NCBI GenBank assembly: GCA_050125095.1
Contig: JASFEA010000003.1
Span: 1 to 55,304 of the forward strand
Source of the DNA: a bacterium
Lineage (GTDB): Bacteria > Arandabacterota > Arandabacteria > Arandabacterales > JALGWA01
Length of the DNA: 55,304 nt
Direction of reading: 5' to 3'
Shown: positions 1 to 55,304 of the stretch, piece by piece
How the letters are laid out: every line of letters begins with the position of its first letter
Numbering within the stretch: position 1 is the first letter of the stretch
The notes under the pieces: generated by a model
The model's input: only the letters and a program-made list of their open reading frames with translations
Database searches by the model: none
What the model was told of the DNA's origin: nothing
Translations under genes and position numbers: made by a program

Positions 1-492
1 GAACATCTCCAGCACCTCGCCCGGAGTGACCGCCGGCTCTTTCCCCCTGGGATTTGCGCTGGGCGCGGCGAGCGGCACGCCGCAGGCTCCGAGGATACAC
101 TGGCTCAGCGTATCATTCGGGACGCGCACCCCTATGGTGTCGCCACCACCCGTCACATACGCGGGAGCCGCCTCCGACGCTTCAAAGAGTATCGTCACCG
201 GGCCCGGCCAGTGCTCCGACATAAGGCGCAGGTGGGCCTTCGTGATTCTGCGGGCGAGTTCGGACACCCAGCCCGCGTCGTCGACGATTACGACAAAGGG
301 TTCTCCCGCCCCGCGGCTCTTGATGCGTCTCAGGTTCGCCACCGCGCGCTCCGAGTAGATGCTTGCGGCGAAGCCGTATACAGTGTCGGTGGGAAAGCAG
401 ACTATCCCTCCCGATGCTATGACCAGGGCCGCGTGCGATACGGCCTCCCACTCGGGCAGGTCTCTCGTGATGCTGATGACCTCTGTATGCAT
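1..492 (-). CDS. tsaC: L-threonylcarbamoyladenylate synthase, YrdC/Sua5 family (N-terminal part; C-terminus lies beyond the window start)
   Basis: Own reverse-strand translation from ATG at 492: MHTEVISITRDLPEWEAVSHAALVIASGGIVCFPTDTVYGFAASIYSERAVANLRRIKSRGAGEPFVVIV...GVPLAAPSANPRGKEP. The FPTDTVYG and PSAN motifs are typical of the YrdC fold. Not in the ORF track because it is open at the window edge. Confidence 0.8.
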   Translation of the reverse strand, partial: MHTEVISITRDLPEWEAVSHAALVIASGGIVCFPTDTVYGFAASIYSERAVANLRRIKSRGAGEPFVVIVDDAGWVSELARRITKAHLRLMSEHWPGPVTILFEASEAAPAYVTGGGDTIGVRVPNDTLSQCILGACGVPLAAPSANPRGKEPAVTPGEVLEMF

Positions 493-501
493 TCCGATAC
501 C

Positions 502-1812
502 CTAGAAGCTCAGAAAAGCAAACCTCAGAATGAAAAGAACCGCGAGAACGCAGACAATCGGGTTAAGGTCCCTGTACTTCCCCGAAAAGAGCTTGATAAG
601 CGGGTAGCTTATGAAGCCGATTGCTATCCCATTTGCTATGCTAAACGTCAGAGGCACCGCAATCAAGGTAAGAAACGCGGGGATGGCCTCGTCCGGCGCC
701 TCCCACTTGACTTTCTTCACCACCGTCATCATGAGGCTCCCCACTATTATGAGCGCGGGCGCCGTTGCGGCTCCCGGCACCATGGCCGCGATGGGGGAGA
801 TGACGACGCACATGAAGAAGAGCACGCCGGCCACGCATGCGGTTAGCCCCGTTCGCCCTCCCTCGCTTATACCAGCCGCGCTCTCTATATAAGTGGTGAC
901 CGTCGATGTCCCGAGAAGGGAGCCCACGATGGTCCCCGTCGAATCCGCCAGAAGAGCGCGGTTGGCGCGCGGGAGCTTTCCCTCCACCATGAAGCCGCCC
1001 CGCTCCCCGATGCCCACCAGAGTGCCCATCGTGTCGAAGAGGTCGATGAAGAGGAAAACAAAGACCACGTTCAGAAGGCCGAGTTTCACCGCCCCCTTAA
1101 GGTCCAGCGCGAAGAACGTTGCCCGGTAGTCCGGGACGCTGAGAAGCCTCTCCGGAATCTCGACCCGGCCCGACAGGGCGGCGACAAGCGTGGTGATGAG
1201 AATGCCGAACAATATGGCCCCTTTGACTTTCCGCGTCATCAGCACGCCCGTTACCACGAGACCGAACATGGCCAGTAGCGCCTCGGGCGACCTTATGTCC
1301 CCCAGGGTGACCATCGTCGACTGGCTCAGGGCTATGAGATTGGCCTTCTGCAGCCCCATCATGGCGATGAAGACTCCTATGCCCGCCGCGATTCCCACCT
1401 TGATGGCCTGCGGCACGGCGTTTATGAGCATCACCCTTATGCGCGAGAAAGTCAGCACGACGAATATGCATCCCGATAGGAAGACGCAGCCGAGGGCCAC
1501 CCTCCAGGCGTCCCCGACGCCCAGCGTCGCGGCTATGAACGGCACCGCCGTATAGGCGAAGTAGGCGTTGAGTCCCATGCCGGGCGCGAGTGCGAAGGGG
1601 TAGTTGGCGAAGAGGCCCATCACAAGCGAAGCGATCCCCGCCGAGACGCATGTCGCGAAGAGGACCGCGTCGAAGGGCATTCCGGCGTCGGCCAGCATGG
1701 CCGGGTGCACGAATATCACATAGGCCATCGTCATGAAGGTGGCGAAGCCCGCGACAACCTCTGTTCTGATATTCGTTCCGTTCTCCTCAAGCCTGAAGAT
1801 CCGTTCCAGCAA
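502..1812 (-). CDS. NCS2-family purine (adenine/guanine/hypoxanthine) permease
   Basis: 436-aa polytopic ORF. MLERIFRLEENGTNIRTEVVAGFATFMTMAYVIFVHPAML and PGMGLNAYFAYT resemble AzgA/PbuG-type NCS2 permeases. Confidence 0.85.
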   Translation of the reverse strand: MLERIFRLEENGTNIRTEVVAGFATFMTMAYVIFVHPAMLADAGMPFDAVLFATCVSAGIASLVMGLFANYPFALAPGMGLNAYFAYTAVPFIAATLGVGDAWRVALGCVFLSGCIFVVLTFSRIRVMLINAVPQAIKVGIAAGIGVFIAMMGLQKANLIALSQSTMVTLGDIRSPEALLAMFGLVVTGVLMTRKVKGAILFGILITTLVAALSGRVEIPERLLSVPDYRATFFALDLKGAVKLGLLNVVFVFLFIDLFDTMGTLVGIGERGGFMVEGKLPRANRALLADSTGTIVGSLLGTSTVTTYIESAAGISEGGRTGLTACVAGVLFFMCVVISPIAAMVPGAATAPALIIVGSLMMTVVKKVKWEAPDEAIPAFLTLIAVPLTFSIANGIAIGFISYPLIKLFSGKYRDLNPIVCVLAVLFILRFAFLSF

Positions 1813-1821
1813 TCCGCCCTC

Positions 1822-2718
1822 CTATGATTCCGGTTCCACGTGCACCATTACGTCGCTCACATGCTCTATGCTATCTCTGAGATGGAACTTCACCCTGGTT
1901 GCGATGTCGTGGCCCTCCGTGACGGTGAGGCCGCCGTCAACTTGTATGTCCACGTCGAGGAAACGGGCGTGCCCGACTCTGTGCACTCTCGCTCGCCTGA
2001 CTCTACGGACTCCTGGAACCACAAGTACTTCCTTCTGTATGGTCTCGATGGTCTCCTCTGAAGGCGCCTCATGGATTATCTCTCCCAGATTGCTGCGTAT
2101 CAGGGTCACGGAGATCCTTATAATCATGTAGGACACGAAAAGACCTGCGATGGGATCCAGATATAAGTACCCCATTCTGGCTCCGGCTATTCCGATGAGG
2201 GCCGCGATCGAGGAATAGACATCCGCCCTGTGGTCCCAGGCATTTGCTATCACACTGGGGCTGTTGGACTTCTTGCCGACCCTGAAGGTGTATCTGAACA
2301 TCACCTCTTTGAGGATTATTGAGAAGATCGCCGCGTATAGCGCCACCGGGCCAGGCCTCGATAGCTCTCCATTTCCAAAAAGACACCGCACGGCACCGAG
2401 TCCAGCTACGATGCCCGTGGCAAGAAGTATAAGGATCACGCCCAATGCTACAACGGTGTCGATGCCGCCGTGGCCGTAAGGATGTTTCTCATCGGGAGGC
2501 TTGGCCGAAGCCTTGAGACCCATGTAGACAATGCCTGTAGATACCACATCTGTGGCGGAGTTCAGAGAATCGGCAAGCATTGCCTGGCTCTTTCCCAGAA
2601 TCCCGGCTGTCATTTTTACGGCGACCAGACACACGTTCACCCACAGCCCGATCTTGGTGCAGGTCTGCGGGGAATACAGCCCCCCTGTCGAAGGGGACCT
2701 TTGTCTGTGTGCCCTCAC
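1822..2718 (-). CDS. cation diffusion facilitator (CDF) family metal efflux transporter
   Basis: 298 aa. TM domain with LADSLNSATDVV and HPYGHGGIDT, plus a C-terminal cytoplasmic domain (HRVGHARFLDVDIQV). The start overlaps the purE stop by 4 nt. Confidence 0.85.
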   Translation of the reverse strand: MRAHRQRSPSTGGLYSPQTCTKIGLWVNVCLVAVKMTAGILGKSQAMLADSLNSATDVVSTGIVYMGLKASAKPPDEKHPYGHGGIDTVVALGVILILLATGIVAGLGAVRCLFGNGELSRPGPVALYAAIFSIILKEVMFRYTFRVGKKSNSPSVIANAWDHRADVYSSIAALIGIAGARMGYLYLDPIAGLFVSYMIIRISVTLIRSNLGEIIHEAPSEETIETIQKEVLVVPGVRRVRRARVHRVGHARFLDVDIQVDGGLTVTEGHDIATRVKFHLRDSIEHVSDVMVHVEPES

Positions 2719-3179
2719 TTGTTCGCCAGCTTGCGCTTGTAGGCCGTGAGCTTCTTCTCCAGGTTCTTGTCGCTGAGCGAGAGTATCTGCGCCGCGAATA
2801 TCGCCGCGTTCTTGGCGCCGGCCCTGTCTATCGACATCGTGGCCACAGGCACTCCGGTGGGCATCTGCACTATCGAGTGCAGAGAATCGAGACCCGAAAG
2901 CGGCGAGTTCGAAAGCGGGACCCCGATCACCGGCAGCGTCGTGACAGCCGCTATTGCGCCCGGCAGGTGGGCGGACATGCCGGCGCCCGCGATGAAGACC
3001 TTGATGCCCCGCCTCCTCGCGCTCCTGGCGAACTCAGCAGTCTTGACCGGATTCCGGTGGGCAGACATCACGAACAACCTGTGAGTTATGCCGAACTCAT
3101 CGAGCATCTTGCCGGTGAGCTCCATTACCGGCATATCCGATTTGCTACCCATTACTACCGCCACGTCATACTTCGCCAC
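2715..3179 (-). CDS. purE: 5-(carboxyamino)imidazole ribonucleotide mutase (class I PurE)
   Basis: 154 aa. Motifs VAVVMGSKSD, MSAHRNP, GAGMSAHLPG and LPVIGVP; the SAHR motif points to class I. Confidence 0.9.
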   Translation of the reverse strand: MAKYDVAVVMGSKSDMPVMELTGKMLDEFGITHRLFVMSAHRNPVKTAEFARSARRRGIKVFIAGAGMSAHLPGAIAAVTTLPVIGVPLSNSPLSGLDSLHSIVQMPTGVPVATMSIDRAGAKNAAIFAAQILSLSDKNLEKKLTAYKRKLANK

Positions 3180-3181
3180 GC

Positions 3182-4477
3182 CTAACGTACCTCCGTCTTG
3201 GCCAGCAGAGCTATGCCCTTATCTCCTATGTCGCTTCTCATATACTTGCCCTCGAATTCCACCAGGCGACTGCCGTCATAGGCTCTTCGCTGGGCTTCCC
3301 TGAGAGACCTGCCGCAACCGGTCACCCCCATCACGCGCCCGCCCGATGTCAGGAGAGCGCCCGAGTCGTCCAGCCTGGTACCGGCGTGGAACATCTCGAC
3401 TCCCTCAGCGGCAGAAGCCCTGTCGAGCCCGCTTATGGGCTTGCCCTTTTCATAAGGGCCCGGATAACCGGCCGATGCAAGCACCACGCATACCGCCCAC
3501 TTGGACGGCTCGACCACGCTGCTCTCCCACAGTCTGCCCTCGGCTGCGCGCGCGAGGACATCGCCGAGGTCTATATCGACGGCCGGGAAAATCGCCTGTG
3601 CCTCCGGGTCGCCGAAACGGACATTGTACTCTATGACCGATATCCCGTCCCTGTTCAACATCAACCCGGCATAGATCACTCCCCGGTATGACATGCCTTC
3701 GGCCCTGAGCCCCTTCAGAGTGCGCTTGAATACGTTCCTTTCTATATCAGCCAGTGTCCCGGCGTCTACGAGGGGCGCGGGGCAATAAGCTCCCATCCCG
3801 CCGGTGTTGGGACCCTCGTCTCCGTCGTAAATGGGCTTGTGGTCCTGCGACGGCGGCAGTATCAAGTAGTTCTCCCCGTCCGTGATCGCAAGTACCGAGG
3901 CCTCCTCCCCGCGAAGCCGCTCCTCGATCACGACGGTCTCACCGGCGTCACCGAAGATGCGCTCTTCCATTATACGCTCAACGGCGCGATGCGCACCCTC
4001 ACGCGTGCCCGTCACAATCACGCCCTTGCCCCTGGCCAGGCCGTCGGCTTTGACTACGACCTGGGTGCCGGAACTCTCAATGTAGGCATGTGCGCGTGCC
4101 GGGTCTCTAAATACCTCGAACCTGGCCGTCGGCACCGAATGCCTGGCCATGAACTCCTTCGCGTAAGCCTTGCTGCTTTCGAGCCGCGCGCAGTCCGCCG
4201 TGGGCCCGAACACGGTCATGCCCTCCCCGGCCAGCCGGTCGGCGAGACCCGAGGCAAGCGGGTTCTCGGGCCCGACGACCACCAGATCGGGCGGGTCGTC
4301 CCTCGAGAATGCGACCAGGGCTTCGACGTCTTCGGCGTCGACGTCCACGTTGCGCCCCAGGGACGCCGTGCCGCCGTTGCCGGGAAGGAACACGAGTTCC
4401 AGGTCGCCGGCCGCCCGGGCCAGTTTGTACCCAAGCGCATGCTCCCTGCCGCCTGAACCGACTACTATTGTCTTCAC
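3182..4477 (-). CDS. purD: phosphoribosylamine--glycine ligase
   Basis: 431 aa. GTG start at 4477 preceded by GGGGAGG. MKTIVVGSGGREHALGYKL and ATP-grasp motifs. Confidence 0.95.
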   Translation of the reverse strand: MKTIVVGSGGREHALGYKLARAAGDLELVFLPGNGGTASLGRNVDVDAEDVEALVAFSRDDPPDLVVVGPENPLASGLADRLAGEGMTVFGPTADCARLESSKAYAKEFMARHSVPTARFEVFRDPARAHAYIESSGTQVVVKADGLARGKGVIVTGTREGAHRAVERIMEERIFGDAGETVVIEERLRGEEASVLAITDGENYLILPPSQDHKPIYDGDEGPNTGGMGAYCPAPLVDAGTLADIERNVFKRTLKGLRAEGMSYRGVIYAGLMLNRDGISVIEYNVRFGDPEAQAIFPAVDIDLGDVLARAAEGRLWESSVVEPSKWAVCVVLASAGYPGPYEKGKPISGLDRASAAEGVEMFHAGTRLDDSGALLTSGGRVMGVTGCGRSLREAQRRAYDGSRLVEFEGKYMRSDIGDKGIALLAKTEVR

Positions 4478-4532
4478 GCAGACCTCCCCTTGAAGCCGGT
4501 TGTGTCAGATACGGACTGATCGAACTGCCTTG

Positions 4533-5021
4533 CTATTTCAGTCTCACCACTCTGCGGTAACCCGAAGCGTCCATCGCCCTGTCGAGCTCTTCGATGCTGT
4601 CGATGACCACTCCCCTCGATGCGGAGGCGTGAACGACCTCAGTCCTCGAAATGGCTATCCCCACATGGTCGGGCGGCTTGCCGAAGAAAACCAGGTCGCC
4701 GGTGCGAACGGAACGCCTCGACGTGGGCCGCCCCTGTGTGAACTGCTCCGCCACAGTCCGCGGCAGGCTGACGCCCAGCGAGCCGAAGACGGCCTGAACG
4801 AGCCCGGAACAGTCGACTCCCGTTATGCGGGTCCCTCCCGACCTGTATGGAACGCCGTGGTATATGCTGATCTCGTTGAGAAGATCGTCGCGGTTTACCA
4901 CGGGAAGATCGGAATCCGACGCGCTCTTGTCCGTCGTGTAAAGCGGGCTGGCCCTGCCCGAACACGAGACCGCCGCAACCAGTGCGCAGGCCGCGAGAAG
5001 TAAGACCTTCTTCGTGGTCAT
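4533..5021 (-). CDS. NlpC/P60-family cell-wall peptidase lipoprotein
   Basis: I start it at ATG 5021 (MTTKKVLLLAACALVAAVSCSG, lipobox-like VSC) rather than at the track start 5294. Contains YRSGGTRITGVDCSGLV (catalytic Cys) and GDLVFF...HVGI (His). The ATGA overlap with the larA-like stop indicates translational coupling. Confidence 0.75.
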   Translation of the reverse strand: MTTKKVLLLAACALVAAVSCSGRASPLYTTDKSASDSDLPVVNRDDLLNEISIYHGVPYRSGGTRITGVDCSGLVQAVFGSLGVSLPRTVAEQFTQGRPTSRRSVRTGDLVFFGKPPDHVGIAISRTEVVHASASRGVVIDSIEELDRAMDASGYRRVVRLK

Positions 5022-6325
5022 GATCTCACCACCGGCAAAAGCCCCCACGCCCTCGGGAACACATAGACTCGCGCGCCCGGCCCCGCCAAGGCCTCCGCCT
5101 TTGACATCGCGTCGGCGATGTCTGAGGCCGGGGTTACTCCCAGTTTCCGGACCGTGTCTTCCGGAAGCTCCGACAGCAATATGATATTGACGCGTTCGCG
5201 CTTCTGCATGAAAGAGAGAGCTGTGTGGCCGTTGAGTTCGTAGTTCCGGTAGAGATTGCGCATGACCTCTCGGGAGTCTCCGTACTCGAACCACGGTAGG
5301 AATGTGTCCGACCCGATGCCCTCAGCGCAGGCCAGCACGCCCACGACGACTCCGCCGTCCCTCACGCTTAGAGCGGCGTGCTCCAGCGTCTTGTGCGCCT
5401 GGATGACGTTCATATCGAGCGGATGCCCGCCCGCGCTCGCAACGGCGACGTCGCAGCGCCCGTCAATACGGCACTCGAAGAGATCGCGCACAACCTCAGT
5501 CCCGGCGGCGTGCGACTCGAAGAGGTCGCCGGATATCACTCCGGCCGTCTGTCCCCAGCCGTCGCTTATCACATTGACAAGGTACACGGCGCTCCTGAGG
5601 AACCCTGCCGCCTCCACCATGTCCTCATGCACCGGATTGCCGCGCAGGGTCCCGCTACTGCAATCCGGGTTCATATCACCCGTCCCGGTGAGCGTCAACC
5701 TGTGGTTGTTCTCGACCATGGCAGCGCTCGCGGCTCCCGGTATGATCATCTTCCTGCCGCCGGTGAAGCCGGCGAAGTAATGGAATGCGAGCCCGCCTAC
5801 GGCGACCACGAGGTCGGACTCGGCGACCACGCGGTTCACCTCGACGGGCGTGCCTCGCGATGTCCTGCCGAGACTGACGAAGTTCTCCCTGCGCCTGCCG
5901 TCGTTCTGATATATTTCGAACTTCTCAAAAATCTCATCCCCCACAAGCGGCCTTATGTCATCCTCCCCGTGCAGGGAGTGAATGCCGCAGGAGATGAAGA
6001 TCCTTATGTCCCCCTCACCGAAGCCCGCGGATACGAGCCGCCTGATAAGAAGCGGAAGGATGTCCCTGGCTATGGGGGGGCGCGTCTTGTCCGGTATGGC
6101 GATGGTCACCGACCGCTTTCCCGAGGCCAGGTCGCTGAGGTGCGGGGAGCCGACAGGATGTGCGAGAGAACGCTCAAGAAGACTCTCGACCGGCTCGTTG
6201 TTCGAGGTCTTGCGGGGAAGCAACACGTCGACGCCGCCGCTGTGAGGGAGTTCCAGACGCACTTCCCCCTTTCCATAACCGAGACCTATTCCGTCAGTAT
6301 GCGGCCGGTCTGATTTCCCTTCCAC
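5018..6325 (-). CDS. LarA-family nickel-pincer-cofactor-dependent racemase/epimerase (DUF2088)
   Basis: 435 aa, GTG start. IGLGYGKGEVRLELP, IPDKTRPP, CGIHSLH, FHYFAGFTGGRKMIIPG and ENNH correspond to the conserved LarA cofactor and catalytic motifs. Confidence 0.8.
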   Translation of the reverse strand: MEGKSDRPHTDGIGLGYGKGEVRLELPHSGGVDVLLPRKTSNNEPVESLLERSLAHPVGSPHLSDLASGKRSVTIAIPDKTRPPIARDILPLLIRRLVSAGFGEGDIRIFISCGIHSLHGEDDIRPLVGDEIFEKFEIYQNDGRRRENFVSLGRTSRGTPVEVNRVVAESDLVVAVGGLAFHYFAGFTGGRKMIIPGAASAAMVENNHRLTLTGTGDMNPDCSSGTLRGNPVHEDMVEAAGFLRSAVYLVNVISDGWGQTAGVISGDLFESHAAGTEVVRDLFECRIDGRCDVAVASAGGHPLDMNVIQAHKTLEHAALSVRDGGVVVGVLACAEGIGSDTFLPWFEYGDSREVMRNLYRNYELNGHTALSFMQKRERVNIILLSELPEDTVRKLGVTPASDIADAMSKAEALAGPGARVYVFPRAWGLLPVVRS

Positions 6326-6331
6326 AACCGC

Positions 6332-6361
6332 AGTCTACCCGGCGCGTTCGGCCTGAGTCAA
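6332..6361 (-). promoter_or_regulatory. candidate sigma70 promoter, TTGACT-N18-TAGACT, ending 6 nt before the larA-like GTG
   Basis: Minus strand: TTGACT (6361-6356), 18-nt spacer, TAGACT (6337-6332), then GCGGTT and GTG at 6325. No Shine-Dalgarno can fit in between. Confidence 0.35.
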
Positions 6362-6451
6362 CCCCCTATCGGGCGGCCTGTTCCGGGTCTCCTGCCACGA
6401 GAGGCCGCCTCTGTTCATGCGGTTCGACTCCAAGCCCGCCACGGGCAAGCG

Positions 6452-9385
6452 TCAAGCCCGCATTTCGTTCTGCCGGAGCGGTATCCCCAGCTTCTTCATC
6501 TTGGCGATGAGCGCCGGCCGGCTGATATCTCCCAGGGCTCTTGCCGCGTGCGTCTTGTTCCAGTCATGTTGCCTGAGGGCCGCCAGTATTCGCCTCCTCT
6601 CCACCGTGCGCACTTCGGCCCGCAGCGTCGGCTTATCCGTCCCCTTCCCCAGCCCCGTAATGCACGGGGAGAGGACATGGCGCGACACCGGTTCGCGCGT
6701 CGGAGTCAGGGTTACAGCCCGCTCTATCTCATTCTCGAGCTGGCGTATATTGCCCGGCCAATCATAGCCGGACAGGGCGCTCAGGGCGTCGGTCTCGATG
6801 CTGGTTATCCGTTTCGACATGCGCGCCGAGAACCGCCTCAGGAAGAGCCGGGCCAGGAGGTGTATGTCGGCCTCCCTTTCCCTCAAGGGCGGCAGCGAAA
6901 CCGAAACCACGTTGAGCCTGTAATAGAGGTCCCGTCTCATCCTACCTTCCGCGACTTCCACGTCAAGCCTGCGGTTGGTCGCGCTGACAAAGCGAACGTC
7001 GATACTCCGGGGCGCCGTGTCGCCCACTCTCCTGATCTCGCCGGCCTCCACCGCCCTCAGCATCTTGGCCTGGATTACGGGGCTCACGTCGCCGACTTCG
7101 TCCAGAAAGAAAACACCTCCATGGGCGGCTTCAAGAAGCCCGCGTTTCTCGCCTTTCGCGCCGGTGAACGCGCCTGACCTGTGCCCGAAGAGCTCGCTCT
7201 CCAGGAGATGCTCGGGAAGCGCGGCGCAGTTCTGAGCGACAAACGGGCGGCCCGCCCTTTGGCTCAATATGTGAACCGCTCTGGCCACCAGTTCCTTGCC
7301 GGTTCCCGTCTCCCCTGTGATGAGGACATTAGCCGAGCTTTCGGCGATCCGCGGCAGAGAGAACAGAATGTCTTTCATGTCCGGATCGGCCGATAGTATC
7401 CCGCATATGCAGACGGGAATGCATGCGCGCTCGGCCTTGCCGAGCGCCGATCCCAGAACAGGCAACAGCCGCCCGACTTCGTAGTTGGCTCTGACTACTC
7501 GATCGGCCGCCGAACCGGCGCCTCCGCACACCGGGCGGTCCCAGGTGAGGATGACGAAACCTCTTAAGCGGCCATCCCCGACCGGCAGGGCAAGCAGCGC
7601 CCTGACGTCCGGGGCGGCGAGGTCTCCCCGGGTGGCGGCCACATCACTCATCAATACCGTGCCCGGCATTTCCGGCCCGATGCGGCGGCCGAGTTCCGCG
7701 ACTCTCTCCGGGGTCAGCCCGATGGCGTCCACCACCCTGACGGCCCGGCCGCCCGCCGACTCGACAATCGCCAGACCCGAGATGCCCACTCTCGACGATA
7801 GCATCGCATACGCCTCGCGCGGCGAGGCGGGGACCTCCCGGGACGACTGCGCAAGAACGCCCGCCAGTTCGGCGTCTATTCTCGACCTGACTTCTCTGGC
7901 GCGACAGCCCGCCGTGCCGCCCTCCGCCGCGCGCTCCGCTCTCTCCACCTGCTTGAGGGCCTGTTCATGGCGCCCGGCCCGCAGGTAGGCCTCGGCGAGG
8001 TCGCAGTGCACCGGTGTCATACGCCCGGTGAGGCCGCAGGATATGAATCCTTCCAGCGCCCGCTCGAGATGGCGCGTGCTTCGCTCATGGCCCTGTCCGC
8101 ATGCGGCGCATGCGCGCGCAAGAAGATGGGCCGTAATGGCGGCCTCAGCAACCGCTCCTACGCGCCTGAAGACACGTTCGGCCTTCTCGAGGCCCGCAAT
8201 CCGTCTGGAGCGGTCCGGCTCCGCCAGGGCGATTGTCCTCCGGCATCTCGCCACTTCGAACCTGTCGCCGATGTCGCGCGCTATCTTCATCGCTTCCCGC
8301 GCCACGCGCCCGGCGGCCTCGTTTCGGCCCCGGGCAAGCTCCAGATCGGCCATCCTGGACTTGACCTCGGCTTCGACATCCCTGCACTGGGGAGGAGCCT
8401 CGTCCGCGCATTTCTCCAGAACGGCCCCGGCTTCGTCCAGGTCCCCGGTAAGCGTGAGAAGCTCGCCGAGGGTCTCAAAAGCCACTGCTGTTGCACGCGG
8501 GTCCTCAAGCGACTCGGCTTTCTCTATGGCCTCATTCAGGAGCTCCCGGGCCCGGTCGAAACCGCCGATCAGCATTTCTATCCTCGCGCGCGTAATCACC
8601 CCGAGCACTCTGAGCCGGCTCAGGTTGAGGGACTCCGCTATGCTTATTGCCTCGGAGATCGCCTCCCGCGCCTGCCCTGCTCTACCGGTCTTGTAGGCCG
8701 TATTGGCGAGATTGAGAAGGCGCACGGCCAGGCTCGCGTCGTTCTTCTCCCGCCTGGCCGCTGCCACGGCCTTCTGGAGATAACGCGAAGAGATATTGAA
8801 CCTGCACAGGTTCTTGTATGCTATGCCCAGGTTGTTGAGCGAGTTCCCGAGGCATGTGAGATCGTCGCACATTCGCGCGAAAGTGGCCGCCTGCTCGAAG
8901 CATCTCACCGCTTCCCTCCACTTACAGATCCGGAGGAGCACATGGCCCAGAACCAGGTACACGCGCGCGTCCCCCCGTCTCGCACCCGTGTGCTCTTCGG
9001 CTCTCACCGACGCGCACACTTCGGCGGCCTCACCGTACCTTCCCAGAAGACACAGAAGCGTAGCCTTCTCTGCCAGCAAGTCCCGCCGCCCGGTCGCCTT
9101 GAAGCCCTCCATGACGTCTGAGAGAAAACACAGCGCGTCCTCATGCTTGCTCTGCCTCCTCAGACAGTCGACCACTTTGAGGATGATATCCCTCTTGGCC
9201 GACGCGTTGTCTCCGGCGACCCTGCCGAGCGCCTCTTTGTAATAGGCCAGCGCATCCGATAGATTGCCTACTGATAGGCATAGATCTCCCAGATCAACTT
9301 GTTGCTCAGTTTCTCTATTATCAGTCCCATCCCTGGGAAATTGTCTTCCTTGGATAGAAGTCTCGGGTAGCCTTGGATCACGCAT
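6452..9385 (-). CDS. sigma-54-dependent transcriptional activator with long N-terminal TPR region, GAF-like domain, AAA+ domain and C-terminal Fis-type HTH
   Basis: 977 aa. NVLITGETGTGKELVARAVH (Walker A), ESELFGHRSGAFTGA (GAFTGA loop) and C-terminal NKTHAARALGISRPALIAKMKKLGI (HTH). N-terminal ~450 aa are Ala/Leu/Arg-rich TPR-like repeats. No receiver domain. Confidence 0.85.
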   Translation of the reverse strand: MRDPRLPETSIQGRQFPRDGTDNRETEQQVDLGDLCLSVGNLSDALAYYKEALGRVAGDNASAKRDIILKVVDCLRRQSKHEDALCFLSDVMEGFKATGRRDLLAEKATLLCLLGRYGEAAEVCASVRAEEHTGARRGDARVYLVLGHVLLRICKWREAVRCFEQAATFARMCDDLTCLGNSLNNLGIAYKNLCRFNISSRYLQKAVAAARREKNDASLAVRLLNLANTAYKTGRAGQAREAISEAISIAESLNLSRLRVLGVITRARIEMLIGGFDRARELLNEAIEKAESLEDPRATAVAFETLGELLTLTGDLDEAGAVLEKCADEAPPQCRDVEAEVKSRMADLELARGRNEAAGRVAREAMKIARDIGDRFEVARCRRTIALAEPDRSRRIAGLEKAERVFRRVGAVAEAAITAHLLARACAACGQGHERSTRHLERALEGFISCGLTGRMTPVHCDLAEAYLRAGRHEQALKQVERAERAAEGGTAGCRAREVRSRIDAELAGVLAQSSREVPASPREAYAMLSSRVGISGLAIVESAGGRAVRVVDAIGLTPERVAELGRRIGPEMPGTVLMSDVAATRGDLAAPDVRALLALPVGDGRLRGFVILTWDRPVCGGAGSAADRVVRANYEVGRLLPVLGSALGKAERACIPVCICGILSADPDMKDILFSLPRIAESSANVLITGETGTGKELVARAVHILSQRAGRPFVAQNCAALPEHLLESELFGHRSGAFTGAKGEKRGLLEAAHGGVFFLDEVGDVSPVIQAKMLRAVEAGEIRRVGDTAPRSIDVRFVSATNRRLDVEVAEGRMRRDLYYRLNVVSVSLPPLREREADIHLLARLFLRRFSARMSKRITSIETDALSALSGYDWPGNIRQLENEIERAVTLTPTREPVSRHVLSPCITGLGKGTDKPTLRAEVRTVERRRILAALRQHDWNKTHAARALGDISRPALIAKMKKLGIPLRQNEMRA

Positions 9386-9411
9386 TACTAACCTCCCCGC
9401 AATTCTGCCTT

Positions 9412-9687
9412 TTACTTCTCCAAGAAAAACTCTCTCCCGGGGAACCTGACCTTGATGTTCAGGCGCTTTGCGCGCCGATTGTCGGTTCTCTGCCCCAGCT
9501 TCAGAGCCAGCCGCCCCTGGGAAGTCTTGAGTCTCGAGCCCATGCCGGGCTCGTCATGCTGTTTCGCCGATTGCACCTCGTCCGGGTCCCCGGCCCGCTT
9601 GCTGGGAACCCTCCGGGCTTGCGCTCCGGTGCCTGCGGCGATAACGAGAAACACGATGGTCACAATGACGATGAGAAATTTCTTCAT
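9412..9687 (-). CDS. small basic protein with N-terminal signal/anchor helix (hypothetical)
   Basis: 91 aa, MKKFLIVIVTIVFLVIAAGTGAQA followed by a Lys/Arg-rich tail. Strong SD (TAAGGAGGCGAGGGCATG). Ends 26 nt before the activator start, which has its own GGGGAGG SD. Confidence 0.55.
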   Translation of the reverse strand: MKKFLIVIVTIVFLVIAAGTGAQARRVPSKRAGDPDEVQSAKQHDEPGMGSRLKTSQGRLALKLGQRTDNRRAKRLNIKVRFPGREFFLEK

Positions 9688-9710
9688 GCCCTCGCCTCCT
9701 TAGTGCCTTA

Positions 9711-9766
9711 AAACAAAAATAGGGAACCTAGCTCCAGCCTCGCTATGAGACCAGAGACAGGTTCCC
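9711..9766 (-). terminator. terminator/attenuator-like hairpin plus U-run immediately upstream of the small-peptide RBS
   Basis: Minus strand GGGAACCT-N29-AGGTTCCC (9766-9759 pairs with 9729-9722), followed by TATTTTTGTTTT and then the RBS. Confidence 0.45.
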
Positions 9767-9804
9767 GCGCTTTAAAGCAGTCCGCCCAAATCGCGAACAT
9801 AACG

Positions 9805-9833
9805 ATTAACTCATAAATCGCCCTCCGGGTCAA
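9805..9833 (-). promoter_or_regulatory. candidate sigma70 promoter TTGACC-N17-GTTAAT for the small-peptide/activator operon
   Basis: Minus strand -35 at 9833-9828 and -10 at 9810-9805; lies upstream of the hairpin at 9722-9766. Confidence 0.35.
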
Positions 9834-9896
9834 GCCAAAACCCTAGCACGTTTTTGCTCCGCGGGACGGGAGGCCCGGTCCAGGCCCCGCTGCGCG

Positions 9897-10328
9897 CTAC
9901 CTTAAGATCCGGAGCCCCTCGGCGGAGCACTCGGCGACCTTGTTCTCGTCGTTATCCACGATTGTAAGCGAGCCCGCGTCCGGGTCGCCTCCCGCCTGCA
10001 CGCGCACGCCTTCGTAGGCGGCCCACAGGGTGGCGACAAGGTCCTTCTTGGAAGCAATGCTGCGGTTGTACCAGTCGGTGGCGCTGATCATGAGCGTCCA
10101 GTCCTCGAACTCTCCGTCGAATGAGGTCCGGGTGAAGACACCCAGCTTCCAGGCCGTGGGCAAAAGCCTTGCATGGTAGAGCGAGTCAAAAGCGGCGATG
10201 AATTGCTTCTGCTCTTCGCGCGCCCTCTGTTTCTCGGCCCGCTCCACCTCCCAATCGGATGAGGCATAGTAGGTGAATAGCCAGTACACGACGGCAAGGA
10301 AGACAATGCAGACAATGCCAACCCACAT
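9897..10328 (-). CDS. hypothetical membrane-anchored protein
   Basis: I start it at ATG 10328 (MWVGIVCIVFLAVVYWLFTYY = one TM helix); a TTG at about 10352 behind AGGAGGAGGA is an alternative. The track start 10460 would overlap mntP. No recognisable family. Confidence 0.45.
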   Translation of the reverse strand: MWVGIVCIVFLAVVYWLFTYYASSDWEVERAEKQRAREEQKQFIAAFDSLYHARLLPTAWKLGVFTRTSFDGEFEDWTLMISATDWYNRSIASKKDLVATLWAAYEGVRVQAGGDPDAGSLTIVDNDENKVAECSAEGLRILR

Positions 10329-10440
10329 CAGGACGCGGAAACGGCTGTCCAAGTCCTCCTCCTGTTCCGATACGCAGCCTCTCCCGAGTGGTTTAGCATG
10401 AGGCGGCGCCGGGGCGCAAGGGCGAAATCGCCCGCCTCCC

Positions 10441-10986
10441 CTACGCCCTGATGCCTGCAATGAGCATTATTGCAGCCAGGCCGATGAGGATGAGTCCTCC
10501 GATTCTCTCCGCCAGGGCCGTGCGCGAGGCGAGCAAGGCGCCACCGGCGAAACCGGCGGCGCTCATTGCAGTTGAGATGACTCCGATCATAAGCGCGGCA
10601 GCCGGCGACACGGCGTCGGCTATTCCCATGGCGACTCCCGCTCCCAGCGCGTCGAGGCTCACGCTGACGGCCGCGCCAACAAGCGCGACTACGCCCGGCG
10701 AACGGCTGCGCCTTCCCCCGCCATCCTGGCGGCTGAAGACCATCATGAGGCCCACGCCGCAGAGTATTGCCGGAGGGGCGAAGCGGAGCGGCGATTGGAC
10801 GATATGCGTGAGGCCCGCACCCCCGGCCATCCCCGCAAGGGCCAGTCCGGCCTGGAAGAGGCCGAAAAGAAGGCAGGTGGCCAGTATCACTCTCGCCGGC
10901 GGCCGCGTTGTGGAAATCCCGGCGGAGACCGCCAGGCAGTCTATGCCGAGAGCTATACCTACGCCGACGATCTCGTGAAGTCCCAA
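10441..10986 (-). CDS. mntP: manganese efflux pump MntP family
   Basis: IALGIDCLAVS and SVSLDALGAG are the duplicated MntP/DUF204 half-motifs. I start at TTG 10986 because the track start (TTG 11073) sits in the loop of the upstream terminator hairpin. Confidence 0.7.
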   Translation of the reverse strand: MGLHEIVGVGIALGIDCLAVSAGISTTRPPARVILATCLLFGLFQAGLALAGMAGGAGLTHIVQSPLRFAPPAILCGVGLMMVFSRQDGGGRRSRSPGVVALVGAAVSVSLDALGAGVAMGIADAVSPAAALMIGVISTAMSAAGFAGGALLASRTALAERIGGLILIGLAAIMLIAGIRA

Positions 10987-11021
10987 TAGAAATCCCGCCC
11001 CGTCAGGGTTCTCAAGAAAGC

Positions 11022-11051
11022 ATCCTAATGCAGCGCCTGTACGGCGGTCAA
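11022..11051 (-). promoter_or_regulatory. candidate sigma70 promoter TTGACC-N18-TAGGAT for mntP
   Basis: Minus strand -35 at 11051-11046 and -10 at 11027-11022, directly after the terminator U-run. Confidence 0.3.
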
Positions 11052-11085
11052 ATGAAAACCCCCGCCCCCTCAAGGGGGGCAGGGG
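11051..11085 (-). terminator. rho-independent terminator after the 757-aa secreted protein gene
   Basis: Minus strand CCCCUGCCCCC-(C)UUGA-GGGGGCGGGG (11 bp, one G-U pair) followed by GTTTTCATTT. Confidence 0.7.
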
Positions 11086-11104
11086 TATGCCATCGCCACG
11101 GGGA

Positions 11105-13378
11105 CTACCTTACGAGGATCGCTTTCCTCGTAGTCTGGAAGTCGCGCGATTCAAACCTGTAGAAATAGAGCCCCGCCGGGAGCTTCTCGCCGCGGGAGGT
11201 CCTGCCGTCCCATTCGACGACGTTCTCGCCCTCCGCGGCCAGTCCTTCGTAGAGGTTCGCCACCATCCTGCCGGATATGTCGAACACCCGGATGCGCACG
11301 TAAGACTTGCTCGTGAGCGTGAACATGATGTTGGTCGCGCCCGTGAACGGGTTGGGCGAGTTGGAGAGCCGCAGCACGCGTCCGCTGTCATGCGGCACTC
11401 CGGTGTGTGTGGAGTCCGCGGTGAAGGTCCTGACGTCGCTGTCGCCGTAGAGACCATTGTACTTGTTATGCGTCTGGTACCATCCATGTGCATACCACTT
11501 GACGGTCTCTCCCTGCTTGGCGTAAAGCTGCGCGTCGAACACGGCCGTGGGTACGGGGCAGTTGCCCACTATGCCGTCATCCCTTACATAGCTGCCCTCG
11601 ATGCTGTAGGCCGTAGGGCTGGTCTTGGGATCCGTGCCGTCATGCGTGTAAATGAACCTGATCTCCGACCCGTAGCCTCTCGGCGAAATCGAGGCGTTGA
11701 CCATGAGCGACTGCGAGTCCTCGGCGAGATTGCAGAGCAAGGGGCCCGAAGTGGTGCCGGCCGTGCATGTCTGCACCGCGCTCTCGCCGTAGGAGTTGTC
11801 GCTGCCGCGGGCCTCTATGTACCACTTGATTGTGTTCCCGACATCTGCGGTCAGGTAGGCGCCCAGGCTGTCCGTCGAGTCCGTGGACGCTATGAAGTAG
11901 CCGACCGCCGTGTGGGCCGTGCCGCTGGTCTTGGGATCCGTGCCGTCGGTAGTCCAGATGAAGTCGGCATTCGAGCCGTATCCTGACGGGCCCACCTCCG
12001 CGGTCACGTAGTTGGAATCCGGATTACATGTCAGGTTGTAATAGTCGGCGGTGTCGCCCTGTTCGAAAGTGAAGAAGGTGTCGCTCTGGGCGTAATTGTC
12101 ATGCATGTCCTCGCCGTAGGCGAACCAGTTGACCGTGGTCCCCGTGGGAACCATGTCGAGCACCGCGTAGAATTTGTCGTTGTTGCCCAGCTTCGCATCG
12201 AATGTACCGTCGATGGTCTGCACCGTGCCGCTGGTCATGGGGTCGGAGCCGTCCGTCGTGTAGTCGAACTTCACCCACGAGGTTGTGCCTTCATCGCCCT
12301 CGTAGATCTCGGCCCAGATGGTGCAGTCGGTGGGCGTAGAGCCCTCGTTTCCAACCCACGCCGTGCCGCCCTGAACAAAAGACTGAACGGCGTCGCTCCA
12401 GTCGATGATACCTGTCTTGGAGACGCCCTTGGCGATCCACTTGACCGTCGACTCGTCCGGCGCCGAGGAGAATATGGCGTAGAACGTATCCGTCGTATCG
12501 CCACCCACCCTGCAGGTGTCATATGTGCCTGCCACGAAGGCGCTGTTGGAGTCCGGGTCGGAGCCGTCGACCGTGTAGTAGAATGTCATTTGCGTCGTGG
12601 AGCCGCAGTTGCCGGGCGTGATGTCGGCCAGGCCCGTACAAGTGTGGGCGAAGCTTCTCTCGTTATCGACCGTCGCCGAAGGAGGCGCCGGCTCGACGGG
12701 AAGCGAATTCGGAGCCACATTCTGGCCCGTGTCGCGCGTGACGAAGAAATAAGTCATCGCCTGGGGCGTCGCCCCGATGGGATTGGCCTTGGGGAATGAT
12801 GCGACGACGCTGTTCTGGTCCTCGTCGGTAATCCAGGAGCAGACTGCTATGCTGTCGGCATCGACAACCAGGCTTTCCGGTATGCACAGCTCCGACACCA
12901 GATTGCCGTCCCAGCCCCCGTAACTGCAGGCGTCAGACCAGCCCTGGAACACCCACTGGGCGCCGTCCCAGATGCTGTACTCGTACCAGCCGAAGCCGCC
13001 CGAGCGGTAGTAGATCACGTCGGGAAGGAACTTGCCCGAGAAGGTGACATGGGAATAACCGTCGGAAGTCGCGCCCGAGCCGGGCGTGAGGTCGACGTCG
13101 TAAGCTATGAACCAGTCATAGTCCCCGTCTTCCTGGTCGGCATAAGTACCCTGGATGGCATTGAAGAAAGTCGTGTCGTCCCAGGTGAGATGAAAGTCGG
13201 TTCCACCATCGGTCTCTATGAGCTCATCGCTTTCCCACTCCGTTCCACCGAGCTGCGGCGTAGCGTTTTCGATTACGCCGTCGGTGGTCGTGGGTGTGGT
13301 GTAGGTCAGGGCCGCCGCCAGGGCCGGCATCAGCACGAGGCACAGGCCCGCGATGAGCAACCTGCTTGCTCTTCTCAT
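11105..13378 (-). CDS. secreted multidomain protein: signal peptide, CBM9/DOMON-like N-domain (tentative), four tandem ~100-aa modules, FlgD-Ig/T9SS-type C-terminal domain
   Basis: MRRASRLLIAGLCLVLMPALAAA signal peptide. FHLTWDDTTFF resembles CBM9-like domains. The F-x-Y-T-x-D-G-[ST]-D-P motif occurs four times. C-terminus SPNPFTGATNIMFTL...VEWDGRTSRGEKLPAGLYFYRF...RKAILVR. Confidence 0.8.
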   Translation of the reverse strand: MRRASRLLIAGLCLVLMPALAAALTYTTPTTTDGVIENATPQLGGTEWESDELIETDGGTDFHLTWDDTTFFNAIQGTYADQEDGDYDWFIAYDVDLTPGSGATSDGYSHVTFSGKFLPDVIYYRSGGFGWYEYSIWDGAQWVFQGWSDACSYGGWDGNLVSELCIPESLVVDADSIAVCSWITDEDQNSVVASFPKANPIGATPQAMTYFFVTRDTGQNVAPNSLPVEPAPPSATVDNERSFAHTCTGLADITPGNCGSTTQMTFYYTVDGSDPDSNSAFVAGTYDTCRVGGDTTDTFYAIFSSAPDESTVKWIAKGVSKTGIIDWSDAVQSFVQGGTAWVGNEGSTPTDCTIWAEIYEGDEGTTSWVKFDYTTDGSDPMTSGTVQTIDGTFDAKLGNNDKFYAVLDMVPTGTTVNWFAYGEDMHDNYAQSDTFFTFEQGDTADYYNLTCNPDSNYVTAEVGPSGYGSNADFIWTTDGTDPKTSGTAHTAVGYFIASTDSTDSLGAYLTADVGNTIKWYIEARGSDNSYGESAVQTCTAGTTSGPLLCNLAEDSQSLMVNASISPRGYGSEIRFIYTHDGTDPKTSPTAYSIEGSYVRDDGIVGNCPVPTAVFDAQLYAKQGETVKWYAHGWYQTHNKYNGLYGDSDVRTFTADSTHTGVPHDSGRVLRLSNSPNPFTGATNIMFTLTSKSYVRIRVFDISGRMVANLYEGLAAEGENVVEWDGRTSRGEKLPAGLYFYRFESRDFQTTRKAILVR
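11414..12646 (-). repeat. four tandem protein-level repeats (~102-105 aa period) inside the 757-aa protein
   Basis: FYYTVDGSDP (aa 266), FDYTTDGSDP (371), FIWTTDGTDP (473) and FIYTHDGTDP (575). Each is followed ~40 aa later by [VI][KN]W[IFY]. This resembles chitobiase/hexosaminidase C-terminal-type Ig-like modules. Confidence 0.7.
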
Positions 13379-13552
13379 CCTACTCCTCCTTCTCCCGAAA
13401 ACAGATTGTGGCTCCCGCCCCTGCGCCGGGCAAGGAGTCCATTTCTCACGTCACTTGATATCATTTTTATTATCCCTGATATTGCGGCATCACCCCCTGC
13501 TCAAACCGACGTATTCTGAGATTGGGACAGATATACTTTCCCGGGTAGCTTC

Positions 13553-13581
13553 ATTATATCACACAAAAACCGCCAAGTCAA
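13553..13581 (-). promoter_or_regulatory. consensus sigma70 promoter TTGACT-N17-TATAAT with TG extension
   Basis: Minus strand TTGACT (13581-13576), 17-nt spacer ending in TGA, then TATAAT (13558-13553). The -35 overlaps the stop codon of the upstream barrel gene. Predicts a ~165-nt leader before ATG 13378. Confidence 0.6.
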
Positions 13582-14525
13582 TTTGGGCTTGTTCCGGTGA
13601 AGGTCACCCCGAAACGGTGGATGGCGTCCAGGGGGCTCGAGTCCTCGTATGTGTAGTCGAGCCAGAACTTGCCGAACCTGACCCCGAATCCGGCGGTGAG
13701 GCCCCTCAGCCATGAGAACCCGGCCTGGCTGTCGGAGTTCTCGCCCACGCGCCTGCGGTACCCCGCGCGCACCCGGAAGTCTTCAGAGATGAGCCCGATG
13801 ACGCCGCTCCTGACCTCCCTTACGCCCCGCTGGCCGATATAATACGAAACACCGCCCGAAAACGGCGTGCCGCCCGAACCCGCAAGCGAGAAGCCCGCCT
13901 CCAAGCCCGCCGGCGATCCCCCGCCGTCCCCATCCTGGGCTATAATCATATTGCGTCCGACGGCGCTAACGTAGGCCGACAGGCCGCGGGCACCGCCGCC
14001 ATATAAACGAAAAGCCCCGCCGACATCAGCCAGCACTCCTGTCCTGAAATCGGCATCCAGCTGCTCCCTGGCGAACTTGAGGCCTGCACCCGCTGAAAGT
14101 CTATCATGCAGCCTCATGCCCGCCGCAAAACCGCCCATAAGTTCGCCAAAAGTGAATGTCTCGCCTTCTCCGCCCGTGGGGTCGTTGAAGTCGGTCCGCG
14201 TGACCTGTCCGGTTGAGAGATAGGAAATATAGACGTCATATGACCAACCCCGCCCGGTTGGGGCTCCAAACCCGGCCAGGCCGCCTTTGAGGGACGTCAG
14301 GTAGTCCATATATCCTCCAGCCACCTCTACCCGATCGAGATAGCCCAACCCCGCCGGATTCCACCAGAAGTCGTTCAGTTCCGGCACCTCGCTCACATAT
14401 GCCTGCGTGGGCGCCGCCCCGGGCAGCATGCCGATATTGGCGGCTGAGAATGACGAAGACCAGCATGCTGACGGAAAGGCGGCAATCACGAGAATTCCCA
14501 GTATGCGCAAATCTGGATTTCGCAT
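13578..14525 (-). CDS. PorV/PorQ-like outer-membrane beta-barrel protein
   Basis: I start at ATG 14525 (MRNPDLRILGILVIAAFPSA, SD GAGAGG). WWNPAGLGYLDRVEVAGGYMDYL resembles the NPAGLA-containing N-terminal strand region of PorV/PorQ/FadL-like barrels. Alternating Gly/aromatic strands run to the C-terminus. Confidence 0.55.
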   Translation of the reverse strand: MRNPDLRILGILVIAAFPSACWSSSFSAANIGMLPGAAPTQAYVSEVPELNDFWWNPAGLGYLDRVEVAGGYMDYLTSLKGGLAGFGAPTGRGWSYDVYISYLSTGQVTRTDFNDPTGGEGETFTFGELMGGFAAGMRLHDRLSAGAGLKFAREQLDADFRTGVLADVGGAFRLYGGGARGLSAYVSAVGRNMIIAQDGDGGGSPAGLEAGFSLAGSGGTPFSGGVSYYIGQRGVREVRSGVIGLISEDFRVRAGYRRRVGENSDSQAGFSWLRGLTAGFGVRFGKFWLDYTYEDSSPLDAIHRFGVTFTGTSPN

Positions 14526-14674
14526 TGAGCTTACCTCTCGTCCACCCTTTACATATATATAAATCACCGGGCGCACAATACTGTTTTTTGGCCCCCAGCC
14601 CGGAGACCGGCCACGCGGGAAAAATGCACGTCCGGCTACGGGAATTTGCCAGAAACCTGCAACAATTTAATTCG

Positions 14675-14703
14675 TTGACTGGGTTCTATGCATGTGATAT
14701 ACT
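14675..14703 (+). promoter_or_regulatory. near-consensus sigma70 promoter TTGACT-N17-TATACT
   Basis: TTGACT at 14675-14680, 17-nt spacer, TATACT at 14698-14703. Predicts a ~115-nt leader before ATG 14824. Confidence 0.6.
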
Positions 14704-14823
14704 GTATCCAGTAAAATAAGGGGGTGGTGCCGGGCTCATAATATGGCTAAGGTCGACCACGGCTGTGGTCTCTTGCAGTGAGCGCGAGTGTCTTCATAAC
14801 TTCTCATGGAAGGAGAGAAGCCT

Positions 14824-15474
14824 ATGAATAAAGTTATAGCATGCGCAATTGTTATTGCCGTTGCGTTTCCCGCTTCGGCGTTGGCGGGAATGTTGTTTTT
14901 CGGCTGGCAAATGACGGGCACCATAATGGACTCGCCGGCGCAATACAGCGGGTCCCTGACATGGGGTGCAGTGGGGACATTTGGATTCCAGCTCGATGAC
15001 ACCGGCTGGCCGGATCCATCGGGACAGGTGGCAAGGTGGGACTATATATTCAACACCTACTTCGCCGGCAATTACGACAACTCCACACCTGGTGCTTACA
15101 ACTGGAAGGGCGAGATCGACGGCACGTATGAACTCGTTTTCACCGACGCGCCGCCGGATTTCAACGGTTCCGTTTCAGGGGAGTTCCGCCCGGAGATCAC
15201 TCTCAGGGACATCGACGAGGACGGCATTTTCGATCCCTTCGAGAGAGAGGGTGAAAACCTGATCAACGGCAGTTTCACGATTTCCTGCGGAGCGGGCACC
15301 GGTGAGCTCGAATGCCAGCGCGGATCGGGCTCTATGCAGGACAATTACATGTCCTTCCCGTATCTTCCGGCGACGGATACAATGACCAACGGTAGTGGCA
15401 GCGTGATCCTGAGTGCGTGCCCTTCGGCTGCCGAGCAGTCGTCCTGGGGCAGTATCAAGGCGCTATACAGGTAA
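14824..15474 (+). CDS. secreted protein of unknown family, paralog 1 (EF-hand loop, C-terminal SWGSIKALYR)
   Basis: Start at ATG 14824 behind AAGGAGAG. Signal peptide MNKVIACAIVIAVAFPASALA. DDTGWPDP...RWDY; DIDEDGIFDPFE at 15208-15243; ends SSWGSIKALYR. Confidence 0.7.
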   Translation: MNKVIACAIVIAVAFPASALAGMLFFGWQMTGTIMDSPAQYSGSLTWGAVGTFGFQLDDTGWPDPSGQVARWDYIFNTYFAGNYDNSTPGAYNWKGEIDGTYELVFTDAPPDFNGSVSGEFRPEITLRDIDEDGIFDPFEREGENLINGSFTISCGAGTGELECQRGSGSMQDNYMSFPYLPATDTMTNGSGSVILSACPSAAEQSSWGSIKALYR

Positions 15475-15582
15475 CCAGACGACAGCAAAGTCAAAAGACT
15501 CAAGTCAGAAGGGAGGTGTCGCCGCCACCGAATATATATGTCTTGATGTCACTCACTTTAAGGGAATCATGGAGGGTAGGAA

Positions 15583-16227
15583 ATGATGAAAAGGCTAGTG
15601 TTGGTTTTCGCCGCTTGTCTGCTTATTGCAGGTGTTGCTCATGCTGAGCGGACCGTGAACTTCTTCTCCCAGGGTACCGGCAATATGGTCGCGGATGTCG
15701 GCAACGTGATTTACGGCGGCCAGATCGTGGGCGGTGATCTCGCTCCCGGTATCTGGTACATCGATATTGATGACACAGGTTGGCCCGTTGACCCGGGCCC
15801 GAGATGGGACTACCTCTGGACCACGTTCTATATTTATTCGCCGGGCACGCCCAGCGTGTGGACGGCTACCTTCGACGCGCCTCTTCTGGCGTCCCGTCCG
15901 GTTCTCTATATTGAGCATACGGGCGTGGGCAGCATGTCAGGCGTCGCGGATATGCGTTTCCAGGTCACTGACTGGGACGACGATGGCGTGCTTGATCCGG
16001 ACGAGTGCGACGGCGACGGTCTCACCGGTATAGTCATCATTATTGAGGATGGAACGGGCGATTACGCTGATCAGTGCGGTGATGGCACCTATCAGGGTGG
16101 TTACACCAGAGACTGCGAAACCTGGGACGATTTCGTCCAGTTCCAGTGGAGTATCGACCTGTACGAGTGCGGCATGGCTACCGAGCCGGCCAGTTGGGGA
16201 GCCATTAAGTCTCTCTACAACCAGTAG
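15583..16227 (+). CDS. secreted protein of unknown family, paralog 2 (EF-hand loop, C-terminal SWGAIKSLYNQ)
   Basis: SD GGAGGGTAGG. Signal peptide MMKRLVLVFAACLLIAGVAHA. DDTGWPVDPGPRWDY; DWDDDGVLDPDE at 15970-16005; ends ASWGAIKSLYNQ. Confidence 0.75.
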   Translation: MMKRLVLVFAACLLIAGVAHAERTVNFFSQGTGNMVADVGNVIYGGQIVGGDLAPGIWYIDIDDTGWPVDPGPRWDYLWTTFYIYSPGTPSVWTATFDAPLLASRPVLYIEHTGVGSMSGVADMRFQVTDWDDDGVLDPDECDGDGLTGIVIIIEDGTGDYADQCGDGTYQGGYTRDCETWDDFVQFQWSIDLYECGMATEPASWGAIKSLYNQ

Positions 16228-16404
16228 AATTCAGACTGAGCCGACAGAGCCAGCGAGAGCTGTTTATGCAGTTGCCGGGACGCTAGTGACGCTCGTTGCA
16301 GGCGAGTATTGAATTACAGAATTAAATAAAGATCCGCACTTGACAACAGTGAGACGGCAACGGGGTTTGCTTTGTCGGCGGACTCCAACAGGAGAAGTGC
16401 GGGA

Positions 16405-19400
16405 ATGTCAAGGATAAGAAGCGGGGATATTATAACGGGGGTGGTGGTGGCCCTCATGGCCATCGCCGTCCCCCTGTCTTCATCTACTGCGGCAGAGACC
16501 ACTTCCGTGAGCCTCAGTATCGAAGCGTCCTCCACACAGGTCGGCGAATCCGGGACTATCTGCTTCCCGGTACCGGAATGCGCCGGAATAGAGGCCGACT
16601 TCACCCTGGACGGACTCCCTCTGAGTATGAGCCTCGTAAAGACGGCCTATATAAGGGACCAGCGTATCGCCGTTTTCAGGGCGAATGACGGCATCCCTGA
16701 GACCGGCGAGATCCAGGTAACGCTGAGTTTCGACGGGGCCGTCGGTCCGGCGCTTGTTGACGCCGGGCCGCTAACGCGCACGTGCTCGGAAGTGCTGACG
16801 GGCTACGGCAGCGCATTCGTGCCCGGGCCGCCTTCGGGCCCCGGTTCCGTGACGAGATGCCAGTCGCTCGCCGACTGCGCCAATGCCGGTGCGGACATCC
16901 TTCTCATAATGGGGCACGCCATCCGCCTCAGCGCTTATGTCGATTCGATCGGAAGACACTGGGCCGAGACCATGGGACTAAATGTCGCGATTATAGACGT
17001 TGACCGGATTTCGGCTTACAGCCCCGTCATGGTCCGCGATTTCATCAAAGCCCTTTACAATACGGGTTCCGCAGAACATTTCGGCGACGGGCACCTGGGC
17101 TTCGTGATTCTCCTGGGTGACGCATATGAAGACGACAATGTGACCCGCATGGTCCCTGAATACGACGGCTACGGGGGAGACGCGGAGGCCTCGGACCACT
17201 TCTACGCATGCATAAAGGGCGACGACGAGTTCGAGGACATAATGATAGGGCGCATCCCCGTCGGAAACGAGCTCGAGCTGGCCTATTACTACGCCAAGCT
17301 CACGTCCTACACCCCCCTGCCGGCAGAGGACTGGACCAGGTCCTTCCTCTTCGCGGGCGGCTGCTTCTTTGCTTTGAAGCAGGACTATGTGAATCTGTTC
17401 GACAGCCTGGCGGTCTACCTGCCGCCGGACGTGCATGACTCGCGTTATTACAGGTACGACTTCCCACAGACCGACCCCGGGGACGCCCAGGCCATACAGG
17501 CCATGGTCGACTCGCTTGAGGCGGGCCGCCTGTTCGTCATGTACTGCGGCCACGCCGACCGCTGGAACTGGGGCGGCAGATTCGAGAGGGTCTTCGGAAG
17601 CGGCCGCATTCCGGATCTGGCGAATGCCGACCGGCTCCCGATAATCCTCTCTATCGCATGCTACAGCGGGTGGTTCGACAACACGGAATACACTTTCTCG
17701 GACGGCGGGGTCGACTGCTTCGCCGAGCGCCTGCTTACGAATCCCGGCGGCGGCGCGGTGGCATGCCTGGCATCGTCCAGGGATACCGGCGGCGGGGCAT
17801 CGACCGAGTTCACGTCCCAGATCATAAGAGCGGCCTATGTCAACGGGTCCAGTTATCTGGGCGAGCTCATGCTCGAGGCCAAGACGAGGCATCTCTGCCG
17901 CCTCGGGAATATCGAGTACGTAAGGCAGTTCAACCTGTTCGGAGACCCATGCCTCAACTTCGTTCTCAACCAGGAACCTGTCAGCCAGCCCGATCTCGTG
18001 CTGAGGCCTTACCACGTGAAAGTATCCCCCGAGTTCATCAAGAACGGGGAAACGGTAACGGTGACGGCGGAAGTCTGGAACGCCGGCGGCGAGAGCGTTG
18101 CGGAATTCGACGTTGCCATCTATGACGGCGACCCGGACGCCGGCGGCGAACTCGTGGGGGTCGAGACCCTCGCCGACTTCTGGGGCTGGGAGAAGCGCTG
18201 GGTGGAATTCGAAATTCATGGCGCCGAGGGCGGGGCCCTGGACATACACCTGGTGGCCGACCCGGAAGAGATGATTCCGGAGGTGGATGAGGACAACAAC
18301 ACGACATCCGTCGAGACCTACGTTTACCCGTGCCAGGCCGGCTTCCCGGTAAAGCTCGGCGAAGACGTCAAGGGGCAGGTGATGGCCGACCTGGACGCCG
18401 ACGAGGACCTGGACATATTGGTCACATCGGGCGGGACCCTGGCTCAGGCCCTCACGTCTGACGGCAACACCATATGGCTCAGGGAAAACCTGGGCCAGAA
18501 GGAGTGGTTCGAGAACATAGAGCCGGCGGCATGCGACCTCAACGGCGACGGCGCGACGGAGGTCATCCTCACTACGAAGAGCGCGGTACTGGTGCTTGAG
18601 GGAGCGACCGGCAACACCATCTGGCAGCGTTTCACCGACAACGCCAGCGTGTCCCCCGTGGTGGCAGACCTCGACCATGACGGGAGCTTCGAAGTGCTGC
18701 TGGCCACCTACAACTTCATGGCCGCTAAGATGTACGCCTTCAACACGCAGGGCGCCTACAGGTGGATCTATTCCCTGCCCGGGTCATTCGGGGCCATTAC
18801 CAGTCTTGTCTGCGGGGACTTTGATCAGGACGGTTACCTGGAGGTCATGATGGCCGGAGGCGGCGAGACGGGCAATCTCAGATGCTTCAGCTGTTCCGAT
18901 GACCCGGATGAACAGCCTCATTCCCTCTGGACTTCCCAACTCACCTCTCAGGGTGTCGCCTGCGCGGTCGGCGCCGACATACAGAGGGACGGCGACCTGG
19001 AGATAATAGCCGGCAGCGGGAACAACGTGTACGTCGTGGAGGCGATGACCGGGCAGATCATCGAAACGGTGGAGCTTCCCCACCCGGCTACCAGCCTGTC
19101 AATAGCCGACACAGACAATGATGAGGTCCTCGAGATTCTCTGCACATCGGAAATGGGCTACCTTTACAGGATTGATGACCTGCAGGTTGTGCTGGAGAAA
19201 GACCTGGGAGGCACCCCGGTCGAGGCCCCCATAACGGCCGATCTCGACGGGGATGGGACCACAGAGATCATATGCAGCCTGCGCGAGGGTAAGGTCTGCA
19301 TAATAAGCCCCACGGGCGGCGATTTCATGGCCCCGGTGCCGATAAGGAACATGTGCTACTCGACGCCCGTCGCCGGCGATATAGACATGGACGGGAGGAT

Positions 19401-20835
19401 CGAGGTATTTGCCGGATCGGTCGACTCCGTGCTTTTCGCGCTCGACCTCGGCATTCAGGGCGGCAGAAGCGAGTGGCCCTGCGCGGGGGCGTCCGGCATC
19501 AGGATGGGGATCTACGCCCAGCCCTTCACCGGCATGTTCACCGATGACTTCGTGCTATACGGACGGGTGGACATCGTGGGCGACGTAGTGATCGATGAGG
19601 GAAGCAAGCTCATCATTGAAAGAGGCACCGACATCCGATTGGTCTCCCATGACATTTACGGTGGCGGGGCATCATCACAACTGTGCGAGGTGTTCGTGAG
19701 GGGAGACCTCGTATGCAGGGGAACAAGCCTCCATCCGGTGACCATGACCGGGCTCGCCTATCCCGACGAACCCGGCACGTGGATGGGCATAATGGTGGAG
19801 GATGAGGGCACTGCGACTATATCAAGGACCTCCATTAGAAACGCGGTCACCGGAATCGACTGCCGCAATGACGACATCTATCTGTCCGAGTCGGAGATAT
19901 CGAACTGCATCATGGCCGTCAAGGTGGACGCCACGTCACCCGTGCTTGATAACAACGAGCTTTACAACAACACATATGCCGTTTCGGCCAACGGCGGCAG
20001 TCCCGTCCTTGTCGGGAACAAGATGCATCACAACTCCTACGCGGGCGTGGTGATGTCGGACGGCTGCACCGCGGTCATGGACAAGAACGTCATAAGCAAT
20101 ACCACCAGCGGAAGCGGCCTGGCCTGCTACAACTCCAATCCGACCATACTTCCGGGCAACAAGTTCGAGTACAATGCCTTGAACGGCATCTACCTGGGCA
20201 CAAGCTCCCCCGTCATCGACTCATGTTACGTGGCTTTCAACGGCGACTGCGGCATCAAGGTGGCCATGTCCTCATCACCCGTGATAACAAAGACCTCAAT
20301 TGTCGGAAACAGGTTCGGCTTCGGCATATATAACAACTCCAATCCCGTGCTCGGGGACGACGGGGCGGGGCTCGGCGGGCTCAATGACATTCGGGACAAT
20401 GAGATGCTCGCCATAAAGAACTACACGGCGAATACGATCATGGCCCGGACGAACTGGTGGGGCACCGACACCCCCGAACCGGGGCTATTCATGGGGCCCG
20501 TGGACTATTCGCTGTGGCTTACGACGGCGCCCGCCGGCGTGGATGACATCGACCTTGTTGATAATCTGATGTTCAGTCTCTATCCGAACCCGTTCGTGCA
20601 CCAGGTCAATCTGAGTTTCTCGATTTCTTCCCGCGATGTCCCCCTCGAGGTCAGCATCTACAACGTCCGGGGGAAGCTGGTTAAGAAGGTACTCTCGGAG
20701 GACCACCCGGGTCTGGTCCAGGTCGCCTGGGACGGCACGGACTCGCGCGGCCGCAGGGTGGCGAGCGGGACATATCTGGTCGCCGTCAAGTCGCGTTCGC
20801 ATTGCGTGACGCGAAAGGTGGTACTTCTCCGTTAG
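16405..20835 (+). CDS. peptidase C25 (gingipain/PorU-type cysteine peptidase) fused to CARDB, FG-GAP repeats, right-handed beta-helix and FlgD-Ig/T9SS-type C-terminal domain
   Basis: Start at ATG 16405 (AGGAGAAG SD). C25 core FVILLGD, MIGRIPV, FVMYCGHADRWNW (His codon 17548-17550), LPIILSIACYSGWF (Cys codon 17659-17661), CFAERLL and NLFGDPCL. CARDB at ~17983-18321. Beta-helix at ~19549-20466. C-terminus YPNPFVHQVNLSF...VAWDGTDSRGRRVASGTYLV...RKVVLLR. Confidence 0.85.
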   Translation: MSRIRSGDIITGVVVALMAIAVPLSSSTAAETTSVSLSIEASSTQVGESGTICFPVPECAGIEADFTLDGLPLSMSLVKTAYIRDQRIAVFRANDGIPETGEIQVTLSFDGAVGPALVDAGPLTRTCSEVLTGYGSAFVPGPPSGPGSVTRCQSLADCANAGADILLIMGHAIRLSAYVDSIGRHWAETMGLNVAIIDVDRISAYSPVMVRDFIKALYNTGSAEHFGDGHLGFVILLGDAYEDDNVTRMVPEYDGYGGDAEASDHFYACIKGDDEFEDIMIGRIPVGNELELAYYYAKLTSYTPLPAEDWTRSFLFAGGCFFALKQDYVNLFDSLAVYLPPDVHDSRYYRYDFPQTDPGDAQAIQAMVDSLEAGRLFVMYCGHADRWNWGGRFERVFGSGRIPDLANADRLPIILSIACYSGWFDNTEYTFSDGGVDCFAERLLTNPGGGAVACLASSRDTGGGASTEFTSQIIRAAYVNGSSYLGELMLEAKTRHLCRLGNIEYVRQFNLFGDPCLNFVLNQEPVSQPDLVLRPYHVKVSPEFIKNGETVTVTAEVWNAGGESVAEFDVAIYDGDPDAGGELVGVETLADFWGWEKRWVEFEIHGAEGGALDIHLVADPEEMIPEVDEDNNTTSVETYVYPCQAGFPVKLGEDVKGQVMADLDADEDLDILVTSGGTLAQALTSDGNTIWLRENLGQKEWFENIEPAACDLNGDGATEVILTTKSAVLVLEGATGNTIWQRFTDNASVSPVVADLDHDGSFEVLLATYNFMAAKMYAFNTQGAYRWIYSLPGSFGAITSLVCGDFDQDGYLEVMMAGGGETGNLRCFSCSDDPDEQPHSLWTSQLTSQGVACAVGADIQRDGDLEIIAGSGNNVYVVEAMTGQIIETVELPHPATSLSIADTDNDEVLEILCTSEMGYLYRIDDLQVVLEKDLGGTPVEAPITADLDGDGTTEIICSLREGKVCIISPTGGDFMAPVPIRNMCYSTPVAGDIDMDGRIEVFAGSVDSVLFALDLGIQGGRSEWPCAGASGIRMGIYAQPFTGMFTDDFVLYGRVDIVGDVVIDEGSKLIIERGTDIRLVSHDIYGGGASSQLCEVFVRGDLVCRGTSLHPVTMTGLAYPDEPGTWMGIMVEDEGTATISRTSIRNAVTGIDCRNDDIYLSESEISNCIMAVKVDATSPVLDNNELYNNTYAVSANGGSPVLVGNKMHHNSYAGVVMSDGCTAVMDKNVISNTTSGSGLACYNSNPTILPGNKFEYNALNGIYLGTSSPVIDSCYVAFNGDCGIKVAMSSSPVITKTSIVGNRFGFGIYNNSNPVLGDDGAGLGGLNDIRDNEMLAIKNYTANTIMARTNWWGTDTPEPGLFMGPVDYSLWLTTAPAGVDDIDLVDNLMFSLYPNPFVHQVNLSFSISSRDVPLEVSIYNVRGKLVKKVLSEDHPGLVQVAWDGTDSRGRRVASGTYLVAVKSRSHCVTRKVVLLR
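18334..19461 (+). repeat. eight FG-GAP/VCBS-type repeats (protein level) in the C25 protein
   Basis: DLDADEDLDILV, DLNGDGATEVIL, DLDHDGSFEVLL, DFDQDGYLEVMM, DIQRDGDLEIIA, DTDNDEVLEILC, DLDGDGTTEIIC and DIDMDGRIEVFA, spaced 44-53 aa apart. Confidence 0.75.
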
Positions 20836-22991
20836 ACCTCGCCCTCATCCACGGGCTCAAGCCCGGCGTACCTGGCGAGTACCTTCTTGACGTTGTTGTG
20901 GCCGAAGTCGACCGTAACGCGGAGCTCCCTGCCATAGCCCTCGCAGGCCTTGACGCGCCCTATGCCCCAATCGGGATGTTTGACCCATGCCCCAACCTGG
21001 ATGACGATCTCCTCGCCCGAGTAGTCCCCATCATCGGCGCCGCCCTGGCCGTACGCCTCGTACACATCGGACAGGTATTCCACGTGCTCCGGGGGAATCT
21101 CGTGAAGGAATCTCGAAACGCTGCGGGTGAGGAACCCGTGGAACCCTCTGCGGCTGGTCGCAATCGAGAGAAACGCGCGCTCGCGTGCCCTTGTCAGCCC
21201 GACGTAGAACAGCCGGCGCTCCTCCTCCACCTCCGCGTCATCCTCCAGGGCAGTGTGATGCGGCAGCAGGCCCTCCTCGACCCCGGCCAGGAAGACAGCC
21301 TTGAACTCCAGCCCCTTGGCGTTATGCAGGGTCATGAGGCTCACCCTCTCCCCGGTGTTGTCCCACATGTCGATATCCATGAGCAGCGATATCTCCTCCA
21401 GGAAAGCCTCGAGTGTCGGCTCCTCGGCGCGCTCCTCGTACTCGTATGCCCCGGCGGCCAGCTCTCTGACATTCTCCAGTCTCGCCACTGCGTCCGGGGT
21501 TCCCTGGTCCTCGAGAAAGGCTATGTAGCCCGTGTCCTGGGCAACGGTGCTGATCAGCTCGCCGATCGAGCCCGAGGCCGCAGCCGACTTGAGCCCGTCA
21601 ATGAGACTCACGAAGTCGGCCAGCTTTCGCCTGATGCCCGGGCCTATCTCCCCGATCCGGCCGGACCCCTCAATTGCCTCGAGAAGGCTGATGTCCTGCT
21701 CCACCGCATGGGACTCCAGACGCGACATGGTGACATCACCGATTCCGCGCGGCGGCACATTGAGTATTCTGCGCAGGCTTATGGAGTCCGCGGGGTTAAC
21801 GAGGACACGGAGGTAGGCGACTATGTCCTTTATCTCCTTCCTCTCGTAGAACCTCGTGCCGCCGACGAGAATATAGGGCATTCCCTGCCTGCGAAGCGCG
21901 TCTTCGATTGCCCTGGACTGGGCGTTGGTCCGGTAGAGCACGGCGACATCCGAGAGGGTCTTGCCCTCCTCTTTCACGAGCTCGGCGATGGTGGCGGCGA
22001 CAAACACCCCCTCTTCCTCTTCGCTCAGCACGCCGTTGACGCCGATCTTCCTGCCCACCGGATTGGCCGTCCAGAGTTCCTTTTCCTTCCGCCTCCTGTT
22101 GTTCTTGATGACGGCCTGCGCCGCCGCCAATATGGTCTTGGTCGACCTGTAGCTCTGTTCGATGCGGATCACCCTGGTGCCCGGGAAGTCTTTTTCGAAA
22201 TTGAGGATATTTGTGACGTCGGCGCCGCGCCACTGGTAAATCGACTGGTCGTCGTCCCCCACGGCGCAGACATTGCCGTGCCCGGACGACAGCAGCCTGA
22301 TGAGTTCGTATTGGGCGAAATTGGTGTCCTGGTATTCGTCTATCAGTATGTAGCGAAATCTACCGCTTACCCGATCGAGCAGTTCGTCATTCGCCCGTAA
22401 AAGCCGGACGGGCATCACGATCAGGTCGTCGAAATCAAGGGCGTTGTTTTCCCGCAGCCCCGCTTCGTAGGCCTCATAGAGCCGCGCCAGCTCCGTGTCC
22501 CGATGGCCCGTGGCCCGCGCGCGGAACTCCTCAGGCTTTATGAGCTGAGACTTGACGGCGCTTATTCTCGAGAGAATCCCGCCAGGTGAGCCCCGCGTCT
22601 CACTCTTCTCCTCCGTCTTGAGAACCTGCTTGATGAGCGCGGCCTGGTCGTGCTCGTCGTAGATGGTGAAGTTAGGGGGAAAACCCAGGCTGCGGGCCTC
22701 GTATCTCAGTATGCGCGCGCAGATGGAATGAAAAGTGCCGATCCACATCCCATGCCCCACGTCCCCGACCAGCGACCTGACGCGGTCCCGCATCTCGCCC
22801 GCCGCCTTCCTGGTGAAGGTGACGGCCAGAACGTCGTGAGGGCTCACGCCCATCGGGCCCACCAGATAAGCTATCCTGTAGGCAAGCACTCTCGTCTTGC
22901 CTGTCCCGGCTCCGGCGAGAACCAGAAGCGGACCCTCCGTTGATGTAACCGCCTCCCGTTGCGGGGAATTCAGTTCATGGAGAAGATCCAA
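20832..22991 (-). CDS. uvrD: ATP-dependent DNA helicase, UvrD/PcrA/Rep family
   Basis: 719 aa. TTG start directly after the upstream stop (TAGTTG), with SD GGGGGAG. LNSPQREAV, VLAGAGTGKT, ILIDEYQDTN and VGLTRA motifs. Confidence 0.9.
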   Translation of the reverse strand: MDLLHELNSPQREAVTSTEGPLLVLAGAGTGKTRVLAYRIAYLVGPMGVSPHDVLAVTFTRKAAGEMRDRVRSLVGDVGHGMWIGTFHSICARILRYEARSLGFPPNFTIYDEHDQAALIKQVLKTEEKSETRGSPGGILSRISAVKSQLIKPEEFRARATGHRDTELARLYEAYEAGLRENNALDFDDLIVMPVRLLRANDELLDRVSGRFRYILIDEYQDTNFAQYELIRLLSSGHGNVCAVGDDDQSIYQWRGADVTNILNFEKDFPGTRVIRIEQSYRSTKTILAAAQAVIKNNRRRKEKELWTANPVGRKIGVNGVLSEEEEGVFVAATIAELVKEEGKTLSDVAVLYRTNAQSRAIEDALRRQGMPYILVGGTRFYERKEIKDIVAYLRVLVNPADSISLRRILNVPPRGIGDVTMSRLESHAVEQDISLLEAIEGSGRIGEIGPGIRRKLADFVSLIDGLKSAAASGSIGELISTVAQDTGYIAFLEDQGTPDAVARLENVRELAAGAYEYEERAEEPTLEAFLEEISLLMDIDMWDNTGERVSLMTLHNAKGLEFKAVFLAGVEEGLLPHHTALEDDAEVEEERRLFYVGLTRARERAFLSIATSRRGFHGFLTRSVSRFLHEIPPEHVEYLSDVYEAYGQGGADDGDYSGEEIVIQVGAWVKHPDWGIGRVKACEGYGRELRVTVDFGHNNVKKVLARYAGLEPVDEGEV

Positions 22992-25952
22992 CTAGAAATC
23001 TCCCCCGAGCGTGAAGTGCACTCGCTTTTGCGCCGGGCCGCCGAAGTTCGTGGCCCAGGCGAAATCGAGCCTCATGAGAAGGTAAGAGAAGACCATCCTG
23101 AAGCCGAAACCGTAGGCGGCGTGGAAGTCGGCTAGCTGCTGGGAGCCCTCCACGGTGTGCATCCAGCGGACGTCGTTGAACTGCCCGTTCCAGGCGCTTC
23201 CTATGTCGAAGAAGAACACGCCGCGGATGCCTCCGAGCATCAGCGGAATCGGGCCGCGCGTCACCAGCCGGTCGATGAATGGATAGCGGAGCTCCAAGCT
23301 GGCGAAGGCCATGTTATTGCCCTCGAACTGGAAATCGGGATAGCCCCTGAGCGTGTATCCTCCGCCGAGCGAGAAGACCACGGGATCCAGGCCCTGGCTC
23401 GTTGCCGCGCTCATCCGGAACGCCAGCGATGTGCTGGAGGTGAACCGGAAGTACTTGCGGAAGTCCACATAGCCCGAGTTGTAGTTGAGGTCGCTTCCGA
23501 GCACATCCACTATGCTTTTGTCGAAGCTCAGGAAATACCTCGTGCCGCCGACGGGCCCCATCATCCCCCAAATCGTGTTGTCCTTCACGTACGACAGGCG
23601 GACCGAATAGAGATCGTATGAATTGCGCGACGCGATTATGGGCGCCGGCAGGTACTCGGAACCGTCCTCAAAGATCTCGCGGTCTATTCTCTGAGCCGTG
23701 AACTCAAGGTCTACTCGCCTGAACTTATCGAGCGGGTAGGACAGCGCAAGCAGCCCGCCGTAGTTCCGCTCGGAGAAGAAGCGGTCCACCCTTCCCTCGC
23801 CGATGGGTATCCCCATGGTCGAACGGCTCGCGTAGTAGTAGTTCTTGAAGTGAAAGACGCCGAACCCGTAATTTATCCTGTGCTTGAGGTAGTTATATAT
23901 CCCCAGGAAGTCAGTTTCCTGGAAGGAAGAGAAGAACTCCGTGGCAATCGAGATCCTGTGATTGCCGAGAACGTCGCTCACGGACAGCTGGGTGAAACCA
24001 CCGAGGCCGTATGCCGTGCTGTACTGGAAGGACCCGCCGACGTAATCGGGCGTGAAGTTGATGCGGTACGGCTTTACCTCATAGTCGAGAGCTTGTTCGA
24101 TCAGCGCGCTGTCCGCGATTCCCGGCGCCATGTCGATAACCGGCGGCGCAAACGCTATTGTGCTGCGCTCCTCCAGCCAGGGCGCTTCCCACGTCCAGTC
24201 TTCTTCCTTCTGCTTCCGTATTATGCCGAGGTTCTCGGCCGGATTCTTGATCTGGAAGACGTCCCAGCCCGCTTCATTGAAGCAGCTGAAGGCGATGCGG
24301 TTACCCTCTCGCGACCATGACGGGGTGAAGATGCCGCCCAGGATGTTGGTTATCTGTGCAGTAGTCGAGTCACCGAAGTCATAGATGAAGAGGTTATAGG
24401 ACCCGTCCCTGTCCGAAACGAACATGAGCCTGTCGTTCTCCTCCCCCCAGACCGGCGAGAGGTCCTCGCACTCGCAGTAGGTGACCCGCTCGGTCACGCC
24501 GTGGTCTATATCGAGCACGTAGATGTCGCGCGTCGGCTTGACCCAGGGCCCCACGCGGGAGATCTCGCACAGAGAATCCACGCAGCCGGGGGCTATGGCC
24601 GAGAACGCGATCCTGCTGGCGTCGGCCGAGAACGCTATGGCCGAGTACTCCAACGCGCCGGAGTGTATCTCCTCCACCTCGCCCGACTCGATGTCCAGCG
24701 AATATATCCCGGCCGCCCCCCTCCGGGTTCCCACGAAGGCGATGGAACTGCCTTCCGGCGACCAGGCCGGATAGCTCATGGTGTCGAATTCGGGCTGGAA
24801 TCTCTCGAGGTTCTTACCACCGGGAGCGTCTATGATGTACAGGGCGTCGCCCTTGCCCCGCTTACTCACGAAGGCTATCCGTCTGCTGTCCGGGGACCAG
24901 GCGAAACTGCTCCTCAGGCTATGGAACGACTCGAAGTCCTGGGATCTCTGTCCTTTGACGAGGCGCCGGATCTCCCTGCCGTCGATCGCCGACATCAGGT
25001 ATATGTCGTAATAGCCGCTCTTGTCTGAAAGATAGACGATCAGCTGGCCATCGGGCGAAATGGACGGCATGCCGTTTACGAAGGAGTCCCCCTTGCGGTG
25101 GTCCGTGAGCCTCTGGGCCACTTCATCCGGCTCGTCCTTTGAGGAGATATCCGGCCAGTACCGCTCGCGAAGATACTCGGACCACGATTCCGTGAGCCCC
25201 TGAGTGTCCACGCCGATTGTGTTCATGAGCGCCGCGTCTATATTCCTGGTCGAGGCCACCGCCTGCAGGATGTCGGGGATCTTCTCGGGGCCGTACTTGT
25301 CGGCGATGTACCTTATAACGGACTGGCCCTGTTTATAGGCCAGGTACCCGTACACGTCGTAGTACAGGGGGAAGTAGTAGCCGCTTATGGCCGCGTCCCG
25401 CATAACCATCTCGGCCTCCGTGTCCCAGGCCGAAGCCTCGAACTCGGGTATCCCCTCCATGAACCACAGGGGCAGCCGGAACAGGTACTGGCGCGTGAAT
25501 ATGGACTCCAGCAGGCCTCCGTATACTATGTCGAAAGTGAAAACATGCGTGAGCTCGTGATATACAAGATGCCTCAGGTCTTCATAGGAACCGTTGAAAT
25601 GTATGACCACGCGGTTCTTGAAAATCTCCGTGAACCCCTCCGTCCCCTCCTCAAGAAGAGACATCGTCACGTTCGTCTGCTGGAACTCGTGGTGGGAGGC
25701 GTATACGATTATGGGGGTCCGCTTCCCCAGCTCGTGTTTGAGATGCGAGCTGAGCGAATCGTATGAGGCGTCGGCAATGACCGCAACGCGCCGCGCAAGG
25801 TCCTCTTCGCCCTCGTAATAGTAAACGTCGAAGTACTTGGAGGCAAGTACCGCCCAGTCGAATACCCTGTACTGCACCTTGTTCTTGCCGAACCCCGCGG
25901 CAAGCGACGGGATGAGAAGGAGCAGCAACATTGTAAGAGCAATCCGCCTCAT
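22992..25952 (-). CDS. outer-membrane chimera: MA-clan HExxH peptidase-like domain + TolB-type PD40 beta-propeller + Omp85 (surface antigen D15) beta-barrel
   Basis: 986 aa, signal peptide MRRIALTMLLLLLIPSLAAG. YHELTHVF (25545-25559) followed by WFMEGIPEF. PD40-like ISPDGQLIVYLSDKSGYYDIYLM, WSPDSRRIAFVS and WSPEGSSIAFVG. C-terminal barrel ends ...VHFTLGGDF (terminal Phe). Confidence 0.8.
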   Translation of the reverse strand: MRRIALTMLLLLLIPSLAAGFGKNKVQYRVFDWAVLASKYFDVYYYEGEEDLARRVAVIADASYDSLSSHLKHELGKRTPIIVYASHHEFQQTNVTMSLLEEGTEGFTEIFKNRVVIHFNGSYEDLRHLVYHELTHVFTFDIVYGGLLESIFTRQYLFRLPLWFMEGIPEFEASAWDTEAEMVMRDAAISGYYFPLYYDVYGYLAYKQGQSVIRYIADKYGPEKIPDILQAVASTRNIDAALMNTIGVDTQGLTESWSEYLRERYWPDISSKDEPDEVAQRLTDHRKGDSFVNGMPSISPDGQLIVYLSDKSGYYDIYLMSAIDGREIRRLVKGQRSQDFESFHSLRSSFAWSPDSRRIAFVSKRGKGDALYIIDAPGGKNLERFQPEFDTMSYPAWSPEGSSIAFVGTRRGAAGIYSLDIESGEVEEIHSGALEYSAIAFSADASRIAFSAIAPGCVDSLCEISRVGPWVKPTRDIYVLDIDHGVTERVTYCECEDLSPVWGEENDRLMFVSDRDGSYNLFIYDFGDSTTAQITNILGGIFTPSWSREGNRIAFSCFNEAGWDVFQIKNPAENLGIIRKQKEEDWTWEAPWLEERSTIAFAPPVIDMAPGIADSALIEQALDYEVKPYRINFTPDYVGGSFQYSTAYGLGGFTQLSVSDVLGNHRISIATEFFSSFQETDFLGIYNYLKHRINYGFGVFHFKNYYYASRSTMGIPIGEGRVDRFFSERNYGGLLALSYPLDKFRRVDLEFTAQRIDREIFEDGSEYLPAPIIASRNSYDLYSVRLSYVKDNTIWGMMGPVGGTRYFLSFDKSIVDVLGSDLNYNSGYVDFRKYFRFTSSTSLAFRMSAATSQGLDPVVFSLGGGYTLRGYPDFQFEGNNMAFASLELRYPFIDRLVTRGPIPLMLGGIRGVFFFDIGSAWNGQFNDVRWMHTVEGSQQLADFHAAYGFGFRMVFSYLLMRLDFAWATNFGGPAQKRVHFTLGGDF

Positions 25953-25968
25953 ACCCTACCCCGTATCG

Positions 25969-28900
25969 CTAGTACCCGTATCTGAACTTCAGGTCGACGT
26001 CGAAGTAGCCGAGACCTCTGACCGTACCCGCCTCGCCTTCGACGGTGAACCTGTCGCTGAGCCTGTATTCCACCTGAAGCCGCCGCTCCGGCTCGTCCAG
26101 CCCCCTCTGCTTGAGCCTCTCCGCGTCGCCGTAGAGGTTCCCCAGGGACTCGGTGTACTGCAGATAGACATTGTCTGTAACGTACTTGCCGAATGTCACG
26201 CGCGTAGAGAGGACAATATTGTTGGTGCTGGCCCCGTCGTCGATTTCTATACCGAACCTGTCCAGCCTGAGTTCCCTGGCAACGTCTGTTCCGAAGCGGT
26301 TCAGAAGCGCCATTCCCCAGGACTGAAGAAGGGCCTGGGCGAACGCCTCCTGGCCGACGTCCTCGCCGGGTCCGCTCACCCTCCTTACCGTCAGGGCTTC
26401 GAAGATCTGAGTCTCACTCCAGCCGCTCTCGGAGGTCGCCGAAACGTCGACGTTGTCCAGAAATCCGTTCACCACCACCTCTATCCTCTCATCCAGCACC
26501 CGAGCTTCGGCCTCTAAGTTAATATACGCCTTTTTTATGCTGGTGACATCGCTAAATCTGACCTCGCCACGAACTATCTTGAATATATTGTTATATACTG
26601 CAAAGGTACCGCGTATTGTCTTCAGTGTGCCCAGGACGAGCAAACCCTCGCCCGAGCGTTTGACATTTACCGTACCCTGTACCTCTGCCTGTATATCGTC
26701 TCCTCTTATCCAGAACTTGTTAGGAATCTCCACCTCGACGTTCATCAACCAGCCGGGGAATCTCGTGGGCCCGAGGAACCCGCCGGACGTCTGCGCGCCC
26801 GCGAGGCTGAAATAGTACTCCCCCTCATGCACCTTGAGGTCGCCCTCCAGGTTCGGAACCCACTGGCCCGGCTCGATCTCGACCCGGTTGATGACGATAT
26901 CTCCGCCTATCCTCACGAAGAAGTCTTCGTACTCCGAGACCCAGTAGTCGTCAAACGTGAGGGCCAGGTTCCAGTCATCGAAAGCAAGGCCCGAGATGGT
27001 GAAGTAACCCGAGCCCTTCAGTGCGCCCTCTTCCGCCTCGAACCTCCGAATGTCGAACCTCTGGCCGTCCGCCGCCAAATTGAGATAGATGTCTCTTAAG
27101 TCCTGGGCCATGCCCTCCAGTCTTATGCGCGCCCCGGAGAGATTCACGTAGCCTTCGAAATAGGGGTCCTTTGCCTGGCCCGTGATCCTGAGGTCGGCGT
27201 CGTACCTGCCCTCGCACTCCTTGAGTTTGGGGAAGATGTCGGCCAGAAGTCCCAGGTTCCCGCCTTCTATCACCACTTCGAGGTCGACGGGACGCTCCAG
27301 CAGCGAAGTCGAGAAGGGCACCACCGTCACGGCGACGGGGATACCGCCTTTTATCCGCCCGCTCTCGCCGTTGGTGCCGAAGTCGAATTCCGAGATCGTC
27401 AGCAGAGAGTCTTCCAGAAGAATGTCCCAGGTCAATCTGCCGAGCTCGGTCAAGCCGTATTCGGCGTTATCGAGACGCCCATGTGTCACGATGCGGGGGT
27501 TGTCGCGCCTGCCGCTGATCTCGGCGCTCAAACTCGTCCGGCCCCTGAACTTGGAAAGCGGCGGCGCCAGCGACGAGAGCAGAGTAATGTCGATGTCACG
27601 GGCCTCCACTCTGAGCGTTCCCAGGTTGTCGATCAGGCCCGGGCCGCTGTCGGGATCCGTCGCGCTCCAGAGATTGCCCGGCGAGAGGTTCACGGGAACG
27701 GTGCCGTCAATAACCACGCTGCCGTCACCGTGCCGGAGCACGAAGTCGTCTATGATGAGCGTATCGGCCTCATACCTGGCATGACCGGTGAAGGAGTCGT
27801 AAGGCACCTCCTTCATCTCGCCCTCCGTGAGCTCGAAGTCGAGATTGAAGCCGAGGCTGTCCTTGTGGCCCCTGATGTCCCAGGTCAGATTCATTGTGCC
27901 CGTCGGCATCGGCGTTCCCGTCGACATGCCGAAGAGACCCATGTCCAGGCCCTTGACTCTGGCCTGAAGGTCGTAGAAGCCCCCGGCAACGGTCGATCGC
28001 TCGAGGCTGACCGCCCCCATCTCGGAGGCGACCTCCAGCCCGGACACGACCAGCGAATCGTTGCCGTAGGAGATATCCACCGCGCGCGAGTTCTCCCACA
28101 CATGCTTGCCTATCTCGACGAAGATATTATCAACCGTCATGTCAAACCCGCCCTCGACGAAATCGAGCTCCCCGACCACACCGAACAGCGAACCGCCACT
28201 CCGCGTCAATACCAGCCTGTCGATTGAAAGATGCCTGTCGTCGATTTCGAAGTCGGCTATCAGCTCCTCGGCCCGCGAATCGCCGCGTCCGAGATTGGCC
28301 CCGAACAGGCGGCCATAGGCTTCCAGGCCCTCATCGGAGTACTCGAGGAAGAAGTCGGTGACCAGGCTATCGCAGTCCACACCCCGGTAAACAATGCTGT
28401 CGGCCACCGAGCGCACCTCGAGCGTCAGGTACCCGGCCTTCTGCTGCAGCGTGGCGCGGGTCGTCATGGAGCCGCCGAGGCCCTTCAGGGGATGATACGC
28501 CTCTATGCCTGCGATGTCGTCGGTGTCGTAACCCATTTCGAGGTCGATACCGCCGTCGTAGCCCGCGTAGCCCCTGCAGAAGCAGTCGCCATACGGGACC
28601 TTCCCCGTCGCGTCAACGGTCACGTCTTCCGAGGTTACCTTGACGTATCCGTCCACCGAGTCGAACTCGTAATGGCGGTACCTGCCTCTGCCGAGATGAG
28701 GCCAGGTGTCAAGCGTGAAGTCCTCCGCCGTAAGGCCGCGGCCACTGAAGGCGACTTCGCCGTTCATATCCGTATCGAGGACCTCTGACGGGTTCTTGAT
28801 GAGCGTGGCAACATCCATATCGGTGAAAGAGACGACGCCCTTATACTCGGGAATCTCAGAGAAAGCGTACTCGGCTGTGACCATCATGGGCGTTCCGTTG

Positions 28901-29862
28901 AGAACCATGGTGAGGTCGTTCACCGCCAGCTTGCCGTCGGCGAACAGGCCCTTGGTATCCAGGTTCTCGAAATCCCATATGCCTGCATTGCCGTCCACGT
29001 GGGCGTCCAGGCCGTAGCGCCCGCCGCTTCCCTGCACCGTGACCACGCCCTTCACGGTCCCGAAGTCCTCCCTGACCGGGCCGCCGTAGAAGGAAAGAGC
29101 ATCTTCGATAGCCAGGCTGTCGAACTCCGCTCTCACATCCAGGGTGTCCCAGCCCCCACCTCCCATGAACAGGCTGAAGCCGAGACTGCTCTTCTCAGTC
29201 AGGAACTCCAGGAAGTGGACTTCCATGCCCCGCCTGTCCCGCGAGAAATAGCCTGACGACTTCTTCACACGCGTGCGCGCGTCGTAGAGGAAAGCTACGT
29301 TATTGAGGAAGAAGTTGGTCTCCTCGGCGAACTTCATGTACACGGCATTGACATCAAGCTCGGTCACGGCCGCCGGCCTGCCTCCCTCCCAGAACACCGA
29401 GCCGTCGGTGAGCCCGAACTTCCTGATCTCAATCACCGGCGGCGAGCCCCCGTCGCTCTCCCTGCTGTCGCCGAAGGGATAGACCCAGGAGCCGTCAGCG
29501 CGCCGCGGGATAACGATCCTGGGTGAAACGAGCCCCACCGAGTCTATCCTCACCTTGCCGAAAATGAGCGAGGCGGGATTGTGGGAAACATAGATCTCCC
29601 TGGCCGTAAAGAGTATCTTGGGGGACTCCGCCCCCGTATAGGTGATGACGAAGTCCTTGAGTACCACGTTGCGGAAGAGATTGCCGCCGATATCCCCGAC
29701 GTCGAAGGTTATGTTCCTGTCCCGCCCCATCTGCGCCGTGAGATAGCCGCCCAGGTTGATTGCGATTCTCTCGCTCTGGGTGGTGAAGACGACTACCACG
29801 CCCAGAAGCAGAATGCACAATACGACCCCGAAATACGCCAGCCCTTTCTTCTTCCTGCTCAT
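25969..29862 (-). CDS. tamB: translocation and assembly module protein TamB (AsmA-like, C-terminal DUF490)
   Basis: 1297 aa. N-terminal anchor GLAYFGVVLCILLLGVVVVFT, long beta-rich body, and a C-terminus GTLKTIRGTFAVYNNIFKIVRGEVRF...TFGKYVTDNVYLQY...DLKFRYGY. Confidence 0.8.
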   Translation of the reverse strand: MSRKKKGLAYFGVVLCILLLGVVVVFTTQSERIAINLGGYLTAQMGRDRNITFDVGDIGGNLFRNVVLKDFVITYTGAESPKILFTAREIYVSHNPASLIFGKVRIDSVGLVSPRIVIPRRADGSWVYPFGDSRESDGGSPPVIEIRKFGLTDGSVFWEGGRPAAVTELDVNAVYMKFAEETNFFLNNVAFLYDARTRVKKSSGYFSRDRRGMEVHFLEFLTEKSSLGFSLFMGGGGWDTLDVRAEFDSLAIEDALSFYGGPVREDFGTVKGVVTVQGSGGRYGLDAHVDGNAGIWDFENLDTKGLFADGKLAVNDLTMVLNGTPMMVTAEYAFSEIPEYKGVVSFTDMDVATLIKNPSEVLDTDMNGEVAFSGRGLTAEDFTLDTWPHLGRGRYRHYEFDSVDGYVKVTSEDVTVDATGKVPYGDCFCRGYAGYDGGIDLEMGYDTDDIAGIEAYHPLKGLGGSMTTRATLQQKAGYLTLEVRSVADSIVYRGVDCDSLVTDFFLEYSDEGLEAYGRLFGANLGRGDSRAEELIADFEIDDRHLSIDRLVLTRSGGSLFGVVGELDFVEGGFDMTVDNIFVEIGKHVWENSRAVDISYGNDSLVVSGLEVASEMGAVSLERSTVAGGFYDLQARVKGLDMGLFGMSTGTPMPTGTMNLTWDIRGHKDSLGFNLDFELTEGEMKEVPYDSFTGHARYEADTLIIDDFVLRHGDGSVVIDGTVPVNLSPGNLWSATDPDSGPGLIDNLGTLRVEARDIDITLLSSLAPPLSKFRGRTSLSAEISGRRDNPRIVTHGRLDNAEYGLTELGRLTWDILLEDSLLTISEFDFGTNGESGRIKGGIPVAVTVVPFSTSLLERPVDLEVVIEGGNLGLLADIFPKLKECEGRYDADLRITGQAKDPYFEGYVNLSGARIRLEGMAQDLRDIYLNLAADGQRFDIRRFEAEEGALKGSGYFTISGLAFDDWNLALTFDDYWVSEYEDFFVRIGGDIVINRVEIEPGQWVPNLEGDLKVHEGEYYFSLAGAQTSGGFLGPTRFPGWLMNVEVEIPNKFWIRGDDIQAEVQGTVNVKRSGEGLLVLGTLKTIRGTFAVYNNIFKIVRGEVRFSDVTSIKKAYINLEAEARVLDERIEVVVNGFLDNVDVSATSESGWSETQIFEALTVRRVSGPGEDVGQEAFAQALLQSWGMALLNRFGTDVARELRLDRFGIEIDDGASTNNIVLSTRVTFGKYVTDNVYLQYTESLGNLYGDAERLKQRGLDEPERRLQVEYRLSDRFTVEGEAGTVRGLGYFDVDLKFRYGY

Positions 29863-29864
29863 CT

Positions 29865-31763
29865 CTAGAATGCGTTCCCTATTACCACGTGAAACTGCCC
29901 CAGCGGCTCACGGGAGCCATCCTCGTAGATCGCTCGCTTGAGCCTGAACCCGTAGTCCAGTCTCGCCGGCCCGACGGGCGTCATCAGCCCGATTCCGACG
30001 CCGAAAGTGTATTTCACGTCTGTGTTCCGCCTGAGGGCGTATTCCTCGGACGGGACGCCGATTTCGAAATCGGTGCCGCTGACGTCGTCAATCGACTCCC
30101 AGGCGTTGCCCATGTCCAGGAAGGTGACCGCCGTTATTTTCCACATCATGGGGATTCTGAGCTCGATATTGCCCGTCAGGACAAAGTTGCCGGGACCGAA
30201 CTCCTGCTCGGGATAGCCCCTCAGGGTGGACGTCCCTCCGACATAGAATTGCTCGTATACCGGCACCCCGGTCTCCTGCGACTTCCCGAAGGGTTCGGTG
30301 TAGCCCGCCCTGATGCCGGCGGCGAAGACGGCGTTGCCGTACGTCAGGAAATAGCCCGACCATGTCCCGGTGACCTTGGTGAAGGAATTGTCCCCGCCGA
30401 ATATGCCGCCGGCGACACCGGCCGTGAGTCTTAATACCGATCCCCTGCGCGGATTGAAGAAAGGCACGCGCGTATCCCTTTCCACTAGGAAGCTCATGGA
30501 CCGGTTCACTTCCTGTCCGAGCTGTAAGCGCAGCGTATCCTCGTCCTCGACGTTCCAGGAAGGGTTGCGTATCTCGACGAACTCATGTTTGTACGCGAGG
30601 GTCATTCTGAAGGTCCGCGTGAAGTCCTTGGTGACGCCGGCGTCTACTCCGATTCTGTCCAGCGTGTACTCGCCGTCCACCACATTTCCCTTGTTGTACT
30701 TCTCCAGGGTTTCCTCCCCGTAAATCTGGAGGCCTCCGGTAAGGCGGGTGCCGAAAAGCCACCGGTCGGTGAGCGATGCGTCGAGCCTCTTCCTCGTGAG
30801 CCCCTTGTCGAAGTCCCGCGTGCCGAGCACCATGTCGACATTGAAGAGAAGCGCGGCCTTGAAGAGGTTCCTGTGGCGCCAGCCGACGGAGACATTGGCC
30901 TCGTCCAGGGTTCCATAGCCGAGCCCCAGGTTCACCTCCTTCATCTTTCTTTCCTTCACCTTGACTACAAGGTCGACGAGCCCGGAGTCCTCTGTTGCCG
31001 GCGTGGGGTCTATTCCAACGTCCTTGAAGAGGCCGGTGTCGTAGAGGTGCTGCTGGCTGTCGAGGACGTTCTTCCTGGAGAAGAGATCGCCCGGTTCGGT
31101 GGTTATTTCCCGGCGTATGTGGGGCTCGCCCACCCGGCGGTTCCCGCTGACCCTTATCCTGCCGATATGCGCAGGATCGCCTTCCTCAATCATGTACGTC
31201 AGGTCCACCTTGCCCTCACCGAAAGCCAGCCGCGTCGAAACGGCCGCGTAGATGTAACCGGCGTCGGCGTAAAGCGTGTAGATGTTGTACTCGTCCTGGG
31301 CGATCGCATCCTGGTTGAGGGGATCTCCCGCCTTCATGCCGACGGCCTTCTTGAGCTTATCCGGACTCATCACGCTGTAACCTTCGAAATCGATAATCCG
31401 CACCGTGGTCTGGCTGCCCTCGTTGACTCTTATAGTGATCCAGACGTTGTTTCTGGCCTCGTCGTACTCGATCTCCTCGACCTCGGCCGAGGCCCGCAGG
31501 AATCCGTTTCTCCTGTAAAAGGCGACTATGGAGAGGATGTCCGACTCCAGCGTGGTCATGCGGAGTCTCTTGGTGCTGAAGTACCCGCTTTCCTTGGTGC
31601 GCATGACCTTCCGGACGTCTTTTTCGCTGAAGTGCTCGGTTCCGAGGACAGAGATGTCCCTTACGGCAGGCCCGCCGCGGCGCCTGTCCCGCTGGCAGTG
31701 GCCCTCTGGGGCGAGAAAGGCCACGATTAGCAGAATTGCTAAGAAAATGGCACTATTTCTCAT
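29865..31763 (-). CDS. Omp85-family outer-membrane protein with ~3 POTRA domains (TamA/BamA-like)
   Basis: 632 aa. Signal peptide, POTRA-like VRDISVLGTEHFSEKDVRKVM / IIDFEGYSVMSPDKLKK / IRVSGNRRVGEPHIRREI, and a barrel ending QFHVVIGNAF. Stop lies 2 nt before the tamB start. Confidence 0.85.
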   Translation of the reverse strand: MRNSAIFLAILLIVAFLAPEGHCQRDRRRGGPAVRDISVLGTEHFSEKDVRKVMRTKESGYFSTKRLRMTTLESDILSIVAFYRRNGFLRASAEVEEIEYDEARNNVWITIRVNEGSQTTVRIIDFEGYSVMSPDKLKKAVGMKAGDPLNQDAIAQDEYNIYTLYADAGYIYAAVSTRLAFGEGKVDLTYMIEEGDPAHIGRIRVSGNRRVGEPHIRREITTEPGDLFSRKNVLDSQQHLYDTGLFKDVGIDPTPATEDSGLVDLVVKVKERKMKEVNLGLGYGTLDEANVSVGWRHRNLFKAALLFNVDMVLGTRDFDKGLTRKRLDASLTDRWLFGTRLTGGLQIYGEETLEKYNKGNVVDGEYTLDRIGVDAGVTKDFTRTFRMTLAYKHEFVEIRNPSWNVEDEDTLRLQLGQEVNRSMSFLVERDTRVPFFNPRRGSVLRLTAGVAGGIFGGDNSFTKVTGTWSGYFLTYGNAVFAAGIRAGYTEPFGKSQETGVPVYEQFYVGGTSTLRGYPEQEFGPGNFVLTGNIELRIPMMWKITAVTFLDMGNAWESIDDVSGTDFEIGVPSEEYALRRNTDVKYTFGVGIGLMTPVGPARLDYGFRLKRAIYEDGSREPLGQFHVVIGNAF

Positions 31764-31772
31764 CAGTTGCGC

Positions 31773-31801
31773 ATATTAGCAGAGGCGTAAATACCTGTCA
31801 A
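31773..31801 (-). promoter_or_regulatory. near-consensus sigma70 promoter TTGACA-N17-TAATAT, 9 nt before the Omp85 ATG
   Basis: Minus strand -35 at 31801-31796 and -10 at 31778-31773, then GCGCAACTG and ATG at 31763. No SD is possible. Confidence 0.55.
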
Positions 31802-31815
31802 CTATATGAAATGCA

Positions 31816-31844
31816 TTGGACTTATGTTGGCTTCATGCTAGCAT
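31816..31844 (+). promoter_or_regulatory. candidate sigma70 promoter TTGGAC-N17-TAGCAT, 6 nt before the lipoprotein ATG
   Basis: -35 at 31816-31821 and -10 at 31839-31844, then ACTTCC and ATG at 31851. No SD. Confidence 0.45.
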
Positions 31845-31850
31845 ACTTCC

Positions 31851-32150
31851 ATGAACGCACGTATCCCGAGATGTCTCTTCGCATTAAGCCTGATCCTGCT
31901 CGCCTGCTCGCCGACGGCTCCGCCGGAAGAGCACGAGAACCTTGAGCGATTCATGGAGACCTTCTCGGAATGCGCCCGCATCTACCGTGTTCATGCCGAT
32001 GATCCGGAAATGCTGGCGGACGAGCTCCGCCAGGTGGACTTCCCCGAAAACTGGAAGGCCATGGCGGACTCGTTGACGGCGTACTATGAAGGCGACGTGG
32101 ATTTCTGGATCGAGACCTTCAACGAAATCTCCACGCGCTCCCGCCGCTAG
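31851..32150 (+). CDS. small hypothetical lipoprotein
   Basis: 99 aa, MNARIPRCLFALSLILLAC with lipobox LLAC. The acidic helical remainder has no recognisable family. Confidence 0.55.
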   Translation: MNARIPRCLFALSLILLACSPTAPPEEHENLERFMETFSECARIYRVHADDPEMLADELRQVDFPENWKAMADSLTAYYEGDVDFWIETFNEISTRSRR

Positions 32151-32152
32151 TT

Positions 32153-32253
32153 GGGGTCAGGTCTTGAAATGCACAATCGGTCAGGTCCTGGGGTCAGGTC
32201 TTGAAATGCACAATCGGTCAGGTCCTGGGGTCAGGTCTTGAAATGCACAATCG
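32153..32253. repeat. 37-bp direct tandem repeat, 2.7 copies
   Basis: Unit GGGGTCAGGTCTTGAAATGCACAATCGGTCAGGTCCT at 32153-32189 and 32190-32226 (identical), plus a 27-nt partial copy at 32227-32253. The 9-mer GGTCAGGTC occurs five times (32155, 32179, 32192, 32216, 32229). Confidence 0.95.
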
Positions 32254-32290
32254 TCCCGCGTGCATATAGACGGCTCGCGGTCAGCGCGGT

Positions 32291-33565
32291 CTATTTTGAA
32301 ATGAAGCGGGATACGTCGATGAAGGTAATGGTCAGTATGGCCCCTATGAGGAATACGAATCCGATCTGATGAGCGATTATCCTCTGGCGCATGGTTATCG
32401 GCCTCCTGCTCACGGCTTCGACTCCGAGCAGGAACAGGTGCCCGCCGTCCAGAACAGGGATTGGAATCAGGTTAATGAGGGCAAGCTGGGCGCTGATTGT
32501 GGCAATGAGGGCCAGCATGTAATCGACTCCCCATCTCATGGACTCGCCCGCGATCTCGCCTATCCTTACCGGACCCCCTATCATGTCACGGCTCGCCCTC
32601 AGCGTGAGTAACCGGTGGAAAAACACGACGATCTGCTCGGCGGCGGCCCGCGTCGTCAGAACCGCCAGCTTGACCGACTCGAAGAGACCTATCCGCTCAT
32701 AATCTACAGCGTAGGAAACTTCTATGAATCCCGACCCTTCCCTGTCGCCGGTCATAACGGTGGTGCTCCCGGGCCGCCCGTCGCGCTCGTAATCGATGAC
32801 TATCTCGCGTCCCGGCGCCGCAATTATAATCTCCCTGAGGTCGAACCAGTCCCGGACGGGCTCACCGTCAATCGCCGTCACCACGTCTCCTTCGCGCAGG
32901 CCGCCCCTGTATGCGGGGCCCCGCCACTTGACGTCGCCCAGCTCGGTGTCGCGGTATGCGTACATACCGGCCTCGTAGTATGCCTCGACATTCTCCAGGT
33001 CCATGACCACACTCATCGGGGCACCCCCCCGCAACACTTCCACCGTCGCTTGTCCGCCCACCCGATCCTGAAGCTCGGTCTCAAAGTCATCCCAGGTCTC
33101 GACCGGATTCCCATCCACCGATACAACCTCGTCACCGGCGCTGAGTCCCGCCTCCCAGGCAGGCGTATCCTCGATGACATATCCTATCTCACGCGTGGGA
33201 GTCACCACGACACCCAGGACCAGGTTCATACCGATGAATATCGCCAACGCCAGCACAATATTCATAAGCGGGCCCGCCGCTACGATGAAAGCCCGAACGC
33301 CTTTGGGCTTCGACAGGAATTCCCAGTCCTGCCCGGTCAGGTCTTCTTCGGGATTGTCGCCGGCCATTCTCACATAACCGCCGAAGGGAATCGCGCTCAC
33401 TATATAGTCGGTATCGCCGCGCTTGATGCCCAGGATTCTGGGGCCCATTCCGATAGAGAAAGTGAGCACCTTAACGCCGGACTTCTTGGCTGCCAGGAAG
33501 TGCCCCAGCTCGTGGACGAAAACGATCACGCTCACGACTATCGCGAAAGCCAAGATGTAGACCAT
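32291..33565 (-). CDS. rseP: RIP site-2 zinc metalloprotease RseP
   Basis: 424 aa. VFVHELGHFLAAK (HExxH), PDZ-like regions, and a C-terminal TM segment with PIPVLDGGH. Confidence 0.9.
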   Translation of the reverse strand: MVYILAFAIVVSVIVFVHELGHFLAAKKSGVKVLTFSIGMGPRILGIKRGDTDYIVSAIPFGGYVRMAGDNPEEDLTGQDWEFLSKPKGVRAFIVAAGPLMNIVLALAIFIGMNLVLGVVVTPTREIGYVIEDTPAWEAGLSAGDEVVSVDGNPVETWDDFETELQDRVGGQATVEVLRGGAPMSVVMDLENVEAYYEAGMYAYRDTELGDVKWRGPAYRGGLREGDVVTAIDGEPVRDWFDLREIIIAAPGREIVIDYERDGRPGSTTVMTGDREGSGFIEVSYAVDYERIGLFESVKLAVLTTRAAAEQIVVFFHRLLTLRASRDMIGGPVRIGEIAGESMRWGVDYMLALIATISAQLALINLIPIPVLDGGHLFLLGVEAVSRRPITMRQRIIAHQIGFVFLIGAILTITFIDVSRFISK

Positions 33566-33566
33566 A

Positions 33567-34733
33567 TCAGTCGCCTCTGCCCATCTGCTTTACCAGGCTT
33601 CCGGCCCGGTCCCGCGCCCATGCGGTAGCACGCATGACCGAGTCAACATCGCTCGCTCCCATCACCTGATGGGATGCGACCACCTCTTTCAGTATCGAGT
33701 AAATATCGTTAAACTTTATCCGTCCTGCAAGAAAAGACTCCACAACCACCTCGTCGGCCGCGCTGAGAGCCGCCGGAGCCGTCCCCCCGAGACCGGCCGC
33801 CTGATAGGCGAGATCCAGGCACGGGAATTTCTCCAGATCCGGCGCATCGAACGCAATGTCGCCCATGCCTGCAAGGTCCAACCGCTCGAGCCGCGTCTCG
33901 AGCCGGGCAGGCTGAGTGAGCGCGTATTGAATGGCCAGCCTCATGTCCGGTACTGATAGCAGCGCGGTAACGCTGCCGTCTATGAACTCGACGAGACAAT
34001 GGACAATCGACTTCTTCTCAATGAGGATATCGATGCGGTCGGTCGGTATATTAAAAAGCCAGCTTGCCTCTATCACCTCAAAACCCTTGTTGAGCAGCGT
34101 CGCCGAATCGATGGTGACCTTCTGCCCCATGTCCCAGGTGGGGTGCTTCAGGGCGTCCTCCGCCGTTACTTCGCCGATCTCGGCCGCCGTCATGTCCTTC
34201 AAGGGCCCACCCGACGCCGTCAGGGTTATTCTCGATACGTCCGCGCGCCTCTCGCCCCTGATGCACTGGAATACGGCGCTGTGCTCGCTGTCCACGGGAA
34301 TGAGGCCTACGCCCGCCGCCGCTGCCTCGCGCATTATGACCTCGCCGGCAGCGACCAAACACTCCTTGTTAGCGATCGCGAGGTCCTTGCCGGAACGTAT
34401 CGCGGCGATCGACGGCATTATGCCCGCAGACCCGACCAGGGCGTTCAGGACTATGTCCGCCCCGTCGAGAGAAGCCAATTCCCTGAGCCCGCCCTCGCCG
34501 CATACGACCCGGGTCTCCGTTCCCTCAACCATGTCCTTGAATTCGCCGGCCAGCGATTCGTCGCCTACCGCGGCCAGCGCCGGCTTGAATTCCTCGACCT
34601 GCCTGGCAAGGTCCTCGATCTTCCGGTTGGTTGAAAGCCCGGCCACCGCGATTGCCTCCGGATGCGACCTTGCGACATCCAGCGAGCTCCTGCCTATGGA
34701 ACCGGTCGAGCCCAGTATAGATATCCGTCTCAT
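33567..34733 (-). CDS. dxr: 1-deoxy-D-xylulose 5-phosphate reductoisomerase
   Basis: 388 aa. MRRISILGSTGSIGRSSLDV, LANKECLV, PVDSEHSAVFQC and HPTWDMG. Confidence 0.95.
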   Translation of the reverse strand: MRRISILGSTGSIGRSSLDVARSHPEAIAVAGLSTNRKIEDLARQVEEFKPALAAVGDESLAGEFKDMVEGTETRVVCGEGGLRELASLDGADIVLNALVGSAGIMPSIAAIRSGKDLAIANKECLVAAGEVIMREAAAAGVGLIPVDSEHSAVFQCIRGERRADVSRITLTASGGPLKDMTAAEIGEVTAEDALKHPTWDMGQKVTIDSATLLNKGFEVIEASWLFNIPTDRIDILIEKKSIVHCLVEFIDGSVTALLSVPDMRLAIQYALTQPARLETRLERLDLAGMGDIAFDAPDLEKFPCLDLAYQAAGLGGTAPAALSAADEVVVESFLAGRIKFNDIYSILKEVVASHQVMGASDVDSVMRATAWARDRAGSLVKQMGRGD

Positions 34734-35587
34734 GGCTGCACCCCTGAGAACACGAGTCTCGCGAAGAGATAGAACACGGGTCCGGCGAAGAGCAGGCTGT
34801 CGAAGCGGTCAAGCAGCCCCCCGTGGCCGGGAATCAGATTAGACGAGTCTTTGACGCCGGTGCTCCTCTTAAGCATGGACTCGGCCAGGTCTCCCACAAC
34901 GCATGCAGCCCCTACCAGCACCCCGACGACAACCGCCTGCCAGGCCGCGAGGAACGGGGCGAACGTGGCCCGCGATATGAAAGCTGCGATAACGCAGGCC
35001 GTGAGGCCTCCAAGCGCACCCTCGACCGTCTTGGAGGGACTCACGCGGGCCATCAACTTGCGCCTGCCGATTGCCGAACCGACGAAGTAAGCGCCGCTGT
35101 CATTGCTCCAGGCCAGAATCAGAACCAGAAACACAAGCGAGCGCCCCATATCGCCGGCCGCGACAAGCCCCGGATCGAGGGCATGTGCCGGAAACTCCCT
35201 CAGGAGTATGAAGAAACCGAGCAACCAGCCGGTATAGGTGACCGCGGCGATGGAAAGCGAAGCGCTTAAGACATACTTCTCGATATCCGCCCTCGCAAGC
35301 CCCTCCATAAGACCCATGAGGACGATCACGGTCAATATGATCGCGGCTGTGCCGATGCTGCCGAAATAGAATGCGAGCGCGATGAGCGCGCTTCCCGGTA
35401 TCACCAGGAACCTGGACACGCGGAAGCCGCGCGCCGAAGCCATGTTCGCGAATTCGGAGCTGCCCAGCCCGGCAAGCAGGGCGACGAATGCGGCGAACAG
35501 GAGCCCTCCCCTGTATGTGATGAAAAGAACGATGGGAATAAGGACCGCGCCGGCCCCTACCCTCTTGGCCAGCTTGGAGAATGCCAT
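34730..35587 (-). CDS. cdsA: phosphatidate cytidylyltransferase
   Basis: 285 aa polytopic. SDSGAYFVGSAIGRRKL and KDSSNLIPGHGGLLDRFDS signature. Start overlaps the dxr region by 4 nt. Confidence 0.9.
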   Translation of the reverse strand: MAFSKLAKRVGAGAVLIPIVLFITYRGGLLFAAFVALLAGLGSSEFANMASARGFRVSRFLVIPGSALIALAFYFGSIGTAAIILTVIVLMGLMEGLARADIEKYVLSASLSIAAVTYTGWLLGFFILLREFPAHALDPGLVAAGDMGRSLVFLVLILAWSNDSGAYFVGSAIGRRKLMARVSPSKTVEGALGGLTACVIAAFISRATFAPFLAAWQAVVVGVLVGAACVVGDLAESMLKRSTGVKDSSNLIPGHGGLLDRFDSLLFAGPVFYLFARLVFSGVQP

Positions 35588-35590
35588 TAT

Positions 35591-36358
35591 CTACCGGGGA
35601 CCTTTCTTGGCTGATATACCGCCGAAGCGCCGCTCGCGTCTCTGGAACTCCCCTATTGCCTCATAGAGATGGCTGCGCCTGAAATCCGGCCACAATACGT
35701 CCGTAACGTAGAGCTCCGAATAAGCCATCTGCCAGAGCAGGAAATTGCTTATGCGAAGCTCGCCGCTGGTTCTTATGAGAAGATCCGGGTCGGGCACATC
35801 TCCCCTGTAGAGCCGCAGCCTCAGAGTGGACTCGGTGATGCTCCCCGGCCTGAGTTCGCCCGCCTCTACCTCTCGCGCCACCCTCCTTACCGCGTCCAGC
35901 AGCTCCGTTCGCCCGCTGTATGAAAGCGCGAGTATCAGGTTGAGCCCGGTGTTTCCCGAGAGATACTCGATGCTCCTCGCCAGCTCGTCCCTCACCGGCC
36001 CGGGCAGGTCCTTGATCCTGCCGATGGCGCTGAGCCTCACGTTGTTCCTGTCGAGCTCGTCCCGCTCGCGCCTCAGCGTCCCGCGCAGAAACCTCATAAG
36101 AGCGCCGACTTCAGTCTTGGGGCGGCTCCAGTTTTCAGTGGAGAAAGTGTAGAGCGTGAGATAGTCGACGCCGAGGGCCCCGCAGCCCTTCACGACTTCC
36201 CGGACGGACTTTATTCCGGCCCTGTGTCCGGCCACCCTCGGGAGGTTTCGCTTCCTGGCCCAGCGCCCGTTGCCGTCCATGATGACTGCTACATGCTGCG
36301 GCACGGGACCCGATCTTTTGAGATTCTCCTCGGTCTGCTTGAATTCTTTTTCGGTCAT
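35591..36358 (-). CDS. uppS: isoprenyl transferase (undecaprenyl diphosphate synthase)
   Basis: 255 aa. HVAVIMDGNGRWARKRNLPRVAGHRAG, FSTENWSRP and RTSGELRISNFLLWQ. Confidence 0.95.
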   Translation of the reverse strand: MTEKEFKQTEENLKRSGPVPQHVAVIMDGNGRWARKRNLPRVAGHRAGIKSVREVVKGCGALGVDYLTLYTFSTENWSRPKTEVGALMRFLRGTLRRERDELDRNNVRLSAIGRIKDLPGPVRDELARSIEYLSGNTGLNLILALSYSGRTELLDAVRRVAREVEAGELRPGSITESTLRLRLYRGDVPDPDLLIRTSGELRISNFLLWQMAYSELYVTDVLWPDFRRSHLYEAIGEFQRRERRFGGISAKKGPR

Positions 36359-36399
36359 GAGGCCGGAGCGACCCGGGGCCCTAGGGAAGATACGCCCCC

Positions 36400-36957
36400 C
36401 TAGACCTCCATGATCTCCTTTTCCTTATCTGCAAGCACCTTGTCGATTTCCTCGACATATTTGTCGGTGAGCTTCTGGACCTTGTCCACTGCCTTGTGGG
36501 AATCGTCCTCCGAAATATCACCGTCCTTCTGGGCTTTCTTAAGGTGCTCGTTCGCATCCCGCCGGATGTTCCGCACCGAGACTCTGGACTCCTCGGCATG
36601 CTTCTTCACGACCTTGACGAGCTCCACTCTTCGTTCCTCTGTGAGCGGAGGTATGGGGAGCCTTATGACGTTCTTGTCTGTGTTGGGCACGAGCCCGGTA
36701 TTCGACTTCTGGATCGCCTTCTCCACGTCCGAGACTATGGTCTGGTCCCAGGGCTGGACGAGTATGAGGCGCGGCTCTGGCACGCTTATACTCGCAACCT
36801 GATTGAGCGGCATCGACTGCCCGTAGGCATCCACCTTGATGCCGTCAAGCAGAGTGGTCGTCGCCTTGCCCGTCCTTATGGTGGCAAGCTCACGCCTGAA
36901 TGCCGCAAGAGACTTCTTCATCTTCTCTTCAGTCTCTTCGAGAATCAGGTCAATCAT
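36400..36957 (-). CDS. frr: ribosome recycling factor
   Basis: 185 aa. RTGKATTTLLDGIKVDAYG and RVSVRNIRRDANE. Confidence 0.95.
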   Translation of the reverse strand: MIDLILEETEEKMKKSLAAFRRELATIRTGKATTTLLDGIKVDAYGQSMPLNQVASISVPEPRLILVQPWDQTIVSDVEKAIQKSNTGLVPNTDKNVIRLPIPPLTEERRVELVKVVKKHAEESRVSVRNIRRDANEHLKKAQKDGDISEDDSHKAVDKVQKLTDKYVEEIDKVLADKEKEIMEV

Positions 36958-37679
36958 TCGACACCCCCCTCGACTATGGTTCCGATTTGCTCTCCCAGTA
37001 TGACTCTCTTAATGCTGTCTTCTTCATTGACGTTGAAAACCACGACAGGAATGCCCCGGTCCTCGCAGAGCGACAGGGCCGGTCTGTCCATGAAACTCAA
37101 CCTGAGGTCGAGCGCGTCCTTGAAACTCAGGCGATCGAAGCGCGTGGCCGTGGAGTCGACCATGGGATCGGCCGAATAGACCCCGTCCACTTTGGTGGCC
37201 TTGAGCAGGGCGTCCGCCCCCGTCTCGGCCGCGCGTATGGCGGCCGCAGTGTCGGTGGTAAAGAACGGACTTCCCGTCCCCCCGGCAAAGACGACCACCC
37301 TACCGCTGGCCAGATGCTCGGTGGCCCTGTCGGGGTTGTAGGCCGCGGCAAGCGTGCCTACCGGGATGGGCGACATCACGACTACTTCCAGGCCCTCGCG
37401 CCGCCCGACGTCGCGTATGGCGAGGCCGTTAATTACCGTGCCCAGCATGCCGATGTGGTCGGCCGTAACGCGCGTGAGTCCGGAACTCCCGGAATCGCAG
37501 CCCCTCAGGATATTGCCGCCGCCCACCACGATGCCCACGCTGGTGCCGAGGTCCATTACGGACCTCACCTGCTTGAGAACGGCGGCTATGAAGGCGGTAT
37601 CGATCCCGTTGTCAGAGGAACTGCCCAGCACCTCGCCGCTGAGCTTCAGGATCACCCTTTTGTAAAGAGGAGCAGTCAC
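36954..37679 (-). CDS. pyrH: UMP kinase
   Basis: 241 aa. YKRVILKLSGEVLG, VVGGGNILRG, and GTGSPFFTTDTAAAIRAAE. Confidence 0.95.
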   Translation of the reverse strand: MTAPLYKRVILKLSGEVLGSSSDNGIDTAFIAAVLKQVRSVMDLGTSVGIVVGGGNILRGCDSGSSGLTRVTADHIGMLGTVINGLAIRDVGRREGLEVVVMSPIPVGTLAAAYNPDRATEHLASGRVVVFAGGTGSPFFTTDTAAAIRAAETGADALLKATKVDGVYSADPMVDSTATRFDRLSFKDALDLRLSFMDRPALSLCEDRGIPVVVFNVNEEDSIKRVILGEQIGTIVEGGVE

Positions 37680-37696
37680 ATGCTACCTCTGGTTGC

Positions 37697-38296
37697 CTAT
37701 GACTCCTGGCCTAGCTCGTAGCGGGTGAATCTCCTCACCACGATGTTCTCGCCTACCTTGCCGGCGAATTCCTTGACCAGGTCGCCGATTTTCCTGTCGG
37801 GATCCCTGATGTATTCCTGGTCGAGGAGACATGCTTCCTGCATGAACTTGTCCAGCTTCCCCTCGATGATCTTGTCTATGACTTTCTCGGGCTTGCCCTC
37901 TTCGAGCGCCTGCGCCTTGTAGATCTCCTTCTCGCGGTCGACCACCGCCTGATCCAGATCTTCCCTGGACACCGCGAGCGGCTTGGTCGCCGCGATCTGA
38001 AGCGCGATGGCGTGAACGAGCTCTACGAACTCGTCGGTCCTTGCCACGAAGTCGGTCTCGGAATTGACCTCCACGATCACGCCGATGCGGTCGCCCGGAT
38101 GCACATAGGTATGAACAAGGCCCTCGGCCGCTTTCCTGTGCGTGATCTTGGCGGCCTTCTCCTGTCCCTTCTTCCTCAGGTACTCTACGGCCTTTTCTAT
38201 GTCACCGCCCCCCTCCTTGAGGGCGGCTTTGCAGTTCATGATTCCTGCGCCCGTTTTCTCGCGCAGCTCCTTTATCTTGTCCATCGACATTTCCAT
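37697..38296 (-). CDS. tsf: translation elongation factor Ts (short ~200-aa form)
   Basis: I start at ATG 38296 behind GGAGGA (MEMSMDKIKELREKTGAGIMNCKAALKE). The track start 38434 would overlap rpsB. Confidence 0.9.
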   Translation of the reverse strand: MEMSMDKIKELREKTGAGIMNCKAALKEGGGDIEKAVEYLRKKGQEKAAKITHRKAAEGLVHTYVHPGDRIGVIVEVNSETDFVARTDEFVELVHAIALQIAATKPLAVSREDLDQAVVDREKEIYKAQALEEGKPEKVIDKIIEGKLDKFMQEACLLDQEYIRDPDRKIGDLVKEFAGKVGENIVVRRFTRYELGQES

Positions 38297-38309
38297 TGGG
38301 TCCTCCGTC

Positions 38310-39095
38310 CTACTCTTCCTGCTTGTCTGCGGCACCCGCGGACTTAGCGGCCTCAACCGCTTCGCCCCCGGCGTCCTTATCTTCGGGCACCGTCGCGCCT
38401 TCGGACTTGATACCCTTGGCTTCGATTGCGCCATTGGAAACCGCCCTGGAGAAGAGCCTTATTGAGCGAATGGCGTCGTCATTGCCCGGAATGGGAAAAT
38501 CTATGGGGTCGGGATCGCAGTTGGTATCCACAATACCGATAATGGGGATGCGAAGCCTGTTGGCCTCCGCCACGGCGATCCTCTCTTTTCTCGTATCCAC
38601 CACGAAGACCAGCCCCGGAAGTCCTTCCATGTTCCGGATGCCGTCAAGCACCTTCTCCAGCTTGGCCTTCTGCTTCATGAGCATGGTGCCTTCCTTCTTG
38701 GAGAGGGCCGCAAGGCGCCCGTCGGCCTCCATGGCCTCAAGGTCCTCCAGCCGCTTGACGTTGTTGCGGATGGTCTTGTAGTTGGTCAGCATCCCGCCGA
38801 GCCAGCGCTCAGTGACATAGGGCATGTCACTTCTCTTGGCCTCTTCCTTGATGACGTCCTTGGCCTGCTTCTTGGTGCCGACGAAGAGGACCTGCTTGCC
38901 GCTTTCGACGACCTGCTTGACTTTCCTGGTTGCGTTCTCCAGAGCCTCCATGGTCTTCTGGAGATCGATTATATAGATGCCGCTTCTTTCGACGAAGATG
39001 AACCGTTTCATCTTCGGGTTCCATCTTCGCTTCTGGTGACCAAAATGAACGCCTGCTTCAAGCAGGCTCTTCATGGTAACGCCTTCTACAGCCAT
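38310..39095 (-). CDS. rpsB: 30S ribosomal protein S2
   Basis: 261 aa. [19 protein letters not shown] and DTNCDPD, with an acidic C-terminal tail. Confidence 0.95.
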
Positions 39096-39197
39096 GTCAG
39101 TACCTCGCTTTTGGGTTTGGCCTCCGCCTCCCTGTCCTCTCTACCGGACCAGTGGCCCGGACCCAGAGAGGAAACGGGAGACGTGTGAATTTCTATA

Positions 39198-39587
39198 TTA
39201 CCTCTTGGAGAACTGGAATCTCTTCCGCGCCCCGGGCTGACCGTACTTCTTTCTCTCCTTCATCCTGGGGTCGCGAGAGAGGTATCCCGCATCTCGCAAG
39301 GGTTTGTAAAGCGTCTCGTCCATGGACGCAAGCGCTCTCGCCAGCCCGAGCCGGACGGCCCCAGCCTGCCCGGTCTTGCCGCCGCCGCGCACGTCCACGA
39401 TAACGTCAATCGAATCGGCAGTAGTGCAAAGCCTGAGTGGCTCTTCCGCATGAATCGAAGTTCCGTCGCGATCGAAATACTCGCGGAAGGAGTGCCCGTT
39501 CACGGAGCGCTTGCCCCCGCCCTCCTTTATGGACACCCTGGCCACCGACTCTTTTCTCCTGCCGGTCGCCCTGCTGAGTTCCTTCAA
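39198..39587 (-). CDS. rpsI: 30S ribosomal protein S9
   Basis: 129 aa. GGGKTGQAGAVRLGLARAL and C-terminal RKKYGQPGARKRFQFSKR. Confidence 0.95.
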   Translation of the reverse strand: MKELSRATGRRKESVARVSIKEGGGKRSVNGHSFREYFDRDGTSIHAEEPLRLCTTADSIDVIVDVRGGGKTGQAGAVRLGLARALASMDETLYKPLRDAGYLSRDPRMKERKKYGQPGARKRFQFSKR

Positions 39588-39602
39588 ACACTCACCTCCC
39601 CG

Positions 39603-40013
39603 TCAATTCAGTTCGAGTGTTTCGGGTTTCTGAGCCTCGTGAGGGTGTTCGGCCTCACGATAGACTCTGAGTTTCTTCGCCATCTTTCTGCCAAGCTTCG
39701 TATGAGGGAGCATGCCCTTGATGGCCTTCTCGACCACCAGCTCGGGCTTCTGGGCCATGAGCTTCTCATAGCTCAGCCTCTTGAGGCCCCCGGCATAACC
39801 GGAGTACCTGGTCATCTCTTTCTGCTCGATCTTCCTCCCCGTAAGTACGATCTTGGACGCGTTGACGACTATGACGTGGTCACCGACGTCGACGTGCGGG
39901 GCGTACTGGGGCTTGTGTTTTCCCCTCAATATGCCCGCGACGCGGCTCGCAAGCCGGCCGAGTACCTGCCCGTCCGCATCGACGACGTACCACTTCCTAT
40001 CCACGCTTTCCAT
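39603..40013 (-). CDS. rplM: 50S ribosomal protein L13
   Basis: I start at ATG 40013 (SD GGGAGGAG; [23 protein letters not shown]). The track start 40073 lies upstream of the predicted transcription start. Confidence 0.9.
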
Positions 40014-40057
40014 GTACTCCTCCCAGCGCATTCTGTGATAATCGTAGCTTTCTAACC

Positions 40058-40086
40058 AATTTAACACCCTCATTTCCCGCTGTCAA
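40058..40086 (-). promoter_or_regulatory. sigma70 promoter TTGACA-N17-TAAATT for rplM-rpsI
   Basis: Minus strand -35 at 40086-40081 and -10 at 40063-40058. Predicts a ~38-nt leader. Confidence 0.55.
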
Positions 40087-40125
40087 CGCCTAAAACGGCA
40101 GTGTGGCCGTGCGCGTAATCCCGGC

Positions 40126-41163
40126 CTATTTGAGGTCAAATGGGGGGCTAAAAAGGCCCATCTCGGTGATGATGCCCGTAACCAGGCCCGCCGGGGTGAC
40201 GTCGAAGGCAGGGTTCGCCGCCCGGACGCCTTCGGGCACAATGCGGGTCCCGCCGATGGTGGTGACCTCGGCCTCGGCCCTCTCCTCTATGGGTATCTGG
40301 TCACCCGTGGCCAGGTCGAAGTCTATGGTAGAAGACGGGGCGGCAACGTAGAATGGCACGCCGTTGGCACTGGCGCTTAAGGCTACCCCATATGTCCCTA
40401 TCTTGTTGGCGAAGTCGCCGCTCGATGTAATGCGGTCGGCTCCCACGAAGGCGATGTCGACTTTGCCGCGCGCCATCATGAGGTGGGCAGCGGAGTCGCA
40501 GACCACCGTGACGTCTATGCCGGCGTGCTTGAGCTCCCAGGCCGTGAGCCTGGCGCCCTGGAGTAGCGGCCTTGTCTCATCCGCGATCACGCTGACCTTT
40601 GTCCCCCGCGAGTGGGCGACATATACGGGAGCTATGGCCGTACCGAAACCCGATGTCGCAAGCCCCCCGGCATTGCAGTGAGTGAGGACGGTGAAGCCGT
40701 CCTTGATAAGTCCAGCACCGATCTCGCCGATCCTGTAGCCCATTTCGAGGTCTTCCTCGTATATGCGGAGCGCCTCGGCCTCGAGCGCCTTGGCGGTCTC
40801 TTCTGAAGAGCGCTTCTCCTTTCCCGCATTCAGCACGCCGCGCATGCGGCCCAGGGCCCAGAAGAGATTCACGGCAGTGGGCCGCGTGGCGTTGAGCTCG
40901 TTAATCGCATGGGTCACCCGGGCCTCGAAGGTATCCCACGAGGATGCGGCACGCCGCTTCGCCTCTACTGCAACCCCCATGGCGGCGGCGATCCCGATGA
41001 GGGGCGCGCCCCTTACGGCAAGCGTCTTTATGGCGTCGGCGAACTCGCCCACTTCCGCGATCTCCACATGCGTCTCCGACCCGGGCAGGGCCCGCTGGTC
41101 GATGATGCGCACCGAGTCGCCCAGCCATTCTATAGGTTTCACGGGTGGTTCATGCATTTTCAC
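40126..41163 (-). CDS. mtnA: S-methyl-5-thioribose-1-phosphate isomerase (eIF-2B alpha/beta/delta-like family)
   Basis: 345 aa. IIDQRALP, AIKTLAVRGAPLIGIAAAMG, LTHCNAG, ADETRPLLQGARLTAWEL and VGADRI. Confidence 0.85.
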   Translation of the reverse strand: MKMHEPPVKPIEWLGDSVRIIDQRALPGSETHVEIAEVGEFADAIKTLAVRGAPLIGIAAAMGVAVEAKRRAASSWDTFEARVTHAINELNATRPTAVNLFWALGRMRGVLNAGKEKRSSEETAKALEAEALRIYEEDLEMGYRIGEIGAGLIKDGFTVLTHCNAGGLATSGFGTAIAPVYVAHSRGTKVSVIADETRPLLQGARLTAWELKHAGIDVTVVCDSAAHLMMARGKVDIAFVGADRITSSGDFANKIGTYGVALSASANGVPFYVAAPSSTIDFDLATGDQIPIEERAEAEVTTIGGTRIVPEGVRAANPAFDVTPAGLVTGIITEMGLFSPPFDLK

Positions 41164-41579
41164 TCTCCCATGATCTGGACGATCACTCTTCGCCCTCTCG
41201 ACTTATTGTCGAAGTCTATGACAACGATCTGCTGCCAGGTCCCGAGGAGGAGGCTCTTACCCTTCACCGGGACAGTGAGCGACGCCCCGAGAAGCGCCGC
41301 CCGCACGTGCGAGAATCCGTTGCCGTCCCCCCATGTGGCGTCATGAGCATAGGGCACACCACGCGGAGCCAGCTTCTCGAACAGATCGGGCAGGTCCTTC
41401 AAGAGACCCGGCTCGTATTCGATGGTCGTAACGCCGGCGGTAGAGCCCGGCGTGAAGACAGTGACCGTGCCCTCGCTTATGCCCGACTGCCTCACGAGGT
41501 CGGCCACCGTGTCGGTCACGTCCCTTATGTCGCAGTACCCCCTGGTGTTGATCTTGAATTCGCGCGTATCAACCGACAT
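41160..41579 (-). CDS. yjbQ: YjbQ/UPF0047 family protein (secondary thiamine-phosphate synthase enzyme)
   Basis: 139 aa. GTVTVFTPGSTAGVTTIEYEPGLL, NGFSHVRAALLGASLTVPV and LGTWQQIVVIDFD. Confidence 0.85.
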   Translation of the reverse strand: MSVDTREFKINTRGYCDIRDVTDTVADLVRQSGISEGTVTVFTPGSTAGVTTIEYEPGLLKDLPDLFEKLAPRGVPYAHDATWGDGNGFSHVRAALLGASLTVPVKGKSLLLGTWQQIVVIDFDNKSRGRRVIVQIMGE

Positions 41580-42189
41580 GTGGTTTGCCTCCGGGCTGCC
41601 CGGTAAGGTCCTTAAGAAGCCGCAAGAGCCTCACAAGCGGGAGACCCACCACATTGAAATAGCAGCCCTCCACCGTTTCGACTATGGCGGCGCCATAACC
41701 CTGTATGCCGTAAGAGCCCGCCTTGTCCATGGGCTCTCCCGTCTTGATGTAAGCCCGTATCTCGTCCGGGCTCATCTCCCTTATCCTGACGCGGGTCGTC
41801 TCGTAGCCCGCCGTGCTCTCGCCCGTCCCGGCATCCACTACCGCGAGGCCCGTGTATACCACATGCCATGCGCCCGACAGTCTCGTGAGCATCCGGAAGG
41901 CTTGCTCTTCATCTGCCGGCTTCTCCAGTATCTCACCATCCAGAAGCACTATGGTGTCCGCGCCCAGCACCAGGCCGGACTCACGGCCGGCCGCCACCGA
42001 CCTGGCCTTGACCTCCGCCAGCCGCACGACGTGGGTCACAGGGTCCTCGTCCGCGTGCTCTTCTTCATCAACCATGGGCGGCACCACTTCGAAGTCGAAG
42101 CCGACCAGGCTTAAGAGGAATCTCCGGCGCGGAGAAGCCGACGCCAGAATCAAAGGACGATCGAAAAACGGGAACGTGCCTGCCGGCAA
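41569..42189 (-). CDS. maf: Maf-family nucleoside triphosphate pyrophosphatase
   Basis: 206 aa. LILASASPRRRFLL, GADTIVLLDG, and DKAGSYGIQG. Confidence 0.85.
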   Translation of the reverse strand: MPAGTFPFFDRPLILASASPRRRFLLSLVGFDFEVVPPMVDEEEHADEDPVTHVVRLAEVKARSVAAGRESGLVLGADTIVLLDGEILEKPADEEQAFRMLTRLSGAWHVVYTGLAVVDAGTGESTAGYETTRVRIREMSPDEIRAYIKTGEPMDKAGSYGIQGYGAAIVETVEGCYFNVVGLPLVRLLRLLKDLTGQPGGKPHVG

Positions 42190-42204
42190 GGGCCTACCTT
42201 TCTG

Positions 42205-42642
42205 TTATCTTTCTATTACGAGAGTCACGGGACCCTCATTCTCGATTTCGACCAGCATGCGGGCCTGAAACACGCCCGTCTCGACCTCGATGCCCTCGGC
42301 GCGCAGGGCATCGACGAATACCCCGTAGAGCCGCTCGGCGACCTCGGGCTCGGCGGCTTCGGTGAAGCTCGGACGACGGCCCTTGTCGCAATTGCCGTAG
42401 AGCGTGAACTGCGAGACCACGAGCGCCGCGCCTCCTACGTCGGCCAAGGAGAGGTTCATGAGTCCATCGGCGTCCTCGAACACCCTTAAGCCCGCGCATT
42501 TCCTGGCGAGCCAGACGGCTTCATTCTCACTGTCGCCTTTGCCAACACCCAGGAGTATGCAGAAACCCCTTCCTATCTCCCCCACGCTCGCGCCGTCTAC
42601 GGTTACTTTTGCGCCGGCAACTCTCTGGATAACCGCCTTCAC
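42205..42642 (-). CDS. dtd: D-aminoacyl-tRNA deacylase
   Basis: I start at GTG 42642 (VKAVIQRV...; the upstream gene ends at 42651). [17 protein letters not shown] motif. Confidence 0.9.
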
Positions 42643-42650
42643 GCCCGACC

Positions 42651-43496
42651 TCAACCTGTAATCATCAGATAAGTGTACATCCTGCCGCACGCTTCGCCCT
42701 CGGCCCTGTAAGAGCTGAGCGCGTCGCTCTGGCACGATGTACATGTATTATCTGTGAAAACAGAGTCCCGGTCAATGCCGGCGTTGACAAGGCGCATGCC
42801 CACCAGGCGCCTGAGGTCGAAGGCCGTGCGGCCGCCCGCCTCAAGACCGTCCGCCGTGACCGAGCACTCCCGAACCTCGAGCTCGCTGAAAGACCCTAGG
42901 AAATCTGCGCCGACCTCGTAGCAGCAGGCCCCGACCGAGGGCCCGATCAGAAAACGCGCCGCCCCGCGACTGTCCGCGCCGGCAAGCGAGTCCAACTCCT
43001 TAAGCAGGTTCTCGACGATCCCTGCCGAGATGCCCCGCCAGCCGCAGTGGGCGACCCCGATGACCCGCGCGCTCTCATTCACGGCCATGAGCGGAATGCA
43101 GTCAGCCGTGTTGACCCCTATCACGATCCCGCAGTCGGAAGTCACCAGGCCGTCGCAGGCAGGCGCGTACACGGACCCTTCATCCCCGGCCGGGGCCTCC
43201 GGCCCGCCGGTTTCGACCGTGTCATGCCTAATCCCAGCACCGACACGCATTACTTTGCTGGCGTGAACCTGAACCGGAATGACTACTTTGCGGGGCGCGG
43301 GCCCGATGTCAGCCATCACGAAATCCTTGACAAGCCGGCGCCATGAGGAATCCCGGCTCTCATAACCGGGGTCCTTGAATACCACGGTTCCATGGACGAG
43401 CCACGGAGACTTAAGGCGGGAATACGTAATCGATACGCGGCCCGAGACCCGAGTTCTGGTGGGAACCGCCCCGGGGAAACGGAATGCATCATTCAC
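42651..43496 (-). CDS. pgeF: YfiH/PgeF family (DUF152) laccase-domain protein, peptidoglycan editing factor
   Basis: ADCIPL and [19 protein letters not shown] are the conserved Cys/His motifs. The exact start is uncertain (the track start overlaps relA by 8 nt). Confidence 0.75.
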
Positions 43497-45651
43497 TCAA
43501 TACGTCACCTTTCCTTGTGACGCTGTGCACACCCTTGATCCTGGCTATAGATTTCACGACCCGGTGGAGCTGATGGAGATTGTGGACGTCCACGAGGAAT
43601 GACGCAATTCCCATGACGCCTTCGCTCCTCACGTCCGCGCTGAGAATGTCCGCACTCTCATCCGATATTGCCCTGGCGATCTCGGCCAGCATGCTGCGGC
43701 GATCCTCGTTGGTGACCGTGATGAGCACCGGGAAGGCCTGCTTGGGTTCGGTGTCCCACTCCACCTTGATGACGTTTCCGGCATTCAAGCCGAGCCCCAC
43801 CACGTTGGGGCAGAACGACCTGTGAACCGAAATCCCACGGCCCTTGGTGATAACCCCCACGATGTCGTCTCCGGGGACGGGCTGGCAGCATTTGGCGAAG
43901 CGGACGACAATACCTTCCATACCCTGCACCCTGACGCCCGAGGGCGGCGCCTTCGGGCGGACTTCCCTGTCGAGATCGGGAACCTTGTCCTCTTCCGGGC
44001 ACGCCTTTCTTATTACCTGCATCACCGAAACATCGCCGGAGCCCACCGCGGCAAGAAGCTGCTCGGCATCGTCCCTGCCGAAGGACTGCGCGAGCTCGTC
44101 CAGGTCCTTGTCTTTGGGCATTTCATGGCGCGCTTTCCTGAAGCCCTTCTCCAGCATGTCCTTGCCGATCTCCACGCTGTCGCTGTATCCCTTGGTCTTG
44201 AGCCAGCGCTTTATGCGCGACTTTGCGGTCGATGTCTGGACTATCTTGAGCCAGTCGTCGTGGGGCTCGGCGTCCTTCTGGGTGATGATCTCGACAGTAT
44301 CGCCGTTCTTGAGCTGGTAGTTGAAGGGTACGAGCCTGCCGTTTACCTTGGCGCCCACGCAGTGATGCCCGACCTCGGTGTGGACGGCGTACGCGAAGTC
44401 GATGGGCGTCGCACCCATGGGCAGGTTCTTGAGGTCGCCCCTCGGGGTGAAAATGAATATCTCATTGTGATAGAGGTCGGCCTTGAGAGAGGTGAGGAAT
44501 TCGTTGGGATCTGTGAAGTCGCGGAGCCACTCCAGGGTCTGGCGGAGCCAGGTCAGCTGACGGTCGAGATCCTTGTCTGTCTTGCCGCCCTCCTTGTAGC
44601 GCCAATGGGCGGCGATCCCCTCCTCGGCCGTCTTATGCATTTCATCGGTTCTTATCTGTATCTCCACCATCTCGCCGCGCGGGCCGATAACCGTTGTGTG
44701 AAGCGACCTGTACATGTTGTGCTTGGGCGTGGCGATGAAGTCCTTTATGCGGTCGATGACGGGCGTGAAGCTCGAGTGGATGACGCCCAGGACCTTGTAG
44801 CAGTCGGGCACGTTCTTGGTTATCACGCGCACCGCCAGCAGGTCGAAGATGTCCTCTATGGGCCGCCCCTGGTTCTGCATCTTCATATAAATGCTGTAGA
44901 AGTGCTTGGCCCTGCCCTCGACTACCGCGTCGATGCCGTTCTCCTTTAGCTTCTCAACCAGGGGACCCTCTATCTCTTCTATGTAGCGCTCACGCTCCCT
45001 GCGGCTCTTGGCAATCTGTCTGGACAGGAAATCGTATGCCTCCGGGTCGAGGTACTTGAGCGCAAGGTCCTCGAGTTCCCACTTCACCTTGGCGATACCC
45101 AGGCGGTGTGCCAGCGGGGCGAACACGTCGAGCGTCTCTCTGGAGATCCTGATGCGGTCCTCTTCGGGAAGGTACTGCAGCGTGCGCATGTTGTGAAGGC
45201 GGTCGGCTATCTTTATGAGAATCACCCTGACGTCCTTGGCCATGGAGAGCAGCATCTTGCGGTAGTTCTCCATCTGCTGCTTCTCCGGGCTCTCGAAGCT
45301 CATCTCGCTGATGTGGGTGACCCCGTCCACGATATTGGAGACCTCGTCTCCGAACTCGTGCAGCACTTCGTCGAGCCCCACAGACGTATCCTCGACGATG
45401 TCGTGCAGAAGCCCGCCCGTTATGGTCACCGAATCGAGGTGAAGCTCGGCAAGTATGCGGGCCGTCTCCACACAGTGAGTGAGATACGGAGCCCCCGACA
45501 AGCGAATCTGGCCCTCATGGGACATCTGGCTGAAGAGGTAGGCGCGCCTTATGAGGTCGCGGTCGGCGTCCGGCCGCAAGGCGAGGATGTCGCCCAGGAA
45601 CTTGTCGAGCTGCGGATCCGCGGCCGCCGTCTTCTCACGCTTGACTGACAT
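43489..45651 (-). CDS. relA: bifunctional (p)ppGpp synthetase/hydrolase RelA/SpoT homolog
   Basis: 720 aa. HD domain (YLTHCVETARILAEL...GGLLHDIVEDT), synthetase (YRSLHTTV, EIQIRT), TGS and ACT regions. Confidence 0.95.
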   Translation of the reverse strand: MSVKREKTAAADPQLDKFLGDILALRPDADRDLIRRAYLFSQMSHEGQIRLSGAPYLTHCVETARILAELHLDSVTITGGLLHDIVEDTSVGLDEVLHEFGDEVSNIVDGVTHISEMSFESPEKQQMENYRKMLLSMAKDVRVILIKIADRLHNMRTLQYLPEEDRIRISRETLDVFAPLAHRLGIAKVKWELEDLALKYLDPEAYDFLSRQIAKSRRERERYIEEIEGPLVEKLKENGIDAVVEGRAKHFYSIYMKMQNQGRPIEDIFDLLAVRVITKNVPDCYKVLGVIHSSFTPVIDRIKDFIATPKHNMYRSLHTTVIGPRGEMVEIQIRTDEMHKTAEEGIAAHWRYKEGGKTDKDLDRQLTWLRQTLEWLRDFTDPNEFLTSLKADLYHNEIFIFTPRGDLKNLPMGATPIDFAYAVHTEVGHHCVGAKVNGRLVPFNYQLKNGDTVEIITQKDAEPHDDWLKIVQTSTAKSRIKRWLKTKGYSDSVEIGKDMLEKGFRKARHEMPKDKDLDELAQSFGRDDAEQLLAAVGSGDVSVMQVIRKACPEEDKVPDLDREVRPKAPPSGVRVQGMEGIVVRFAKCCQPVPGDDIVGVITKGRGISVHRSFCPNVVGLGLNAGNVIKVEWDTEPKQAFPVLITVTNEDRRSMLAEIARAISDESADILSADVRSEGVMGIASFLVDVHNLHQLHRVVKSIARIKGVHSVTRKGDVLSE

Positions 45652-45722
45652 CTATCGTGCCAACCTCGGTTTGGTGTTATATAAACCTTATCGGAAAGGC
45701 GCCGGTCTGCAAGTAGCGAATT

Positions 45723-45812
45723 CCCCGGTGGCAAAGCAAACCCCGGTGGCGAAGCAGCCTGTGATTGCGGAGCAATCGTCCCTTGCGAAGCAATCCTGAG
45801 GATTGCAGGCGG
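45723..45812. repeat. degenerate 18-bp tandem repeat (about 5 units) between rnpB 3' end and the relA start
   Basis: Plus-strand units CCCCGGTGGCAAAGCAAA / CCCCGGTGGCGAAGCAGC / CTGTGATTGCGGAGCAAT / CGTCCCTTGCGAAGCAAT / CCTGAGGATTGCAGGCGG. On the minus strand they contain short palindromes TTGC-TTC-GCAA, ATTGC-TCC-GCAAT and GCAATCC-TCA-GGATTGC. Confidence 0.8.
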
Positions 45813-45813
45813 G

Positions 45814-46190
45814 CGGTGGAGCAGGTAATAAGCCGAGTTCTGTTCCCGGGAGCCCTACCGCAAGTCCCCCCCGGGACGATGGTCATTAATCTAAGGATGC
45901 GGATTGCCCCGCACCTCATGCGGCCCAACCCGGGAATTATAGCGAAGCGGGCAGCTTCTCTTCCCCTATTTGGCCTTGCTCCAGGTGGGGTTTACCTAGC
46001 TGCCCCCGTCACCGGGGGCACTGGTGAGCTCTTACCTCACCGTTTCACCCTTACCGGCCGAAGCCGGCGGTATGCTTTCTGTGGCACTATCCTTGGGATC
46101 GCTCCCACTGGGGATTACCCAGCACCCTGCCCTGTGGAGCTCGGACTTTCCTCACACGGCGTAGCCGTGCGCGACCACCTAACCTGCTCC
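45814..46190 (-). ncRNA. rnpB: RNase P RNA, bacterial type A
   Basis: Minus strand: P1 GGAGCAGGT (46190-46182) pairs with ACCTGCTCC (45826-45818). P3 hairpin CACGGC-TAC-GCCGTG. Universally conserved GAGGAAAGTCCGAGCTCCACAGGGCAGGGTGC, GGTAAGGGTGAAA, AGCAAGGCCAAATAGGGG and ACAGAACTCGGCTTAT. Ends are approximate (+/-5 nt). Confidence 0.88.
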
Positions 46191-46790
46191 GGACCTGTCC
46201 TCTTTGTGCGCTGCTATGGCCAGGTTCGCCAGGTTGTCCGCCTTCTTATTATACTTCCTATTCACCTGTGTAACATCAAATTTATCAAAATGTTGTGCAA
46301 TTTTCTTAAGACGCTGGTGGAGCTTCGCAAGCGCTGGATTCTTCACCCTGTACTCACCCGTAATCTGCTTGGCCACAAGTTCGCTGTCAAGCCTCAATTC
46401 GACTTCCGAGGCGCCGAGTTCACGCGCCTTCTCGAGGGCGAGTATCGCGCCCTCGTACTCGGCGACATTGTTGGTCGCCCTGCCTATGTACCGGCTCTCC
46501 TCCAGGAGATCATCGCCGCCCTCGTCGGTCAGCACCGCCCCGCAGCCGGCGTCGCCGGGATTCCCTATTGAAGCACCGTCGGAGTAGGCGATCACTCTCT
46601 TTATGCCTGTAGCGGGACGGGCTACAGGGAGGCGGTCGCTCAGAGCGAAGAGCGAATCCGCGAGTTGTTTCCTGGAGGCGAAGCCAGCCTCGGACCAGAC
46701 ATCCTCGAGCCGCCGGCCGGAAGCCATCAGCTTAAGCGCATAGGTGAGGTCTTCTTTACCGTCCACCGGTTTACTCATCTCTCCAGACAA
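46179..46790 (-). CDS. RNase HI-family protein with ~65-aa N-terminal extension
   Basis: YSDGASIGNPG (Asp), NNVAEYEG (Glu), LDSELV (Asp) and KKADNLAN (Asp). The last 4 codons and the stop overlap the rnpB P1 5' strand. An alternative start is ATG 46778. Confidence 0.8.
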   Translation of the reverse strand: MSGEMSKPVDGKEDLTYALKLMASGRRLEDVWSEAGFASRKQLADSLFALSDRLPVARPATGIKRVIAYSDGASIGNPGDAGCGAVLTDEGGDDLLEESRYIGRATNNVAEYEGAILALEKARELGASEVELRLDSELVAKQITGEYRVKNPALAKLHQRLKKIAQHFDKFDVTQVNRKYNKKADNLANLAIAAHKEDRSGAG

Positions 46791-47478
46791 TAATCCTGCC
46801 GCAGCCCTCGCAGGTGATTATCCGCTCCATCATCTTGAGTTCCTGGGTCTCCTGCGGCGGTATCCTCCGATAACAACCGCCACAGGCGCCGTTCTGGACG
46901 ACCGCGACGGCCATTCCGGCCTTATTGTCCCTTATCCTCTCATACCTCGCAAGCAGGGCCGCGTCGATGTTAACCACGAGCCTCTTCCTCTCGTCATGCT
47001 TGATGGCGATCTGGTCCTGGAGCTCCTTGTCCCGCGCCTCGAGGTCGGCCTTGTCCTTCTCCGCCTCGGCCCTGTACTGGCCGAGCTTCTTCGCCTCAGC
47101 AGCCGCCGTACTCGATATCTTCTCTATTTTCTCCAGAAGCTCGAGCACCGTGTCCTCGATCTTGGAGCTCTTCTCCTTGAGTGCGTCAATCTCGTGCTGG
47201 AGAGATTCATACTCCCGGTTGGTTTTCACCTGATAGAGCTGGCCCTGGAACTTGTTTATCTGTTCGCTCATCTGCTTGAGGTCGGTTTCCTTTTCGTCCC
47301 GGAGCTTTGCCACACCGATGGACTCGTCCTTAATCTTCTGAATGGCCTGCTCCATCTCCTCAAGCTTCGTGTCAATCTCTTCCCTGTCACCGGGAATCGT
47401 TGCCTTCTCTTTCTCGAGCGCGTCTATCTCATCGTCGAGTTTCTGAAGCCTGAAGAGGATGTCCAGCGTTTCTTTCAT
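46771..47478 (-). CDS. coiled-coil protein with C-terminal C4 zinc ribbon (COG1579/DUF164-like)
   Basis: I start at ATG 47478 (MKETLDILFRLQKLDDEIDALEKE; TGATG overlap with the nif3 stop). Long heptad-rich region, then CGGCYRRIP...CEGCGRII. Confidence 0.8.
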   Translation of the reverse strand: MKETLDILFRLQKLDDEIDALEKEKATIPGDREEIDTKLEEMEQAIQKIKDESIGVAKLRDEKETDLKQMSEQINKFQGQLYQVKTNREYESLQHEIDALKEKSSKIEDTVLELLEKIEKISSTAAAEAKKLGQYRAEAEKDKADLEARDKELQDQIAIKHDERKRLVVNIDAALLARYERIRDNKAGMAVAVVQNGACGGCYRRIPPQETQELKMMERIITCEGCGRIIVWRDE

Positions 47479-48557
47479 CAGCGAACTCCTTCTCCTCCAG
47501 CTCTGGTGGGCAGATAAGTCTTCACTCCCCACCCCTCTCTTTTTGACGTTTCCCTTACCATGTAAACGAGCTCCCTTGCTCCCGCCAGAAGGAAGCAGTA
47601 CCTGGGGAATTCCAGGATATTGAGCGGCGACTTCCAGGCCATCGCCTTGCCGAGTCCCTTGGAGTCCGGGCCGACATAGAGCCCCACGCTTGCAAGCGAG
47701 GCCTCATAGAGCCCCTCGCTCGGCTCGCCGTCCCAGATGAGCACGTTGCCAGCCTGCTCCTTGCCCAGGCTTAAGACCGGCTGTGAGCCGAGCACTGACG
47801 CTATCCTCCTGGAAGCTGCCTGGGCTGTCAGCGCGCCGCCCAGGGAGCCGGTTCTTCCCTCACCGAATTCCGTTCCGGTCGTTGTCTCGTATATTTCGAT
47901 TACGGGTTCCTCATAAGGATGGGCCTTCCTCAGGGCCGAGATCACCCGGCCCAGCTTCTCCTGCGGAACCCTCACCTCCAGCCTTTCCTCTTCGACCTCC
48001 TCCAGCTTCCCCGCCTGCCCGACATTGGGCTTGCTGCCCTTCTCCCCGTAAAAAGTCCCCTTCCCGGAGGCGGCAAAAGAGCACTTGCTGTACAGACCGT
48101 ACTTGCCGGCCCCGCTTGCGAAGACGGCCTCCCTCACCTTGGGCAGGTCGGAGGCCGGAAGGAAGGTTGTGATCTTGTGGTCGGCCTCCCTTCCCAGGAC
48201 CCGCACCGGGACGGGGGCCTCGACGCCTATGGCCCCGGCGATGCGGCCCGCGACGCCCCAGGAATGGTAGCGCCAGGCCGGACCCACGAATCTCGCCAGG
48301 AGCCCCTCGACCGACCCCAGCGAGACCGCCAGAAGCGCCCGCGCCTTCTCGTCCAGCTTCCCCAGGTAAGCGACATAGGTGCCCCCGTCGCCCTCGATCT
48401 TCCCCGCTATGCCCTCCAGCTGCGCCGGGCTCCAGGCCACGTAGAATCGTTCGATCTCGATGTCTCTTCTGCCGATCCACGACGCAACCGGCAGGCCGGT
48501 TGCGCCCAGGGCGGGCGCGAACCCGTCGATGAGATCATCCAGAATCTCCGCTTTCAA
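47478..48557 (-). CDS. NIF3-family (GTP cyclohydrolase I type 2 homolog) dinuclear-metal protein with inserted PII-like domain
   Basis: 359 aa, TTG start behind GGAGG. The insert ASGAGKYGLYSKCSFAASGKGTFYGEKGSKPNVGQAGKLEEVEEERLEV...HPYEEPVIEIY matches the NIF3 cap domain. The N-terminal part is less typical. Confidence 0.7.
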   Translation of the reverse strand: MKAEILDDLIDGFAPALGATGLPVASWIGRRDIEIERFYVAWSPAQLEGIAGKIEGDGGTYVAYLGKLDEKARALLAVSLGSVEGLLARFVGPAWRYHSWGVAGRIAGAIGVEAPVPVRVLGREADHKITTFLPASDLPKVREAVFASGAGKYGLYSKCSFAASGKGTFYGEKGSKPNVGQAGKLEEVEEERLEVRVPQEKLGRVISALRKAHPYEEPVIEIYETTTGTEFGEGRTGSLGGALTAQAASRRIASVLGSQPVLSLGKEQAGNVLIWDGEPSEGLYEASLASVGLYVGPDSKGLGKAMAWKSPLNILEFPRYCFLLAGARELVYMVRETSKREGWGVKTYLPTRAGGEGVR

Positions 48558-48570
48558 ATCGCAACCTCCA

Positions 48571-48609
48571 TAAACAAAAAAGGCGTGTACCGTTTACCGG
48601 CACACGCCT
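48571..48609 (-). terminator. rho-independent terminator downstream of the tRNA pair
   Basis: Minus strand AGGCGTGT-G-CCG-GTAAA-CGG-T-ACACGCCT followed by TTTTTTGTTT. Confidence 0.65.
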
Positions 48610-48688
48610 GGAGCAAGGTTCCCCGGTAGAGGGAAATGGCAGAGTTTTCTTTTCCTCACCAGCTTATGTCCCATTTTGCCCCTTACTA

Positions 48689-48765
48689 TGGTGGGCGATA
48701 CTGGACTTGAACCAGTGACCTCCCGCGTGTGAGGCGGGCGCTCTAAACCACTGAGCTAATCGCCC
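48689..48765 (-). tRNA. tRNA-Val (anticodon CAC), CCA encoded
   Basis: GGGCGATTAGCTCAGTGGTTTAGAGCGCCCGCCTCACACGCGGGAGGTCACTGGTTCAAGTCCAGTATCGCCCACCA folds as a cloverleaf by hand. Anticodon arm is CCCGC-CTCACAC-GCGGG. Confidence 0.9.
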
Positions 48766-48791
48766 TAATACAAGAGTATAGAAAGCGAAAA

Positions 48792-48868
48792 TGGTGGGCC
48801 CACTAGGGCTCGAACCTAGGACCTTCCGGTTATGAGCCGGGCGCTCTGACCAACTGAGCTATGGGCCC
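48792..48868 (-). tRNA. tRNA with CAT anticodon (elongator Met or lysidine-modified Ile2), CCA encoded
   Basis: GGGCCCATAGCTCAGTTGGTCAGAGCGCCCGGCTCATAACCGGAAGGTCCTAGGTTCGAGCCCTAGTGGGCCCACCA. The G1-C72 pair and the absence of the GGG/CCC anticodon stem exclude an initiator. Confidence 0.85.
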
Positions 48869-48881
48869 CCGTAAAAGAATA

Positions 48882-48909
48882 ATTATATGGTGCCTCAGGG
48901 CACCGTCAA
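48882..48909 (-). promoter_or_regulatory. sigma70 promoter TTGACG-N16-TATAAT driving the tRNA pair
   Basis: Minus strand -35 at 48909-48904 and -10 at 48887-48882. The spacer contains hairpin GGTGCC-CTGA-GGCACC. The tRNA 5' end lies ~13 nt after the -10. Confidence 0.6.
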
Positions 48910-48916
48910 GCGAAAA

Positions 48917-50662
48917 CTACTGTGGCTCGATGTAACCCGTGAGTTTCCTCGCTCTCGAGGGATGCTTGAGCTTCCTTAAGGCCTTCGCCTCTATCTGGCG
49001 GACCCTCTCCCTCGTCACGTTGAAAATGCTCCCGACTTCCTCGAGCGTTCTCGGGCAGCCGTCTCCAAGCCCGAATCTCAGTCTTATTACTTTCTCCTCC
49101 CTTCTCGTCAGGGTGGAGAGCACGTTGCTCATCTGCTCCTGCAGCATGACGAAGGCCGCCGACTGCGCCGGCGAGACCACTTTGGTGTCCTCGATGAAGT
49201 CACCGAGGTTGCTGTCCTCGTCCTCGCCGATGGGCCGGTCCAGCGAGATCGGCTCCTGGGCGGCCTTGAGCACGCTCTTTACCTTGTCGATGGGAAGGTC
49301 AAGCGTCTTGGCGATTTCCTCCGGCGACGGCTCGCGCCCGTATTCCTGTACGAGCCGCCTGGAAGCCCGGATCACCTTGTTTATGGCCTCGATCATGTGG
49401 ACCGGCACCCTTATCGTCCTGGCCTGGTCCGCGATCGCCCTCGTTATCGCCTGCCTGATCCACCATGTCGCGTACGTGGAGAACTTGTAGCCCTTCTTGT
49501 AGTCGAACTTCTCCACCGCCCGCATGAGACCGCTGTTGCCTTCCTGGATGAGGTCGAGGAACTCCAGGCCCCTGTTCACGTAGCGCTTCGCGATCGAGAT
49601 CACGAGCCTGACATTGGCCTCGATCATCCTCTTTTTGCCGTCTATGACAAGCCTCTCGCCCTCCTCGATCCCGCCTACGAGCTCGGTGAGTTCGGCCGTC
49701 GTCATCTTGGCCTCGACCTCGACTCTCCTGATCTTGCGTTTTGCGTTCTTAATGCGCCTCTCCAGGGCCTGCCACTCCGCCTTGTTGCGCTTGGTCTCCT
49801 TCCTCACCTTGCGCACGCGGCTGGGGCCCCTGCTGCATTCCCGCGCGTAGGCAACGATCTCGCTCACCGAGTACCCGGCCTCCTCCTCAACATCGGAGAT
49901 CTCCTTCTGGCACTCGGCTATCCTGGCGGCGAGATTCTTGGGACGCTCCGTGAGCCTCGCGATCTGCTGCCTGTGCAGCTTGAGCTCGGTGAGCTCCTTT
50001 ATCATCTTCTTTTCATACTTCTCGAGCTGTTTGTTTATCACCTTCTCGCGTTTCTTACCCGACTTGGTCGCGAGCTTCTTGTTCAACTTCTCCATCTCGA
50101 CCTGGATCTTGGCTATCCTCTTGATCGCGCGCAGCGCTCTCTGCCTTTCGCGTCTGCCCGTGTAAAGCGGGCCCCATGCGCCGACGTCGACCTGAAGGAA
50201 ATCCTCGATCCTGATCTTGCCTTTCTCGAGCTTGGCACCCAGCGAGAACAGGTCCTTGAAAGAGGTCGGGCACAGAAAGACCGCTCTTTCGATCATGGCC
50301 TGGCCATCTTCAATCTGTCTCGCCAGTGATATTTCGCCTTCTCTGTCCAGGAGCGGGACCTTGCCCATCTCCCTGAGATACATGCGAATCGGATCGTCGT
50401 ACCGCATACTTTGCGAAGCCATCTGCTGCTCGTGCCGCCGGGCTTTCTCCTTATCTTTTTTCTCGCGCTTCTTTAGCGCCTCTTCTGGAGAGTCGACGAC
50501 ATCAAGTTTCATCTTGTTGAACATGATGTGGACTTCGTCCATGTCCTCAACAGTGGCTTCGTCGCCCAGGCATTCATTGATCTGATCGATCGTTATGAAA
50601 CCCTGCTTGATTGCCTGTTCTTTGAGTTTCCGCACCACCTGTGCACGCAACCCAGACTTCAT
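48917..50662 (-). CDS. rpoD: RNA polymerase primary sigma factor (sigma-70)
   Basis: 581 aa. [54 protein letters not shown] and [20 protein letters not shown]. Confidence 0.95.
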
Positions 50663-50704
50663 GTCTCTCCCTTCTCCTTCCCCCGCGGGCGGGTCGCTTC
50701 GGGG

Positions 50705-52441
50705 TCAGGTGGAAAGCGCCTTCAACTTCTCTGCCAATCCCTGCCTCTCGGAAAGCAGGGCACTCAAGCGTTCGGCATCACCCTCCTTCTCGGCTAAGTG
50801 TATCTGTTGGCGCAATTCATCTATGCGTCTTCCTATTCTCCTCTTGATGATGAAGTTGATGTGGTCGTATACCATGCGGTCGGCATTGGCTTCGGTGTCC
50901 AGCTCGAGAGTGCTCTCAGCCAGCAGTCGCCGCGTAGGCTCGTCTTCGATGCCGGTCAAGAGCGCGCTGGCGTCGAAAGGAAGTTCTTTGGCTCTGCGGT
51001 CCAATATCAATTCGGCTATAGCTCTGGCCCTCGCATCACTGAAATCAGCAGGCGAAATCTCGTCGAATACCGCCTCCGCGTACTGCGGCATTCCCACCAG
51101 TATAGATACTAAGGATTTCTCCACTCTATCGCAAGGCGCTTGCCTTTCTACCTCCGTCCCGCCCCGGCGCCTGCCTTCGGCGGGCAGGCCCCTAAGGGTC
51201 GCCTCCAGTTTGTGCTCGGGTATGCCCGTCCTTTCGTACAGAACCCTCATATCTATGGAGCGCCTCGTGGGGTCCGAGATCCTGCGCATGATATCCAGCG
51301 CCAGTCTTATGGCCTCCTCCTTCTCGCGGGGGGAGGTCTCGGACAGTATGAAGTCCACGTAATGGGACCCCTTATCCACCATGTCCCTCAGCTCGTCGGC
51401 GCCCCGGGTCCTCACGAATGAATCGGGGTCCTCGCCCGCCGGCAGCCTGACTATGCGCATCTTGAGCCCCGCCTCCGCGGCAGACGCGCAGCCCCTTATG
51501 GAGGCGATCTTGCCCGCCTGGTCGCCGTCATACATGAAGACGACCTCTGGGCAGAATCTCCTCAGGTTCTTGGCCTGGCCGACGGTGAAGGCCGTGCCGA
51601 GCGAGGCCACCGTATTCGCAATCCCGTTCATGTGCATGGTGATTACGTCGAGATAGCCCTCGACCACAATGGCCATGCCCTGGGCCCCCGTCTCCCTCCT
51701 GGCCCTGTGCAGGCCGTAAAGCGTGCGGTTCTTCTTGAAGATCACCGTCTCGGGCGAGTTAATGTACTTGGGCACCGAATCGTCCAGCACCCTGGCGCCG
51801 AACGCCAGGATGCGCCTTCCCGTCGGATTGGGGATGGGGAATATGAGCCTCTTGTGGAACCTGTCCCGGATGCCCGTCTCCCAGGAGGAGGCGAGCCCCA
51901 GGTCCACGAGCTTGCCTGTTTTGAGGCCATTCTTCTGGGCCTGCCCCACGAGGTGCCTCCCGTCTGAAGGGCAGTAACCTATGAGGAAGTCCTTCTCTAT
52001 GTCCTCCGGGATGCCGCGCGAGCGGAGGTAATCGCGGGCTTCGAGGCCCTCCCTGGTATTGAGAAGGGCCGACCGGTAAACCTTCGTGGCCAGCGCGTTT
52101 ATGCGGTATGTGAGCTCGGCCTCAGACGACTCCCGGCTGCTCCTTCGGGGCAGGTCGATGCCGTAGCGTTTGGCCAGCATCTCCAGCGCGTCGCGGAAGG
52201 ACAGGTTCTCATACTGCATGAGGAAGTTGAAGACATTGCCGCCGGCCCCGCAACCGAAGCAGTGATAGATCTGCTTGTCCGGCACGACATAGAAGGACGG
52301 GTCTTTGTCCTCATGAAACGGGCAGCGCGCCCTGTAGTCCTTGCCGGACTTGGTGAGGGGGAAGTACTGCTGCACGACTTCAACGATATCCGCGGCTTCC
52401 CTGACCTGTTCGATCACGCTATCGGATGTGCTGCCCGCCAA
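50705..52441 (-). CDS. dnaG: DNA primase
   Basis: 578 aa, TTG start behind GGAGG. Zinc finger CPFHEDKDPSFYVVPDKQIYHCFGCGAGGN and Toprim VVEGYLDV...YDGDQAG. Confidence 0.95.
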   Translation of the reverse strand: MAGSTSDSVIEQVREAADIVEVVQQYFPLTKSGKDYRARCPFHEDKDPSFYVVPDKQIYHCFGCGAGGNVFNFLMQYENLSFRDALEMLAKRYGIDLPRRSSRESSEAELTYRINALATKVYRSALLNTREGLEARDYLRSRGIPEDIEKDFLIGYCPSDGRHLVGQAQKNGLKTGKLVDLGLASSWETGIRDRFHKRLIFPIPNPTGRRILAFGARVLDDSVPKYINSPETVIFKKNRTLYGLHRARRETGAQGMAIVVEGYLDVITMHMNGIANTVASLGTAFTVGQAKNLRRFCPEVVFMYDGDQAGKIASIRGCASAAEAGLKMRIVRLPAGEDPDSFVRTRGADELRDMVDKGSHYVDFILSETSPREKEEAIRLALDIMRRISDPTRRSIDMRVLYERTGIPEHKLEATLRGLPAEGRRRGGTEVERQAPCDRVEKSLVSILVGMPQYAEAVFDEISPADFSDARARAIAELILDRRAKELPFDASALLTGIEDEPTRRLLAESTLELDTEANADRMVYDHINFIIKRRIGRRIDELRQQIHLAEKEGDAERLSALLSERQGLAEKLKALST

Positions 52442-52466
52442 CCGCTGCGCCTCCGTCTATTTCGGT

Positions 52467-54827
52467 CTAGTCCAGATTGAGCTCCACTATTGTAACGCCT
52501 GTGCTGCCTTCATAATAGTCGCCGAACCTGAAGGACTTCACGCGGGGATGCGAGCCCAACATCTCCCTTATCCGCTTGCTCAGTATGCCCCGGCCCTTGC
52601 CGTGGATGATCCTGACGCTCGGATAGCCGGAGAGAAGCGCCCCGTCGAGGTACTTGTCGACTTCTTCCCATGCTTCCTCGGCGGTCATGCCGCGCACGCT
52701 GATCTCGGATGGAACATCCTTGGGCTCGTACACAACCGGCTGGGGCGCGTGCTTGACCTCCCTGGTCCTGGCCTCGAAAAGCTCCTTAACGTCGATCTCG
52801 GCCCGGAGCGACCCCACCAGCACCTCCACCCTTCCCCTTGAGTCGGGAAGTGACATTATCACGCCGTCGCTAGAGAGGGGCTTCACGAAAGCCCTCTCGC
52901 CCACGCGCACCTCCGAGATGGGCGTCCGTGGCTCTTCGAACTCCTCGGCGGCCTCGGCCAGCCTGGTGGCCTCCTCCCGCATCTCAGCCTCGATGCGGCG
53001 AACCTCCTCGGCGTCCGCCCTGCGGCTCTTGAGTTCCTTGACATAGTGCTGAGCCCTGCGGCGCGCATCCTCCACTATGCTCCTGGCCTCTCTTACGGCC
53101 TCCTTCTTGATCTGCCGGTCATGCTCCTTTATCTCGGCGAGCTTCTTCTCATGCTCCGCCCGCATCCGGTCGAGCTCCTTCTTGCTCGCCTCAACATTGG
53201 TCTGTCGCTCCTCGAGGCCCTTCATCTTCCCCAGAAGCTCGCGCGTCAGGTCCTCGAACTTCACCGACTCGCCCCCGCAGTACTCCTTGGCGCGGTCTAT
53301 GATGCGTCCGTCGATTCCGAGCCTCGAGGCGATCTCGAAAGCGTGGCTCGCGCCGGGTATGCCCTGAATGAGTCTGTAGGTCGGCCGGAACCTGTCGCTG
53401 TCAAACTCCATGGAGGCGTTCTCGACTGAATCGTTTTCATGGGCGAAGACCTTGAGGCTGGTATGATGCGTCGTGGCGAACACCACGGCGCGCTTCTCAA
53501 GGAGATCCTCTATTACGGCCCGGGCGATGGCCGCGCCCTCCAGAGGATCGGTGCCCGCCCCGGCCTCGTCCAGCAGGACAAGCGTCCGCCCGTCGGCGTT
53601 CTCAAGTATGCCGATCAGGTTACGCATTCTCGAAGAGAAGGTGCTGAGGCTCAGCTCTATGGACTGCTCGTCGCCGATGTCGGCGTATATCTTATCGAAG
53701 AGGTCGATGTCCGTGCCGTCCTCGCACGGGACATGGAAGCCCGTCCGGGCCAGCAGTATCAGCACCCCGACGGTCTTGAGGGCAACTGTCTTGCCCCCCG
53801 CATTGGGCCCGGTTATGAGGAGCCCGCGCTTGCCGTCGCGCAAAGAGACGTCCAGCGGCACCACACTGAAAGACGGGTCGCTTCTTGCCTGCCTTACGAG
53901 CAGGGGATGCCTGCCGCCCACTATCACGGTATTGCCGCTATCGTTCACGCCGGGCTCACTGCAGCCGTACTCGAGGCTGAACCTCGCCCCCGCGTAAGCG
54001 GCGTCCACGTCCAACAGGCGCTCTACGTTCCCCTCGATCTCCCCGGCCGCCCCGCGCACCGCGTCCGTGAGCTCGCGCAGTATTCTTAAGATCTCGTCCT
54101 TCTCCTCGAGCTCCAGCGTGCGCAGGGAGTTATTGAGTTCCACCGTCTCCATGGGCTCTATGAACACCGTGGCCCCGCTCTGGGAAGTGTCATGCACTAT
54201 GCCCGATACCTTGCCCCGCGAGGCCGCTTTCACCGGGACCACGTAGCGGCCGTTTCTTATGGTGACGATGCTCTCCCGGATGTGGGTTTCGACGCCCTCT
54301 CTTTTGAGGAGGTTTGAGAGGGCTTTGGAGATCCTGGCGCTCACGCGCGCCTTCTCCTGGCGGATTTTCTTGAGCGCCGGCGAGGCATTGTCCTTTATAT
54401 TGGTGTCCTCGTCGATCGCCCGGTCTATGGCCTTCTCGAGGTCGCGGTGCTCGCTCAAGGCCGAGGCCAGCTGCCAGATTAGGCCGAACTCGTCCTTTAG
54501 CTGGCTGAAGAAAGATCTCACCAGCCTCGCAACTCTCACGGCGGCCCCCACATCCAGAATGGAGCCCGCGTCCAGGACTGAGCCTGGTATCAGCGATCTG
54601 GCGAGGACGGGCCTCACGTCGACGGTTTCCGAAAGCGGGGGCGTCTTGCCCCACTCGAGAAGGCGGCGCATCTCGGTCACCCTCTTGAGCCGGGTAAGCG
54701 CCTGTGCGCGCGCGTCCAGGGGGGAGAGTTCGAGCACCCGCCTGCGGCCGGCCTCTGAGGATGCAAAACCCGCAACCAGTTTAAGGGCCTTGTCGAACTC
54801 TAGAACATGAAGAGTGTGCTTCTCCAT
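52467..54827 (-). CDS. mutS2: endonuclease MutS2 (MutS domain V ATPase + C-terminal Smr)
   Basis: 786 aa. ITGPNAGGKT and LLDEAGAGTDP, a coiled-coil region, and the Smr domain ISVRGMTAEEA...VRIIHGKGRGILS. Confidence 0.95.
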   Translation of the reverse strand: MEKHTLHVLEFDKALKLVAGFASSEAGRRRVLELSPLDARAQALTRLKRVTEMRRLLEWGKTPPLSETVDVRPVLARSLIPGSVLDAGSILDVGAAVRVARLVRSFFSQLKDEFGLIWQLASALSEHRDLEKAIDRAIDEDTNIKDNASPALKKIRQEKARVSARISKALSNLLKREGVETHIRESIVTIRNGRYVVPVKAASRGKVSGIVHDTSQSGATVFIEPMETVELNNSLRTLELEEKDEILRILRELTDAVRGAAGEIEGNVERLLDVDAAYAGARFSLEYGCSEPGVNDSGNTVIVGGRHPLLVRQARSDPSFSVVPLDVSLRDGKRGLLITGPNAGGKTVALKTVGVLILLARTGFHVPCEDGTDIDLFDKIYADIGDEQSIELSLSTFSSRMRNLIGILENADGRTLVLLDEAGAGTDPLEGAAIARAVIEDLLEKRAVVFATTHHTSLKVFAHENDSVENASMEFDSDRFRPTYRLIQGIPGASHAFEIASRLGIDGRIIDRAKEYCGGESVKFEDLTRELLGKMKGLEERQTNVEASKKELDRMRAEHEKKLAEIKEHDRQIKKEAVREARSIVEDARRRAQHYVKELKSRRADAEEVRRIEAEMREEATRLAEAAEEFEEPRTPISEVRVGERAFVKPLSSDGVIMSLPDSRGRVEVLVGSLRAEIDVKELFEARTREVKHAPQPVVYEPKDVPSEISVRGMTAEEAWEEVDKYLDGALLSGYPSVRIIHGKGRGILSKRIREMLGSHPRVKSFRFGDYYEGSTGVTIVELNLD

Positions 54828-54917
54828 AAATAAGTCTGTTCACCGCACTCGAGTAAAAGGAACTTGCAAACAGAATGAAAAAGCGCTTCTACTTTACAGT
54901 AGCCGTGATGGTAGGGC

Positions 54918-55304
54918 TCAGCTCTCTTCCGGCGTAAGAAGGTCCTTCACGATCTTACGAACCTGGGAACCTTCGGCCCTGTTGGCAACCTGGGGCATGA
55001 GGAGTTTCATTACCTTGCCCAGGTCCCGCGGGCTCTCCGCGCCCGACTCCTTTACGGCCTTCGCGGCAAGGTCTTTTATCTCATCCTCGGAAAGCTTGGG
55101 AGGCATGTAGCCATCGAGGATCTCGATTTCCTTATGCTCCCTCGCAGCCAGGTCGCTACGTCCGCCCTTTTCAAAAAGCTCTATGGCCTCTCTGCGCTTC
55201 TTGATTTCGGTGGCGATGGTCTTGTAAATCTCGTCGTCCGAGAGGTCGTCCCTCTTGGCGACGCTTGCCTCCTTAAGGCGCGTGCGCAGAAGACGAAGGA
55301 CGCT
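54918..55304 (-). CDS. yqeY: GatB/YqeY domain-containing protein (C-terminal part; N-terminus beyond window end)
   Basis: Own translation in frame to the window edge: ...LKEASVAKRDDLSDDEIYKTIATEIKKRREAIELFEKGGRSDLAAREHKEIEILDGYMPPKLSEDEIKDLAAKAVKESGAESPRDLGKVMKLLMPQV. Confidence 0.85.
   Translation of the reverse strand, partial: SVLRLLRTRLKEASVAKRDDLSDDEIYKTIATEIKKRREAIELFEKGGRSDLAAREHKEIEILDGYMPPKLSEDEIKDLAAKAVKESGAESPRDLGKVMKLLMPQVANRAEGSQVRKIVKDLLTPEES

Follow-up and report, generated by a model that had tools for sequence, protein, structure and literature searches.

A conserved five-gene locus of Candidatus Eisenbacteria with a PorV/PorQ-type barrel, a C25 peptidase and a candidate short C-terminal sorting tag

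T9SS surface attachment has, to our knowledge, been worked out almost entirely in Bacteroidota, where porU and porV are adjacent. In the attachment-complex model for Porphyromonas gingivalis, PorU is held by PorV and PorZ by PorQ (PMC8754138). CTDs can be reduced from seven strands to three, and short CTDs occur in Prevotella (PMC11969387).

The window, which is the whole 55,304-nucleotide stretch of DNA that was analysed, contains a locus of five genes encoding a PorV/PorQ-family barrel, a large gingipain-family (C25) protease and three secreted proteins. The gene order is cargo and barrel on the minus strand followed by par1, par2 and C25 on the plus strand. The C25 gene lies 1.9 kb from the barrel gene on the opposite strand, an arrangement that is conserved among relatives, and each of the five products belongs to the envelope or surface and has T9SS-type features. 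The initial annotation had described a cluster of four elements (barrel, C25 peptidase with CTD, second CTD cargo and secreted paralogs), all of which are present at the coordinates given below. It had seen no other T9SS core gene, and a Pfam scan of the large ORFs of the 55-kb window likewise found none. As in the PorU-PorV-PorQ-PorZ system (PMC8754138), a barrel of the PorV/PorQ superfamily accompanies a C25 peptidase that itself bears a type A CTD, and a further conserved CTD protein, here with carbohydrate-binding-like repeats, recalls the role of PorZ. The genes are clustered, as porU and porV are. Unlike that system, the locus has a single barrel of about PorQ size rather than PorV and PorQ, it includes two extra tail-tagged proteins, its host phylum is outside Bacteroidota and the T9SS core was not seen in the window. 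Its peptidase also differs from PorU, being non-orthologous by score, domain order and tree and containing FG-GAP, β-helix and CARDB regions that the PorU model does not cover. We give a probability of roughly 0.4 to the reading that the locus is a surface-protein module specific to Candidatus Eisenbacteria, assembled from T9SS parts, together with a candidate short sorting tag.

The barrel gene (13578..14525, minus strand) encodes a 315-aa outer-membrane β-barrel. Against NCBIfam, the protein scored 73.8 bits with the family model PorV_fam (NF033709), below the cut-off of 90, and 59.4 (cut-off 220) and 20 (cut-off 250) with the PorQ and PorV equivalog models, whereas the PorP/SprF models gave no match; nor did any Pfam model, FadL/Toluene_X included. 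A profile of the barrel family searched against PDB sequences had PorV as its sole match (6h3i_F, E 8.9e-22). The AF2 model (pLDDT 78) contains 14 strands, and Foldseek ranked PorV 6h3i_F (E 3e-12, TMq 0.65) above FadL (5e-9, 0.53). The comparison with PorV, PorQ, PorP/SprF and FadL models proposed in the initial annotation thus yielded sub-cut-off matches to PorV/PorQ and none to the others, and its view of the barrel as PorV/PorQ-like rather than FadL is upheld by the NCBIfam scores, the PDB profile and Foldseek alike. Because the family score is below cut-off yet PorV is the only PDB match, these comparisons indicate that the barrel is a member of the PorV/PorQ superfamily belonging to a divergent subfamily; its binding of CTDs is a prediction. 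The barrel evolves fastest of the set, with 31–44% identity at the deepest divergence, and nearly the whole gene is missing in one close relative, L017. A remote homologue, P0085, is encoded by a gene that overlaps by 4 nt the end of the gene for a 7150-aa FG-GAP protein. The locus, like the P0085 case, resembles SprF/PorP-SprB pairs in that a small outer-membrane barrel is encoded beside a large CTD protein; it differs from such pairs in that the PorP/SprF models are unmatched and the CTDs of the locus are type A, not type B.

The C25 gene (16405..20835, plus strand) encodes a multidomain cysteine peptidase of 1476 aa, characterized by Pfam, NCBIfam, RgpB alignment and tree. The catalytic core (aa 176–518, 16930..17958) matches Pfam Peptidase_C25 with 180 bits and was aligned to RgpB (1cvr), to which the similarity is only 25.6 bits. 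His383 is located in a CGHA motif (aa 381–384, 17545–17556) and Cys419 in an IACYSG motif (aa 417–422, 17653–17670), both of which line up with the corresponding catalytic motifs in RgpB. Downstream of the core are a CARDB Ig-like domain (aa 528–635, 17986..18309; Pfam, with PDB match 2kut over the same stretch), an FG-GAP β-propeller region (about aa 654–967, 18364..19305; FG-GAP_3 86 bits, five stretches) and a right-handed β-helix/NosD-like region (aa 1128–1313, 19786..20343; Pfam). A type A/FlgD-Ig CTD (aa 1392–1473, 20578..20823) with the terminus TRKVVLLR passes TIGR04183 (31.5, cut-off 23) and scores 42 bits with FlgD_ig. The RgpB alignment and these CTD scores bear out the intact His/Cys dyad and FlgD-Ig/T9SS-type CTD noticed earlier.

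The label "PorU-type" given to this peptidase does not stand. The PorU model NF033707 scored it at 132.6 bits against a cut-off of 420 and aligned over model positions 415–780 only, whereas true PorUs scored 560–1270 bits end to end and generic C25 peptidases 107–290. Because the score falls in the generic range and the match is confined to the core, the protein is not a PorU orthologue. The tree agrees with the HMM scores: in a neighbour-joining analysis of the C25 core with PorU and gingipain-like sequences, which the initial annotation had suggested, the PorU clade and the cluster of PorU plus PorU-related proteins each had 100% support, while the Eisenbacterial C25 proteins and P0109 formed a separate clade, also with 100% support, outside the PorU cluster and apart from the gingipain-like sequences. 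PorU orthology was rejected, with score, architecture and tree all against it. The protein is like the gingipains RgpB and Kgp in its C25 fold, aligned His/Cys motifs, type A CTD and a possible propeptide remnant, which hhalign detected as a weak match to the propeptide end (50 columns, probability 75%). It is unlike them in its separate clade and in having neither Propeptide_C25 (PF08126) nor Peptidase_C25_C (PF03785) in a Pfam search at E up to 0.1. Identity among the C25 proteins of the lineage is 48–51%.

The cargo gene (11105..13378, minus strand; Pfam, NCBIfam) encodes a secreted CTD protein of 757 aa. It consists of a signal peptide, an N-terminal domain of ∼230 aa without assignment, CHB_HEX_C/Fn3_assoc-like repeats and a type A/FlgD-Ig CTD (aa 675–754, 11117–11356, minus strand). 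The CTD scored 33.5 with TIGR04183 (cut-off 23) and 34.4 with FlgD_ig, which confirms the earlier assignment of a second CTD cargo beside the barrel. At the deepest divergence its identity is 59–62%, the level of the adjoining housekeeping UvrD.

The two genes between the barrel and C25 are true paralogs, as first proposed (30% identity, E 4e-18). Sequence comparison defines par1 (14806..15474, plus strand) as a small Sec-exported protein of 216–222 aa; the start is most likely the second ATG, at 14824, which has GGAG 8 nt upstream. Sequence comparison and AF2 define par2 (15583..16227, plus strand), which is likewise Sec-exported and has 214 aa. Each has an EF-hand-like loop, DIDEDGIFDPFE in par1 (15208–15243, plus strand) and DWDDDGVLDPDE in par2 (15970–16005, plus strand). 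The AF2 model of par2 is all-β with pLDDT 83, except for pLDDT below 50 in the tail, and had no fold match in the PDB. Both proteins terminate in [ST]WGx[IV]Kx[LM][YF]x-COOH, which reads SSWGSIKALYR in par1 (WGSIKALY, 15445–15468, plus strand) and SWGAIKSLYNQ in par2 (WGAIKSLY, 16195–16218, plus strand). Among the members of the paralog family with 190–260 aa, 80 of 86 carry this tail, which is 1–2 residues from the C-terminus in 79 and 4 residues from the end in one. In the databases searched, these carriers are named only "hypothetical protein".

The initial annotation had made its proposal depend on conserved linkage, and the linkage is conserved. The five-gene order was found in every related locus that was long enough (L006, L007, L009, L012, L013, L016, L018, L019, L020, L023 and L025), also where the flanks differ, and it persists down to 31–44% barrel identity. 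The related loci all come from uncultivated MAGs, and the phylum, where named, is Candidatus Eisenbacteria. Flanks around the intact locus are changed by a GatCAB or flippase insertion or by ∼3 kb added after C25, and L019 and L022 each contain an in-place duplication of par1-par2. This synteny extends over a single lineage only, where much of the flanking DNA is syntenic as well; a sigma-54 activator, MntP, UvrD, Omp85 and TamB are conserved in most loci. In two distant lineages the paralog family occurs without the barrel or C25, within 10 kb on each side in L024 and within 10 kb downstream and 1.7 kb upstream in L014.

The C-terminal tail (...TWGxIKALYR) is the most unusual part of the locus. 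Short, widespread and apparently undescribed, it may, judging by its sequence and distribution, be a new export or surface-sorting signal. No model in Pfam or NCBIfam covers it and no description was found in the literature searched. A metagenome scan with a DNA pattern for WGx[IVM]KALYR-stop returned at least 120 loci, with at least 126 tail-bearing ORFs in at least 59 unrelated clusters. Among the matches listed, signal-peptide-like N-termini are present in 82 of 88 complete tail ORFs; conservation extends beyond the search pattern (T/S at −10 in 95%, P at −15 in 58%); and synonymous sites vary and the DNA downstream is unconserved. The domains of the tail ORFs listed are typical of surface cargo (choice-of-anchor J, LTD, NHL and β-helix). 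Many of the listed tail genes adjoin CTD genes, FlgD_ig (9) and Por_Secre_tail (5) being the most frequent nearest-neighbour domains; the neighbours represent 217 different Pfam families with no fixed partner, and none of them, among these matches, is a barrel homologue. Of 25 long metagenome loci, three have a CTD-bearing C25 peptidase within 3 kb of a tail gene. The C25 genes found close to tail genes in L040 and L066 encode gingipain-like proteins containing Propeptide_C25 and C25_C domains. In the Eisenbacterial loci, the only tail-bearing genes seen are those inside the five-gene locus. As read from the sequences, the tail is a general tag that ends many unrelated signal-peptide proteins in hosts that also use FlgD-Ig-type CTDs.

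Tail and CTD are exchanged on homologous domains in two cases. The gene at L019:6630-7502 combines the N-domain of the cargo with the tail (35% identity, E 1e-25), and P0164 combines a paralog-like N-domain with a FlgD_ig CTD. This extra tail-bearing gene of L019 sits between the barrel and the cargo. The CTDs of these organisms have the terminus TRK[VAL][VI]L[LV]R and the tail has [IV]KALYR, so that the likeness of the tail to local CTDs, besides the exchange, is K-hydrophobic-R only. Like T9SS CTDs, PEP-CTERM, LPXTG and GlyGly-CTERM, the tail forms the very C-terminal end of Sec-exported proteins, recurs as a module in many unrelated families and is found on domains that elsewhere bear other anchors (choice-of-anchor J, LTD, NHL). 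Unlike T9SS CTDs, including the three-strand short CTDs of Prevotella, it has ∼10 conserved residues, or ∼20 with the linker, and so cannot form an Ig-like CTD fold. A tripartite sorting signal of the PEP-CTERM or LPXTG type was rejected, because neither a transmembrane helix nor a basic cluster follows the motif and the protein ends 1–2 residues past it; no NCBIfam model for such signals (PEP-CTERM, LPXTG, GlyGly-CTERM) was common to 105 tail proteins. We know of no processing enzyme for the tail. A rather doubtful extension of these data is that C-x(3-4)-[TVS]-P-[VT]-E-x-x-[TS]-W-G-x-[IV]-K-A-L-Y-R-COOH defines C-terminal sorting signals of a new class, which Eisenbacteria along with other uncultivated high-GC bacteria of soil and sediment would use as a counterpart, of one-strand or peptide size, to the T9SS CTD, and which the barrel-plus-C25 locus would receive and process.

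For the surface-module reading, we infer that the two CTD proteins would be exported by a T9SS encoded elsewhere in the genome and would stay surface-bound with their CTDs held by the barrel, in the manner of PorU on PorV and PorZ on PorQ. At the surface, the C25 domain might then act on C-terminal signals that other exported proteins carry. The paralog tail could serve as a short alternative to a CTD that brings the paralogs to the same complex, where they would be docked or cleaved in the flexible linker before the tail. This reading draws on the gene order kept while flanks change, the in-place paralog duplications, the co-oriented par1, par2 and C25 genes behind a single promoter-like site, and the wide distribution, cargo domains and CTD exchanges of the tail. 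Counting against it are the peptidase's lack of PorU orthology, the sub-cut-off barrel score, the absence of T9SS core genes from the window, the restriction of synteny to one lineage with conserved flanks, the paralogs of L014 and L024 with neither barrel nor C25 nearby, the missing barrel of L017, the slight likeness of tail and CTD ends, and tail genes that, among the matches listed, have neither a fixed partner nor a neighbouring barrel homologue. The locus points to a further phylum of the wider group that assembles a comparable module, for which it uses a different lineage of C25 and only one, divergent, PorV/Q-type barrel; this offers a natural experiment on which components attachment requires. 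The tail may be of greater consequence than the locus, as it marks a large set of exported proteins of uncultivated bacteria from soil, sediment and hypersaline sites. Should it act in sorting or docking, the surface and secreted proteomes of these lineages would be predictable from sequence, a dedicated annotation HMM would be possible, and the 10-residue tag would be directly testable with peptides, proteomics and structure prediction.

A somewhat unlikely alternative is that the 1476-aa protein is an ordinary degradative or adhesive T9SS protease-adhesin cargo with its own anchor, the barrel being a dedicated partner of this or the 757-aa protein in PorP/SprF style, with no sortase-like step and with the paralogs as accessories. 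The placement of the C25 core outside the PorU clade, the adhesin-like CARDB, FG-GAP and β-helix domains, the weak gingipain-type propeptide remnant, the P0085 gene overlap and the gingipain-like C25 genes near tail genes in L040 and L066 all fit such a cargo. The housekeeping-level conservation of the 757-aa protein, the C25 identity of 48–51% and the strict gene order argue against it, as does the matching of the barrel by PorV/PorQ rather than PorP/SprF models, and the occurrence of Eisenbacterial tail genes only within the locus would be left unexplained. It is improbable that the five genes are together merely because the LarA-to-BamA region is syntenic in a narrow lineage, their products working independently. 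The conserved flanks, the promoter-like and terminator-like sites of the cargo itself, the missing barrel in L017 and the paralogs unlinked to C25 or barrel outside the lineage are in line with inherited order; however, the core is intact despite flank-breaking insertions in L012, L013 and L023, the duplicated paralog pairs of L019 and L022 remain within the locus, the additional tail gene of L019 arose there too, and all five products share an envelope or surface character with T9SS-type features.

The tail itself might have no link to the T9SS and be a docking or oligomerization peptide, a periplasmic quality-control or retention motif, or a β-signal-like element read by Omp85, which we consider decidedly unlikely. 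It has no transmembrane segment and only ∼10–20 residues, it is unstructured in AF2, and tail genes have no fixed neighbour among the matches listed, all of which would suit such a peptide. An unusual protein with MA-peptidase, PD40 and Omp85 parts is encoded in the window 6.7 kb from the paralogs, and the tail gene of L053 lies directly downstream of its orthologue. This Omp85 link is limited to one locus, however, as the match in L134 covers the PD40 part only. The tail departs from the β-signal consensus Po-x-G-x-x-Hy-x-Hy in having Lys where a hydrophobic residue is expected. The tail/CTD exchanges on homologous domains and the presence of the tail on classic surface-cargo domains also favour a sorting role.

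Three transcription-related sites were located by consensus scanning. A sigma-70-like promoter site with an extended TG (TTGACT-17-TATACT, 14675..14703, plus strand) stands ahead of the co-oriented par1, par2 and C25 genes as the one such site for all three, and its hexamers recur in the relative L017. For the cargo, on the scan only, a terminator-like hairpin of 12 pairs, 10 of them GC, with a T-run directly follows the stop codon (11058..11086, minus strand), and a sigma-70-like promoter site matching the consensus at 11/12 positions (TTGACT-17-TATAAT, 13553..13581, minus strand) precedes the gene. This cargo promoter-like site begins inside the stop codon of the barrel gene (13578–13580).

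The five-gene locus lies in a chromosomal window of ∼60% GC from a diderm bacterium, with housekeeping genes all around it (purine genes, LarA, a TPR/sigma-54 activator, MntP, UvrD, TamB, BamA, RseP, Dxr, CdsA, UppS, Frr, RpsB, RelA, RpoD, DnaG and MutS2). It is arranged into two divergent units, one per strand. The minus-strand unit contains the genes of a 315-residue barrel protein (13578–14525) and a 757-residue protein, here called the cargo (11105–13378). The plus-strand unit contains two small genes, par1 (14806–15474) and par2 (15583–16227), and the gene of a 1476-residue C25 peptidase (16405–20835). In a consensus scan, sigma-70-like promoters were placed before par1 and before the cargo gene, and a strong hairpin terminator after the latter. 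The clustering described in the initial annotation is confirmed at these genes.

The barrel is a divergent member of the PorV/PorQ superfamily, as judged from family scores, profile comparison and predicted structure. Against NCBIfam it scores 73.8 bits with the PorV/PorQ family (cut-off 90), 59.4 with PorQ and 20 with PorV; PorQ is also of about the same size. A profile of 26 homologues has a single match in the PDB, the Flavobacterium PorV of the T9SS translocon (6h3i_F, E = 8.9e-22). The AlphaFold model (pLDDT 78) contains 14 strands and best matches the same PorV chain, 6h3i_F (E = 3e-12, TMq 0.65), with FadL and TodX ranking behind (about 5e-9, about 0.53). The barrel has no Pfam match, FadL included, which together with PorV being the sole sequence match in the PDB and the best fold match excludes FadL or another transporter. 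The original PorV/PorQ-like assignment thus holds when checked against FadL.

The C25 protein contains a Peptidase_C25 domain (Pfam, 180 bits, residues 176–518), CARDB, FG-GAP repeats, a right-handed β-helix and a T9SS-type C-terminal domain (CTD; FlgD_ig 42 bits, TIGR04183 31.5 against a cut-off of 23). In an alignment with RgpB, CGHA and IACYSG correspond to the catalytic His and Cys motifs, in agreement with the intact dyad and CTD noted earlier. The further designation of the protease as PorU-type did not stand. It scores 132.6 bits with the PorU model (cut-off 420), over the catalytic core only; four real PorUs from the search score 560–1270 bits end to end, and non-PorU C25 peptidases 107–290. 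With an HMM of the Eisenbacterial C25 core, non-PorU C25 proteins score at least as high as PorUs. In a bootstrapped neighbour-joining tree of 24 C25 cores, a clade of the PorUs has 100% support and lies within a PorU-related cluster, also at 100%; the window protein groups apart with its orthologues, again at 100%. These three results rule out a PorU orthologue. An hhalign match to the gingipain propeptide (50 columns, probability 75%) suggests that a propeptide remnant may be present. The word-indexed search with the C25 region gave 17 matches. The NCBI record of P0106 (HEC83090.1), a partial C25 orthologue of 57% identity, names a ‘Firmicutes/Bacillota bacterium’; its contig is probably mis-binned, since a cluster mate comes from a 203-kb contig with the whole locus (L006).

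The two genes between the barrel and the peptidase encode secreted paralogs, as had been proposed: they are 30% identical (E = 4e-18), with cleavable-looking signal peptides and conserved cysteines. Only 73 clusters of this family, mostly stand-alone proteins of 200–250 residues, emerged when 1.84 billion representatives were searched exhaustively with a profile. Both paralogs contain a canonical EF-hand-type 12-residue loop (D-x-D-x-D-G-x-hydrophobic-D-x-x-E) within an otherwise all-β protein, DIDEDGIFDPFE at 15208–15243 and DWDDDGVLDPDE at 15970–16005, and the weak match of the paralog profile to the PDB covers these loops only. AlphaFold predicts an all-β fold with confidence (pLDDT 83), and this fold has no match among PDB structures (best E 0.056, TM at most 0.25). 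A reading of the paralogs as split-off gingipain propeptides or in-trans inhibitors was rejected: the hhalign probability is 1.7%, and Foldseek gave no match to the prodomain present in the PDB. Full-length members of the family all end in a short motif, [ST]W[GS]x[IV]Kx[LM][YF] plus one or two residues, hereafter the tail. It is found in 80 of the 86 family members of 190–260 residues, at most two residues from the end in 79 and at four in one. In the AlphaFold model the tail is unstructured, following a disulfide-capable Cys and a short linker.

The cargo consists of a signal peptide, an N-terminal domain of ∼230 residues and unknown type, CHB_HEX_C/Fn3_assoc repeats (F.Y..DG.DP) and a type A CTD, and so proves to be the second CTD protein that had been placed beside the barrel. 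At the deepest divergence sampled, its identity (59–62%) is on a par with that of UvrD (57–60%) and above those of the protease (48–51%), par2 (42–51%), par1 (34–43%) and the barrel (31–44%). Because of this high conservation it looks more like a module component than a casual cargo, and we infer a putative PorZ-like helper role.

The closest named homologues are found in Candidatus Eisenbacteria MAGs. As the proposal of conserved synteny would have it, all related loci of sufficient length have the five-gene order (L006, L007, L009, L012, L013, L016, L018, L019, L020, L023 and L025). The par1–par2 pair is tandemly duplicated in place in two loci (L019:9204–12414 and L022:1–2848), so that four paralog genes directly precede the C25 gene. 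In L017, a close relative (83% par2 identity), the barrel gene is nearly all gone (L017:6560–7100), through real loss or an artefact of MAG assembly; of its 3′ end ∼80 bp are left, bounded by the cargo gene and par1. Among more distant relatives, the paralog-family member of L014 has no barrel or C25 gene within 10 kb downstream and 1.7 kb upstream, and those of L024 have none within 10 kb on either side. The L024 genes form a tandem pair that follows a 253-residue FG-GAP protein (L024:8255–10663). An M1 peptidase with a T9SS CTD is encoded 2.6 kb upstream.

The tail is a general, modular tag. A metagenome collection was scanned with a DNA pattern for W-G-x-[IVM]-K-A-L-Y-R-stop, yielding at least 120 loci and at least 126 tail-ending ORFs. 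Chance matching is rejected by our estimated rate of ∼2e-12 per position at 64% GC, set against more than 120 hits, and by conservation outside the pattern: among the matches listed, T/S at −10 (95%), P at −15 (58%), V/T at −14 and E at −13 (42%), with a Cys frequently present near −20. At the DNA level the tail varies among the matches listed, in third codon positions, Arg codon families and stop codons alike, and the downstream DNA is unconserved; selection therefore acts on the peptide, and a DNA repeat, terminator or mobile-element end is excluded. Taken less their tails, the listed ORFs of at least 100 residues fall into at least 59 BLAST clusters, with one ORF only in the paralog family. 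Signal-peptide-like N-termini are present in 82 of the 88 complete tail ORFs listed (median size ∼225 residues). No Pfam or NCBIfam model is common to the tail proteins listed; the domains scattered among them (β-helix, NHL, CHRD, lamin-tail, CBMs, choice-of-anchor J, DNRLRE and Cleaved_Adhesin) are typical of surface cargo. The commonest domains in 150 nearest-neighbour ORFs, again among the matches listed, are FlgD_ig (9) and Por_Secre_tail (5), the rest being spread over 217 families; tail genes are thus scattered in genomes with FlgD-Ig-type CTDs and have no fixed partner. No description of the motif was found in Pfam-A (2025), NCBIfam release 20 or the searchable literature, where no link between Eisenbacteria and the T9SS was found either. 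The tail is the feature of the locus that deserves follow-up.

By sequence comparison, the tail and the CTD swap on homologous domains in both directions. One Eisenbacteria MAG has an extra gene between the barrel and cargo genes (L019:6630–7502, minus strand), whose product is secreted, is homologous to the cargo N-terminal domain (35% identity, E = 1e-25) and has SSWGGIKALYR at its end in place of the repeats and CTD. Conversely, in P0164 (1919 residues) the first domain is paralog-like (E = 2e-13) and the last is a FlgD_ig CTD. The CTDs of these organisms end in T-R-K-[VAL]-[VI]-L-[LV]-R and the tails in [IV]-K-A-L-Y-R, a likeness that is no more than a resemblance. Strand loss in T9SS CTDs, from seven down to three, has been published, and models of the reduced forms keep the same mode of PorV binding (PMC11969387). 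All tail-ending ORFs of the Eisenbacterial loci and of the window lie inside the five-gene locus. Among the matches listed, 3 of 25 metagenome loci of at least 8 kb (L040, L066 and L091) encode a CTD-bearing C25 peptidase within 3 kb of a tail gene, a suggestive proximity in few cases; in L091 a Cleaved_Adhesin domain forms part of the tail protein. Searches beside the listed metagenome tail genes gave no barrel homologue.

The analysis shows what the parts are, that they are conserved as a unit in a single lineage, and that the tail exists and is widespread; beyond this, the following reading is offered with a probability of about 0.4. A T9SS encoded elsewhere in the genome would export the CTD proteins, and the barrel would keep them on the surface, after the PorU–PorV and PorZ–PorQ model (PMC8754138). 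The C25 domain would act on C-terminal signals, and the tail, as a short alternative to the CTD, would bring proteins to the barrel/C25 complex. The attachment module envisaged in the initial annotation is supported in part: it is T9SS-like, but the protease is not of PorU type.

The foremost rival, somewhat less likely, is that the locus encodes an ordinary surface protease-adhesin with a dedicated barrel. Inherited gene order with no functional coupling is improbable as the full account: common descent explains part of the conservation, since the flanks are often kept too, but the core stays intact where they are broken, by GatCAB inserted after the C25 gene in L012, a flippase near MntP in L011–L013 and ∼3 kb added in L023. 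A tail unrelated to the T9SS is similarly improbable.

The par1 leader (14704–14823, plus strand) spans ∼100–120 nt between the promoter-like site and the start, and blocks such as AGGGGGTG.TGCC.GGCTCA and GACCACG...GTGGT are kept in L017, with no Rfam family match. A known RNA element is rejected there, as the Rfam matches in the window are RNase P RNA (class A, 305.6 bits; 45814–46190) and two tRNA genes (48692–48868) only, all on the minus strand. The mechanical ORF list has a spurious entry at 45765–46571 (plus strand), which overlaps RNase P. The sigma-54 activator (977 residues with a long TPR N-terminal region; 6452–9385, minus strand) is found upstream of the locus in relatives too. 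Control by it was rejected: sigma-54 motifs in the window do not exceed chance, with none in the intergenic regions of the module.

An unusual Omp85-family protein of 986 residues (22992–25952, minus strand) has an MA-type peptidase N-terminus, PD40/tricorn propellers and then a barrel; its gene adjoins TamB (25969–29862) and BamA (29865–31763) and is kept in all related loci. In a single case, L053, an orthologue (810 bits) is encoded immediately upstream of a tail gene; a role as tail partner was rejected, L053 being the one true adjacent orthologue and the L134 match being to PD40 only. Outside the lineage, the barrel's closest homologue is P0085 (28% identity; L146:1–10963), whose gene has a 4-nt overlap with the end of the gene of a 7150-residue FG-GAP protein. 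The overlap is compatible with translational coupling, and the arrangement suggests that a PorV/Q-like barrel is partnered by a single giant surface protein.

Follow-up and report, generated by a model that had tools for sequence, protein, structure and literature searches.

A short modular C-terminal tag on unrelated exported proteins that looks like an undescribed sorting or processing signal

Surface proteomes are recognized and predicted by means of C-terminal sorting signals, and every such signal newly found has led to a machinery of its own. The T9SS type A C-terminal domain, found on Sec-exported passengers of surface or extracellular type in the FCB group, is 45–100 (70–100) residues long, forms a beta-sandwich, contains motifs B, D (GxY), and E, and ends in ...[ST]RK[MV]xLL[RK]. 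PorV binds C-terminal signals, PorU is reported to favor a small residue at P1′, and a minimal T9SS signal of 22 residues is a precedent (PMC11969387). The tripartite sortase-type signals (LPXTG, PEP-CTERM, GlyGly-CTERM, MYXO-CTERM, and PGF-CTERM) are short, lineage-limited motifs that end many unrelated secreted proteins in several to many copies per genome; they include a TM helix and a basic cluster, are handled by intramembrane enzymes or membrane-bound sortases, and show a ‘choice of anchor’, where one homologous passenger has one C-terminal signal and another has a different one. The MinD MTS and the anchors of PBP5 and PBP6 are very short, helix-prone C-terminal segments that contain aromatic as well as basic residues and follow a flexible linker; what they conserve is amphipathicity, not sequence.

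Here, we describe a tag that was found at the ends of two neighboring genes, A and B (14824–16227), of the window, by which we mean the whole stretch of 55,304 nucleotides that was analyzed. A and B each end in one copy, 16–20 residues long, of a modular C-terminal tag, and the same tag closes many unrelated proteins exported by Sec in Latescibacterota, Eisenbacteria, Krumholzibacteriota, Gemmatimonadota, and uncultured lineages related to them. Because it ends at least 43 unrelated families and its genes recur just upstream of a gene for a PorU-like protease, it has the look of a tag, so far undescribed, for the sorting or processing of proteins.

Gene A (14824–15474, plus strand) encodes a tag-bearing secreted all-beta protein of 216 aa, and gene B (15583–16227, plus strand) encodes its 214-aa paralog with the same tag, both as judged from the ORFs, BLASTP, and AlphaFold2. 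The initial annotation had described two adjacent paralogous ORFs with a shared C-terminus, and the full-length BLASTP alignment bears this out (30 per cent identity; E = 3e-18). For gene A, the start at 14824 is favored over an alternative ATG at 14806, because homologs begin with MNK and the ribosome-binding site AAGGAGA precedes 14824. A promoter-like site 5′ of gene A (TTGACT-17 nt-TATACT with an extended TG; 14675–14703, plus strand) matches at 10 of 12 positions, on consensus only. Signal peptides, claimed earlier for both products, can be read from the sequence as an n-region with K/R, followed by a hydrophobic core and a cleavage site of the AxA type: MNKVIACAIVIAVAFPASALA followed by G in A (14824–14886, plus strand; cleavage ASALA/G) and MMKRLVLVFAACLLIAGVAHA followed by E in B (15583–15645, plus strand; cleavage AHA/E). 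AlphaFold2 predicts helices in both, at residues 4–19 of A (with low pLDDT) and 2–18 of B. The mean pLDDT is 86.6 for the A model, with core residues 21–200 above 90, and 82.3 for the B model. Neither protein has a match in Pfam or NCBIfam, and a Foldseek search of the PDB returned none at E < 1e-3 (best E of 0.01–0.03, TM of about 0.13–0.3). Small outer-membrane barrels appeared solely among the insignificant Foldseek matches (E of 0.07–0.5, TM of 0.13–0.18).

The two proteins share a conserved family block (LDDTGWP..RWDY), which is LDDTGWPDPSGQVARWDY in A (14992–15045, plus strand; D59, W62, P63, and R71 do not vary in alignment A4) and IDDTGWPVDPGPRWDY in B (15766–15813, plus strand; W67, P68, R74, and W75 do not vary in alignment A1). 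The shared blocks, loops, and termini all lie where they had been placed at the outset. In loci with homologs of the family, A and B always occur together, and they are an obligate tandem pair of Ca-loop beta-proteins. Their loops, DIDEDGIFDPFE in A (15208–15243, plus strand; D129 and G134 are invariant in A4) and DWDDDGVLDPDE in B (15970–16005, plus strand; D130 is invariant and G135, D138, and E141 are nearly so in A1), had been called perfect, canonical EF-hand loops. The liganding positions do support an EF-hand-like reading: both loops have D-x-D-x-D-G-x-[ILF]-D-x-x-E, and positions 1, 3, 5, 6 (Gly), 9, and 12 fit. However, the wording was too strong, as PROSITE PS00018 is matched by neither of them (position 8 is F in A, and position 2 is W, an excluded residue, in B) and the AlphaFold2 models place the loop after a beta-strand (E115–128 in A, E124–129 in B) instead of between two helices. 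Each protein has one copy of the loop, with no helix-loop-helix and no paired hands. Family-wide, PS00018 is matched in 6 of 88 members and a loose DxDxDG pattern in 60, and the family profile is weakly similar to the EF-hand loop of KChIP1 (E = 0.3). Judging from these residues and the predicted models, the loop would be better named a DxDxDG-type Ca-binding loop than an EF-hand.

The tag region of A, CPSAAEQSSWGSIKALYR (15418–15471, plus strand), consists of an invariant Cys, a linker, the core WGxIKxLY, and a terminal R; that of B is CGMATEPASWGAIKSLYNQ (16168–16224, plus strand), in which C196, W205, K209, and L211 are invariant (alignment A1). Immediately before the stop codon, A reads SSWGSIKALYR (to 15471) and B reads ASWGAIKSLYNQ (to 16224). 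These ends, AEQSSWGSIKALYR in A and TEPASWGAIKSLYNQ in B, are slightly degenerate versions of the tag, and family members such as P0057, P0072, and P0078, which carry the full PVEE form, connect them to the canonical motif. A and B also meet the definition that we propose for the tag: [ST]-W-[GS]-x-[IV]-K-x-[LMI]-[YF] within about three residues of the end, a signal peptide, and an acidic residue three to four positions before the W. All 78 family members with intact ends have C-x4-E-x3-W-[GS]-x-[IV]-K-x-[LM]-[YF]-x(0-3) before the stop; across A/B homologs, four residues never vary (the W, the K, the L, and the upstream Cys), and for W and K this holds down to about 25–30 per cent identity. 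Within the window, a six-frame search found WGx[IVL]KxxY/F in no ORF other than A and B.

Across its carriers, the tag is modular, confined to C-termini, conserved at the level of the peptide, and situated outside the folded core. The consensus reads [TVS]-[PA]-V-E-E-x-[ST]-W-G-x-[IV]-K-[AS]-[LM]-[YF]-R; the stop usually follows after 0–3 residues, and a Cys often precedes the motif by a few positions. When the last 42 aa served as a profile, nine weak matches were obtained; among them are short proteins without relation to A and B that terminate in VPVEExxWGxIKxxY, one of which has a CHRD domain, and they do not amount to a census of carriers. The DNA pattern VEEx[ST]WGx[IV]KxxY/F, for which about three chance matches are expected from its information content, was found in at least 120 stretches of species-representative genomes, mainly of Latescibacterota, Eisenbacteria, Krumholzibacteriota, and Gemmatimonadota, and in all of IMG/VR only once. 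As the scan that lists these 120 or more stretches was seeded with a strict pattern, residue frequencies at the seeded positions are circular. The stop codon is not part of the pattern, and 125 of 127 matches lie 0–12 residues before one (this and the other counts in this paragraph are among the matches listed); the tag ends 0–3 residues before the protein does in 135 of 143 copies. With the tail removed, 94 complete carriers fall into 43 BLAST clusters, hence at least 43 unrelated families, and their passenger domains include PMP/beta-helix, BACON, CBM9, and DUF7901. A signal-peptide heuristic is positive for 101 of 123 carriers (about 82 per cent) vs. 107 of 314 controls (34 per cent). Whether the motif also ends other secreted proteins was the check on which the idea of a tag had been made to depend, and these counts answer it in the affirmative. 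At positions that the pattern does not fix, composition is biased as well, with P/A in 77 per cent of copies at −6, A/S in 80 per cent after the K, and R in 59 per cent after the Y/F; the residue after the conserved Lys is A, S, or G in 85 per cent. The tag has no match in Pfam, NCBIfam, or the PDB, where its profile finds no sequence at E ≤ 10, and it is undescribed in the literature searched, including T9SS and sorting work on these phyla and recent papers on sorting signals.

A and B are paralogs, so their ends could be ancestral, and the shared terminus might be merely the conserved end of their fold, without any function as a tag. This is scarcely credible, given that the same peptide ends 43 unrelated clusters (among the matches listed). 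When the profile of the A/B family is aligned by hhalign with unrelated carriers (including those of locus L016), the aligned part is the last 23–28 columns only, that is, the tail alone, and in the AlphaFold2 models the tail is a low-confidence extension (pLDDT of 46–50 in A and 49–51 in B) beyond the confident all-beta core. The same observations uphold the earlier proposal that the conserved last ten or so residues are a terminal tag and not the last strand of a known fold.

An element that acts in nucleic acid or during translation, such as a mobile DNA repeat, an RNA element, or a SecM/TnaC-like arrest peptide regulating the downstream gene, would also recur at gene ends, at times directly 5′ of another gene (C25). 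Some arrest peptides have a conserved Trp too, and locus L009 holds a free-standing copy of the tag after a stop codon. Yet synonymous third codon positions are nearly unconstrained and the DNA past the stop is not conserved, the tail after the Y/F varies in length, most carriers share no downstream gene, and no Rfam family was found at the locus. We consider such an element very improbable.

The tag and the T9SS C-terminal domain are mutually exclusive, although homologous passengers carry the domain (loci L097, L116, and L011). Specifically, the domain is present in none of 143 carriers (among the matches listed) vs. 59 domain-bearing proteins in the same loci, and A, B, and 10 canonical carriers have no match to TIGR04183 or PF18962 (at E ≤ 1 in NCBIfam and E ≤ 0.1–1 in Pfam), whereas neighbors score 29–34 bits. 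At L009, an out-of-frame relic of the tag lies right after the stop of a domain-bearing gene. Programmed +1 frameshifting that would join this relic to the domain was rejected, as we infer from the codons that the P-site AAG would not re-pair after the slip. The tag resembles the T9SS type A domain in its C-terminal position on Sec-exported passengers of surface or extracellular type (beta-helix, BACON, and CBM) in the FCB group, in its occurrence in the same genomes and loci with a link to C25/PorU-like genes, in a Lys about five residues from a usually basic end, which loosely resembles the end of the domain, and in the small residue after that Lys, which is like the P1′ preference of PorU (PMC11969387). 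In contrast to the domain, it has only 16–20 residues, lacks motifs B and D, matches no HMM, and is modeled as coil plus a short, weakly predicted helix on a flexible tail, with no Ig-like beta-sandwich, three-stranded sheet, or GxY in the tag region.

With the sortase-type signals, the tag shares its short length, its position at the ends of many unrelated secreted proteins, its lineage limits, its several to many copies per genome, and the ‘choice of anchor’. Unlike them, it has no TM helix or basic cluster, the protein ends 0–3 residues later, and the candidate for acting on it is a C25 peptidase, soluble or at the surface, instead of an intramembrane enzyme or membrane-bound sortase. The initial annotation had recognized neither a named sorting signal nor the beta-signal of an outer-membrane protein; consistent with it, no NCBIfam sorting-signal model matches, the terminal residue is mostly R (59 per cent), and Foldseek gave no significant match in the PDB.

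The gene downstream of B (16372–20835, plus strand) starts 144 nt after it on the same strand, with no terminator-like site found between A, B, and this gene. It encodes a PorU-like peptidase of 1487 aa with Peptidase_C25 (PF01364, 180 bits), CARDB, FG-GAP, right-handed beta-helix, and, at the C-terminus, T9SS type A domains (PF18962/TIGR04183). A catalytic C25 domain together with a retained T9SS C-terminal domain meets the PorU architecture, but the score of 132.5 bits against the PorU equivalog NF033707 does not reach the cut-off of 420; ‘PorU-like’ is thus a description of architecture, without a claim of orthology. Candidate catalytic residues are His394 (YCGHADRW) and Cys430 (SIACYSGW), a pair that we assume by analogy to RgpB. 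On the other side and divergent from gene A lies a gene for a PorV/PorQ-family-like outer-membrane barrel (13578–14576, minus strand), whose sole matches are all below cut-off (NF033709, 73.6 bits vs. 90; the PorQ model, 59 vs. 220; the PorV model, 19.7 vs. 250). The earlier placement of A and B between such a barrel and a C25 peptidase is correct with that proviso. The gene downstream of the barrel gene (11105–13378, minus strand), in synteny that is conserved in relatives, encodes a secreted protein of 757 aa that contains CHB_HEX_C-like repeats and ends in a T9SS type A domain. Orthologs of the barrel gene occupy the same position in L001, L002, L126–L129, L132, and L133, and A-B-C25 synteny extends over L001, L002, L126–L129, L132, L137, L138, and L140. 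In the window's lineage, A, B, and the C25 gene lie in an apparent operon beside the PorV/Q-like gene and the gene bearing a C-terminal domain, and we take this cluster to be the lineage's equivalent of a T9SS attachment-complex locus.

Tag genes are repeatedly situated directly upstream of, and co-oriented with, Peptidase_C25 genes. There are six such arrangements with unrelated passengers, and the peptidase is PorU-like where its end is visible. In addition to the window's own arrangement, L016/L117, L070, L086, L043, and L010 each have one to four tag genes directly 5′ of a same-strand C25 gene; that of L086 has Peptidase_C25 (194 bits), Propeptide_C25, and a T9SS domain. How densely C25 genes occur in these genomes at large is not known, so the enrichment rests mainly on the consistent orientation, about (1/4)^5–6. 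Most carriers (more than 100 loci) have no C25 gene in the 8-kb stretch, and clustering of all ORFs from 120 carrier loci revealed no neighbor family that recurs as a possible dedicated partner, other than further carriers, proteins with the T9SS domain, and the C25 genes of some loci. With an HMM of the PorV/Q-like neighbor, no relative was found in carrier loci outside the window's lineage, and the divergent A/B pairs of L142 and L151–L153 have neither a C25 nor a PorV-like gene within 7–10 kb. Of the association with C25 and PorV genes that had been suggested, the proximity to C25 thus recurs with unrelated passengers, whereas the PorV link is limited to the window's lineage and most carriers are not beside C25.

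This gene order would also suit a non-covalent, dockerin-like docking peptide that binds a PorV/PorQ-type barrel or a surface-anchored C25 protein, the small tagged proteins being uncleaved accessory subunits of a surface complex. The co-orientation with C25 genes, the one to four small tagged paralogs beside one large anchored enzyme, the constant pairing of A and B, the barrel gene adjoining them in the window's lineage, and the binding of C-terminal signals by PorV (PMC11969387) all speak for docking. However, there are no interaction data, no PorV-like gene lies near other carriers, and more than 100 carrier loci have no candidate receptor nearby, so we regard docking as unlikely, if worth keeping in mind.

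The structure of the tail raises another possibility, a peripheral anchor: a short amphipathic C-terminal helix with interfacial Trp/Tyr and Lys/Arg that would stick to a membrane leaflet, LPS, or peptidoglycan without any enzyme, as in MinD or PBP5/6. AlphaFold2 predicts a short helix over WGxIKxLY on the flexible tail (residues 208–215 of A and 205–212 of B), its hydrophobic moment is moderate (0.37–0.52), 0–3 and rarely up to 12 trailing residues are tolerated, and no enzyme gene lies near most carriers. The helix is, however, only 8–9 residues long with a mean hydrophobicity of about 0, and the hydrophobic moment does not discriminate between helix and strand for the tag. Moreover, the invariant W-G-x-[IV]-K and the acidic VEE prefix, kept across phyla and 43 passenger families, are conserved far more strictly than amphipathicity demands, and anchoring would leave unexplained both the recurrent co-oriented C25 genes and the exclusivity with T9SS domains. 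We find this explanation rather improbable.

Our best reading, to which we assign a probability of roughly one half, is that the element is a new short tag for sorting or processing and that it is coupled to peptidases of the PorU type; this mechanism is an inference, and no experiment or model of a complex links the tag to any enzyme. After Sec export, the flexible tail would offer the tag to a C25 peptidase of the PorU type or to the attachment machinery of that peptidase, and the tag would serve as a short sorting or processing signal replacing the T9SS domain of 70–100 aa. More speculatively, cleavage or transpeptidation might take place at the invariant Lys, an idea that comes from the A, S, or G after this Lys in 85 per cent of copies (among the matches listed) together with the reported preference of PorU for a small P1′ residue. 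In its most specific form, which is possible but remains doubtful, the tag would be a substrate motif of PorU-type C25 transpeptidases and a roughly 16-residue, LPXTG-like signal for diderm bacteria of the FCB group. The invariant Lys would then be either the scissile P1 residue (K/A or S, with the new C-terminus passed to a surface acceptor) or the nucleophilic acceptor for T9SS cargo, giving a minimal second entry route into T9SS-type surface attachment without a folded domain. Several observations speak against our best reading: most carriers lack a C25 gene nearby, as do the divergent A/B pairs; carriers outside the window's lineage have no PorV-like gene near them; and the tag is without T9SS motifs B and D and is weakly predicted to form a helix, not a beta-strand.

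Genomes of Latescibacterota, Eisenbacteria, Krumholzibacteriota, and Gemmatimonadota encode at least several tagged proteins each. These four phyla are abundant in soils and sediments, nearly all of their members are uncultured, and their cell-envelope biology is essentially unknown. With an HMM of the tag, thousands of proteins now labeled ‘hypothetical’ would be assigned to a single sorted class. Should the tag indeed prove to be the short signal of a sortase-like enzyme in Gram-negative bacteria, protein engineering could profit from it as well. The gene-order link to PorU-like C25 peptidases offers a testable handle on T9SS-type attachment outside Bacteroidota.

The adjacent genes A (14824-15474, forward strand; 216 aa) and B (15583-16227, same orientation; 214 aa) encode proteins that are paralogs, 30 per cent identical across their full length (BLASTP; E = 3e-18). 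Both proteins begin with a typical Sec signal, and both contain a DDTGWP...RWDY block, a D-x-D-x-D-G-x-x-D-x-x-E loop, and several cysteines. Their C-termini, ...CPSAAEQSSWGSIKALYR in A and ...CGMATEPASWGAIKSLYNQ in B (each followed by the stop codon), confirm the observation in the initial annotation of secreted paralogs with a common C-terminus. We refer to this peptide, of the VEExxWGxIKxLYR type, as the tag, and to proteins that end in it as carriers. No reading frame of the 55-kb window other than A and B encodes WGx[IVL]KxxY/F, and neither protein is matched by Pfam or NCBIfam models. Upstream of the start codon of A (ATG at 14824) there are a promoter-like site (14675-14703) and an AAGGAGA ribosome-binding site, and no terminator-like site was found between A, B, and the downstream gene for a Peptidase_C25 protein (C25).

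The A/B family is small and restricted to metagenomes, with 53 relatives close to B, 15 close to A, and 36 representatives at 50 per cent clustering; nearly all members are 200-250 aa long. All 78 members with intact ends terminate in C-x4-E-x3-W-[GS]-x-[IV]-K-x-[LMI]-[YF]-x(0-3), and the W, K, and Cys of this terminus are invariant even at 25-30 per cent identity, with drift elsewhere in the sequence. In 34 further metagenome loci, an A-like and a B-like gene almost always form a tandem pair in which both are tagged, with W-[TS]-x-I-K in some divergent B-like proteins. AlphaFold2 predicts a confident all-beta core for A (mean pLDDT of 86.6, with residues 21-200 above 90) and for B (mean pLDDT of 82.3), whereas the last ~15 residues of both are a low-confidence tail (pLDDT of 46-51) in which WGxIKxLY is modeled as a short helix. 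Foldseek found no match to either model in the PDB at E < 1e-3. The initial annotation had called the shared loop a canonical EF-hand, a wording that now needs softening: the liganding positions are correct, yet PS00018 is matched in neither protein, and in the models the loop comes after a beta-strand and not between helices. The resemblance of the family profile to the EF-hand loops of KChIP1 is weak (E = 0.3). The loop is of the DxDxDG type, for which calcium binding is plausible, although there are no binding data. The database homolog P0063 is a giant protein (2903 aa) of beta-helix/Big_9/cadherin-like type that has no tag and in which an A/B-like domain (residues 24-218) is the N-terminal module; hence the A/B core can also be a domain of large surface proteins.

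Used as a query, a profile built on the 42 C-terminal residues matched short unrelated proteins, all ending in (A/S)VPVEE[ST][ST]WG[SA]IK[AS][LM][YF]x, including one with a CHRD domain and one with the end of a parallel beta-helix. We also scanned one genome per GTDB species for GTNGARGARNNNWSNTGGGGNNNNRTHAARNNNNNNTWY, a DNA pattern that encodes VEEx[ST]WGx[IV]KxxY/F and contains no stop codon; given its ~38 bits of information, 2 x 596 Gb should yield ~3 matches by chance. At least 120 stretches matched. Among the matches listed, the motif ended 0-12 residues before a stop codon in 125 of 127, and 0-3 residues before it in 119 of these 125; the two matches that are not C-terminal (L062 and, from Phocaeicola, L078) look like chance. 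A relaxed regular expression identified 143 carriers, often in tandem arrays, among the 2461 ORFs of the matched loci listed. Once the last 22 residues had been removed, 94 complete carriers among the matches listed fell into 43 BLASTP clusters, with Chlamydia-PMP/beta-helix, BACON, CBM9, and DUF7901 domains among the recognizable passengers (carriers minus the tag), and hhalign aligned the A/B profile with two unrelated carriers over its last 23-28 columns only. These two results effectively exclude that the tag is merely the end of the A/B fold. Non-seeded positions of the tag are strongly biased in the 143 carriers (P/A in 77 per cent at -6, A/S in 80 per cent after K, then L/M, and R in 59 per cent after the Y/F). 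Constraint is essentially absent from third codon positions and from the DNA beyond the stop codon; therefore, selection acts on the tag peptide, and a nucleic-acid or arrest element is effectively excluded. A simple signal-peptide heuristic was positive for 101 of 123 carriers versus 107 of 314 neighboring control ORFs. Together, these data show a modular C-terminal tag that lies outside the folded core and is under selection as a peptide.

Named hosts among the matches listed are Latescibacterota (~19 loci), Eisenbacteria (~17), Krumholzibacteriota (~13), Gemmatimonadota (5), Coatesbacteria (2), UBP1 (2), and one Fibrobacteraceae MAG; the other matched loci listed are from MAGs of many independent studies. 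The DNA pattern matched IMG/VR once, also C-terminally, in a protein of ~130 aa that has a lipoprotein-type signal (LTGC) and ends in ...GRVEESTWGGIKDRFRNT before its stop codon (L161:4095-4133; IMGVR_UViG_3300022413_000023). Either this carrier belongs to a phage or prophage, or the contig is misclassified.

Pfam, NCBIfam (June 2026), and the PDB sequences contain nothing that covers the tag, and we did not find a description of it in the literature. Unlike the T9SS type A C-terminal domain, it has no HMM match, no beta-sandwich, and no motifs B and D, which rules out that it is such a domain. These domains are frequent in carrier loci (59 ORFs in 46 loci) but occur in none of the 143 carriers, in both cases among the matches listed. 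Several passengers have homology to T9SS-domain proteins encoded next to them, in the N-terminal part of the latter (43-44 per cent identity over ~200 aa in L097, with the same pattern in L116 and L011), showing that related passengers can bear the tag in place of the T9SS domain. In L009:3340-3476, a 1020-aa T9SS-domain protein ends at a TGA (3413-3415), and 1 nt later there is an out-of-frame tag remnant, VAGTPVEESSWGSIKAMYQ, with its own stop codon. The remnant looks like the fossil of a signal swap, in which a T9SS domain replaced the tag or was inserted before it. A tripartite sortase-type signal, in which a transmembrane segment and a basic cluster follow the motif, is ruled out because neither follows the tag. 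An outer-membrane-protein beta-signal was likewise rejected.

As the initial annotation had described, A and B are flanked by a PorV/PorQ-like barrel and a Peptidase_C25 protein. The barrel (13578-14576, divergent from A) matches only the PorV/PorQ family, at 73.6 bits and thus below the cut-off of 90; beyond it, 11105-13378 encodes a protein of 757 aa that carries a T9SS type A C-terminal domain. On the other side, downstream of B, C25 (16372-20835; 1487 aa) combines Peptidase_C25 (180 bits), CARDB, FG-GAP, beta-helix, and T9SS C-terminal domains; His394 and Cys430, assigned by analogy to RgpB, are plausible as its catalytic residues. The order of C-terminal-domain protein and PorV/Q-like genes, divergent from A, B, and C25, is kept down to ~35 per cent identity; in the vicinity of more divergent A/B pairs for which the flanks are long (L142, L151-L153), there is neither a C25 nor a PorV-like gene. 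Just upstream of one such pair, L152:7961-8968 encodes a 335-aa protein with FG-GAP-like repeats, a repeat type also present in the C25 protein of the window.

The remainder of the window consists of core chromosomal genes (BamA, TamB, an Omp85/PD40 fusion, RseP, dxr, cdsA, uppS, rpsB, relA, rpoD, dnaG, mutS2, and RNase P RNA). The fusion (22992-25952, reverse strand) is an unusual 986-aa protein that links Peptidase_MA and PD40/Tricorn-like beta-propeller repeats to an Omp85 barrel at the C-terminus; it adjoins TamB (25969-29862) and canonical BamA (29865-31763) and is also kept in the loci L001 and L002. A sigma-54 activator of 977 aa (6452-9385, reverse strand), in which a long TPR region forms the N-terminal part and which is also kept upstream in L001, L002, and a 17-kb JGI contig, is a possible regulator of the A/B cluster, for which there are no test data. 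The reverse strand also carries class A RNase P RNA (45814-46190; 305 bits) and tRNA-Val(CAC)/tRNA-Met(CAT) genes (48689-48868); the forward-strand ORF at 45765-46571, which overlaps the RNase P gene in antisense, is probably spurious.

Peptidase_C25 genes are also found in the carrier loci L016/L117 (orthologous), L070, L086, L043, and L010. In all of them, C25 lies directly downstream, on the same strand, of one to four small tag genes, all with passengers that have no relationship to A and B. With A-B-C25 included, six arrangements have equal polarity, the probability of which under random side and strand is ~(1/4)^5-6, independent of the background density of C25 genes. The C25 gene of L086 encodes Propeptide_C25, Peptidase_C25 (194 bits), and a T9SS domain; that of L016 also has a terminal T9SS domain, and one further tag gene is convergent to it. 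In L043:1833-7823 (a Krumholzibacteriia MAG) and L010:96-7998 (a MAG), four tandem paralogous genes for tag proteins of 183-235 aa precede a single C25 gene. These arrangements show that the coupling of tag genes to genes for PorU-like C25 proteins is recurrent. Counting against the link, more than 100 carrier loci have no C25 gene within 8 kb. Among the matches listed, no carrier outside the lineage of the window has a PorV-like gene nearby, which also counts against the link and weakens the proposed generalization to PorV.

The modularity, C-terminal position, and C25 coupling of the tag support the main proposal of the initial annotation, a C-terminal recognition or processing tag. We infer that the tag may be a short sorting or processing signal: carriers would first be exported by Sec, and a PorU-type peptidase or its attachment complex would then recognize the tag. 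In Porphyromonas, the attachment complex consists of PorQ, PorU, PorV, and PorZ (PMC12365241), and PorZ is described as bringing anionic LPS to PorU (PMC8545088). In P. gingivalis, the last 22 residues of the Hbp35 C-terminal domain were the only part of it that GFP absolutely needed to be secreted and attached, and PorU favors small residues at P1' (PMC11969387). Both points make PorU-type recognition of the tag plausible; A, S, or G follows the invariant Lys in 85 per cent of copies. That the tag is cleaved or transpeptidated at K|[AS], or that its Lys serves as acceptor nucleophile, is speculative, and two rival readings remain open, namely that the tag is a docking peptide with sequence specificity or an amphipathic peripheral anchor. 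Like sorting signals, the tag is modular, lineage-restricted, multi-copy, and swappable with another signal on related passengers. We rate it among C-terminal protein-sorting or recognition signals, as one that appears to be undescribed so far and that has a concrete candidate partner enzyme in C25.
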